Assembly: GCA_002633005.1 (NCBI GenBank)
Contig: NMRA01000666.1
Location: 153,508-217,507, forward strand
Direction: 5' to 3'
DNA from: Phoronis australis
Taxonomy: Eukaryota; Animalia; Phoronida
Length of the DNA stretch: 64,000 nt
Made by a program: the position numbers and the translations under genes. A model generated the notes under the pieces. That model was not told the DNA's origin and did not search any database. It worked only from the letters and a program-made list of their open reading frames with translations. Position 1 is the first letter of the stretch; the number at the start of each line of letters is the position of its first letter. Below, in pieces: positions 1-64,000 of the stretch.

Positions 1-195
1 TAAAAGAATATAAAGTGTGCATCCAAATCCAAAAACGTAACCTGGCGAACACAAACGTTTCATTACCCTGGCACACTTGGAGTTCTCGGCAATTACTAAT
101 TGATCAAAATATATTGGGCTCAAATAACTAGACGATCTCAGTTCCCGGCTGTCAATGAGGCAACAATTTCACCATAGTGTTAGTCAGCTTAGAAC

Positions 196-495
196 TGTAG
201 AACTGGAATGCCAGCTTCGAAATTGCGCGGCTGAGGCTGCTCCGCGTATGCGGGGGCTTGTTTGCATTCGTTTGTTCTGTTTTTGTCTCTCGAGAACTAT
301 AGAGCTTTTAATATGTTAGAACTAGAAGGTGGAGTTTTTGTACAAACCGTCCCCTCCAGTGTAAGTTTAGAACTGTTATCACCGGAAATATCTACCGAAG
401 AAATTTGATCTAAATTTGTGGGATATTTTGTGGTCTTGTGGCTCTAAACATTATCAAACTGAGGATCATCTACTGGCGATTCGCAAAACCGCTGC
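196..495 (+). repeat. Dispersed repeat, homologous to 37265-37754 (inverted)
   Basis: Shared blocks tgtagaact..aatgcca.cttcga, gtaagtt.agaa.tgttatcaccg and gaggatcatct.ctggc.attcg. Confidence 0.75.
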
Positions 496-639
496 GGGTC
501 GTGCCGGTTACCTTGATCCCCGCGGGGTGCTGTCGATCGACGTAAGGTAAGGCCATCTACTGTTACAGTAATTTCGAAAGTTTCCTTTAAATATATCTCG
601 TTATGATCAAGCGCCACTTATCTCCAACACGATACCAAA

Positions 640-895
640 CATGCGCGCACCCACACTAAAATGTTGGGGGTGCCCGAATTTTAGTGACACTGTGGGACTT
701 TTACTAACAAAAAAACGGATGAAAAACTGGGTACCACGTTCGGAGCTATGGATTGTGCGTTCGTGCCTTTTTAGTGGACATTTGTCTTGTTTTCTCGGAC
801 TCATTTTGTTTCTCTAGGGCGGACCTTTTCGCCCACTTCGCCAAATGGGTGGCTCGTTCGAGACCCGCCGAGCCCCCTTGTGTGGTGCAGGCATG
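640..895 (+). mobile_element. MITE, CATGCGCGCACCC family
   Basis: CCAAA|CATGCGCGCAC...GCAGGCATG|CCAAA; 5-bp TSD. Confidence 0.8.
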
Positions 896-3800
896 CCAAA
901 TAATAGCAAAATTTATATCCTAGCACTAGGCCAATGAAGAAAGTGTCACATTCTTTACTGTCACTTAATGACATCGTTTTCTCGTTCAGTGACTTTTGCC
1001 AGACGTAGAGGGTTCTGAGCGTGTGATAACATCTAGCTTCTTTCAAGCACACTCTTTTATCTGTTATGACAACAAGCAGGCCACTTATCTACCAGGCTTA
1101 TTACAGACCACATGTGAACACAGTCAAACTCAGACTATTCGGAAAGAATAGATTGTCGTAACTTCAGTTGCGGTTGGGAGATTTTGGTGATTCAAAAACT
1201 AAACATGATCACCATTTGACGAAGATTTCAGAAAGACTACTGGTTTATGTTCAAATATGTTATAACTTAACTTTTATTTTTAACAGCACAGACCAATCAG
1301 GGTAGATACGATCTTATTGGAGCGGCGATTAGAGCAATTATCGAACAAAAGAGAGTAGGTCCTCCAACCATAAATGCCAGAATGGAGCTAATTAGTCGTG
1401 TTAGATATTGGCTACAGGGGAAAACTTCCCAAGTTGTTGTTGAACAACGGGAAAACGCCGTAATGAAAATTTTTCGCTCGCTCAACTCCGCCGTTTTTCA
1501 ACCGGTTTGCTTAAGAGTCGTATCTATTAGAAAGCGCTTCGTCTGTTTTTGTTGGCGTATGACTATGCCGGAAGCAAAAGGTAGTAAATAATTTATTTCA
1601 TGAATAGTTATCAAATCCGACAGGCTCAAAAATATTTTTTAATTCTGAAAACCAGGATTGTTATCAAACTGCGAAAAATATCAGAGTGAAATAATGAAAC
1701 CTTCATGTACAAATTGGTTGATTAATTAACTAATCAGTGAACAACTTAACGGGTAATGACAATCAATTTAGGATGAAATAGTGACAACCAGATGCGTTAT
1801 ATAAATGACAAATAAACCTTCAGAGAAACAGTTTCAATGATTCAAAAGATTGCATCCGGATCAAGACAAAGATTATAGAATATGTATCCCTCACAGTCGG
1901 TGGCATTCATCCAAAATTATACATCTTGATATATTAGTTAGATCTTTTGGTGCCGTTTGATACAGTAGTAGTATTTAATAAAGATTCAGCAGGCCTATGC
2001 AGTGACAGTTATAAAAATTTTATCAATTATTATCTATCCTAACTTTGCAGATAAGAGTTCTCTTATAGACAAAAGTAAGCAAAAATCTATTGTACCGTAG
2101 AGTCATTGACATCTATTTTAGATGGCTATGATAACGGTATTCGCTTCATACATTCAAAGGGCATGTTCTTCCACTTCATAAAATAAGAGACAAAATAATT
2201 CTCAGATATATCTAATCTAGGAATCAATAAGACTTTGTATTCGCCGTTCTTAATGGCAGATTCGTTTACAAAGTAGTTTCATAGTACCAGCACGTTCATA
2301 CATTCAAGAGTACTACAGTACGATATGTTAACATCCGTGGCATGCACTGCGTAAGAGAACACAAAATAAAGTGTACATGTCTTATGGGCATAAATGTGAC
2401 GTTTTCACCGAGAACGTGATTGTCATGACGACGGGCGTTGTTCTGTTTTCAGTGTGGTATATTTTTTTCCAGATTCGTTAGTTTTTTGTGTCTAGCAAGC
2501 AACAGCATTTAACCCATCAGATCTCGCCCAATCCCATTTTTTTCTAATCTTCGGTAAACATGATGAGCGTGACGTTGGCCTATGCTAAAGTGGGTAGAAG
2601 CGGAGTGACGACTTTGCCCAGCACTTATAATTGACTATAATTAGTCAGCATAACTGCTCTGTTATAAATAATTTATTTTCAATTATTGATCACGAATAAA
2701 TTCTGATGTAAGTATGGATATCGTTCATTAGTATGACGGTATATTGACCGGTCAAACACAATTGATGGAAATGTGTTGTTTTCCTTTCGGTAACGTTTCC
2801 TGAGCACGATTTGTTAACTTTATGAAGTTAAATGATGTTTGCAGGCAATTTCTGTGCCAACGATTACGATGTGCGTCATAAAATGGAATTCAGTGATAAT
2901 CATTAGGCTTATTTTCTATAATTTCCTGATGTTGTTTTATGTGATTTATACTAAACAAACATAACGTGCCATTTTCTAAATTCGGCTTCTTGCCTTCATT
3001 ACTACCATCCGGTTAACTGAGTTTGATCAAGCAACACCGTGACATTCAACGTGGTGTTCTAAAATGGCATACATCCTTCAAAAAATGTTATGAGAAGGAG
3101 ATTTGACAAATTTTGTGTTAGTCCAGAAAACAGTAATCGAGACCGTTTGGTATTTTAATCTCCGAAAACGCTTTCAGTGGTATCAGTTAGTGCTTACATT
3201 CTTAAACTTGCAACTGAATTCAAATGGGATACGTGACTTTGTGAATTACACACATTTTCTGTTGAAAATTTGATACGTTAAATAAAATAGTGAGTAGACC
3301 TCCACCATAGTTAGATGTCCGGTTACATAATGCACACGACTAGTAGCACGTCTGTGAAAAAGAGGACACTCACGAAATTGACAAGCAGGATATTTACACA
3401 ATTCAATTTGCAGACTAAAACAGCAATTACGACTTTCGTAAACAAGCTTGACAACTGAAAGTGCTATCAAAGCGACGGGAATGCACTTTATCACAATCGA
3501 TGTATAATATAGCCTACGTACCTCATAGTTCCCCAACCGTTGACCGTTAATTAGTTGATGTTGGAAATCTCCGGCGTGACATTGAGCCACGCAAGTCATA
3601 TATCGTGCAATAGTCTAGTTATCACTACAGATTCTATGCTAGTGAGTATCAACATATCTGATCGTCTTATGCAAGTAATGTCGTTTCCAACGTGATCATT
3701 TAGGTCCGCTTCTCAGATAAAAGGAATCCAACCATAATTTGAACTAGAAAACAATAAGTTTGTGATGGGAATCTACCCGGTACTCCGCCTATGATTTCAT

Positions 3801-4137
3801 TAATTTAATTAGCATAAATCGAGTACAAAAATACTAAATATTCTACCTAGGTCACTTCGCTCTTATTCATCAAGGAGTGGAACCAATTCCAAGGTCATCT
3901 CAGCCAAAACTGCAGTTGAAATCTCCAGACACACGTCACACGCACGCGCAATCTTTCTCTTCAGCAGCTTTCTTGAAATGCCTTAAATGTGCCCTAATAC
4001 ACTCGAGCCCTCTACACTCTATACGTTTCGCTGCTGAGTGCCACTAATATGAGTGGTGTGAGCATCTACAATGATTGTCTCCTGCTCAAGCTCACGAAAA
4101 CCAAACGGGTCGCCAAACGAAATTATGTCTTTATTTG

Positions 4138-4368
4138 CATCCGCGCACACAGCCTAAAAAATGAGTGTTCGAATTTTTGAGAATGTGGATCTTTTACTAA
4201 GATTCACGGGGTACTTAGAGAGTTATGAATTGTGCATTTGCCAAATTCTGATAGTTCCAGCCTTTTTCATCAGTGGACTTTTGTCTCATTTTGTACTTTT
4301 TTCGGAGCTTGTTTCCCCGAGGCGGACATTTTTATGCACCCACATATTTATATGGGGGCGGGTGCATA
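4138..4368 (+). mobile_element. MITE, CATGCGCGCACCC family (diverged)
   Basis: catccgcgcacacagcctaaaa...gtggacttttgtctc...gggggcgggtgcat; internal motifs shared with the other copies. Confidence 0.65.
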
Positions 4369-5855
4369 TTGCCGTCATCTCTGTCTGGGCTTCCGGGCGT
4401 CTGCGGCTGCATCTCCTAATCCTCTTGGAGGATCTTATTGAAATTTGGCAGGGGTGTTCCTACGGTGTTAACGACAGAGGGCGACGAGTTTCGGACCAGT
4501 GAGATAAATATAACTAGAGGTGACATCACGTGGTTTTCGTTGAGCAGAGTGGTCCGCCATCTTGCTGATGAACCATAGTGGGTCGTGATGCCCGTGTATT
4601 GTGCAGCATTTAACTACATATATAACTCCACACTGCATCATTTAATACCTGTAATGTAAGGCAGAAGCTTACCAAGCTCATTTTGTTCAAAGGCCAGTGA
4701 ATTTTATGGTAGTCTTACAAAAACAGCATATTTGGTTCCAATTTTGATTTTTGGAAGTTGATGCGATGTGCTAGTTTTAAGTTGTCCAAATTTTGGAATA
4801 AAAATATTCGTATTATGCCAGCTTGAAGTTCAGAACGGGTCGGTATACGTTTTTCTCAGCATCGCTTGATGTCGGCGGAAATGGTTCAGGCTCTCTTTCC
4901 CCTGTGGCACCTGATTCCAGCTGAACTTGGTCGAATTTTTATTTCTATAAAGTGAGTTGGCGGTTTTCAAAATGGCCCATACGCAGGTCAGAACCAATTT
5001 TGTAATTTTTGGTCCTTTGAGGTTTCAAGTATGGAATTTGTTTGAATCACTGGCCAAAATCTTTAAAAATGAGTGGATGCTCGTTGATGAAAATACCTAT
5101 TTGCATTTTTCTTGATTTGCATATAATTATAACTTTGAAGCCCTGTGCAACTGTGTTTTGAGTTGAAAATATAATTCAAATAAAACAAAATTGCAGGGGA
5201 GGATTAAATAGCAGAAACAATTGTTCATCCCATTTACTCCCTAGAAAGCTGTTTCAAGTTTTTAGTATTAACTTGCTAAATTAAAAAACCTTAAACCAGT
5301 TGAATCCTGAAGTGAATATTAGCAAACCATGTTCTTCAGCCGTGGCTAGTTAGAATGGATAAGTCAACAAGAAATGCACTTACATGTAGCTTGTTAGTGT
5401 GCCTGTTATATTACCTTAATCAATGGTCTACACAAGCAGTCAGATTAGCTTAATGGAAAACAGCAAAACTGTGCCAAAATAGTCTTAGCAGGCTGACATT
5501 TTTTTGTCTCGAAGCACATTTCATAAAAGCTTTGTTATTAACTGTCTTACCTGTTGCAGATAATATTTGTGTGGACTACGTGAAGTTTTAAAGAACTTTA
5601 CAAAAAATGCGTTGTTTTTACACGCCATGGTTACTGGTTATTGGTGGCTGTGTTTATTTTTTTTAGTTGGTTTAGGCATCGCCTTCTCTGTCGGCCAAGC
5701 CACTTTTAAGATAATTATGGTAATTGACTGATATCTTCTCACGGGAACGATTTTTGGACGGCGCCAACAACTTTGGCGCCTCTTAGTGGCAGTTTTGTTT
5801 TTGTTTTGTTTGAGTTTTTGTAGTATCGCTGATGTTTGAAATAAATTGAAACCTA

Positions 5856-6058
5856 TTTGGAATGGCATCTCAATGTGTTGTTTGGAATGGCATCTCAAGG
5901 TGTTGTTTGGAATGACATCTCAATGTGTTATTTGGAATGGCATCTCAGTGTGTTGTTTGGAATGGCATCTCAATGTGTTGTTTGGAATGGCATCTCAAGT
6001 TGTTGTTTGGAGTGGGATCTCAAGGTGTTGTTTGGAATGGCGTCTCAATGTGTTGTTT
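5856..6058. repeat. Minisatellite, 25 bp x8
   Basis: TTTGGAATGGCATCTCAATGTGTTG repeated head-to-tail with no spacers. Confidence 0.95.
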
Positions 6059-6520
6059 CTAAAGTTACATGTTTTTGTTACCCTTGTCATTCTCAATGTT
6101 ATTGATGGAAAATCTGCGATTCCATGCATGATGCGCAGATCCATGGGGTACATTGGTATAAACATTAACATTGTGCGTACTTTATTTAAAATTCTGAATC
6201 CACCAATCACTGCTGTATTTTGACACAGGGTCTATGATACAGTGGTTTAAATTTTGAGACAATAGAGTGTCAAAATGTACACAATTGGTTTTCCACTTAG
6301 GATAAACACCAGGGTATCACTGAGGTACCACCAACAGTCTTACAGATTTATTTGTGACGGCGCAAACATGAAGACAGGCCAAGACATTTTTTTCATTTTC
6401 ATAAGACGCGAATACATGTTCTTGGTTGATACAACCTGAAGTAGACAATTACAGCCAGTTTTAGGGACTGTCTGTCCAACCACATGGTACTTCGGTGGCC
6501 AACTGTGTTTCAGTGAAATT

Positions 6521-6737
6521 CATAGGCGGATTTATGAGAGTGGGTCCGGGCCAAGCCCCCCCCCTCCCCCAGGGGAGGGGGGTTCAAACCAGATTGTAAC
6601 TGTCCAAGTCAGATCGCCGGCGCAATCGCTTTCCCGTTTCTTTGTTTTTTGGGTGCACCCACGCAATCGTGCTTTGTGCGATTCCTGGAGACGAAATTTT
6701 GTGGCCGCGCCCTTATGATATCCTGGATCAGCTTCTG
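6521..6737 (+). mobile_element. MITE, CA..GGCGGAT family
   Basis: AAATT|CATAGGCGGATTT...TGGATCAGCTTCTG|AAATT; 5-bp TSD. Confidence 0.65.
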
Positions 6738-7329
6738 AAATTTCAGTTCAACTTGTTTCAAGGGTCAGGGGAAGTTCATAAAATTACCCGAGGCATTAAG
6801 TGGGATCTGTTTGGGCTAAATTAACGTCATGTATATTTTAGGATTGCAATGGTTGATGGGAGTGTCTTGGAGTCCTTTCCAGCTGATCATCTTATCCGGC
6901 TTGTAAATAACTAATAATCAAATTTTGTACAATTAAAAGCTTAGCTAAAACAAAACGAGTTAATAATTAGATTCTCATGTGGGTATTTAAGACATCGAGG
7001 TATTTTTAAACAATTGTAAAAAGTATGCGGTGTAATTCGTAAACCGGCAAGAGATCCCAGGTCATGACGGCAACGATTCCCGGTCAAATAATTGGGGAAT
7101 TATGACTTTCCGCGGCCTTATAATGACCGTTTAAGCAACGCGTGGGTCACATGATTACATTACTTTATGATACCAATATTTTAAAATCCCGATAGTATTT
7201 AAAATTTCAAATTTTCTTCTGAAAATCTCCCTGGCTTCCATAAGGCCACCGAGCGTTTGTTTACATATCGTTCATCATCTATATGGTGGACCGCTGTCTG
7301 GCTTGCGTGTACAGTCTTGTCACCTCTAT

Positions 7330-8941
7330 GTACATAGCTCATTGTTTCGGACCGACCCGAATACGGCTGTGCCCATAGTAGCAATTTTATTTTTTTACGT
7401 TTGCCTCTGTATCTTCAAAGATCCTCAAACGATTTTCATGAAATTTGGCACATAGGCATCTATTAATGAGGTGACGCTATCCGTCCGTTTTCGGATCGAT
7501 TCGGGGTATTCTGTGCCATCTAGTGTCCATTTTTAGTATTTTTGAGACCGTTTTTAGGCGTCCGCCTCTATGTCAACCAAACCACTCAAAGGATGATTGC
7601 AAAAATGGGCATGTATCTTCTTACTTTGAAGACGACGGTTGGCGTTGATTTTACGACTTCGACTACTGTGGCTCCTCCTGGTGGCAGTTTTGTTTGTTTT
7701 TGCGCCCATGGCTGTATCTCCTAAACGCTCTACAGGATCTTTATTAAATGCAACAAATGTGTTATATGAAGTTGACAACGGACGACGACAACTTTCGGAC
7801 AGCTCGGGATACAGGTTTGTTCCACAGTGGCAATTTTAGTTTTCTTACGGTTACCTCTGTATCTTCAAAGGTCCTCGATGGATTTCCATAAAATTTGACA
7901 CTATAGGCATCTATTAATGAGGTGACGCTATCCTTCCGTTTTCGGATGGATTCGAGGTATTTTGCGCCACCTAGTGGCCATTTTTACTGTTTTCGATTCT
8001 GTTTTTTTTTTTTTGGCGTCCGTCCCTCCATCAACCAATCCACTCTAAGAATGATTGTAAAAATTGGCATGTATGTTCTTACCATAAAGAGGACAATTGA
8101 CGAAGTTATTCCGATGACTCCGACTATTATGGCGCCTTCTAGTGGCAGTTTTGCGCCCAGACGTACCTGTATCTCCTAAGCCTCTGCAGAATCTTTATTA
8201 AATTTAGCACGTGTATTTATATGAAGATAACAAGGGAAGACGACGACTTTCAGATGGGTCCGACTAACACTTCTCCGTAGTGACAATTTCATTTTATCTG
8301 TTTTCTTCTGTTTCTCTGAAGTTCCTCGACGAATTTTCATGAAATTTGTTAAATAGCTTTCTTTTAAAGAAACGGTGACATTTTTCGGTTTTCAGACGGA
8401 TTCGACGTATTTTGCTCCATCTAGTGGCCATTTTTACTGCTTTCTAGCCTGTTTTTGGCGTCCACCCTCTATCAACCAAACCACTCTTTGGATGATTGTG
8501 AAAATTGGCTTATGTATTGTTAATGTGAAGAGGGCGGTTGACGATGATTTTCTGTCTTCAATTACTGTGGCGCCTCCTAGTGGCATTTTTAGTCCTTATC
8601 TGTATCTCGTAAGCCGTCTGCAGAATGTATATTAAATTTAGCAAGTGTATTTATATGACGTTGACAACGGAAGACGACAACTTTCAGACGGATCCGATGA
8701 ATGCTTTGTCCCCCAGTGACAATTTTATTCTTTCCGTTTTGCTAAAGTTTCTTAACGGATTTTCATGAAATGTAGTAAATAGCTTTCTGTTAAAAAACGG
8801 TGACATTTTCCAGTTTTTTGATGGATTCGAAGTATTTTGCACTATCTAGTGGCCATTTTTATGACACAAATAAACACCTTAGAAGCACACCGTTTGCAGA
8901 GCATTCGTGGGCGCATTTCAACGCTCCGCGTTGCACTTGTT
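7330..8941 (+). repeat. ~450-bp-unit tandem array (~3.5 copies) with a Helitron/Helentron(HINE)-like 3' end
   Basis: The marker c.a(t/c)ctagtg(g/t)ccatttt recurs at ~7517, ~7969, ~8418 and ~8843, and ttcatgaaatttg also recurs. The array ends gggcgcatttcaacgctc..gcacttgtt. Confidence 0.7.
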
Positions 8942-9478
8942 ACCTTTTTACCCACTTACCCCCCTGCATGATTTGCTGCACGTTCAGAAACTTTTTTAAA
9001 AGTTGAAATCTTAGTTTGCCTCCCTCTCCCTCGCCCGTCCCTAGGTGAACGTATGATTTGCTGCCACTCAGAAACTTTTTTGAAAAGTTAAAACTTAGTT
9101 GTCATCTACCTCTTAAAAAGTGGTCCGTGGCGTTATCTTTTCTACATTAATTCACGTTAAATCTGGACGTCATTAAACATAAAAATCTAAACGGGATTTT
9201 CAACGTTTGAGTCATTTTTCCACTCACAGGGTTGATTTTTCAAAGTCGAGCAGTGCTGTGTTCTAGACTTTCGTACTCATGTGTTCACGTGCTTTCCAAC
9301 AAGAAGGCACAAATCTATCGGCCGATCCTATGGTCTGAAAGAGCCTCATGAGAACGCTTGTCAGAGGTCCCATTAACTTTCGTCCAAATCATACCCCGCC
9401 TATCTCACGGTTATCTGGTTGTAAGCCAACATGCGGAATGATGAACTGAGCAAACATCGATTTCCGGTATCGCCGACT

Positions 9479-9744
9479 CATGCGCGCACCCAGCCTAAAA
9501 TAGACGGCCGGGGCTCGAATCCTTCGGTATACGGACCTTTCACTGAAAAAATTACCGAGGACTAAAAAAACGAGGCTACTAGGGTACAGGTCTGCCAATC
9601 GTGCATCCGCGACGAATTCCTGTGGACTTTTTGGACTTTTGTCTCGTTTACTCGGACTTTTTATTTCACTGAGGCGGAGCTTTTTGCCCAATTCATCAAA
9701 TTGGGGGCTCATTCGATTCCCTCCCCCCCTTGGGTGCGCCCATG
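9479..9744 (+). mobile_element. MITE, CATGCGCGCACCC family
   Basis: CGACT|CATGCGCGCACCCA...TGGGTGCGCCCATG|CGTCT; TSD matches at 4 of 5 positions. Confidence 0.8.
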
Positions 9745-10240
9745 CGTCTTTGAAAACTACCCTTTCTCTCAGTCACTCTTCATTTCACTGCGTCTTTGCA
9801 CTATATAAGTTCCGGTACTGAATTATTAAACAATCCAAAAAATCGAAGAGCAAATAGACTAAGTCTTAGTCTCGAAAGGCTAATTGGTTTGTTTAAACCG
9901 TTGTGGTTCTAGGTGCGGCGCGGCACGCTCCGGTCAATTTGTTTAGGGTTGAACGTTGTCTGTTATGGTCACACAGCGCCAGCATTGTTCAGAGACAAAG
10001 GCTTGTAAATATGTTCGCCATACCTGAATGGGACTTCTGTTAGGGAGGGCTGTAAAACGCATAATGGAACTGAACAACAGCTGAGAGCAGGCGGCATTTG
10101 TTTAGCGAGGCGGTCAGAACGTCTCTGACATTCCGAGGCAATATTTCCTGCAGCTCTTCCGTCTGCAGTGAGGTGAGTGAATGAGAACATATTATGTCGT
10201 ACATCGGGTGGATGACCCACTGAGTCCCAGCCATTCATAA

Positions 10241-10517
10241 GTCTGCAGGTAATGCAGACAGTTACAAGGAGTGTGTGGCTCCCGTACCAGGGGTGTCTGA
10301 CACAAGACTCCGCCTCCCACCCCGACTTTGGTCTATGTGTTGCCGCTACACTACACAGTACCAAACATGTTACGTCTGCAGGTCATGTACGCAGTTACAA
10401 AGGAGTGTGTGGCTCCCGTGCCACGGGTGTTTTTACTTCGGGACCCAAGACTCCGCCTCCCACCCCGGTTTTTGGTCTATGTGTTAGCAGCTTTACAACA
10501 CGGTACCAAACATGTTT
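10241..10517. repeat. Diverged tandem duplication, ~135-140 bp x2
   Basis: gtctgcaggt..cagttacaa..ggagtgtgtggctcccgt..caagactccgcctcccacccc..ggtctatgtgtt..gtaccaaacatgtt occurs twice. Confidence 0.9.
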
Positions 10518-12649
10518 TCTGACCAACTTAATCCATTACCAAGTATTTACTGTAGGCAAATCCCTTATTGTGAGGTAACGTCTATACTATTACTGGACAC
10601 CTTACTCTTATGTGGACTATTATTTGCATGAAGTCATTGTATACATGAAGTCGACATGGAAAGGAAACGGCCAGGGGGCACTCCACCGTATTGTATGTTG
10701 ACTTTCGTAGGACACCTGTTTGAGAAGTTTGAATTATGGGTTCTTACAACATGTAGGTACCCACGAGTAAGAAGGGTTGGATTCGTGATTATCAACTCCT
10801 CAAACGTGAAAATCTCAAACATGTACTTCTTAATACATGGATAATAATCCCAAGAGCTAACACTTTCGAATTACTGCATCTCGTAAACTTTGTCGCGTCA
10901 TTTCCGGGACTCTGGACACTAGGAAAGAGCATTGGGGCAAAGGCGGTGGGTGGCATTGGTTCGGGTAACGTATGTTGCGATTAGTTCCAAGGAGGCGGGC
11001 CGTTTGTTTTGTCGGGTTACTTGTCTAGGTCGAAGAGCAAACAATGACCGTTTGGATTGCTATTATTGTGTTATTGAAGAGTAATTCAATAAGTATTGAT
11101 TCTTGTGCCACTTATAATTCTCAAAATGAATCAGCTGTTTTAATCCCATCTGTTGCAAAATGCGTAATACGTATTCATTCGAAAATGGTACAGTACATTG
11201 GCGATAATCTAAAGGCAGGGTCAGTGTACTACCGTTGTTTCAAGGATTGAGAAAACAACATAAACTTTTTTACTTATCGAAAGTAAGATCGCAGAAGTTC
11301 ACGGTAAGTTAAATATCTGCAAGCAGAATTGATATCGCCTGTTTATTTTCTTACTTAAGCAGTATCCGTGCCCATGGCAATCGTTTTCGTGGCAATGGAA
11401 TTATTGTGCCGACTCTTTGTATTTCCCAGGTACCCTAACGTCAGCAGTGTGTGTGCGCATGTACCTTAGACACTTTCCTTTGGTTTATGGGGGCACAGAA
11501 CAGTTCTCACAAGGGTTTGCCTATCAAAACACACGTCAAAGGACTCGTTACTTTTTCCTCATTCTGTCAAAAACTGCGTACAAATAACGAAAAGTTTTGA
11601 GCAATTTCACATCAGAAGCCCTATAGATGAGCATAGAAACTTTATTCTCTCTTGGATTTTAGACCCTTTCACTTTTACTGAAAAGCAAGATAGACTAAGA
11701 AAGAAGTGGCAAAAAACGCAAAATCGTCACTTTTCACCCCAAAACCACCACTTCCCTGCGCGCCGATGGTCGACTAAAGCCAACATTAGATTTTGAAAGC
11801 AAATTTCCTACCAATTCCAAAAATGTGTTCCAAAATTACCGTCAACCAACTAGTTTTTGTTTTGGCAAATCTGGCTTGTTTGAGAGCTACCTGAAATCGC
11901 AGCCAACTTCTCTGTCACTACCCAGCAATGCACAACTGCAACAGGGCGGCGACATCTTAAAGAGCAGCACAGCTGCAGCCGGGCCTGTGGTCTTTTTTCA
12001 TTCTCAACATGATCACAAATACAAACAAACTACATTCACTTGACCTACTTGCAATAGCTAACTAAAAGAACCCCCAAGCCTGGCCTATCCCTAGATTTTA
12101 ATATTTCGGGAGTGCTGATTCTTTCTGATATAGGGGCACGTGCCCGGATACTCACATTGATGGTATTTCTTGTTCACAAAACGTTCTTATTTTAGTTGTT
12201 CCTAGATTGAAGAGACTTTATGCTATGCTGAAAAATAAAAACTGTGGTCTGGATTCATTATAGCTACAGTGTATGATGAACTTTCAGTCAATTACGTGAC
12301 AGTCGACAAAGTGCACGTATAACTTCAAAACGGTTTTTAACAAAAAAACAAGCACTCTTCGTCCCAGTGTAAAACACTAATTTATTTCCTGGGAATGCCG
12401 TGCAACATGAAGTTAATCGAAAGGTCAAATGTACATTATACCGTAATCTTCCTGACGATAGATACGAATGCCTTAATGCTATAACGTTCCCTTTACGTTC
12501 TACATTACTTAGAAGCCAAAGAATATGGAGTGCCTTGCTGTTTCAGTCAAAAATGACATCACCAGGATAAAACTGTCACCAATGTATGCAAGGAATGCGA
12601 TTCTCCACCACTTATAAGTGTACAAGTAAAAATTTTTTTATGGTTGCAG

Positions 12650-12785
12650 GAGTTATGTTTTAGAAGTCGCGCCAAGGGGTCAAGTAACCAGTGCTGTAAG
12701 CAGTTCATCTGCTGTCACGACAGCTTCTGTACTTGACGTTTACAGTGACTTAAGTATTACGGATGACCGGGGCGTATTTTCAAAG
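12650..12785 (+). other. Candidate 5'UTR exon of the GPCR gene
   Basis: tttttttatggttgcag|...caaag|GTAAGA. A further upstream donor, acg|GTAAGT, lies at 11304. Supported by splice consensus only. Confidence 0.45.
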
Positions 12786-12949
12786 GTAAGAGCTGTTAAA
12801 CTAACTCTCCAAAACAAAGCACTACTTTTTTATATGGCGTACTATTATGAAACTGAGTTTCGAATTGTCTCTTTGTCAAATCGGAGGTATTTCTAGACTT
12901 CGAAAAACTGCCTAGCAGCTCGTTATTGCTTGATACCTGGCGTGCATTC

Positions 12950-13105
12950 AGTAACGCTAGAAACTACAATAGTACCATAGCTAAAACCTAGCCAAATTCA
13001 CGCTCTTTTATTTGAAGTACACGGCAATATCTCACATAATCTCGCCAAGTCTTGCTTTTTAGCGAGTAACTAGCCTTACTGAACGGGAGGCAGGCTTTAG
13101 GCTAG
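12950..13105 (+). repeat. Dispersed repeat, homologous to ~33115-33250
   Basis: tagctaaaacctagccaaa...caatatctcac.taatctcgc.aagtcttgctttttagcgag...ttactgaacgggaggcag is present in both. Confidence 0.8.
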
Positions 13106-14136
13106 CAATTAAGTTGATTTGTCAAGATAGTTGATAATTGTGATTGCATGAATAATGTTTAGTATCCCCTGAAGACCCACGCAGCAGCATCAAGACGAAA
13201 TTCAAACTGGTATTATGTTACGGTAAAAATTCCGTAGCTTGGAACATTCTCTAAATTTGGGACCATGAAATTTAAGTCAAAATTAACTTGAATTTTCTTC
13301 ATTCTGAAGATTGGGACATGCGTAATTTGGCCTTCAAAGTGTTTCCCAACTATCGGACACTGCCTTTTGTATCAACAAAGTTAGATAAAGTTGTCGAAAA
13401 CAACTCGTCTTTCTAGTATTTCGTAAATCTAGGACGGGCGATTCTGCCTACCTCTAAAATTTGGAACAAGCTCCGATAATCAGCAAAATAAATTATTTTT
13501 CAGTTCTAATCTGCAAAATGTTTACCATAGATGAAGCGTATTTTCCCGTTGAGACAGTCTGTAAATCCCTTTCATCATGTCTCATGAGGAACACTAACTT
13601 GCCGCATTAAACTTTACAAACAAGTGCTCAACTCTAGAACATGAAACAAACAATGGACGCCAAGACGTGGCGTTGCCTAATGGTTCGTGTCTCTCTGACA
13701 CTGATAATGAAAAGATTAAAAACGACCCCGAGGCGAGCACTTCTGGAACTCGGCGTGGGCGTAAATCGTTTCTGTCTTCTGACTAAAGGTTGTAAATCAC
13801 AAAACAGAACTAAAATTAATCTGGGGTTTTGATTCTGCTTCGTGTCTGTGTAATTATAAATTTCTAATTTAGAAAATTGATCTTGATATATCCAGCTTGG
13901 GGGGAAATTGCAATCATCACCTATGGGCAATTTTAAGAATGGCCGGAATATCCTTGCAATGAGAAGAGCAGCTCTTTGCAGACCAATGAGCTGTTCATTT
14001 GTTTCCATCGTTGGGCTCCTTCGCGAAAAGAGCCCTCTGGCAACCATTTTCAAATATAAAGGAAATCCTAATGTACCAGTAGTTCTCAATATAATTATAT
14101 TCGACATTCCGTTGACAAGAGCCAGATGCTAGAGAG

Positions 14137-14248
14137 GGCTTTTTGAAAATGTGGCTTTTTGAAAATGTGGCTTTTTGAAAATGTGGCTTTTTGAAAATGT
14201 GGCTTTTTGAAAATGTGGCTTTTTGAAAATGTGGCTTTTTGAAATTGT
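14137..14248. repeat. Minisatellite, 16 bp x7
   Basis: GGCTTTTTGAAAATGT, nearly perfect copies. Confidence 0.95.
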
Positions 14249-14886
14249 AAGATTTCTAGATGTGATAAGTACGGAAAATATTTTTGTGTTGCATGAAAAC
14301 AGTCTCCGCTTCTTGCCAGCGCCTGGGTAACGAAGCTATACAGTATAAGACCGCAGGAGTAGGTGTTCAACTGGGTGCAGGGTCGAAAAGCGCTCAATGA
14401 CTTTGTGTGCCCACAAATATATGGGTTGACGCAATATGCAGTCATCTCCGCCAAACGTTCGACCGGCGTTCGCTGCTGAATCTCCGATAAAGCAGTAATT
14501 GATTTATCAGGCGATTGTCTGCAGTATGAAGTTTCACGGGCGACTTCGGTATTTGTGCATTTTTTATGAAGTTTGGCAAATATGTTTCTATTGAAATTAC
14601 GACGACACCTGGAATCGTCGTATTCTGCATACTCCAGAAAATATTCTTTTTTATTTTCGAGTATGTTTTGGTGTCCATCGTCTTTTCTTCCTAAGTGGTG
14701 AAAAGATCAAACTTTGGCAGATGTACTGGTAATTTGGTATTGGCGAGCCCACAGTTGACGCTGATTTTCGATTTGATAACGTTAATAATTCTCTGTAATT
14801 CATGTATCATAAAAATACTTCATCTAACAATATTACCGCAGGTACAACCGGACAAGACAAACTGGATTCAACTGATTTCTGGAAGC

Positions 14887-16074
14887 ATGAATGTCTCGAA
14901 TGAGACATTTGCTAACTCTACATCACATTTCGATCGTAATGGCATCCTACAGGTTGCTTTCTACTGTATCCTGGTACCGGTCTCACTCGTCGGAAACGTG
15001 CTCACTATGTGCGTGTCAGTAAAGAGCGTGCGTCGAGCCAAAGTTAGTCGAATACCGGATGTGTTAATCGGATGCCTCGCTCTCAACGATTTGCTGTCCG
15101 TGTTGTGCATTCATTCCTTCACTATAGTGTCAATGATAGCTGGCTACTGGATACTGGGCGATATCGGCTGTCAATATATGTCATTCATGTCATACTCGTA
15201 TTTTAAGTTCGGTTTCTGGTGTGTTTTGGCCATTGCTATCGATCGTAGTTATCGTCTGGTGAAGCCACTGCGATACCCCCTAGTTGCAACTTCCAAGAAG
15301 CTCAAAATTGCCATATCGGTTATCGTGGTGTTCAGTCTTGGATCGTCCCTGATCAATCCTGTTTTTGATCCTGGAACTGCTATTCTTCTAAAGACGTGGT
15401 ATGTGTGTTTTCCTGACTGGGAGGAGGGAAATCTGGTGCAACTAATTGTCGTTATTGGAATAACCAGCTTCTTCGTACCAGGGGTTATTGGATTCGTCAT
15501 CTGTTACATTCTCAACGCGGTCATGTTGTATCGGATTCAAAAGAATTCTGCTAGGATGCGCACGCCAGTGGCAAATACTAGTGATAGTACAGATCTCCGC
15601 AAAAAGACCACGCTGGCAATGTTCTTCAAGAGAAACAAAATCCCAATGAGACGTAATCTCGGTAGCGAGAGTTCCACACCGGAGCTAACGAGGAATACGT
15701 CGGAAGGAACGCTAGCCATTAAAAAACGCATTCCAATTTTAAAAACACACCGCTCATCACCAGACATTAGATCTAGTCCAGTTAGGTCTGCCAACGAGTG
15801 CCAGACCACGGCATCAAGTTCATGTCAGGCTGCGAGTGTTAATCTTGCATCAGGCTCAGATGTCAACACCTGCGAAGAATCGCCAAATTTAAGTACAACA
15901 AGGAGACTTGCAAACTGTGATAGTCAGCAGGTTCTCCAAGAAAGCTATATTTCCCAACTTGAGAGAAATAGAACGAAAACTGAGAAAAAGCGAGAAACCG
16001 CCGCAGCTCTTGGCTTTGCCAAATTGTCCCTGGTGATTGCAACAGTTTTCGCAGTGCTTTGGATTCCCTACGCG
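14887..16074 (+). CDS. GPCR coding exon 1 (N-terminus, TM1-TM6, long ICL3)
   Basis: Acceptor ccgcag| at 14841, ATG at 14887 (agcATG), donor GCG|GTAAGT at 16075. Confidence 0.9.
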
Positions 16075-19000
16075 GTAAGTTGTCATGTAAGAGTGCAAGA
16101 TGCTCAAAGCAGTGCTACTGCTGGTGTTTGTTACATGAAATTGTGGTAAAGACTTTGAGCACAACTTGATCTTACACTTCCACTTAGCAATGTTGCTGAA
16201 AATGGGTTTTAAATGCTCTTGGAAATAGTTTTATGGAGAAGACGAAATTTCTGACTTAAATCAATTTTCATCGAAAAGGCCCCTGGAATCCGAATTACAG
16301 AGCGCCTACAATAACGGCAGTGTCTTGAGTCGAGATCATCCACACCAGTTTGGTTCATAATGCCGTCATCCCTGCCTCCCTATTCTTCGGATGGGTCTTT
16401 GTGAACAATTTGCAGATATTGTTAATCATGGAGAATACGATGCCTCGCAATCTAAGGATTGGCCCGACTACTACTTTTTGCTCGCTACCAAGGATTTCCG
16501 AAAGACACAATCAAAGTCCCGTTAAAAATGAAAATTAACTTCTTGTCATGTTTTGTTTCAGGCAACCATAATTCTTGGTGTGGGCGGAGTGTTTGTTGCT
16601 GAGCAGAACCCGTTGGCTCAAGATATCGTTATTAAGTGTGTGTTCTTTAACGCCGCATCGAACCCGGTGCTATACGGAGTATTCAACAAACATTATAGGG
16701 ACGGATACATATATTTCGTTCGATTAGCAGTCTACTATTTGCTAATGAAACGATTGAAGAGACCAACCGGTGAGTAGGATCCCGAATGCACTTGTACCCC
16801 TGCTGTTTGCTAATAGCCATGTCCCGAATTCAACTTTCCCTCGTTGGCGAGGATACCGCAACGCTTCTGAGTGATTGACTTGGTTCTTGAAAGTGTGGGC
16901 GGATACACACTTCTGAGCCAGGTCAGGCATGAAGACGTAGGGTGTAACCCGTCACATCCAGCTAGTCAAGTTTTGGTGTCAGTACTGTAACTGACAGTGC
17001 AACAAATAATATTAGCATGGAATGACGAATTCATACCAAAATGGGTTTGATGCAACACTGACCATCTGTGGCGCTGCATTGTGCATAAATACAGCTTAAT
17101 CAAGCCTTTCTCTTTATATAGTAGTTTCATTCACATTTATAGTGGATAGTTGAGTTCTTAGAAAACAAAAGCTGAAATAAACTTTTTAAATGAGAGTGAT
17201 AATGGTAAAACAGTTCAGTCAAATTGTTTGGCGTGGTACCAGCGTATACTGCGTCACCTGGTGTCCAACTTTATCATTTCGAGTCCGCTTTTTGGCGTCC
17301 ATTTCTTTTATCTGCCAAATAGCTCAAAGGATCATTAATAAGAAGACCATGGCTGACATTGATTTTCGGCCTGGTCTGACAACTGTGGCGCCCCCTAGTG
17401 ATAATTTTGTAGTTATTCGTCCATGGGTGTATGTCCTTGATCCTCAATATGATCTTTATGAACTTTTGCAAGTGATTTTCTACAAATGCAACAACGGCTG
17501 CCCGCGATTGATGTGTTTGCCACTTTATCTTCAAATTTCCGACGGGTTTTTATGAAAACTGACAAATAAGTTTCTATTATTAAGACATTAGCACCTTTCC
17601 AATTTGGGTTGGATTCGACCTATTCTGAGCCACCTAGTGGCCGTTTGGTCTGTTCTTGTCCTCTGTCTCTGTATCCGCCAAAGCGTTCAGAGGATCATCG
17701 TGGAATCTGGAAGATGTGTTCCTACTGGCACGAGCACAACTGCCGTGGATTTTCAGTCTTATCCAATTACTGTGCTGCCCCTACTGTATTCCTACTAACT
17801 CGACGGTTCCGACTGGACGGGTCCAACTGAACGGATCCGACTGGACGAGTCCGATTGAACTGATCCGACTACCGCTGTGCCTTCCTGGTGGCAGTTTATC
17901 ACATCTGTCTGCATCTTTGCGGTTCCTTGACGTAGGCTACGTCATCTAATGGTCGTTTTTACATGATAGTACCCTTGGAAGCACATCGCTTGCAAAGCAG
18001 TCGTGGGCGTATTTCAACGCTCCGTGTACTTCTCGTCACAGAAGTTAAAAAAAAAAATTTTGAAAGATTTCGACGTCTTCACATTTTCAGACGGGTTTTA
18101 AATAATTTGCACAGTCTACCGTTCATCACAAGTTCTAATGAATACCCTAGAAGCATACTGTTTGCGTTGCTCTTGTTATAAGCATATACAATACCAAACT
18201 CCTTGAAAAAGAAAAGATGAGGCGCGTTCCGTAAGGCTAGCCACACTAACGAGACAGTTACAGTCGTTTCATTTAATGGCTCGAATATGGTGCTTGAAAT
18301 GGTTCAAGGTGTTTGTATTCACCACTAAATTTCAGGTTATTTGTCAACTCCGCTAGTGTTTTACTGAGTAACGGTGAAAGTTTTGTTTTGCAATAACGCC
18401 AATTCAAATTTTAAAATGCATTTCATAAATAATAAACGATTTTTCAGTGCATGTAAAAACAATTAATAAAATACTAGCACACTTTGTGTCTTTCATCTTT
18501 GCTCCAAAGTTTAAGGTACTCAGCCTTCCCGTTTACAGCGAAACACGGAGGCGAGTGGTGGCTTTGTTGCGGAAGAGGGTCAGCCACGCTTGGTGTCCTG
18601 CCTGCATGTAAACTATGGAAATGTCACGTCTGTTTTTCGCTCGTTATTTTTAGAAAATTTGTAAAATATACATATCTTCCACATGTGTAAGTTCAGTTTG
18701 AAATTCATGATACTTTCATATATGTCGTAGAAATGTTTATCCTATGGTAAGATGATATCATTTAAGAAAGACCACTAGCTACAAAAAGCAGGATGTTAGT
18801 CGTTTATCACTCCACAATGATGACTTTTTGCGGACCCGTGTTTGAGAGTCAGTAAACTACGTTCACATGTCCTCCAGCCGAGTTTATCAGTACATGTACT
18901 TGAGCCGTGTTTTGCAGTATTTGTATTCGGTGATTTTTTACCATTGCAGATCCACTCAGCCGAAAAAGGTACAACCTTACTGGGATTTTGTCAAAGATGA

Positions 19001-19539
19001 CGGATACTATGAGAACGGCAGAGGCAATAACTAACATCTTACCGTCGTCTTCCGGAGACATGGCGAACGAACCTTCTCCGCGAGGCGAGACAGGCAGTGA
19101 TCTAGAAGCAGGCAACGAATCTGAATCGTCAAATGGTGCTTGTGAAAACGTTGTAGAAACTCCAGCAACAATAACAGATACCTCGGTTAATTCCGCCAAT
19201 GACAACTATGTAACACGAGGCATTGTAGTGGAAAATAGAGGTTGTATAAACGTAGGGTTCCTGGTGTTACCTGTGATAGACAACTCACGATTAAAGACCG
19301 TAATTCGTTTCGAGGAAGATGAATCGCGAGTGATACAAATGGGTGTGTTAGAATTGCCTGCAGTGAAATTCACGAATGCCAACCTGGGGGAAAGTAAAGA
19401 GTACGACATTCCATGCGATTCGATTAAAAGTTCGATTTATAACAATTCGAATGAGGTCGGTATGTCAAGATCTACAGTTTATCATTGTCTAAGGAAGTCT
19501 GACAAAGGTTCACATTGTGAAGACAGTACTTGCCTATGA
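14887..19539 (+). CDS. Rhodopsin-class (class A) GPCR, prostanoid-receptor-like, 661 aa; gene-level model
   Basis: join(14887..16074,16562..16769,18950..19539); 1986 nt, phases 0 and 1. N-glycosylation sequons NVS/NET/NST. Motifs: TM1 GN, TM2 LALND, TM3 C..DRS, TM6 FAVLWIP, TM7 NPVLY. Ends STCL*. Confidence 0.88.
16562..16769 (+). CDS. GPCR coding exon 2 (ECL3, TM7, helix 8)
   Basis: ttttgtttcag|ATIILG...IKCVFFNAASNPVLYGVFNKHYRDG...RPT G|GTGAGT. Confidence 0.9.
17270..18036 (+). repeat. Diverged copy of the 7330-8941 element in GPCR intron, containing a 14-bp x5 minisatellite (17802-17871)
   Basis: Shared ccctagtg/cacctagtggcc and cctggtggcagttt motifs, and a near-identical end gaagcaca.cg.ttgca.agca.tcgtgggcg.atttcaacgctccg. 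Confidence 0.65.
18950..19539 (+). CDS. GPCR coding exon 3 (C-terminal tail)
   Basis: ccattgcag|AT CCA CTC... Phase 1 matches the previous donor and puts the exon in frame with ORF 18988..19539. S/E/N-rich tail ending STCL. Confidence 0.75.
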
Positions 19540-20124
19540 CAGTGTCGAACAACTGTGCCTGTAAACACGTGCTATTGTCTATCAGAAAACGTAATACTAA
19601 AGATTAAACTTTTTTGGAGTCTTCCGCAATGGCAATCTGAGACTGGCAGGTGATGTTTACAGTTAATTACCTGCAACTGTCTAGAAGTTAGCTGTATTTT
19701 TGTACATCATGGTGTTTCCAATGTAGGCTTATATTTGTTACTTTTTTACTTTTCGGTGGAAAAAGAGAAAACCACCTGGTAAAACAACCGTGCATTTGTA
19801 TGTAAACGAAAGTTGGAGTTTATTAATAGTAATGAAATGGCAAAAGAACCGTTCCACGTATCTTGTGTTAGACCCCAGTTTTAGGTGTTGAAAAATATTG
19901 GATACTACCAGATTTCGATGCAGCAGAGACGCTTTCGTTTCTCTTTTTGAAACAAAATGCGCTTATATATGTGCCATCTTGCCAATGTGTAAGCCCCAAA
20001 CGAAGATTGTCTTGCCACTGCTGCGTCACAAATTTATGTTTTAGAATATCACTTTGGTTACTGAATGTTCACGTGTGAAAATTGCGCGAATGTTTAAAGA
20101 AGCAGCACGTAACTGCTTGTGCTA

Positions 20125-20224
20125 TGTTTTATATGTTAGTATCAATATTGTTTTATATGTTAGTATCAAAACTGTTTTATATGTTAGACTCAATATTGTT
20201 TTATTTGTGAGTATCAATGTTGTT
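20125..20224. repeat. Minisatellite, 24 bp x4
   Basis: TGTTTTATATGTTAGTATCAATAT-like units. Confidence 0.85.
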
Positions 20225-21018
20225 TCAGTTTCTGTTGATATGATTTTATTTTGACAAGACTTTTTTGTTTTTGAATCAATTCGTTTTCATTCGACTTCTG
20301 CAGGATCACCAAAAAGCTTTCGATATTTAATACACAAGCAAATCCAACTCTTAAACGGAGTAGGAGTAATTTTTTCTTACGAGTTTCGGTTGTTCTCACG
20401 CACCAAGAGTATTAATTTTGTAGATTGCTTCTTTTTTCGACATTCCCAGGTTTTCTTACAAACAGCGTTTTTTCCTCAGAAAGTTAAATAAATTTAATGA
20501 AGAATTGGTCATTATCTGACAACTTGAGACATGGGAGCATGGCATGTGACGAAAATCAATTTTCCGTCGGTGATGCAAATTTATCATGTGCACATGTACA
20601 AGTTTAAAAAACTAGAATAACGAGACCACGAAAGTGACTTCCAATCGATCCCCGACTCAGATTTGATGAACTGAAATTCATTTATCAGATAGTGGTTAGA
20701 GGAGTAAATTCCACTGTCAGCACAGTCAACGGAATTTTGTTGTTTTAGATGTATTGGGCTTACCAGGTACTCTTAACAAAGCCTTAGCAAAATAATAAAA
20801 CGCGAGTTTAATCACGCAAATGGTGTTTTATCGGTTACAACTAAAGATTATCTTGATAAGATGAAACATTTGAGGCAATTACAGTATATTACAAGCGCAG
20901 ACATGTCATATAAAACTGTTAATTTGCACAGAACCAAACTTCAGGACTTCTTTACATTTCCGAAGTTTACGTGGTTTCACTTAGTAGTTAGGTTCACTAT
21001 GTCCACATTTTGACATTC

Positions 21019-21339
21019 GTTGGAATTTTGTGGGGTAAAGTGGAAACTAAACACTTTTAGAAACCTCATGGAGTGACGAATCAGAAAATAATTGATTCCA
21101 CCAAGGTGGCCGCCAAAAAATTAAAATTTCCAATTCCTTGACCTGAGAAATTCAGCTGTAGCCATGAAAACCAATATTCTAGGTGACTCAAAAGCGGAGA
21201 TATTGGGCAAACTCCATTTTACCGGCGCCATTTTTTAAAATACAAGATGGCCGCCAAAAATGGAATCAATTATTTTTTATTTGTGATTCCATGAGGTTTG
21301 CAAAAATGCATAGTTTCCACTTTCCCCAAAAATTCCAAC
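21019..21339. mobile_element. MITE-like element with ~58-bp imperfect TIRs
   Basis: gttggaattttgtggggtaaagtggaaacta..aaacctcatgga pairs with tccatgaggttt..tagtttccactttccccaaaaattccaac. Confidence 0.75.
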
Positions 21340-22543
21340 AAAATTACTCAACAAACCAGACTATAGAGACAAAATAAGCTATGTAATTCACATTCAATTG
21401 TTGCAGAATAAAGTAAATGATCAAGTGCTGTCAGTCAAACGTATAACACAGCAACAAATACCAAACGGTTACCCTCAAATCGTTAGTCAAAAAATAAGGT
21501 TGCTCGGAAACACCACGACCTTGTGTATGTGAATCGAAGGACTATTTTTACATTCAGAGAGAAACTGTACAAACCAGTTCTAAAGAAAACTTGGTTTCCG
21601 TATAATGATTTATCTTTCCCTCCGGGCACAAGTTCATCTCCGCTCAACAAACCTTACTCGAACACATGAATATGAACTCCAATAGACTCCGAAGGGGTTT
21701 TTTAGCAGCAGATGATTTGCTGGGTTTTAGCAATGTCTCCACGGCAAGTCGGATGACGAGAACTCGACCTTCGATGGCTATACTGCAGTTGAGTCAAATG
21801 CTGAAACCATTAACAAAAACCTAGCTGTTAGGCCCAAATAAGCATTTATGGTCATGGTCTCCACCCCGACACATTTTGGAACCTGCTCTCACCCATGACT
21901 CAAAAAACACACACGCACCGTTTCAGCCAAAGTATCGTTTTTTGTAAAGCCGCACAAAGGCACGTGACCAAGGGTAAGCAATAGGCAGTACCACCGTCTA
22001 AACTGGAGTGATAGACAGCTGTTTAGGGTAAGCAAACGAAACGCCATGATTTGCCAAGCAATGAGAACAAGACGGATCAGATTCCGTATCATTTGCTGGT
22101 CTTGGAGGGGGGGGATTTTTGAACACGAAAGAAACGTGTGATTGTTTGAAGTTTACACAGTGATTAAAATAACAAGGCACATTCATGTATAACCATCACC
22201 GTTTCCCAAAAGATTTAAACAAAAATCGTCGTCTACTTGCAGCTTCCATTAATAGCCTAGCTCCTATCTAACAAAACTTCGCCCCAGAAACTATTCAAAC
22301 TATTAAAATTATTAATATGCCAGGTATGCTGAAGCATTCATAAACCCACGATCGTCAATAATTCGAATTTTTCATTTCGACGTCTGCCCGTAATAAAATT
22401 GGTCTCAACTTGTTCTTTCTTCAGGCAAGAAATCATTTCTGGATTCTCACAGAACTTAAAATTCGTTACCATGCTCGGCGCATAAAATGACGTGCCGTGA
22501 CAAAAGAACTTGTAAAGCCACGAGAGCGTTCTACAGACCTTAA

Positions 22544-24911
22544 AGTCCTGGTTTCAAACTGCCCATGTGGTTCCAGTATCCGAAAATACTTACTACTTAA
22601 ATTCTTATTTTCGACACCCTTTCTTTATATTCTTTTCGCCTTTCTTGCCAAAAGTGATTTTTTAACAGTATTTGACCCTTCTCTGCGAGCGTATAATTAC
22701 CGGCTGTCATCGGTTATCTCCGTACCCACATTTCCGGCTCATCAGTTCAGGAACTTGTCCTGAACGCCGCCAATTTTTCCTTGTAACTGAATGTGCCAGC
22801 GCTTGCTCGAAAAGTCTTCATTATTTTGTTTTATTAGTAATATCTCGTGATTTGTTTGTGTGTGTAGTGTATTTATAGTTTGTAGTTAGTGGTAGTTGAA
22901 ATTTTTCTCGTTTTGAAAAAGTACTTTGCTATCATCGAGAAGGTAGTGCATTCTACTCAGTAAAAATCGAAAAAGTATCAAAATCGGGGCAAGCAGTGTA
23001 AAGTTATTGCAATGTTTGTGGTGAAATTTAAGTCACTTTGTTTGGATCGCGTCGGCCATATTAGAGGACAGCGGTATAAGTTACGAGTTTAAAACTTTGT
23101 GTAAATTGTTTTCGCCTACAATTTAAGGTGCAATTTAGTGAGACACATCTTTACTTACTATTCTGTACGATTCGACAGTGTTCACCAAATTTCAGCCTCG
23201 CAGTTGTTACTCATTAAGTGATGGCGACATTTGCTGAATTGGAAGGCATGTTCAACCTGTTACTTTGTAATTTGTGAAGATTTAACGTTGATATATTTTG
23301 ACAAGCGTTGCTACAAAAAAGGAGCTTTGTTCAATTTTCGTGTTTTTGGGGCAAAAATATAAGATAATTCGAATTATTTTACTGTGAATTTCCCATTCGG
23401 GTGATCTTACACTAAGCTAAAAAAATAGTTGAAATAATTTTGAAATGTTTTTTGTTTGACTATCAACTGCTGTTCAAGGCTTGATTAGGTGTCACAAAAT
23501 GATTCATATTTTTTCTAAATTTTAAGTCTCAATTGCTTTCAAGTCGTGTTTTGTAACTTGTTGCTTCTTAATTCAGGTTATCAAGTCAACAATATGAATA
23601 ATCTTAATTTGAGAAATAAGCTATGTTGGATTGTGAAGCTTCAAGCCTCCAGTTCTTGTTCCTTGCAACTTCATATTTTTAATCATGCTTGTCAAATTCG
23701 AGTGTAAGGAAACACTATTCGGTCACCATGGTAATAGTTACATGTATGTCCACTTTCATATCGTGAAAAACTTTGGCTGTTGAATAGTGTTTGTAATGCT
23801 AAAAGTTGTAAAATATTGTGCTTTTTAAGTTACTTATTATGTTAAAAGGTTGAATCATTTTGGCTTAATGAATAAAAAATGATAACATATTGTATTGGAC
23901 TTGTCATACTTATGTGCTCGAACGAGCCCCCTATTTGGAGAAATGGAAAAAGGTCAGCCTCAGTCAGAGAAGCTCAAACTCCGAAAAAAGTAGAAAACGA
24001 GACGATATTCCACTAGAAGACAGGAAGTGCCAAAATTTAGCGTCTGCAATTCATAACTTTGAACCTTATAGTGAAAGATAGACATTCCCAAAAATTCCAG
24101 CCCCCCATTTTTTAAGCTTGGTGCGTTCTTACAAAGTCTGGGAAAATCTCTGTTGAAAGCCAACAACTTTGCACAGTCTGCCTGAAGTACCCAAGCTCTA
24201 AATAAACTTCGTTTGAGCGAGCGCTGTGGCCAGCGACCAGGTAGGCCTAAGGGTAGCCTTGGCCCAAAGCTGTAGGGGCCTACTAACAAGCGAGCTGTAT
24301 TTTGACGGTAGTCTTCATACTGGGTAGCTGGCACCGATGCTAGCTAAGGGCTGCCGCGGCAGTGTGACACAGGATATAACCAGCCCGTAATTTTGTGCAA
24401 GTGTATGAAACTACCTTTGAATATATAAGGCATTTAAGATTTTACTTCGACAAAACAGCTTGCAACCGCATGCCTTTATCGTTCGCCAGTGTTTGTCTCG
24501 ATCCGCACCGGGTCCAATAAGCTGTGGTCCCGAGTCCGGCAAAATAATTTCTGTCAAAACTTATTCGTCACATTTCTTCAGCAAATTCGATAAAATTGTC
24601 CGTATTTTGATTTTATTAAAATTAAGGCGCGCTCTCCATTATTTTATCCCCGTTTGAAGGCTAGTAATAGGCACTCGTCCATTCACACTGACGGCGTTTT
24701 CTTAGCTTGGGGTTCCTGAATGAATTGTACTTCCGGGTTCGCGGCAAGTTCAAAATGGCGGTGGTTCTTGGGGTGCGAATCGTGAGACGCGCGTTCATTT
24801 AAACTTTTTTCGAGTACGGATTTTGTATTAGTTATGGGGTAGGTACTTCTTGGATCCTTATAACATCCTCTAACCATGTAATAAGGGATAACAACGTGTG
24901 AGACCAGGACT
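22544..24911 (+). mobile_element. Non-autonomous Kolobok-like DNA transposon, copy A
   Basis: TTAA|AGTCCTGGTTTCAAAC...GTGTGAGACCAGGACT|TTAA: imperfect ~16-bp TIR, AG termini, TTAA TSD. Colinear with an inverted copy at 59188-61957. Confidence 0.85.
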
Positions 24912-25472
24912 TTAAGCTTCTTTCGTGAAGATAAGGTTTCGCAAGACCTCGCAATATCACGCTAATGCAAAGCTAGTGCTACGTGAGTATGCTCAGGACC
25001 TTAGTAGACTGTTCTGGCAAATTGACCGTGAGGTTGAAATGTTGAATTACGGAATTTTATTCACTGTTTCCGTTCCAATAACTCCGCACGTGCAAACCGA
25101 TGTCTTTCGGTCTATAGAGAACTCTGCGTCATGCTCAGAACACATGAAATGTTAGCACTTGAATGCCAGCAAAAAATAAAACAGCAAGAGCGTAGGGAAA
25201 TGTTGAGCTTATTAATTAACCCCGGTAATTAAAATTACACGGATGAAACAAGATTTCAATTTGTGCAATTTTAGTGTTTGGGGGCTCAGATCCAATTTCA
25301 AGTGTCAAATTCGGAAAACCGCGCATTCGTAACGGAACTACAGCTAAGTACATGTATAGGCTCTCCCGCGATATCCCTGGCGACCGGCAGTGGCGCTGCG
25401 CACTACGACTCCGTTTCTGTCGTCTGCTCTACTGTGCAATGAAGAAAATTGCTAGATTTTTTCTTAGATTAT

Positions 25473-26656
25473 AGACAACAGATTCGCAACTCCGACATTT
25501 ACTTAGGTGTTAGCCAAGAGGCACCGCCACTCTCCTAAATTTTCTGGTGCAGTTTCCGGTTAGTGTATTTTGACGAGAAATACTTGCATCTACTTTACTG
25601 TCCACTACAACGAAAAAAATATTAATTTCGCCATTGAAACGTTGTTCAAAGTCTTCCAATAGTAGAAGTGTTGGTATCGTGAGTACTTTTGGCAATGCTA
25701 ATGGTAATTAATTACAAAATTCAAACTTCGGTGCCGACTGACTATGTCGTATGCTTGCCCAATAGCAGCATAGTTATCGGACAGTTTGCGATTTATGGTT
25801 TACANNNNNNNNNNNNNNNNNNNNNNNNNNNNNNNNNNNNNNNNNNNNNNNNNNNNNNNNNNNNNNNNNNNNNNNNNNNNNNNNNNNNNNNNNNNNNNNN
25901 NNNNNNNNNNNNNNNNNNNNNNNNNNNNNNNNNNNNNNNNNNNNNNNNNNNNNNNNNNNNNNNNNNNNNNNNNNNNNNNNNNNNNNNNNNNNNNNNNNNN
26001 NNNNNNNNNNNNNNNNNNNNNNNNNNNNNNNNNNNNNNNNNNNNNNNNNNNNNNNNNNNNNNNNNNNNNNNNNNNNNNNNNNNNNNNNNNNNNNNNNNNN
26101 NNNNNNNNNNNNNNNNNNNNNNNNNNNNNNNNNNNNNNNNNNNNNNNNNNNNNNNNNNNNNNNNNNNNNNNNNNNNNNNNNNNNNNNNNNNNNNNNNNNN
26201 NNNNNNNNNNNNNNNNNNNNNNNNNNNNNNNNNNNNNNNNNNNNNNNNNNNNNNNNNNNNNNNNNNNNNNNNNNNNNNNNNNNNNNNNNNNNNNNNNNNN
26301 NNNNNNNNNNNNNNNNNNNNNNNNNNNNNNNNNNNNNNNNNNNNNNNNNNNNNNNNNNNNNNNNNNNNNNNNNNNNNNNNNNNNNNNNNNNNNNNNNNNN
26401 NNNNNNNNATCTTTTCTTCCCACAGCCTATTATGGGGCCTTCGGATGGTATGGAAGCTAATTCCTTTGCATTTCGCGTGTGTGGCCGAACATCCGGCCAC
26501 ACAGTAGCCGACCATGCGGCAGACGACGTACTTGCCGGAAATTGCACCAGAAAATTTAGCCAGGTGTCGCTAGTGAATAATGACGTAAGTGCTTGTGCGC
26601 AAGTTCACAGATTTCGTCCATTGAAAGTATACGGAGTTGCCGTCCATGTACTGTCT
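25473..26656 (-). mobile_element. THAP-bearing TIR element with AT TSD (ISL2EU/Harbinger-related, probably non-autonomous; spans a gap)
   Basis: AT|AGACA..GCAACTCCG ... CGGAGTTGC..TGTCT|AT. Inner inverted repeat ctaaattt(t)ctggtgcagtttccgg / ccggaaattgcaccagaaaatttag. THAP N-terminus MVGYCVAGCS...GISFH..P..RLW starts at 26515(-) and runs into the gap. Confidence 0.7.
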
Positions 26657-27016
26657 ATGCTTTTTTAAAGAAAATGGAATCTGAGTGGCGATGAAAAAAC
26701 AGAAGCTGCTGGTAAGATTTGAATTTTAATCGAAGCCTTAGTGAATCACTCAGAAACTCATAATTCTCTCTTTGTCAAACCTTAACTTAAGACGATTTCC
26801 AAAGCAATCGTGTCATTATTGCCAACACGATAAACGGATTTGGTCTTTTGAGCAATTGAAGACTATTTTAAATACAACAGATTTGTTACGAGTCGATTGC
26901 ACAAAATATAAAACGTGTAATAAGCATAGCAAAAAGAAGTAGGTTTCGCGCGCAAACGCTGTAGACCATAAACAAGTACACCACTGCAGGTCTCTTAGTA
27001 TCATATTAGGAGTTAA

Positions 27017-27085
27017 GTGGTGGTTGTGTAGTGGTAAGCACGCTAGCTCTATCCGCAAGGTCGTGAGTTCGAGTCTGTGGTACCC
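27017..27085 (+). mobile_element. tRNA-derived SINE head (degenerate)
   Basis: A-box-like GTGTAGTGGTAA and B-box-like GAGTTCGAGTC with tRNA spacing, but no intact cloverleaf. Confidence 0.55.
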
Positions 27086-27411
27086 TCAGTTTTTCATGTT
27101 TGACACGTTCTCCGTTTTTGCTTTTTTTCTTGGATAATACTTCAGGAATCAAGGAAAATGCTTGATTTTTAGAGGAAAAAACAGAAAAATTTCCTGGGCC
27201 CGACCTATCCCCATTCGGTGCTCTGCGCATCTACAATTATGCTTTGCGCAAATGCTTACAGACAAAATGTTGGGCCCCCTTGTGATATCCTAGATCCGCC
27301 ACTGTCTAGTTTGACTTGGGAACAGTTTCCGAGACCAATCTTATAACAGTACATTTATGTGGTCGAAATTAAGTAATTTTTGCGGTGAACGGAGGGTTTG
27401 TGTCGCTTTAA

Positions 27412-28992
27412 TTAGATATCCAAGTATTTGAATACCTTTACCTCACCATCAACCTGAAGTACTGACACCTGCCCAGGACCAGTAATGGCTATGCCTGTAG
27501 GCCACCAGATATCACCAGCTTTGGTGATCTCGTATGCACTTGCAGGCGTGAATAGAATTACTTGGTCACTGGAGTAGTTAGCCACGAGAATGTATCCGAA
27601 CTGGTCGACACACAGACTGTCTGGCCCATCCAGGTATTTACTAATTGTTCTTATGACGACGGACTGCGTGTGGTTAATTACGTGGACAAGATCGGGGTTC
27701 ACCGATGCTACCACCAAGTGTCCAGTTTTCTCGCTCACACCTACACAGCGGGGTGTGAACTTACTAAGTCCAAGCGAGCGGGCGTCTATTTGGTCTCGGA
27801 CCTTACAGTCATAGTCAGTGAACACTATTAGTCCATCGTCTTTGTCTGCCACTATGAGATTGTCGTTGTGGCTGGTGATATACCCCTCGTCTTTATACAA
27901 ACGAGGGTAGACCTTCATCAGATGACCCAAGGGGTCATACTTGACAACACCGTTTATGTCAAAATCTGTTATGAAGATCTCACCGTTTTTATTTGTTGTC
28001 ACATCGCGTGGGACCTGCAGTCGGTATTCGGTTTGGTCCAATGTGAATTGCAATTCGAAATTACTCTTGTCAAAAACTTTGACATTCATGTTACTCCTGT
28101 CTGAAACGATCAACTTTCCATCACCCTCTGCTAGTCCCCAGCACTTGCCCTTCTCCTCCCCCTGAAGTTGGCTGCTAAATCTCCGCTCGAGTTGAACACG
28201 TTCTTTAACAGTTGGTTGAGCGGTTACATGATAGACAGGTGAACTACTGGAAGATATAACAGCCATGGCAATATTTCGAGAAAAGTTAGATGAGATATGT
28301 ACATTTTCAATCACTGTAACAATATTTACGTTTAAACCAGGATTTCCAATATTCTCAGCTCTCAATTCGATGACTGTCTTTTTCAGTAGTGTCTCAATGC
28401 ATTCATTACTTAAATTCTGAAGACGTGATCTAATTTCCCTAAATCGCTGTAATTTATTAACGTCGGATATACAATCAAGAATACTATTCACATCTTCTAA
28501 AGCACGCCGGAACCTTTCTCTACGTCGTTCATCTTCATCGTAGGCAGCTTTTGTGTGTTTTCTCGCTGCTTCTATCTTCTCGTTTAATCGAGCAATCGCA
28601 GTGTCTTCACAATTCTTGATTTGTTGACCAGTGACCTCTGTTGTATCGGGTAATTCGCTGAAAAGTCGTTTTATTTCACTTTCCTTAGCTTTCTGCTGCT
28701 CTTCCAAACTTTCAGAAATCTGTTTTCGCGCCTTACACAAGATGTCGCAGTGTTCAGCAACGTCTCTCCACTGTTCCGCCAAATTACGAAGTTCTTCACA
28801 AACGTTTTCTGCGGCATCCTCAATACTTATCATGTTGTGTTGGTTATGACTTGTAGTTATGCAATTCACGCAAATGGGAATCTCACATTGATCACAGAAG
28901 ATTTCCACTGGTTTATCCTTATGAGCAAGACAATTCAATAGCCCTATGTTCTGCACCGTCTCTTGTGGCATTTGTCCGTCCGAGTTTATCTT
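27412..28992 (-). CDS. Kinase-TRIM exon 8: B-box2, coiled coil and six NHL repeats (RING-less TRIM-NHL module)
   Basis: Acceptor cattttgttttag|AAG ATA AAC TCG GAC GGA CAA ATG is in frame with the 519-aa ORF. B-box CLAH..FCDQCEIPICVNC..SHNQH, then an E/K/R/Q-rich helical region, then blades such as PRDVTTNKNGEIFITD, PDSLCVDQFGYILVAN and PTGIAITGPGQV. Confidence 0.92.
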   Translation of the reverse strand, partial: KINSDGQMPQETVQNIGLLNCLAHKDKPVEIFCDQCEIPICVNCITTSHNQHNMISIEDAAENVCEELRNLAEQWRDVAEHCDILCKARKQISESLEEQQKAKESEIKRLFSELPDTTEVTGQQIKNCEDTAIARLNEKIEAARKHTKAAYDEDERRRERFRRALEDVNSILDCISDVNKLQRFREIRSRLQNLSNECIETLLKKTVIELRAENIGNPGLNVNIVTVIENVHISSNFSRNIAMAVISSSSSPVYHVTAQPTVKERVQLERRFSSQLQGEEKGKCWGLAEGDGKLIVSDRSNMNVKVFDKSNFELQFTLDQTEYRLQVPRDVTTNKNGEIFITDFDINGVVKYDPLGHLMKVYPRLYKDEGYITSHNDNLIVADKDDGLIVFTDYDCKVRDQIDARSLGLSKFTPRCVGVSEKTGHLVVASVNPDLVHVINHTQSVVIRTISKYLDGPDSLCVDQFGYILVANYSSDQVILFTPASAYEITKAGDIWWPTGIAITGPGQVSVLQVDGEVKVFKYLDI

Positions 28993-31900
28993 CTAAAACA
29001 AAATGTAACAAAAAATTTTGCCGATTAAAGCGGCCAGAAACCATTATTCCACAAGAATAAATTTCACCGGCAAAAAATGGTCTGAGGTTGTTCTTAACAC
29101 AGTTGAGAAGTGACCTCAGGGCTTCAAAACTGACAGTTCATAATTTCTTGTGACCATGTTAGTTATCGCGTCAAAGGATTTGTCGCCACGAGCCAAATTG
29201 TTGAGCCTAGGCGCAAGCACAAACTAACTGACAGTATTCGGATGTTTAGTGATGACGTGTCATGGTAGTAGATGACGCAATATGGACCCGGAATTAAAAA
29301 TAGACATGCCGTCACAGGGTCCAAAACGTCATAATGACGTAAAAATGACGTCACATTGTCAGTTTCAAGCCCAAAATTCACATTTAATATGATTAAAGAA
29401 AAATGTGGGACCACCCACGTAACACTGAGTGCACTAAATCAACTGCTAGTTGTTGTGACGGTAGGTCGGATTATAGCTAACCGTTCAACTTGATATTGTA
29501 TCACAGGCAGATTTAAACAAAAAGACCCACGGACACGACAAATCATGGCGGCATGTCGTTTTGGGAGATACGGGGACACTTTCCCTTAAATAATTGCCCA
29601 AAAGTTTAATAAGCGGCTGCGTAAAATGTTGATCTTTGCAGCCGACGTTAGTTGCAAACTGCAACTGCCGCCTATGTTGCCGGCCTCACAAATTCCGACA
29701 TTTGGTCTGTCTACAAATCCGTGCACCGCGTGAGTGTTCCCGTAAAATGCTTAATTTCCTCCTCTAAGTCCTTCACATGGCATTTTATAGGCCATGGACC
29801 GTACGCCACAAAAGGCTTATAAAACCAGTTTTGTGATTACTTTGGGGGGGGGGCAATTTAGTTTTGATTTTTTTATATCACAAAACATTGTATTTCATCG
29901 AAGTAACAAAATCCCATGTTTGAACTTGCTCATTTGCATGAAGTTTAGCTAATTCTGCAGATGGGACACGGAATGTATATCAAGATGTGACACTGCAAAT
30001 AATGTTTCCAAAGGTTGAATCAATTCATAACAACTAGCATTTTATATTTTTGACATTAAATGCAAATTAAAGGCAAATTTCTAGTTTTTATGTGCATTAC
30101 CTGTTCAATTTGGTAAAATTTTGACCTACCATTGCAAACATTTTTATTTTATTATTGAAGTTGTAAAAAGTGCAATACCAAACTGATAAAGTCGCCAAGT
30201 AACTTGATAATGCATTAGAAAATTTTACATTCATGTTATTAGAAACCACTTGATTCCAAATATCCATTAAACCTACACAAAATTACAAAAAGGGTAGGAA
30301 AAATGAAAAAAATGTCATGGATAAAAACAAAAGATTGTAAAAAAGCGAGAAATATGGCGGAAAAAGCGGAGCACGGGCTGAAGAAAGTGGTGGTAATCAG
30401 AAATAGGTTGATAATGAGAAACAAGAGTAAGAAAAGACAAAAGGGGTGAGAAAAAACAAAAAGCAGGGAGGATAATAAAAATTCAGGGAAAGGCAGAAAA
30501 GCTAGAGAACAGAACAAAATGGCGGGGAAACGGAACAAAATGGCGGAAAAACAACAAAAAGGCAGGAAAAAGGAATGAAGACAAGATCGGAAAAAGACAA
30601 AAAAGAGCGAACATTAGAAGAAAGGTGTAAAAATTTACAAAAAGGCGGGAAAACACAAAATGATGGAAAATAGTTAAAAGGGCCTGAAAATGACAAAAAA
30701 ATAAAAACTAAACAAAATAGAGGAAAAGGACAAAATTGAAATCAAGTGACATAAACGACTAAAAGGTGGGGGAAAAGATAGACCGGAAAAATGGCAGCAA
30801 ATGAAATATTGGCGGAAAAATGAAAACTGGGCAAAAGTAAAAAGCACAGAATGCCAGATGAATATGATGAGAAATTACAAAAGGCGGGAAAATGACAAAA
30901 CGCTCTGGTAAACCGATCAAAATGTTCGGAAAACAGCATATAGACGGAAATGGAGCAGAAGGGGTGAACCAAAAATGTCGGTAAAATGACAAATAAACTT
31001 GAAAATAACAAAAATATAGATATTGATGTAAGTAAATGATTGTTCAATGTTATTGGAGGAAAAGTAATAGAAACCGTTGTAGGGTTATTGTAGTTTTATT
31101 ACAGGAACCTTTAAAATATATTGAAAATATGACTATTTGACAAAATTTTGAGAAATTTTGAGCCTTCCATAACACTTGTAATGAAAGATATAATGTTCAC
31201 GGCATCTGCCGTATCTAAATATGGAAAGGTGTCCTTTAAAACTCTTATAAATACGACTGCGTCAAAAAGTTTTTGAGGTAGAGAAAGTGCCTTTATGAAA
31301 CTGGTCTTAGCTTCTTTACTCAGATCGGAACCGACAGTTCGCTATCGCCTGAGACGTGGTTGAAATTTGTGGGCAACAGCGAGACAGGGCGGAAAACGGT
31401 AAGTAAATGTTTGAAGCTCCATGCAAGAGATGCAGTTGTTTCAGAGAAAAAACAAAACACTTGTATGATTTTGATATTTTTTAATAATCTCAGAACGTTT
31501 TGAAAATAAGTATTTGACGAAATTTGCTGAAAACGTACTAAAAGCCTATATATTCACTTATTTCAGTGGTAAAATGATGTTCCCAGTTATTGTTTTGTAT
31601 TTGGAAAAGTTAAAATTGTTATGAAGATGTAAAACAATGAGAATTTCAAATGGCAATTCTTTTTTGTAACTCCTGGGAAGAACTTAAAAGTGGCTTTTGG
31701 ACTTGTTGAACGATTATTTAAATCTTAATATTGCAGGTAGTAATTTTCTTTATTTTACCTGCGCAGTTATTACACATGCAAAGCACAACAGAGCAGACAA
31801 AATTGTTGGCATTTGAAAAGTCCATATAGTTAGCAAAATCTTGCTGCGGTGACGTTTTGAACCCGTCTTGTGACAAGACTAAAAATGGCGTCTTTTTGAA

Positions 31901-34900
31901 AATATTTCAAACTATTTACATGCACAGTGCGTTTTAAAAAGTGTAAAATAGTTAAAAGACGTCACGAATAAAAAATAATGTAAATCATTAACATTTGGCA
32001 AGGCTTTCAAGAGGCAAACAAGTTTTATATCCAATTAAGTCCGGAGTTGGTCTGTAATATCAACAATTATTTTCTCGTCCAGCTTCTTCTCAAACTGATG
32101 CTCTGGAAACCTCGTCAATCCTCAAAAATTTGGAGAAAATTCGATAACTCCTTCCAAGGTCCGCAAAACTACAAGCGTGGTCGACTCTTGAGGCAAGTTG
32201 CACGACAACTGGGGAAAAAGCTCCGACTAAGGACGATGGTATCTATTATGTAACACTATTAGTATGTGTTTTAGTTGGACTCTGCTTTTATCACTCAAGT
32301 GAGATGCCAATGGTGCATTATGTCGGAACAAAACGAGGATTCACTATAATCAGCAAGACAGGGGTAAGTTAGTATCCTTTTAACCTAAATAAATTTCATA
32401 AAACGCCAAACATTTACCTGAAGAATGCAATCCATTTCTGTGTTGTCTTCGAGGGAAGCATGCATGTACTTTTCGATATACTCGTCGTGAAGTAGGTGTT
32501 CCATTCCTAAAACAGTACATAGTGCGTTCCCAGAAAATGATCGCCATGTTGAACTCTAGTGTTATTTATGTACACACATTGTTTGTGCTCGTGCGCGTGT
32601 GCGTGCGCACGGGTAAATGTTCGTGTGCAAGTGCGTGTGTGAGTGTGCGTGTTTCATTTAACAATTCAGAACCACAAAGCTTGGAAGAATTAGCAAAGTC
32701 ACATTGACGGAAACATGGTTCAATAAAACAAATAAGACGATGTATTCGTGGTAATAGAAGGGTCTTAATTTTTGTTTAACTCCAGCTCATTAATAAGAGA
32801 ATCGCCAGACTTACTTTCAAAACTATTCCTGTTAGTAGGTCGATATTCGAGGCAGTTTGACACCAATTGTATGAATATAGGAGGCTCACAACCCTTTAGC
32901 TCTCTCAAGCAATGCACTTTTATGTTCATTCCGTTCGTCTTAATTTGATTTTCAACCACTATACCCTGCAGACCTAATACAGCAAAAGTATGTAGTTACA
33001 TTACGACTGAGCTCGATTCATTTCGACAGTTCCGCCGGGTCAACTGGCTAAGACACAGGATTGGTCTGTTAGCCAGAAGTCGTCATCGTGAACCAATCAG
33101 GTGTGCGGTGAGTAGACGCTAGGACCTAGCTAAAACCTAGCCAAAGTCACGTGCTCTCATTTAAAATGCACGACAATATCTCACGTAATCTCGCGAAGTC
33201 TTGCTTTTTAGCGAGGTCCTAGCGTTACTGAACGGGAGGCAGATGTCTTAGCCAGTTCATCCGGCGGAACCGGCGAAGCCAATCAAGTGAAGCCACTGAT
33301 TGTTATACAGTTTCGGTACGACGTCATTGTGAACATATTTATAAAACAGTGGCCAATTGCATGAAACAGTCCCAGTCGGGACTCAACTATAACCCCTAAA
33401 TTTTCAGCGGATTTGTAGACTTTGTTTATTCACTACCGTTATAGTTTTTATCGTAATCTATTTTGCCCGGGGTACTCAGTTATCTTTATTGTGACCTTCT
33501 CTTTAACTTCTCACACTTTCTAATTATACAGCTGAAAAGCTGTCCTTTATTTTATGGAAAATAAATCAATACTAATTCCTTAAATTATGAAACACTTTTA
33601 ATAAGAATTCAACATTTAGTTCCTTTTCGGTATTTATCAAAACTAAAGTTTAATGCAGCAACAAAAATAAAATAGTCGAAGATGAGGCTTTCAATGTTTG
33701 CACTAAGTCTACATATGCTTTGAAAATTAAACGAACATAGACAAATCCTTAATGGGAGTGTTTCATACAACCGCCCTGTTTCAACAACATGTGGTAACTT
33801 TGCTACGTTTTTTTTCTACAGAGTTATAACGGAGATTTACACTAAAACTCACAACTGGTTTTTAGTCTTCCTTCAACTGGTTCGACTTAATCACTCGACT
33901 GTACGTTCAAAAGTCTGTGCTCAAATGTATTGTCAGCTCCATGCTCCAGACAGCGCTGCGAAGCCTTGCCTGTGATGAACTTCCAGCGACTGTTACACTC
34001 TATAGCTGCCCCCCTATTGACTAATGCTGGGCCGCTGATACTCTTTATTGCAACTTTAAATGTAAAGTGACTTTCATCTCCAATTTAAACTACGTCGCTA
34101 ACCCGTGCCTAGGTATTTATAGCCTCCTGCAATGTTCTGGAACCTTTCCCAATCATTCTATGAACATATAATAGTCTCTAAAATGTCCCACATTATATTA
34201 ATCACCAACACACTACAATCTTATAGAATGTTCCTTACTATTCTATTGTTAACAAATTACATAGTCACTGGCCTGGCCTCAATGGTCATGTCAGTCAAGT
34301 GTTATCTGTTGGTAAACAAACAGAACAGTAAAATAAAATTATTATTATTAATAAACTGATACAAATGTCAGTCCACTTCTCACATACTTGTGTTTGCGTA
34401 GCTTAGTGTTGCGTGGGTGTGTGCGCGCGTCCACGCGCATGTGTGTGTTTGAATGTATATATTATTGTCCCACTTTTGGCCGTCTGTCTCACTTTTTGAA
34501 TTTTTTCCCACCATTCCAAAACACCGTCAAAATGTCTCGCTTTTTGACATACGGCATTATTGACCTATTATCAAATTGTATTTTCCCGCGCTACACAGCC
34601 CTATCTTTCCTTTCGACTAAAAAGACAAAACGAGACGTATCATGAGTTTCTTGTCATCTGCAGTTTTCCATTCGAATAAAAAACAACAAAATAATGTCGT
34701 CGGCACTTTTGGATGTCATGTCTATCGTGTGACAAAATACTGTTGGTACGTCTTTGTGTGTTTCTATTTTAGCATAGACCCACATGGGCCGCTTTTGATC
34801 CAGAAGTCCCGCTTTTCATTCCGCTTGTTTCATTTAATCATTCTCGTTTGTTGACCGTGGCAACTATGCAACAGGTGTTCAAATTAACATTGGGTCTTTG

Positions 34901-37900
34901 TTAAAAATATTATTTCCCAGAGTCCACTTTCTTTAGTAACATAACTATCGTGCCTTTACGGTAATACACTTTATCCCATACGCGTTGAATCAGTCGAGTG
35001 CATACGGCCATGTTATATTATTGTTTTCCGTATTGACCTCCCGCACTTCTTCAACAGTGCTCTCTGACATGGAAAGTTCAAAAGGTAGGCCAATGTCGAC
35101 TCGACGTCGTTAGCTGGTTCCATCCTCAAACTTTCCAAAAAATAGTTTAAAGTAATACCGTTGCAGAATTAGAAATAACACTCAACATGCAATCAGGTCC
35201 CAAATGTAACTCCTGGAACAAAACTTAATTATTTGACACTTCTGTCTCAGATTGCGATTGCTAAATATTTTACCGTCTGCAACTCCTGAAGGCGCCGATT
35301 CCTCGGTAACTACAATATCAAATGTTGTTATTTAACTATTTTCAGGAAATAGTACAAGTTCAATGCACAATTACCGTTGTTTTCATCTTTTCTTCTCTTT
35401 TCAAGTAATAAATCGTTACATTTAAAACTTTCTTTTACTAGACACTTGTAACCTAACTCACAAGTACATACATATAGGATGTGATCCGCCAAGTGAACAG
35501 TCTGGGTGAAGTATTTGAAAAAGATTGCCGAAAAAGTGAAAGAAACTGAGGAATTCGAAACACATGGAATAAATACAAAACGATTGGCGTAGATATACAG
35601 ATTATTACATGCCAAAGTCGTTATTCCCCGTTATCTAGAGCCCGAGTGGATTTTGGAGAATTATCGCCCGAGGGACTAACGCTAATTCTCCAAAATCCCC
35701 TCGGGCTATAGATAACGGGGGATAACGACTTCGCCATGTAATAATCTATTTATATCCCACGAGACATTATTCCGCGTCTCGGTCTCGGTCGATACGCGGA
35801 ATACTGTCGAGTGGGATATTATTTCGTGTACGCCACTTTCGGTACGTTTTGTGTATGTACGTTACCTGTCCTAAAATGCAACCAATGTAATGTTCACCGT
35901 ATAATTCAAATTTACACAGTATATGTAGATGTTTTCTCATTTCTTATCTATCAAAAAACTTATTTTGGATACGTAGTAACTAGTTGATCACCTTTTTATA
36001 ATTTGCAGTGCATCTTCTATTAAACGGCACCTAAGGTTTAGCAATAAATAAAAATGTATAATTTTGGATGAATGCCTCACTAACTTTTTCTAAGACAGTG
36101 TGAGGGATTCATATTCTAACGTTATTTTTTTATAGGGTTCAACATGTCATTTATATTGCCTCTATGGTTCATTTCCCTTCATCTCACTATTACACCTTGA
36201 ATTAATTGACGTTACACTTAATTAGTTGACTAATTAGGTAATTAATCCACCAAATAGTATATAAAGCAGTCCCGTAACCAGGATTACTCAAGGGGTGGTT
36301 CGAATTTCTAAAACAATGGACCTTTTGATGATATTTGTCAAAAAATTGACATCGATTCTGTACCTTTATCGGGAGCGCCCCTAAGGAGCTAAACAGTGGG
36401 CGACGTAATAAGTTTTCAATACATAATTGTCAAGAAAATCAAAAAAGTTCAGTTAACTCAATATAGATGTTAAAAATTTTTCAGTACAACATTGCTCATT
36501 CAAACGACGAGATACACACCAGGTCGATAGGCTTCCAAATTTTATCTTCCTGGGATTTTTATTCTCTAAACGTTGTCAGTAGCTAACTCTGTTGTTGTGG
36601 ACATGTATCAGCACCAATACGGCAATTTGTCAGAGACTCTTCTCATACCTGCTCGTAGGAACGTTTAAGCATCGCGCCTTGCCAACGACTACGGGACACG
36701 TCAGTGAGGGTTTTTGGGATATTTGTTTTTATGTACTTCATTTAGGAGTTGTTCTCTCTTTGGGCAGCCTTTCCCTAGAGGTAAAGGCTAGGACTGGACC
36801 TTTTTCGCGGATGATTTCCATCAAACCCCACGAACCTCCCCACCCCTCCTGGATACGGGTCTATGAAAGGTACCATTATTACACTATGTTAGTTTTCGCA
36901 TTGTGGTAACACTCTCGGTTTTTAGAATTAGAAAATATGTTTTAAACTTGTCAGGTATGAAAATTATTTGTGCATTAAATTATTTACCTTTTGTTTCTGG
37001 TGTAATATCACGATCTGATGAAAGGTATTTTAATGATATGACTCTTGTGCAATTCGGTTGAAAAACAGTGGAAGTGACATTTTTTCATTGACCTAATGTC
37101 AAAATACATATTTTCTGTTATTTGTCCTAGGTACTTGATTTTGGTTTTAGAGTTCATGTGGTGCTTGATCGTGTGTATTTATTTTAAGGAAGTTGAAAAC
37201 TTTCCAAATTATTGACTTAATATTTCTAGATGACTTTACGTGACGTCTAACAGCTAGGTAGAGGGTAGCCGGCTTCCCGAATTGCCAGAAGATGATCCTC
37301 CGTTCGACAATGTTTGGGGCCTTTAGCATGCGCGCACCCAGCCTAACTTATAGGGGTGCTCGAATTTTTGGTAATGTGAACATTTTACTAACAAAAAATA
37401 CGGGGAACCACGATCAGAGCTATGAATTGTGCCGTCGCGCCTTTGAGTGGACTTTTGTCTCGTTTTCTCGGACTTTTTGTTTTTCTGAGGCGGACCTTTC
37501 TGTCTACCTCGCCAAATGAGCCCCCTGTGTGCGGTCATGATTACACCGCAAAATTTTCCAAAAAGATAAATGAAACTTTTTCGGATGAAAATTTCGGTGA
37601 TAACAATTCTGAACTTACTTCATTTGTACTGAACAAACACTCCATTTTAAGCCCCATACTGCATAGCAAGAAACAATACCGGAACAAACGAATGCAAGCA
37701 ACTACCACGCATGCGCAGCCGCGCGAGATCGAAGTTGGCATTCTAGTTCTACATTTGCATGCCCTCAGTGAGAGCTCTGCCAGCGGCGCTGTGTAAACTA
37801 TTGAATCTGTCCAGCACCATGGTCCATCGTCTGGTACTAGCTGGCTCCTTGACCACCAGTGCAATGCACGAGTAACACCTGATATATGTAATTACCTTTA

Positions 37901-40900
37901 AATGGTAATTCGTTCTTCATAAGCTCGTACAGCGTAACTCCAAAGCTGCAAAATAAAAAAAAAGAATTTCTTAGATGTCCGGTTACACATTCAACAAATT
38001 GTTGTTATCTGTTAGAAAAAACGGCTGTTGATAATCCTTGGTAGATCTAGGATATCGCTAACGGGGCCAACGACTATTGGAAATTTTCTACATAGCCACA
38101 AAATCGGCATACCTCATGTCCGCAGGAGAGGGGTAGACTGACTCTCTGCCCCCATTGAATTGACTGCGGCAATAAATGTGATTGAACTATTCAAAATATG
38201 TTTTGAATTTCATTTATTCGGCTGGATTATTGTTTTAGGCAATTGGTAGTTCCGTGTGTACTAAGCCAAACGTGCCAAAATGGCTAAAATCGTGTTAAAA
38301 TTGATCTAAAATACCCTGAGCCCCCAGGCATAATACAGCCGTCCCAGCTTACAAAGCGATAAGAACTCTCCTTTATTCCTGAGGTAAGAAAGCGTGTGCC
38401 TCGTTTTGGAATGGCGGGCACATTTTCATTGGTTATGTCAGAAATCGTTAAGGTGGAAATATTATTCCCGATTTCAATCGTTCATAAGCGCCGGAATTGA
38501 AAGGGTATCGTTCTTTTGAAAAGTGACCTGACGAACTTATTTTATCCACTAGCTTCGCACTTTCTTGTCTTCGATTGATGCCGGGAAGGCAAAGAACTTA
38601 ACATCACGCATTCACGCCCATGTGTGGATATTTGTCAAGTTTATCCAACTTTCTCTAGTCGGAGTTTCAGCACACAACAGAACAATAATATTTTGTAGCC
38701 ATTGGATGGACGAATAGAGTAATATAGCAGAGAAAAACTTGTAAAAATGTTACAAGGAACTTTTGCAACTCCAATGGCGCTAAGACCGCGATGCCACAAA
38801 TTAAAGTACTTCGAGAATATTGCGGCATTGAGGGTAAATGCGAGACTCGAGTGTCACCCACAAAAGACAGGGTGTTGTACTAATTTGTTAAAGATATAAT
38901 ATGCAATTTATACCTTTGTATATGGAACGGCTTTGTGACAACTCAGTTGTACACTTCTGTGAATCTGTTTTGGCGGATACAAATAAAAAGTGTCTGGTTC
39001 ACGCTCCGGTAACATTTGATCGATATGATAATACGTTTTGGAACAGCAGGAGGTGACTTGGCATCTAATATGACAGTGAAAGATAATTGTGTCACATTTA
39101 CGCCCAACCTGCTATAGGTTGTGATTGGTTCCTTCAACTGATTGATTCTTTAAAAGATCTGGCACGTGCCTCAGAACTCGCCAACTGAGTCACCGTTCGC
39201 GTAAAACATCCAGCTAAATTGTCACAAGTTGGCCCTGAGGGTCTTCCGTATAAACTTTGTGCCAAACCTTGTATACAATGAATACCTCCACACATCTGTT
39301 TCGGGAGTGTTCCGAGGAAAATTTCGGTCAACAATGTTCGTATTTAGCAACTCAGGTGCCATGTAAGCCAAAGTCCCGGCAGGACGTGCTGAGCCTGTTT
39401 TGTCTGTCGTGAAGCCTTGAAGACGAGACACCCCAAAATCTCCCACCTAACAATGAAGAGGTCTCAAATCACTTCCCATCAAACTTGGGAAAGTGATTAA
39501 GGCAATGTAGGGCCTTAGCAAAAAAGGGCAATAGTCTGATATGACGTGCCCGTATTTTGAGAACCAGTTTGATGCCCGTTATTCAGTGGAGAAAACTGGT
39601 TCTCAAAATTCGGGAACGTTATATCAAAATTTAGGCACGTTATATCAGACCATTACCCAAAAAAGACCAAATTTTGGAGCCACATATCCCACAAGTGGTT
39701 GATCGGATTCATATGAAGCTTTTAGGTACTATAACTTTATGCAATGTTCTCTAAAACGCTTCAGTAATTACTTTTAAAATGATCCATTTTTGTAACAGTG
39801 TCTACTTTAAAAATACCAGTTTTATGATTTTTACGAAAAGCTCAAAAATGCGTGAAACGCAAGAGCGTTTTTGAGATTCCACATTGAAATTGATATCATG
39901 TCGTTGTTTTGATGCGAATTTGCGTTTCTTTTTGACAAATTTTATTTACAAAGACACCGCCACGTGACACAAAATGAGAATGGTGTCAAGTCAAATATCA
40001 AAGTTAACGGGCTTTTATGTTCAGAAAAAATGTCCTTTTACGGAGATAAACTGCGAGTTAAACTAGTTATCTAGCTAAAGGTATTTGACTGAATTCAGCC
40101 ACAGATTTGTCAATATAGTCATACACAACCCCAGCTCTGTTCCATTAACGCATCTTTTGATTTATTGTTCACCAAAAAGCCATTCAAATGTAAGGCTAGG
40201 CAAAAATTAGATACAACATAGAAGTATCAGAGCAGATTCCGTAGCCAAGGCATCACACTTCATACACTCTATACTTTATGAGCGTTTTCACGCAGTCAAA
40301 TGATATTTTGCCATCGGAATTACGTCACTTCGATCTGAAATGACCTTGTGCTTTAGCTTGATAACTTAATTTCCACATTCTAAAGAGTAGTGGTACGCTT
40401 AAAACCACTACTAGTTAATATATTCTAGAAGAACATCACACAGTGACTTGTACAAATTACGTGTCTCACGTTTGTTTTGGGCCGTCAACTCGTACGTTGT
40501 CAGAGTCAGCCATTTTTACCATAGTTTTGTTTATACTTATTTCATTTTCCTGATTCGAAAAAATGTTATGTTGGCTTCTCACCATGTTCAAGCCATAGAG
40601 TCCTTCTAGTCTCATTGCGCGAGGTTTTCAAATCGAAATTGCCAGGGCAAAAGTTTCATAAAAAAATCATCGGTTTAGCACGTGTGTGCATGTAAATTAT
40701 TAAAACCTTCAGCGCATTGATGATATTTTGTCATGGATCTGACACTTGGTCAGATATTCAATGTCCAAAAGACACAGATCGCACAGCAACTTAGCGACCG
40801 CTTCTTGACACATTCCAACCCTGAAAAGCTTATTAGAATATCAGTTGGATTGTGTTACCGAGTTCAACTATGAGTTGTGCGCCCACACCAGGCACACTCT

Positions 40901-43900
40901 GCCACGTTTTACCTCCAATAAGTGAGGAAATTGGGAGACTAATTGCACAGGTCCCACTTGTCAAGGGTAAGAATTGGTACTTAATTACATGTACCTTAGC
41001 TTTGATACGGTCATCAATTAAGATGTTATCCAATTTAAGATCGGCATGAACCAGACGTACGTCGTCGTGCAGATACCGCATGGCTTCTGATACATCAATC
41101 ATCATCTCAACCTGCAAAACGTCGTCACTATATTTCACTTTTGTAGTTACGTATCAGGTCTGTAAGAACATGTTCTCGAATATCAAATACCAATGGTAAC
41201 TGATGAAACTGAGAGCAACGCAAAGCGTTGGCAAGCGTCCTCTTTGGGGCATCACAAAAGGTATGACAGTGGGGAGCTCATTGCACTCATGGAACACAAC
41301 AAGACCAATTATGTAATGATTTTGATCACCCTTAACGTCAAATTAGGCATACTATTTATATCTGGAGAGTTAAATAAATCCAAAAGTCTACTGTCTAATG
41401 TCGTAAATGCATGAACATTAACTCCTAATGCTTGCGTTTCATCTGAGTCAAGCTTCCTTGTCGCAAGCACACCCTAACCGGTCGAGATTGGGCAACTCGA
41501 CCAGTTTGCGCACCACAGAATCTGCCGATTTATATAGAAGACACCATGCTGTTGTAGTTAATCAACGGCACCCCCGGCTGCTGATGTTATCGTTCTTTAT
41601 ATAATTAGACCATCATAAACATACTGGGGGCAACTATAGTATTTTTAAATGTTCGTTTTGAAAATTTGTAAAAGCATGTATGAAAAGTTCGTGAAAAGCA
41701 CAAATGATTCAGTTTGTGAATTTTGAAAGTTGGACAAGGAATGTGACTTTTACAACCCAAAACGTTTGCTTAATGTTGCAACATGTTCCTCGTTAATTTT
41801 GATGGGTGTGCAACATAATTGGGCCAATTACCAAACCACCAGACAGCAGTTGGATTTTAAAGTAAGTCAAGTGTCATCTTGCAATTCTTGGCATGAGTTA
41901 CTCGCGATTACCAGCAGTCAATTGTTGCCATTTGCTTTGAGAGCGATGTCTAGCCTGGAATGGTTTTGTTCCTCGATTTGGCATTACGTACTTCAGAACA
42001 ATCAATGCTAACATTTCAGATGTAGGCTGAAACTTTGTGTTGAACTTGGTAGCCTGAAGTTTGGTGTTCAGTCGATTACTCTTCCAATTGCCGTTAAATC
42101 TGTTCCAGTATTCGACAATACTTCCCAATTTTGAGGCCCATGTCGTTTTTAGTAGTCTGCGCTGTTGTCTACAGTATGCAATTTGGGCTCTCTTGGGACC
42201 GGGAACCAGTCGGCCGTTCAAATTAATATCAACGTTTACTTAATTACAAATAAAACTTCACTGTTTAAAACGGTTATTAAGCCCCTTAGATGACAAAATA
42301 ATTCTCTCAGACTACCAAACGAAATTATCGGTTCATCACTAACGTTTTCAGGTCATCTTACGCGTAGAAAATTTGCTTTTAATTTATGTACCGTCAAAAC
42401 GATTACGTGGTGTTATAACTGAAAGTATACGTCACTGCACGCGTGCCTTTGAGGCGTGCGTTATGGCGAATATGAATCACATTTTGCTAACATGATATGA
42501 TTCTCTTCCGTTTACCAACTCAAGACATTTTTCGAGATCGTAATTTTAGGAGTGGCTAAACTCCATAGTGTTGAAGCGTGTTCTTGATCAGTTGCTGAGG
42601 GTTTCTGTATTCTTGTTGGTAACGGAAATGGAATCCTATCACTGTTAGTGATATTACGAGACTAATTTCCTGAGAGTAAAAAACAAATTTCATTTTTGTT
42701 TTAGCCAGCTAAACAGGGCAATATGCAACTTGAATAGTGAAGCAGCGAATCAGTGAATTGTATAATACCAAACGGAGTTAATTTTTTTTTAAAAAACAAT
42801 ATTGTCTTGTATGGTGCGCATTTGATTGCAATAAGAATTTGACAAGTTGTCTCATAATGCATCCAAATATTTGAGTGCGAATCATTCTGCTAATAGTGAT
42901 GCTTTTGTTCTAACTTTTCAAATTTGATGAAATGAGACTGTAATAACTAATCATTGTCGATCTACCTCAAACACTGAAGGCAGTGAAGCAAGCTGTCGGA
43001 TATACAAAATTAACAAAATAGCAACGGTGATCAATATCCACAGCGAGGGTGAAACGCCACTTCAAGAACACCAGACAATGAGGATATGTCGGGGATTCTG
43101 CAAGAACGCCATGTGCACCGGAAAACGTCTCCAGATACGGGCTAGGTCTATCTCAAAATCACTTCAAGCAGTCTTCAACAATGACGTTAAGCTGTCCAAC
43201 ACAGGATCCTGATCGTATCACATTTGCAGCTGATACAAGAAAACCCAGTGATTATATGTATCCAGTGGCGGATTTAAGGGGTGGGCAAGGGCGCCATGCC
43301 CCCCACCCCTAAAATTTGCCCAGATTCCATTTGGCAGTACGGGAGTGCGAATGTCTGACGGGTAAAATCCTGGCTAATACTGTCCCCCCTAACTCAAAAT
43401 CCTGGATGCTCCCCTGGTATCAAAGGTTCGAAAGCAACATCGATTTCGTTCTTAACTTGATGTTGTTTTGTTCCCGTGAGAGTTTGCAACAATGTAGCTA
43501 TGGCAGGCGTGCACGTGCGTTAAAGGGCGATTGTTTGAGATAGCTTAACAAAGTGACCCATTTAAATTAGTTTGATTTTGATGTAAGTGCAGTGGCGGAT
43601 GTACGGGGGGTTCAGGGGGTTTAAACCCCCCCTCGGGCCAGGACCCAAAAATTTAAAAAAGCGTCTCCAGCAAAACAAAAACGGCACCGCCAGCGTGTGT
43701 AAACCCCAAGTAAAACAACTTGGAAAAATTGACGGGGGGTTCACTCTGAAAATATAGTATTTTGCGTTGTGAATTGCTGAGTCTTTGTGGCTCATCGGCA
43801 AAACGCGCGGGGATTTACTGTGCACGCGCTTCTGTCGACACTTCTGAAGTAGCCAAGCATTTTAGATGGATTCACCGCTGAAAGAGCAGTTCTATAGCTG

Positions 43901-46198
43901 ATTTCTTTAGGTAACTAGCTTCTTTACTCTAAGATATATTTTGATTTGATTAGGGGAAATACTGCGGTGCCGCAACCCTGATATTCAGGCGAATTGACGT
44001 GCAACGTTTTTACCTCATCTGTCATGCCGTGTCATTCTATTACACTCCACACGTTTGTAACTGATGTATAGTAAAGTTGTCTTGCGCAATATCATACAGT
44101 GTACATGTACATGTAATATTGTGTACATGTACATGTACTATTTTTGAAAAAAATTCTTTTTCCGAAGAATTGCTATTGTGGCGGGCGCCGTGGTCAGGTC
44201 GCGAGTCCGTTTGAAGACACACTCTATAACAAGTTTTGTCTATACAAGGAATGACCAAGGGGGCACTCACATTGAGAAAGTGACCGCATTCGCGAAAAGT
44301 GTACAGTANNNNNNNNNNNNNNNNNNNNNNNNNNNNNNNNNNNNNNNNNNNNNNNNNNNNNNNNNNNNNNNNNNNNNNNNNNNNNNNNNNNNNNNNNNNN
44401 NNNNNNNNNNNNNNNNNNNNNNNNNNNNNNNNNNNNNNNNNNNNNNNNNNNNNNNNNNNNNNNNNNNNNNNNNNNNNNNNNNNNNNNNNNNNNNNNNNNN
44501 NNNNNNNNNNNNNNNNNNNNNNNNNNNNNNNNNNNNNNNNNNNNNNNNNNNNNNNNNNNNNNNNNNNNNNNNNNNNNNNNNNNNNNNNNNNNNNNNNNNN
44601 NNNNNNNNNNNNNNNNNNNNNNNNNNNNNNNNNNNNNNNNNNNNNNNNNNNNNNNNNNNNNNNNNNNNNNNNNNNNNNNNNNNNNNNNNNNNNNNNNNNN
44701 NNNNNNNNNNNNNNNNNNNNNNNNNNNNNNNNNNNNNNNNNNNNNNNNNNNNNNNNNNNNNNNNNNNNNNNNNNNNNNNNNNNNNNNNNNNNNNNNNNNN
44801 NNNNNNNNNNNNNNNNNNNNNNNNNNNNNNNNNNNNNNNNNNNNNNNNNNNNNNNNNNNNNNNNNNNNNNNNNNNNNNNNNNNNNNNNNNNNNNNNNNNN
44901 NNNNNNNNNNNNNNNNNNNNNNNNNNNNNNNNNNNNNNNNNNNGTCTTCGTTCTTAAACAACTTGAGGCTGCTGTTACGCGATCATCTGATATTCAAGTT
45001 TTTACGCCCCGTCGGTGCTCCTTAATTATGCTCTTGAATATTTGGAAATTGTATAAACCCCTGTATACACACCACACTTTTTCGTATACGACTTTTCGTA
45101 TGCTAAAAAAGGTGTGTGTGAGCAGATGTTCCAACAAAAATTTTTGCTGGTGGCGTGACTCATACCCAGATGTGCACAATATGGTTTCACGAAACTTATG
45201 TGCCAAGTTCATGTGACGAAATCGAGAAGGATTTTTAATTAAGAAAAACTCCAGAGACATGTTAAGTGCCAGAAACTTACCAGGATGCATGGAAATTTCA
45301 CTATTTGGCTACAAAAACAAAAACATTCTTACCCGCTCGGCGCCACGCGCCTAGGATTCGACCTTGGCGGGTATCCTAAACCCCCCCTTGCTGAAAACGT
45401 AGATCTGCCACTGAAGTGCACATACCTGTATACCAATCGGTATTTGAGAACCCTCCAATTTAGTTTGCATCAGTAAATCCTTGAGAGATCCATACTTCAT
45501 ATACTGCAATACAAGCCCGTACACGTCTTCCAGTATGATGCCATATATCTTGACAATGCCCTTGTGTTCGATCTTACACATCGATCGCGCCTCCTCACAG
45601 GCCAAGATAGCCTGCTTGTGACTGAAATCGTTTTTAAAAGTACGGTGTCAATTTGTCTTTGGGAAATAGAGAATTGGATTCAGGGATTCAATTGGGTTGA
45701 CGTTCTTTCTTGGGATATTGTTCAAGACGGGCAGACAAGTAGGCATATGCAATACTGAGTTCCTTGTGTATGTAACTAGGAACTTCAACTAACCATATAA
45801 AAAACAAATAAATGGTTCCACCACACCATTCATTTTCAAGAATGATGCTGCGTGGGACCCACAAATCCGACTCATTTCCCGAACGCGACACTCGCGTAGG
45901 CCTAAACTATTTTCGTACTACTGTAAATTTTTCATATGATGAAAAGAAACGAAACTCTGTGTTTGCAGAACTATGGATTTGCACTGTTACCGTATCAAAT
46001 CAGCACCTACCATTTTGTATATTTACGCCGATCGATAACCTTTACAGCCACATCCAACCCACGATAGCGACCTTTTATAACAGACCCGTAACCACCTTCA
46101 CCAAGAACGCTTTCCTCAAGAGAAATATCATTCAGTGAAATTTGGGGACACGTCACTTGTTTTTGAATCCTCTGCAGACGTTTATCATCAAATGCCAT
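27412..46198 (-). CDS. RIPK-like Ser/Thr kinase - B-box - coiled coil - NHL fusion protein (846 aa, 8 coding exons), gene-level model
   Basis: complement(join(46011..46198,45426..45621,40995..41111,39286..39446,37896..37945,32815..32973,32418..32506,27412..28992)). All 7 introns are GT-AG with phases 2,0,0,2,1,1,0. Total 2541 nt = 847 codons, with no internal stop. An in-frame TAA lies 2 codons before the ATG (GAA TAA GAC ATG G). Confidence 0.8.
30275..31010. repeat. Purine-rich (A/G) low-complexity tract with degenerate repeats
   Basis: aaattacaaaa(a)ggcgggaaaa and aaaatggcggaaaaa recur; strong strand skew. Confidence 0.8.
32418..32506 (-). CDS. Kinase-TRIM exon 7: post-kinase linker
   Basis: ctgttttag|GA ATG GAA... 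encodes (R)MEHLLHDEYIEKYMHASLEDNTEMDCILQ|GTAAAT. It converts phase 1 to phase 0, which is the phase the TRIM exon needs. Confidence 0.8.
32815..32973 (-). CDS. Kinase-TRIM exon 6: subdomains X-XI
   Basis: tgtattag|GT CTG CAG... encodes (G)LQGIVVENQIKTNG...CEPPIFIQLVSNCLEYRPTNRNSFE A|GTAAGT; C...P..R.SF motif; phase 1/1. Confidence 0.88.
33016..33284. mobile_element. Inverted-repeat-bounded element (MITE-like)
   Basis: Left gttccgccgg.t.aactggctaagaca and right tgtcttagccagttcatccggcggaac form ~40-bp imperfect TIRs. Confidence 0.65.
35592..35819. repeat. Two adjacent long hairpins (palindromic element)
   Basis: First hairpin: arms 35592-35663 and 35683-35756 (~72 bp, few mismatches). Second hairpin: atatcccac..tattccgcgt / acgcggaata..gtgggatat at 35752-35819. 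Confidence 0.9.
37327..37539 (+). mobile_element. MITE, CATGCGCGCACCC family, inserted into another repeat
   Basis: CATGCGCGCACCCAGCC...GTGCGGTCATG. It interrupts repeat 37265-37754, whose uninterrupted homolog lies at 196-495. Confidence 0.75.
37896..37945 (-). CDS. Kinase-TRIM exon 5 (50 nt): subdomain IX
   Basis: ttttattttgcag|C TTT GGA... encodes (S)FGVTLYELMKNELPFK G|GTAATT and completes DVWSFG. Too short to appear in the ORF track. Confidence 0.88.
39286..39446 (-). CDS. Kinase-TRIM exon 4: subdomains VII-IX (DFG, APE)
   Basis: ttgttag|VGDFGVSRL...AGTLAYMAPELL...TPETDVW(S) AG|GTATTC, phase 2. Confidence 0.92.
39526..39658. repeat. Palindromic MITE-like element
   Basis: gggcaatagtctgatatgacgtgccc..ttttgagaaccagttt pairs with aaactggttctcaaaa..ggcacgttatatcagaccattaccc; the right arm has a small internal duplication. 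Confidence 0.8.
40995..41111 (-). CDS. Kinase-TRIM exon 3: subdomains VIa-VIb (catalytic loop HADLKLDN)
   Basis: ttttgcag|VEMMIDVSEAMRYLHDDVRLVHADLKLDNILIDDRIKAK|GTACAT; 117 nt, phase 0/0. Confidence 0.92.
43263..43416 (+). mobile_element. MITE, CAGTGGCGGAT family
   Basis: GTATC|CAGTGGCGGATTT...TGGATGCTCCCCTG|GTATC. Related termini occur at 43590, ~52003 and 27294-27304. Confidence 0.7.
45426..45621 (-). CDS. Kinase-TRIM exon 2: subdomains III-V
   Basis: tttcag|T CAC AAG... encodes HKQAILACEEARSMCKIEHKGIVKIYGII...LVLQYMKYGSLKDLL...GIQ|GTATGT, phase 0. Confidence 0.9.
46011..46198 (-). CDS. Kinase-TRIM exon 1: kinase subdomains I-II
   Basis: MAFDD...LGEGGYGSVIKGRYRGLDVAVKVI contains the Gly loop and VAVK lysine. 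Donor TG|GTAGGT, phase 2. Confidence 0.9.
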
Positions 46199-49184
46199 GT
46201 CTTATTCAATTCTTGTGAGTAATCTTAACCAAAATTTTATAATTTTGAAAACAGTTGCGTCACTTGAAGGAAATTGCTGACTCCAGGTTAGCTTATCAAT
46301 TATCTTCTACACTGTACATCTATAGATGCAGATATGCTATGCAAAATTCATTGCGGCGATCTGATGGTCGGCCAAATAGGTGGTTGGGGCTCTGTTTCTC
46401 ATTGACCTCTCGTCGCTTGTCGCCACACCGTGTCGCTTCTCACATGTAGTTACCACGACGCTGCAACACCAAATTTGTCCATTGGGAAGTGCTGAGTAAC
46501 ATTTTCAGTATTACTTGCTTTCATTGTACTCTTGTGTTGTGGTTGAACCAAATAGTAACACTTGTTGAAAGTGTTACTTCCCCTGGAAACAAAAGTATTA
46601 AACAATTGGCATAAAATGAAAATTATTTTATTAAAAATTTGAGACATAAAATTGACTAATATGGTTAATTTTCTCAATTAATTTCAGTAGTTTTAGGCAT
46701 TGTGTCTACCTTGAAACTTTGTGGTTAAAAATCAGCAGCTTGAAAAATAATCCAGCAACCTAAAATACAAAAAAAACACAGTGACTTCAAAAGAGGCGTG
46801 ATATTTCAATCTGCTCACTAAACGTTTACGTTAAATTCAGACGAAGCAAAGTTTGGTCATAGTTTAGGGGGGCGGAGGGGACTGAGCTTCAACGTTTGGA
46901 CACTCCGATTAGGTTTTACTGTGCCAGACGCCATATTTGGAAATTTGCTGTACTTAATTCGTTGCTATTGTGATTGGAACAAGGGTCCTGGATATCATCC
47001 AGCTGGCGTGGAAAGGTGTGCATGTTTTGCGTTATCCATCAGTGTACTTCATAATGGACGAGTGAAATGCACGCGATCACAAAAAACACGATGGCGTTCT
47101 ATGCACTGCAACCTTGACATCACACTTTCCACTCGTGATTGACATGTTAATGGTGTCCAATTCACTCGTGCTGGTATTCGAATTCACCCATGAAAATACA
47201 GTCTGTAGTATCTGGGGATTCAGGGAACTTAAAGGTTCAGAGCTTTTCGTAAACGTCCATTCCAAATTACGACAGTGTTTTATTTGGACTTTATGAGGTT
47301 AAATATGGTTTGTAAGGCTGTATTCACAGTGGTGCCATTTTGGAAGGAAACTTAGCTATCACCGATGCTGCTGAAAAACATCGGAAAAACACTACGTGAA
47401 AGACCTAATAAATTGAAAATATCGGAGATAAAAGTGGTTTTCTAAGATTACCCCCATCGCAGAATGGATTTCACAACCTTAGCGGTGGCAGCTCAATCCT
47501 TTGGTGGCCTTTTATTTTTAAACGTGTTTAACTGGTAAAGTCACTCCCCTTGATTTCTGCGAATGGCTGGCAGGTAACGGCGTGATCGGTGATTTACAAT
47601 AAAATCCCCAAAACATTTTGGATTTTGTTGCTCTTTAGCTCTGGTCAAATCGTATAACTCCAAGATGTCTATCCATACGACAATAACCCCTAAGTGCGTT
47701 TCTCTGTCGTAAAACCGTTTGTGTCCCTATAACAAAATACATTAACAGAGAATTCCCGATATACAATTGTTCTCGAAGTCTCAGGTAAGTTACTCAGGAG
47801 CTTTCCTTGATTCAGGTTCCAAAAACTCCTTCATCAGTAACTCACGGTTTGGGCACTGCACCATGGGGACCATATGGAGAAGTATTGGTTTTCAACCCTA
47901 CTATGGTTAAGAAAGTGGTAGTTGTGACCTCCATTTTTATCATCGAAGATGCATTATAAAAACAATGCAGTGTTTTCGAGGGCAGCGTCGTGGATCAGTT
48001 TGAGACCCCGTCCGTTTTATAATCTTGTCGAAGCAACCAAGAAGTACAATCTATGTTTTGGACTCGCATTTTTTTTTGTACTGTGTCGTGTCATCTGTTC
48101 TTTATTAGTGGATAGTGTCACGTGTCACGACAGGTGCCATCATCATCCAACCTTTTCATTGGCTATATAGGCCTATATCACGCATATTCAAGTTCCTAAC
48201 AAGCGTCGGTTTTCATCGTCAATTTTTATCTTCTTCCTTTCGTCTTCTTCTTCGTCCCTCATTCTTCTTCTCCATCGTCTTCTTATTGTATCAAATCACT
48301 TCTTCAGATATTCTTAGCAGTACTGACTTGTACAAAGGAGAATTAGAAGGTAATTAATTGGTAATTAAAAAATCTCAAATGCAGGTTTAAACAATGCCTT
48401 TATATTTACACTTATAAGCTGAAATGTTGCGAGGTTTGATGCCATTAAGTCTATGGCTAAAATATTTCTGATAGTCTGTACCTGACCAGAGTTGGAGAAG
48501 GAAGCTGTGATGAGTAACCATTGACATCATGTTTTGCTACGACAGCTTCTCATTGGCGACTTGCTGTAGTTCTCGTGTTGACGGTTTTTAAATGCTTTGA
48601 AAGTGTGGCGGCAGATTTGTGACACTCTTGTAAGTTATTGCTACCATAAGTGGGACACCGAACACGTACTGGCTCACTTTTTAGTACAGCCGTATGGCAC
48701 TGAGTTTAACTTCATTTGTTGAAATGATGATCGTTCCCCTAGCCACTAGGTGGTGCTCCGGATGATACCGCTTCACCAGAACCCTTTAATGTAAGTGTGA
48801 GCCTCAAAACAAAAAATAAATTCAAAGACACGCTTTTTAGAAGTTTTTCACCAACCGCTTTCCTCCGTCGTATCTCTTTAACTTCTGTCGATGATGTTCG
48901 ACTTTCAGAGTTTAAACCCATAAACTTTGCTATGAGTTTGCAATTGTAGCATGTAATCAATACGCAATTAATGTTTTGTGTGAGTACCCTATTTCATAAT
49001 CTACTCAGTACTCGGCGCTGCACTGTGACTACTGAGGCTAGCAGCATTGCGGAGCCCCGGATGCTGATTTTTCAACTTTTATCTGAGGGCTCTTTTATTT
49101 GCTGGAGCCTCGTTGCCAAGCGTGTTTCTTCCTTGGAGGAATTTGAACGTCGTTACGGTTGAATCCAGTGTTGCTTTAATCGGG

Positions 49185-49251
49185 CGGCACCAGTCCCAAT
49201 ACGGCACCAGTATCAATACGGCACCAGTCCCTATACAGCACCAGTCCCAAT
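49185..49251. repeat. Minisatellite, 17 bp x4
   Basis: CGGCACCAGTCCCAATA-like units. Confidence 0.85.
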
Positions 49252-51536
49252 TCAGTTAACTTGTCAACTCTTACGGGTTATCTGTCTTGTGCTCAGGACT
49301 TCAGTTGTAGGACCTCCCTCCAGCTCACTACCATCACAACTACATTACATTTCTGCTATCATTAAACATGATGTCGCCGTAAAATACACACACCATTTGG
49401 GCACAGACAAATTCAACTTTGTCGAACTCTTCCACCCAAGTGGTATCCAGATTCCCACCTGCCGGCAATTCTTTCGTTCTCCACACTAGTGCAGTGTCAT
49501 GAATCAAATTTTATTGAGCTTTTTGATGACCCTGAAGTAGTTGATGGTAACACTGATTCAGTCTGGCCTCAGACAGTGAAAGGTATCACAACTAACACGC
49601 CACCTGTATACCAATACACCTCACTGTTTTGGATGCGTGTTGGAAAAAATAATTTACAATCGATCATTCAATTCTGTATCAATATTTTGGATGGCCCACC
49701 TGAAAATGTATAAGTGATATGAATCTATAAACTATGTTAGCTCAACTTTTTGAGAGGTCCAATGGGCGAAAATTTAAATATTTTTAGGAATTTAGACTTA
49801 TTTTCGTTGTGCGAGTTATAATTTGTACACCGAGACACCGATCTATTTTGCTATGTATCATGTATCTCCAATATTTCAATACTCCTCAAAAGAGAAAATT
49901 ATACTTGCCTGAACATTTGATCTGCATTAAGCGTACACAGGAGAAAATGGAAGTCGCAACAGTCACGACCACATTTCCAAAACAAAACACACTCCCGCTA
50001 CCCCCACAGTTGCCTGTTGACATGTGAACTACACCCTACACTGCCATGAACTATTCTTTTCGTGCTCCTAAGTCTCACTTTCGCATGTTCGACTTCCGGA
50101 CACTGTACGCAGTCTGAAATTTCATCGCGGGTTCTCGCGTGATCGGTAAAGTTCTCGGTAGAGTGAGCAAAGCAATATACGAATTTCATCATGAACAATA
50201 GTTTGGTAATTTAGATACTTTTTGGTGTGTAGATTTATGAAAACATAATTTTAAAATTTAATGAAGCGGTTCCATTATATAAAATATCCGGGACTCAAAA
50301 GACCCTTTTTCAGCAAGGGGTGACTGTTTGGAATTGGGGAATGGCACGTTGAAATAGGGGTATTTAGAAGACAGTTGTACTCCACTGTTCACCTAAAGCA
50401 AGGTAGAGAGTGCGTTTCAAGTTTCCGACAAACAAGTTCTCAACATTCAACGAAACAATCCAACTTCGATTGAATTGCCAATCTTAATTTTCTTTTTAAG
50501 TTAGCAAAAGCAAAGACTATCATCCAAGTGTTGTGTGCGACACCGGAAACGTAACATGAGAGTCCCAAAAGAAACATACAGGTTGTCAAAGTAAACCAAC
50601 ATCCGTCGAATGATTTAGACCACGGAAACGAACATTTTTATTATGTCACTAAATAAGTTCATAAGGTTGATAAAGTACTAATTGATATTTTTTTATTTTT
50701 ACATCCTAGAAAGTATAAAATCTTGACAGTTTCGTCTCCCATCAGCAGCCATCTTCCGAAGTTATTGGCCACTAGGTGGCGTGGTGATGAGGCTGTTCCA
50801 AATNNNNNNNNNNNTCCCCCCCCCCCCCCCCCATCGTCCATAACTGAGCCACATTTTTCTAACCCAAATAGACTCTCTTATCCGTCTGGATCTTAAATTA
50901 TTTTCCGACTCAACAACATGACTACTGAACTCTGAACTCAGGCTTCAACTTTTAAATAAAGCTTCAATACTTGATACTATGTCTTTCATAATTGCTTTGA
51001 ACGGAGTTCAGACATTTTGTGCGAATTCCTATTGCTGTGCAGAATTTCACGCTGACGAATGACTGCCTCAGTTGGCGCGTATTCCACATTCATAACAAGG
51101 GCTACGTTCCTTATTAGTTTAAACATTGGATATCACCAGGTATACTCTCTAGTCGCTAACCCCAATTAAACTTTGAAAATTGCCAAGAGAAATATGAAAG
51201 TCGTCCGTGCTATGTCAGGAAAGTTTCGTGAATCACCATGTTATGAATATTAAACGCCTAAAAGCAATTAGAGGGAGGCCACCATCACTCAGGTGACTTA
51301 GTAGACGCGAAAAAGTTATAAATCATTAATTCTATAAATTATTGTGAAAAAAGTTTTCACGACGATGCAGAGCCGTCTGGTGCTGCTTCTACTGTGGATT
51401 CGCGACTGGCTGGCTCCCGCGAAAACTTTGTCGTCCTCTAGCGTTGTTGAACGGCGACTTAAAGGCCCTAGAGTATAGACCCTATTCACGTCGACAGGAG
51501 GCGCGTTCCAAAACGAGGTTCGCTGCGATAGCTCTG

Positions 51537-51725
51537 ATGGCTTATCCGCGAATTTGTACTCCGCGTTGCTCGAGCAGCTAGAAAAAATACGGGCGCTCAA
51601 CTGTCTGTTTTACAATTCTTAAGGACGTTGGGATTCGGAAGCGTTGGGTCCTTGCCATACGCCGCGACGAAGGAAAATATGTCCGTGTAAAATTTATAAC
51701 TGTTTTCGAATCATAATTTGTCGCA
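51537..51725 (+). pseudogene. THAP zinc-finger relic
   Basis: MAYPRICTPRCSSS*KKYGRSTVCFTILKDVGIRKRWVLAIRRDEGKYVRVKFITVFES*F has the CxxxC and KD..RKRW..AIRRD pattern, with in-frame stops. Confidence 0.7.
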
Positions 51726-53684
51726 TCTCGGAGAATCTTCGGCCAGCCAGGCTGTGTTTTCATGACTATGGGTTGAAGCGTGATGTATTTTTCTTTACAA
51801 AAAGGGTAGGGCCCTCAGTCCCTCAATTTTGGGGCCAAATATCGGCCCTATTCCCCTCTCAAAAATATTGAAAAATTACGCAAAATTCCCGGTCCCCGGC
51901 CACGAGGCCTAAAAATCCTGATTCCCGTAGTGATTGAAAATTTCTCTCCAACGGTTCAAATCACCTGTGTCCACAGAGGTGACAATTTGAAAAAGTACAA
52001 AATCATAGGCGGATTTAGNNNNNNNNNNNNNNNNNNNNNNNNNNNNNNNNNNNNNNNNNNNNNNNNNNNNNNNNNNNNNNNNNNNNNNNNNNNNNNNNNN
52101 NNNNNNNNNNNNNNNNNNNNNNNNNNNNNNNNNNNNNNNNNNNNNNNNNNNNNNNNNNNNNNNNNNNNNNNNNNNNNNNNNNNNNNNNNNNNNNNNNNNN
52201 NNNNNNNNNNNNNNNNNNNNNNNNNNNNNNNNNNNNNNNNNNNNNNNNNNNNNNNNNNNNNNNNNNNNNNNNNNNNNNNNNNNNNNNNNNNNNNNNNNNN
52301 NNNNNNNNNNNNNNNNNNNNNNNNNNNNNNNNNNNNNNNNNNNNNNNNNNNNNNNNNNNNNNNNNNNNNNNNNNNNNNNNNNNNNNNNNNNNNNNNNNNN
52401 NNNNNNNNNNNNNNNNNNNNNNNNNNNNNNNNNNNNNNNNNNNNNNNNNNNNNNNNNNNNNNNNNNNNNNNNNNNNNNNNNNNNNNNNNNNNNNNNNNNN
52501 NNNNNNNNNNNNNNNNNNNNNNNNNNNNNNNNNNNNNNNNNNNNNNNNNNNNNNNNNNNNNNNGGGTTACTGGTGTCAGCTTATCGCTTGGAATCATCGT
52601 TTAGCACCAATAAATCATCAAACTTCGATGTAAAACCCTTAAAAATACACCGAGTTCTTACAAAAACGTGTTGTTTCATTTCGCTCTTGTGGATTTATTG
52701 GTATTCGGACACACCGTAGCCCGGCAAAGTTCGGCAGTCCAATAACAGGTCCGTAGCAGGAGTTTGGGGTGTGTTCGGAGATAATTTCGAAGTATTTTCC
52801 GTGAGATACAGACAGTTGTGATTTTCTGAGTTCTAAACACAAAACGCTTGTTATCCTGGCCAGTGGCCCGGAGCCCCATCAGGCCCGGCGTCGCGGCCGG
52901 CCGGATTAACTCGTTATCCTGGCCAGTGGCTCGGAAACTGATCAGACATCACGAACAAACCAGCCAAAGTTCAGTGGAAACTAAACTTCCAGTCAAGAAA
53001 ATACTATACTAGTGAGCCAAAGTAATGTGCACGTGATTATGTTGGTGAATTAGCCACGAAACTGCAAATCTACTTGCGAATTCAGTTCCGCTTTGGCCAC
53101 AGCACCGTCAGGGCAGAAGCTGTACAGTGACAATCATTGTTTGAGTAATGTAAATGTAAATAAAGATTCCTCTGACACCTGGTTGTGGGGTGGAAATCGA
53201 GTTGTTTCACAACAGTTTCTGCCAGCAAACACTAAATTAGCATGAGCTCACACGGCCTCGTCGGTGTCCCGTCAATTAGTTTTATTGGACCTAAAGCCGG
53301 TAACGCAGTGATTTATTCATTGCTGGCTTCTCAAATCATTTAGTGCACTCACGAACACTCCAAAGGCATTACAAATTGCATCTAATGGGACAAACTTTGT
53401 TTCAGTTTTATATAAGTATTGGTTAGGTTGAGAATAATTCATTTTGAAAAAGAACGCTCAGTAATAAACACCAACAGGGCAACTCGCAATCCCGACTTAG
53501 GACGAGCTAGAGCGGCTCATCAATCCCGACTTCGCAGGTGGATCGTTAAGTTTTACAGGCTATCAATTCGAACAGGAATACAGTTATGAAGAAATACTAG
53601 AGAGGCGCCGTGAACAACCTCAGACAACGGAACGTATGGAGTTGTTTGGTAAGCCGGCATTCGTCAGGCACTGTCGACGTCGTC

Positions 53685-53880
53685 TGTAGGCCACAAACAC
53701 GGAGATGTTTCACGGCCTCATACTTGCTACTTACAGCGTACATTTCATTCTTCACTACCATGAGCCACTTCCTAAGCATTTTGGACTCTTGAGGAAGTAA
53801 AAAAAACGATATACTCGCTTTCCTCGCGGCGCTGCTTAGTTCGGACAAGCGGGAACGATACACCGCAACATAGCGGAATT
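53685..53880 (-). pseudogene. Second THAP relic
   Basis: YVAVYRS...ISFFLLPQESKMLRKWLMVVK...HLRVCG. The FF.LP, RKW and RVC elements are present, but the N-terminal Cys residues are lost. Confidence 0.55.
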
Positions 53881-56800
53881 CACTCTGCATATGAACCACT
53901 GACGTCGCTAGCGTCGTTTCTCACCTTCCTCACAGGTTAACGCGACACCTCTTGGCAAGGTAAGGTCGACCGTATGCGAGGCGATGTGGAAATAGACCAA
54001 TTAAGACGGCAAAAAAGACTAATTAAATCGGGTGGCATTCGCCTTTAACTGAAATTGAGCTCTAAAACGAGGTTATGCTTTGGACGAAAGAATAAGGTGT
54101 TTTAATTTTAAAATTCAACTTGGTCGAGATTGATATTTGAAAAATAAAACACATGAAATAGACGTAATTATTAAAACCAAGAAAGCAGAATTGGTGGTCA
54201 TATAATTGTTATTTTCAATTGCGAGCCTGGTTTTTTTCGTAATCAAAATATATATTTAATAACATCAAGTATTATTTCAGATCAATGACAAATCAACTGT
54301 TAGTCCCGGTAGTGCCTACCTCACCAGGATCTAGGCTATGCTTGAAGTTAATAGGCCTACTCTTGGTCAACAAATTAAACCAGATGTGACTAATTGCACA
54401 TTACAGCAAAATGCTATGAGCCACCATTGTCGGATATCTTCAACTCGTCAACAATACGACCAGATGACCTGGTTCGTGTAGAAAGCATTTTTATCAAGAA
54501 TTTATTAGAAGAAACGTAACCCTGCATTCAGCATGATTCTTAATCCGTAACACTACGATCGCCGCCATTTGGTCATGTTTACTTTTCATGTTTCGAACCT
54601 AGTTTTCCAGAAAAAAACTTATATCCTTTCGTCAGACAACTCTTTGGTGCATTCACTTGTTCTTTAACTGTATTTTTCTACGTCTCTGTGGTTAATTATT
54701 GACACATTTTTTAAGATTTAATATTCCGGTTGGACTCCAAAAACCGACCATTAAACTCGCGCAATGTAAATTTCCGCTTTGTTTATCGCAGTGAGCCTCG
54801 CTTTGGATTTTAATGTCCGCCGCGTGAATTGGGTCTATGAATTAGACAACTTGAATATGGCCGTGTTTATTCAAATTCAAACTGTCAGACACCCCGCTCA
54901 AACCGTTGTCTTGAACGAGTGTCCCTTGTCACTGAAGAGATCAAACACTGCCAAGAGCGACGAAATTTTCGCGGGATCCAGATAGTCATCGATTCCCAGT
55001 ACTGAGAGATATTAGATAAGGATACTCTGTAGATACTAATTCCTCTGACATTAAATATACCAATTAGAAAGCGATGCTCTTTCGATACCGTTATCAAAGA
55101 CAAATGCTCCGCTAATTCGTCATACCGACACCAAATACTACAAAGAGGTTTGTCAATTTTGGTTTCGAAAGGAAAGATAATACAGAAATAACCAAAAAAT
55201 TATACGCCCTTTATTTATTTCAAACAAGGACATACATAATCAAAGTTTGTCTTACATGTACAAACCAACCATTATCGCCTGCATGTTTTATTTGCCAATT
55301 TAGTATTTGAAATCCTGAATTGATTGTCATGGTTTTTGTCTGCTTATCTTAGACACAAAACTTGCCGATTATTAATCAACGCATTTTGGCAAGAGAACCT
55401 AGAATCGAAAAAATAGCATTCAGTGGGCCATTTTCCGACGTTGTTGCAAAAGCAAGGCTGAGAAAATGTTTTCACTATGATTTTCATTTCAAACATACGT
55501 GTGACTTTCCCATATGTAATTAAGAGTTTGTAACTTCAATTTTCAAAAAATAGGAAATTCTTTTCGGTAACGAATATTCGTTTAAAATGAAAGCCTATAT
55601 CGAGACGATTTCTACGAAAGTGGAAATAGCCAGTTTCGGATCTGCGACTATGTTGAAATTTTGCTGTGTCGCTGGGTGAAGACAGTACATAATTTCCTAG
55701 AACCGTTGAGGTGGTGGTGCAATAATTTCTAAAATCACTGGGTCTATTCACACTATCCTCTGTCGTTTACATATTGGCACGATGCTTCGGCTGGTTATTG
55801 TTACCACCATCTTTAGGTGCCACAGCGTTTTTATAAGAACAAACATGAGTATTTCGTGCACTCGTGGTGATCACTGTCTGATGATGGTGTGCACAATTTC
55901 ACTGAAATTATTTGTTGCTGTGTCCAGACACCGATGTATCATAAACTTTCGTTTTCCACACGATTAAAACAGTAAATTGTGCTTCATCGATGTCTAGGCT
56001 CAGAGACAAATAATACATTGTAAACAGTGGAATCGTTCATACGCTAACCACTGTGGGTGTACCACATCCCCGTTCTAGTTCCTCTTTAGGAGGACGAATA
56101 TCATATCTCATTTTACGTTTTGTAATCAATCAATGCACAAACAAACCGAAGCAGACCCCAACTCCCCGTGAATAGGGTGCCGGTGTCATTCCCATTTTCA
56201 ACCGTCACAGCACACCGGTTACAGACGTGATTTTAGAATTGCCCAACACCAATAGTCGTTTATCATCATTAAATTTTACCTCAGTGCTTACAACTCCTAT
56301 CTATAATCGACGATTTGTAGTGAAAATAAAAAACACAAAGGGTTTCATTTTTATAGCTCTGTTCAAAACTAATATAATTGCACCACTTTCGCGTATTTGT
56401 ATAATTAGCCCGCATGGCTTAATGTGGATGTGCTTCGAATGAAAGTACTCTGTCGTTTCACGACCAAATTTGAATTATTTCTACTCACCCCTGGGAATAC
56501 TTGACAATACCGGATTTATAGGGGGCACTGTAACAATTGCACGACCACCTATGTCTGAGAAGGAGACCCTTACAATATGATGTCATATTGGTGCCCTTCC
56601 GTGACTGGTCCAATAAGGAGAAAATAGGCAGGGAAAATATAAAAGACATAAGTGAATACCACCAACGACTCCATTATTCCTTAACAGTGATCTGTCCCTG
56701 GTGAAATACAACTTTGCACTTCCTGAACACAGTCTTCTTGAAATTGAAAATGTGAATCTAATTGATCTGGAAAACTTGTTCACAACAAATTTCCCCGGAC

Positions 56801-57469
56801 TTTTTCGAATTACATGTACGCACTCAAGTGAGCGTGGACGCCTTGTGCTGCAGTATTTTGAGCAAACGGGGCAAACCAGAACCTCCAAAGGGTGAGTCCA
56901 GCACTGGTAGTTTACAAGTTTTTAAAGTCTTCTCTACATTACATGCTTCGCTGTGCATGTTCTTAGGTCCAAAGGATAAACCTAACACTGGTAGTTTACA
57001 AATGTTCTCTGAAATTAAATACAGTCCATTGTTTCGCTGTTTTTTTTTTCTCGACTGCGTCTTGTTCCCAACCCTATACCTACCACGGTTTCACCTTACA
57101 AATTATTGGGGGCACGTCCCCCCACCCCCACCTCCTTCAACTTTCTACGGTATATGTAACGCACACCACTCTGATTTTGATGAATGATTGCGACAAAGTT
57201 AATTTATAATTGTTGGAAAACAAAACAAATTTGGTAGTGTCTTCATTGGAACCATAATTTAATCCTGAGCGATACGCAGTATTTTAAAAAAACGGCTATC
57301 ACAAATGGTTATTTTTTTATTTTTGATGACTCCACGTGCTCTATGGATAGAGCTGCCATAGTCCTTCCAACAGAAAGCTGGGATACGAATATCAACTCGT
57401 TCCAAACCTCGACTTCTACAAGAGCCCTTCTACTAAACACGCGACTATCATTACGTGCAAGATCACCAA

Positions 57470-57720
57470 CAGCAATAACAATAATAATAATGATAATGAT
57501 AATAATAATGATAACAATAATAATAATAATAATTATAATAAAGTTGCTAATAATTTTAAATATGGTTCTAAATCAAAGCGCTTCACGTATTCACTTGGGC
57601 CAAATGGCCAAGTGTTTGCCTAGTAGATGGCAGGTTCGTGCAGACGACGATTAGAGGGGCTTTATGTTACCGACATAAACTACCACGTTGAACGCGTGTG
57701 GTGACTCTCCCATAGAGAAA
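57470..57720 (-). mobile_element. SINE/L2-type 3' tail ending in an (ATT)n microsatellite
   Basis: On the minus strand, gtgaagcgctttga is followed by (ATT)n, seen as (AAT)n at 57470-57540 on the plus strand. Confidence 0.5.
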
Positions 57721-59187
57721 TTCAACGTAATTGAGTTCTCTAACAGCCTAGCTTGTCGTAGAATACTCGTCGATGGGACGTGGTGACGACAATTTCAGGA
57801 GACCAGCACAAAAACAATAGTAGAACAGATCCTCACAGTAACTCGAACGCACTAGAAACGAAATGGCGGGAAATTCGTTGCCCCCAAAATGTCACTTCCG
57901 GAGTAGTGCACGACTAACTAATAAAATTACAGGGAGCCGTAATTAATTGAACCATATGTCTGTATTATTTATTAAAAATGACACGATAAAAGGTTGCCTT
58001 CCCTTTAAATGGTTTTGGAGATAGAGCAGCGGACCCATATAAATAGATGGGCTCACAGAAAGGTTACAGTAATAGTAAAATGCTAATATACAGTTCTACA
58101 ACTCATAGTGTTATTCTCAAGAAAGCGGTTAGGTTTGATAGTTATAAAAACACTTACTCGGTGGCTTGCTTATAGGCATTGCACCTAAGCTGCGCCATTA
58201 GACTGTCTAACAAGTTTTTTGCGTTGGATGTTGCTGTTAAGGTTGTATACATGTATATCAGTGTTAGCAATTAGATTGATACTGCACCGATATGGTTTTG
58301 AAATGGTGTGGTTCCAACAAGGTGTTGGTTGTGGCAAAAGTTTACCCATAGTTTTTGAAGAAAGACAAAGGGATTTTTATTTGCAAAATGGCAATCGGCT
58401 ATTAATAAAAGCACAAAGCTTGATACATATTCTGTCATCAAGTTAGGTTTTGGCTTTGAACGTCATTTAGCATTGGATTTGCCATTTGTAGTTATGTGCT
58501 ATTACATAACTCAGATTATCAAATCGTTAATTAGCTATTGAGTCTCGGCAACACATTCATACTAACTAGCAGTTTCGGTTTTGCCGATTTTGTGCTGAAA
58601 AACTAAAGAAAACGAGTTTCATTTCATATGTATCTGCACACTGTATTCGAGTCTAGTCTAAGGAATGTGTTCATTGCGCTGAAATTCAAATGTAACCCAA
58701 ACTTCAGCAAAGTTAAAAGGTTATAAAAAAACTGTAATGAAAATGCACAAACTAAATTAGTTCAATTTCTTTATTTAGCTTCTGCTCCAAGAGAGAAAAC
58801 CGTAGGTTCCTTTTATCACTGATAAATTACCGTTTCTCCTTTTGCTCCTCTGATGGATAAGTAACTGGTAACGTTCGCCTTTTATGTATTTCTTGTGACA
58901 TTTAAGACCAACAAGGACAATGAATGTAACTGTGTGGGGACTTCCCAGTTACACAAGTTAGAGCGCTGGACAAATCGCAGTAGGACGCTGATATACTTCG
59001 TAAAACAATTCCTTATTTTACAACACGACTTGAAGTAAACTTTTATAATCACTTAATTATGCGTATTTTAATACTCGTACCAGCACAGTTAGAGTCTTGT
59101 TATTCTCCGGTTTTGATTATAATCTTCTTTTTATTATTATTATAATCATTGTTATTATTATTATTCCCAGCCTTTTCTAGACCTTAA

Positions 59188-61957
59188 AGACCTGGTCACA
59201 CGCGTTGTTAACCCTTATTACATGGTTAGAGGATGTTATAAGGACCCAAGAAGTACTTACCCCATAACTAATACAAGATCCGTACTCGAAAAAGTTTAAA
59301 TGAACGTGCCACTCACGATTTGCACCCGAAGAACCACCGCCATTTTGAACTTGCCGCGAACCCGGAAGTACAATTCATTCAGGAACCCATGCTAAGAAAA
59401 CGCCGTCAGTGTGGATGGACGAGTGCTTGTTACCAGCTTGCAAACGGGGATAAAATAATCGACAGCGTGCCTTAATTTTAATGAAATCAAAATACGGACA
59501 ACTTTATCGAATCTGGTGAAGAAATGTAGCGAATAAATTTTGACAGAAATCATTTTCCAGGCTCGGAACCGCAGCCTATCGGACCCGGTGGGGATCGAGA
59601 CCAGACACTGGCGAACGGTAAATGCATGCGGTTGAAAGCTGTATTGTCGAAGTAAAATGTTCAAATCATAAATGTCGCATGTATTCAAAGGTAGTTTCAG
59701 ACACTTGCATGAAATTACGGGATGGTTAGTCCTGTGTCACACTGCCACGGCACACCTTAGCTAGCCTCAGTGCCAGCTACCAGTGAAGACTATCGTCAAA
59801 ATACAGCTTCTTAGTAGGCCTATACTGCTTTGCACCCATGCTACTCTTAGGCCTAACTGGTCGCTGGCCACAGCGCTCGCTCAAACGAGGTTTATTTAGA
59901 CTTGGGTACTTCTGGCGAACTGTGCAAAGTTGTTGGCTTTCAATAGAGATTTGCCCAGACTTTGTATGAGCGCACCAAGCCTAAAAGAATGGGGTGCTGG
60001 AATTTTTGGGAATGTCTATCTTTTACTATAAGATTCACTGGGTATGTTCAGAGCTATGAATTGCTGACGCTAAATTTTGGTACTTCCTGTCTTCTAGTGG
60101 AATATTGTCTTATTTTCTACTTTTTTCGGAATTCGTGCTTCTCTGACTGGGGCAGACCTTTTCCATTTCTCCATATAGGGGGCTCGTTCGAGCACATAAG
60201 TATGACAAGTCCAATACAAAATGTTATCATTTTTTATTCATTAACCCAAAATGAGAAAAACTTTTAACATAATAAGTAACTTAAAATGTACAATACTTTA
60301 CAACATCTAGCACTACAAACACTATTCAACACATGCGCGCACCCAGCCTTCAATATGGGGGGCTCGAATTCCCGGCGATGTGGGTCTTTTGCTAAAAAAA
60401 GAGTGCGCGGACTAAAAGAAATGGGTGCACCACTGTGAATTGCGCGTTTGCGCTTCTTTAGTGGACTTTTGTCCCATTTTCTCGGGCTTTTTGTCTCTCG
60501 GGGGCTGACCTTTTTGCCCACTTCGCCAAATGGGGGCTCATTCGAGCCCCCCTAGCCTCCCTGGGTGCGCGCATGCAACAGCAAAAGTTTCGATGTTATG
60601 AAAGAGGACTTACATGTAACTATTACCATGGTGACCAAATAGTGTTTCCTTACACCAGAATTTGAGAAGCATGATTAAAAAAAATATGAAGTTGCAAGGA
60701 ACAAGAATTATAGGCTTGAAGCTTCACAATCCAACATAGCTTATTTCCTAAATTAAAATTATTCATATTGTTGACTTGATAACCTGAATTAAGAAGCAAT
60801 AAGCTACAAAACATGACTTGAAAGCAATTGAGACTTAAAATTTAGAAAAATATGAATTATTTTGTGACACCAAATCAAGCCTTGAACAGTAGTTGACAGC
60901 CAAACAAAAAACATTTCAAAATTATTTCAACTATTTGTTTAGCTTAGTGTAAGATCACCTGAATGGGAAATTCACAGTAAAATATTTCGAATATATCTTA
61001 TATTTTGCACAAAAACACGAAAATTGAATAAAGTTCCTTTTTTGTATCAACATTAAATCTTCACAAATTACAAAGTAGCCGATTGAACATGCCTTTCAGT
61101 TCAGCAAAAGTCGCCATGTTGTCGGTGCCGCCAGAAATGAGACGAAGTCCAACGGGAATTGTGAGCACATTTATCACTTAATGAGTAACAACTGAGAGAC
61201 TGACATTTGGTGAACACTGTTGAGTCGTGCAGAATAGTAAGTAAAGATATGTCTAACTAAATTTCACCGTAATTTGTTTGCGAAAACAATTTACGCAAAT
61301 CGTAACTTATCCCGCTGTCCTCCTATATGGCCGACGCGATCCAAACAAAGTGACCCAAATTTCGCCACAAAACTTCCAATAACTTTACACTGCTTGCCCC
61401 GATTTTGATACTTTTTCTATTTTTACTGAGTAGAATGCACTGACTTTCCGATGATAGCAAAGTACTTTTTCAAAACGAGAAAAAAATCAAAACGAAAAAA
61501 ATTGGTTCGACCCATATTAGTTCCTAGGTTAGACCGGCCTACGTAAGGAACTAAACACCAATGCTATTTTAACATAATAAGTACGCGTAACATTCCAAAA
61601 AATTCAACGACCACTAACTACAAACTATAAATACGCTGCATATGCAAACGAATCACGAGATATTACTAATAAAATAAAATAATGAAAACGTTTCGAGCAA
61701 GCTATGGCACATTCAGTTACAAGGAAAAAATGGCGGCATTCAGGACAAGTTCCTGAACTGATGAGCCGGAAATGTGGGTACGGAACTAACCGATGACAGC
61801 CGGTAATTATATGCACACAGAGAAGGGTCAAATACTGCTAAAAACCGCTTTTGGCAAGAAAGGCGAAACGAATATAAAAAAGGGTGTCGAAAATAAGATT
61901 TTATGTAGTATGTATTTTCGGATACTGGAACTACATGGGCAGTTTGAGAGCAGGACT
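59188..61957 (-). mobile_element. Non-autonomous Kolobok-like DNA transposon, copy B (inverted)
   Basis: TTAA|AGACCTGGTCACAC...GAGCAGGACT|TTAA. Reverse-complement homolog of 22544-24911, with extra segments at 60332-60575, ~61118-61172 and ~61490-61600. Confidence 0.85.
60332..60575 (+). mobile_element. MITE, CATGCGCGCACCC family, nested in Kolobok-like copy B
   Basis: CAACA|CATGCGCGCACCCAG...CTGGGTGCGCGCATG|CAACA, with a perfect 15-bp TIR. The empty site is present in copy A (~23775). Confidence 0.9.
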
Positions 61958-62899
61958 TTAATAACTCTCAAAAGATTCAACGTTCGACTTTGAAACATTC
62001 CAAGTAGGTTTGAGCCATCCATAAATGTTATGAAGTATCATACTTTTGACTCAAAAAGCACTGGAAGTGGTCAATAGATGCCAAGGTCATTTAATTTTCA
62101 AAATGTTTTCCTTACATTTCTCAAGGAATTCTTTTTGATGTCAGCGTACAGGTATAAGTCGACATCACAATCAAATGCGTTACTTGTCTTAGCAATCGGG
62201 CCATTCAACTACAAAAATGGGTCAAAGGCTATTACACGTAAGTGCAATCTTCAACTTTGAGCTAGACAGTTGAAATTCACCTATCTGATTGGTACATGTA
62301 ATTGAGTTCTAATTCAATACTGCCTAATGGTATCTGGGAGAATTCTAGGGCCCCCTTNCCCCCGAATCAAAGGCATTGGTCTGCAGATGGGATTTGAGAG
62401 AACCCATCCACCTCTCAATCGGGGTCGAATGCCATCACAACGAGGAAAGTGGTGTGCTGACTGCTGTGGCTTTGATGAAGTTGACTGCTTATTGATGATA
62501 AGATATTGGTCGCAACAAACGAGATAGAGAGCAAGACGGGAAGCAGACGCTCGTCAAAGTCTCGTCGGGGCGTAAGTAATCATAGTTCATCTACATGTAG
62601 TTCTTCCTCTTCCAGGAAAGCTCTTCAAGCCGAGTTCGCTACCTTAAAATAAGAAATTAGGTTACAAGAAATCGACACTGAACACTGTACTGAGTTGAGA
62701 GCCATACGTGCGAATCCCAGCCTTGCGATATAGCCAATGTATGTCTGAATGCCCTTACTGAGACAAGTCGAGACGACAACCCATTATATTGCAGTCATCG
62801 GCTGTCCCTCCCGAAGGGTACACAGAGTTCCTTCCCTGTGTCCAAAAATAGATCAATAGAACAAATTTAGCCCAATCCGTAGCTAGTCAAGTCCAAAGT

Positions 62900-63923
62900 A
62901 GAAAGATACTTGCCCCAGAGCCTGGGATTTTTATTGGGGAACCTCTGCACTGTCATCATTTGACGTTGTGATCATCAAGGAAATTCCAGACGCTGAGAAG
63001 TTGTGTTACCTAAACTGCTATCTGGTAGGGACAGCAAGAGAAGCCATTCTATCACAAGAGTCCTACCACTCTGCTCGTCCGTTACTAAAAGAAAGATATG
63101 GTTCGCCATTTGCATTTACTGATACATTCAGGGATAAGCTTGAGTTATGGCCCAAGATTGACTCACGTGTTGGAACAGGACTTAGGAAACTGTCAGACTT
63201 TCTGCGTCAGAGTGCGCTGGACATGAAGACTCACCAAGGGCTCTGTGTACTGAATGACGAGAAGGAGAATAGGACGATGCTGCAAAAGTTTCTCGGTTGG
63301 ATAGTGACGCAGTGGAGCAGGATCGTCACAAAACACAGCAAAAACCAAAGCATTTCCGCCATTCCATATCGTTTGCAATTTTATAGAGAAAGAATCCATA
63401 ATCACCTGTGATCGGTCCGCCTCCTTACATGCTCTGTACAAGAGCCAGCACAACGTTAAGCATTCCCCGACCTCGCCTGGTTGAAAGGCCACTTCCAAAA
63501 ATCTCTTTGCGAATACGGAAGATGTGGTCTAGGGAAAACCTGGTGGCAGTTGCCCCAAGATCTGCCACATGTGCAGAAACTCTGCAATAACGGCGACAGC
63601 TTGTCGCGTCAAATGCATTGTGCTTTGGATGCTTCCAGAAGTGTCTTCGTTCCAAGAACAGTCGTGTTAAAATGACATGGGACGTATGCTCAAAGAGACA
63701 TCCCACAACTATCTACGACTATAATATGGTCGACAAGAGCTTATCAGCAGCCAGTTCAGAGAATGCTGGTCAACAACAGTCGAATATTGATGCAGCCGAA
63801 CCTCATTGGTTAAACTTACCTGGTGCAGTGTCTAAAACGTCAGCTGTTGTCCCTGTAATGCTCTCATATTCTGACAAACCCCACTGTGAACGACTTGCAT
63901 ATGCGATGCTTGACACGGTATAG
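62900..63923 (+). mobile_element. Degenerate Bel/Pao LTR retrotransposon gag-protease relic
   Basis: EKLCYLNCYLVGTAREAI..YHSARPLLKERYG..FRDKLELWPKI..GLRKLSDFL (Pao gag-like), a degenerate Zn knuckle CFGC...VCSKRHPT, and the protease start VVPV...YAMLDT. Frameshifted and truncated. Confidence 0.8.
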
Positions 63924-64000
63924 TTCTTCTTTCAAGGCGCTAGTGGCCGGTTTCATGAAACAGTCCCAAACAGGGACTCAACCAAGGTCCCTAAGTCTTT

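Follow-up and report, generated by a model that had tools for sequence, protein, structure and literature searches.

A Phoronis australis Locus That May Join a RIPK-like Kinase to a RING-less B-box/Coiled-Coil/NHL Module

Introduction

Among the main signalling devices that animal innate immunity activates by clustering are TRIM proteins and RIP kinases, normally found as separate polypeptides. The coiled coils of TRIM proteins form antiparallel dimers, and their RINGs become active when a bound ligand clusters several molecules. RIP kinases (RIPK1, RIPK2, and RIPK3) have a TKL-type kinase at the N terminus and a protein-interaction module after it, and the catalytic loop of RIPK1 and RIPK2 is non-RD. 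Some proteins combine a TRIM scaffold with another signalling part. Pyrin (TRIM20) consists of PYD, B-box, coiled coil, and B30.2, and in the oncogenic fusions TRIM27-RET and TRIM24-BRAF self-association of the TRIM B-box/coiled coil can activate the attached kinase. For TRIM21, RING activation is described as substrate-induced clustering (bioRxiv 10.1101/2020.07.28.225359).

The locus studied here shares features with each of these systems and matches none of them fully. As in the TRIM-NHL proteins (TRIM2, TRIM3, TRIM71/LIN-41, TRIM32/Thin, Brat, Mei-P26, and NHL-2), a B-box 2 that retains every zinc ligand is followed by a long predicted coiled coil and a six-bladed NHL propeller. The locus differs from them in having one B-box only, no filamin repeat, no RING either in the TRIM-like exon or upstream of it and, perhaps, a kinase where the RING would be. 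Compared with the TRIM/RBCC family at large, the B-box is present and the N-terminal RING is absent; compared with class VII (TRIM-NHL), the NHL propeller is present and the filamin repeat, a feature of TRIM2, TRIM3, and TRIM71, is absent. The kinase tentatively resembles RIP kinases in type and, in the one-gene model, in its N-terminal position and in being followed by a protein-interaction module, but we found no tail of the Death, CARD, RHIM, or ankyrin kind here (RHIM being too short a motif to exclude). Pyrin offers a parallel in layout, as a RING-less TRIM scaffold that has a signalling head in place of the RING and keeps its C-terminal sensor; in Pyrin, however, the head is a death-fold adaptor and not an enzyme, and the sensor is B30.2 and not NHL. 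The TRIM27-RET and TRIM24-BRAF fusions differ in being somatic, in placing the TRIM part N-terminally and the kinase C-terminally, and in lacking a ligand-binding domain.

Gene Model and Continuity of the Sequence

Between positions 46198 and 27412 of the window (the whole 64-kb stretch of DNA analysed), the minus strand carries eight exons that can be joined into one reading frame (Table 1). Rebuilt from coordinates, the model has seven introns, all of them GT-AG and with agreeing phases, and the joined frame of 2541 nt comprises 846 codons and a single terminal stop. This model had been proposed in a sequence-only reading, whose stated coordinates, phases, 846-aa product, and junction text were all reproduced. 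That reading had also described an 89-nt linker exon followed by an acceptor 21 nt upstream of a 519-aa ORF, and both are there: exon 7 enters in phase 1, leaves in phase 0, and contains no stop, while the ORF of exon 8 runs for 526 codons from the acceptor and for 519 from an ATG at 28971, 21 nt past the acceptor. If exon 7 is left unspliced, the kinase frame ends at a TAG after 10 further codons.

Table 1. Exons, protein domains, and other features of the locus, with positions in the window
Feature	Position	Strand	Details
Kinase exon 1	46011..46198	-	ATG at 46198; Gly-rich loop GEGGYGSV and VAVK lysine; Pfam Pkinase, profile 4-39
Kinase exon 2	45426..45621	-	alpha-C glutamate to hinge; Pfam PK_Tyr_Ser-Thr 1.5e-8, profile 36-96
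Assembly gap (N run)	44309..44943	.	in intron 2; kinase profile positions continuous across gap
Kinase exon 3	40995..41111	-	catalytic loop HADLKLDN (non-RD); Pfam Pkinase 8.7e-7, profile 92-138
Kinase exon 4	39286..39446	-	DFG, activation loop, APE, DVW; top PDB match RIPK3 1.1e-5
Kinase exon 5 (50 nt)	37896..37945	-	subdomain IX; gapless in alignment to other kinase domains
Kinase exon 6	32815..32973	-	subdomains X-XI with conserved Arg; PDB matches 21/21 kinase C-lobes
Exon 7 (89 nt)	32418..32506	-	last kinase helix and 16 linker residues; donor CAG/GTAAAT (exon/intron)
Candidate leader-exon donors, last bases 29482 and 29068	29068..29482	-	scores 5.2 and 5.7 (matrix weights not fitted)
CRE half-site cluster (ACGTCA), one full TGACGTCA	29253..29353	.	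possible internal promoter element
Exon 8, TRIM-like	27412..28992	-	1581 nt; B-box, coiled coil, and NHL propeller; stop TAA 27414-27412
B-box type 2 (ORF residues 20-57)	28822..28935	-	Pfam zf-B_box 1.8e-10; all zinc ligands
Predicted coiled-coil helices (ORF residues 57-112, 119-172, 177-195)	28408..28824	-	AlphaFold2 model
Six-bladed NHL beta-propeller (ORF residues 261-525)	27418..28212	-	PDB and Foldseek

It is very unlikely that the linkage lacks biological meaning, whether because the locus is a relic that is decaying or no longer expressed or because scaffolding joined unrelated pieces. Two observations could be read that way. Because the N run lies in intron 2, exons 1 and 2 are tied to exons 3–8 by scaffolding only, and a near-identical protein is absent from the protein libraries (best identity 31%). 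However, kinase profile positions continue across the N run, and the sequence from exon 3 to the end of the TRIM-like exon is N-free, so that the disputed junction between exon 7 and the TRIM-like exon lies in unbroken sequence. All eight exons are moreover intact, free of frameshifts and stops, and none of the catalytic or zinc-binding residues is missing.

A Complete Kinase Domain Upstream

The kinase domain is complete and, judged by its motifs, catalytically competent. Among six kinase-region ORFs, four have Pfam matches and fall in profile order (4-39, 36-96, 92-138, and 140-183); the two without a match are ORF 39134-39343, which contributes no exon to the model, and the ORF carrying exon 6. 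When exon 6 was searched against the PDB (E up to 10), every match was a kinase C-lobe at the expected position, the best being DYRK2 (E 0.03). The spliced kinase also aligns to P0164 and P0165, two unrelated Pkinase-bearing proteins, unbroken over residues 31-238 and gapless at the joints of exons 1–5. Its translation contains the GxGxxG loop, the VAVK lysine, the alpha-C Glu, HADLKLDN, DFG, APE, DVWSFG, and the subdomain XI Arg, and the catalytic loop (HxDLKxxN) has Ala replacing the RD arginine, which makes it non-RD. Since this motif set is complete, the kinase looks active and of the non-RD type.

The earlier description of the domain as a complete RIPK-like kinase agrees with PDB searches made exon by exon, in which exon 2 matches RIPK1 and exon 4 matches RIPK3 (E ~1e-5 each). 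RIPK3 ranks first for exon 4, whereas for exon 2 RIPK1 (1.2e-5) ranks second, behind a JAK-type chain (1.3e-6). “RIPK-like TKL kinase” thus seems a fair label, if a tentative one, with subfamily placement drawn from exon-by-exon comparison only. An Atlas search with exon 2 returned kinase fragments of 51–82 aa only and is uninformative on architecture.

A RING-less B-box/Coiled-Coil/NHL Module in a Single Exon

By its sequence, exon 8 is a RING-less, TRIM-like B-box/coiled-coil/NHL module, and on this point of the sequence-only reading Pfam, PDB, AlphaFold2, and Foldseek agree. The zinc ligands of the B-box (C21, H24, C33, C41, C44, H49, and H52) are nearly invariant across 28 sequences (the ORF and 27 relatives), and the B-box is modelled by AlphaFold2 with pLDDT >90. 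It is followed by a predicted coiled coil of ~135 residues, and the region aligns to TIF1-beta and TRIM3 B-box/coiled-coil chains in the PDB. The AlphaFold2 model of the whole ORF has a mean pLDDT of 82.7, with residues 200-257 forming a low-confidence linker. NHL/SGL matches to Pfam are found within the 526-codon ORF; by sequence, the NHL part matches TRIM3 (E 1.8e-13) and TRIM2 (E 2.1e-12) in the PDB, and by structure the propeller matches TRIM2, TRIM3, TRIM71, Thin, and Brat in Foldseek (E to 3e-16, TM 0.80-0.83). Within the 526-aa ORF, Pfam gave no match to a RING and none to a filamin/ABP280 repeat before the NHL region.

The two parts differ in exon organization, the kinase being split over seven small exons whereas the three-domain tail lies in a single exon. 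This contrast suggests an origin in which a kinase gene rich in introns captured, at its 3′ end, a B-box/NHL gene that had few. In the surroundings of the TRIM-like exon, neither direct nor inverted repeats exceed chance, and there is no sign of a target-site duplication.

One Gene or Two Neighbouring Genes

We give an even chance to the reading that kinase and RING-less B-box/coiled-coil/NHL module are one gene encoding an 846-residue protein, as their splice sites and frame would permit. Splice sites were scored with matrix weights that were not fitted. On that scale the exon 7 donor scores 8.7, where scores of at least 8 are reached by 1.2% of 1127 GT sites (27000-46400), and the acceptor of the TRIM-like exon scores 4.5, the best of the model, where scores of at least 4 are reached by 1.1% of 1001 AG sites. 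The phase of this acceptor adds less than it may appear to. The ORF opens with a TAG that also supplies the acceptor's AG, which in part dictates phase 0, and the independent coincidence is the phase-0 exit of exon 7 alone (1 in 3).

No other domain-bearing exon was found to which the kinase might be spliced. Past exon 7 on the minus strand, no other ORF has a Pfam domain, and therefore no RING, Death, or CARD exon competes with the TRIM-like exon. The Pfam scan covered all 135 ORFs of at least 75 aa in the window (4 + 123 + 8) as well as 97 minus-strand ORFs of 35–74 aa in 16200-27411 and 28993-32417, and the final 10 ORFs scanned include three low-complexity ORFs of intron 7. Between the kinase and TRIM-like parts, Pfam and ORF scans found no RING exon. 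Downstream of the kinase on the minus strand, a Death, CARD, or ankyrin tail had no Pfam match, while a RHIM would be too short to exclude in this way. Continuation of the kinase to a Death or CARD exon located beyond the TRIM-like exon was considered separately and rejected, as no such exon was found.

The main alternative, to which we assign a probability somewhat below even, is that two genes lie next to one another on the same strand, with the kinase ending soon after exon 7 and the TRIM-like exon having its own promoter. The kinase would then end either in a small, unrecognised terminal exon lying between 32417 and 28993 or, if the donor is read through, at the TAG 10 codons further on. 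The TRIM-like unit would be transcribed from a promoter near 29250-29800, its untranslated leader exon would be joined to the acceptor at 28992, and translation would start at ATG 28971. Phase agreement between the two parts would by itself be a 1-in-3 coincidence. However, a donor as strong as that at 32418, placed at the end of the kinase domain and in phase with the next strong acceptor, would be unlikely if exon 7 were terminal.

Candidate elements for two separate genes can be found in the sequence. Two candidate terminal exons could close the kinase gene, one in which the acceptor at 30272 is followed by a single codon, a stop, and AATAAA (30153), and the other in which the acceptor at 31348 is followed by 10 codons, a stop, and AATAAA (31100). 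Either of the candidate donors at 29482 and 29068 could end an untranslated leader exon if the TRIM-like gene stands alone. Two TATA-like motifs, at 29877 and 29789, permit a private promoter, and 5 of the window's 36 ACGTCA half-sites fall within 101 nt, 260–360 nt upstream of the acceptor, which is a significant cluster. Nonetheless, the proposed terminal and leader exons are motif matches alone, of a frequency close or equal to that of chance. The 3.4 kb searched contain six poly(A) hexamers, about the number expected (by our own estimate, made without a shuffle control), and TATA-like matches number 79 in the window. No NF-kB or ISRE motifs were found in 28993-30000, and the CpG observed/expected ratio stays flat at ~0.94, so that neither candidate start has a promoter island.

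Start-codon context bears on the same question. The TRIM-like exon has an in-frame ATG of its own, 13 codons ahead of the B-box. Positions -3 and +4 are both C at this ATG (28971) and both G at the kinase ATG (46198), and the start-codon context rule weakly favours the kinase ATG over the internal one. The two arrangements might also be combined, in that an internal promoter may give rise to a stand-alone 519-aa isoform alongside the fusion.

Relatives Are Stand-Alone B-box/NHL Proteins

Comparison with other proteins speaks for two genes. A search of a 1.84-billion-protein library with the TRIM-like ORF gave 1332 matches, with a best identity of 31% and none reaching E 1e-30. No kinase was found in any of 152 relatives (the best 150 of the 1332 matches and 2 earlier ones). 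As a positive control, a search of the collected proteins with the spliced kinase matched two bacterial-type Pkinase-WD40 proteins only, both of them from a profile search. That search, built on the 28 sequences, returned 17 matches, none of which pairs a kinase with a B-box or NHL (0/17), and a word-indexed protein search with the TRIM-like ORF found no longer proteins and 2 weak matches of similar length.

From these sequences, the stand-alone B-box/NHL protein is the normal form of the family, as the two-gene reading would have it. Among the Atlas clusters listed (10 rows, equal to 30 matches), the nearest are stand-alone B-box/NHL proteins of 462–606 aa, including the 524–606 aa proteins of the nearest clusters cited for that reading; they are mostly molluscan with some echinoderm members, and no kinase family is among them. 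Full-length relatives carry a RING in 11/16 cases and are RING-less in 5/16. In one RING-less relative, P0007 (524 aa), the B-box spans residues 19-58 and the layout is that of the 526-codon ORF, and because P0007 shares this layout the TRIM-like exon would be able to stand alone. A scan of metagenome contigs gave 44 pattern matches, none of them a relative.

The claim that a kinase replaces the RING within one protein therefore stands in part: phases and splice sites allow the join and no RING exon is present, but no relative has the architecture. Its companion statement, that no characterised protein with this architecture is known to the reader, agrees with the relatives searched and with full-text searches of one literature library, which found no paper on a protein with kinase, B-box, and NHL. 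RING-less TRIM-like proteins and a bivalve B-box expansion are mentioned, with no kinase fusion, in passages of two papers (PMC3503706, PMC8382680).

Proposed Function

We tentatively propose, at somewhat less than an even chance, a germline-encoded, kinase-headed TRIM-like sensor in which a non-RD RIPK-like kinase stands in the place of the RING and clustering by the propeller is read as phosphorylation. By analogy with TRIM proteins, the coiled coil would dimerise and hold two N-terminal heads apart, and the ligand of the NHL propeller would be an RNA or a protein. A multivalent ligand would then gather several dimers, and the kinase heads would phosphorylate each other or a substrate. Clustering would thus lead to phosphorylation here, where a canonical TRIM yields ubiquitination. 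We infer this sensor-kinase mechanism from the analogy.

The two readings differ in what the locus would mean. A single gene would show the RING to be an exchangeable output module and would offer a simple system in which to test how clustering activates a kinase. Two genes would make it an ordinary locus, with a TKL kinase beside one of many RING-less B-box/NHL genes.

Other Features of the Window

A tblastn search of the window with the kinase and the TRIM-like ORF recovered only these sequences themselves, with no paralogues, and a tRNA scan returned 0 genes. Overall, the window is ~40% G+C and contains spliced genes and four assembly gaps.

CpG Content, Intronic Repeats, and Candidate Splice Sites in the Kinase/TRIM-like Locus

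CpG dinucleotides occur at ~0.94 of expectation window-wide and are similarly undepleted through the kinase/TRIM-like locus (26400-48000), and therefore its gene body is not CpG-depleted. In invertebrates, an undepleted gene body usually marks an unmethylated, inducible or tissue-restricted gene. Within this locus, the intron preceding the TRIM-like exon (intron 7) contains an imperfect minisatellite that is purine-rich on the plus strand; its units approximate AAAATGGCGGAAAA and recur at intervals of 19-165 nt. On the gene strand, this array gives rise to many pseudo-acceptors as well as to long Phe/Leu-rich ORFs, which had no match in a Pfam scan. By eye, we also noted a second candidate in-frame pairing of kinase exons 5 and 6 (37881-37945 with 32964-32973, minus strand), which would add a few residues and keep the downstream frame.

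Neighboring Open Frames and Transposon-Like Sequence

A Pfam scan of the 201-aa open frame, which is Ser/Glu-rich, found no match. Between its flanking stops the GPCR frame measures 484 aa, and either its third loop or its tail is long and rich in Ser and Thr. At the end of the window lies a match to DUF1759, a gag-like domain characteristic of retrotransposons of the BEL/Pao group; this region is probably a transposon fragment.

Features by window position
Feature	Position	Strand	Evidence
Rhodopsin-family GPCR ORF, single exon	14695-16146	+	Pfam 7tm_1, E 5.3e-27
Open frame, 201 aa	18934-19536	+	ORF
Minisatellite, intron 7	30279-30993		
Alternative exon 6 acceptor	after CTGCAG at 32965	-	by eye
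Alternative exon 5 donor	after TATCAG at 37881	-	by eye
DUF1759 match	62902-63408, with 63591-63920	+	Pfam, E 2.6e-6
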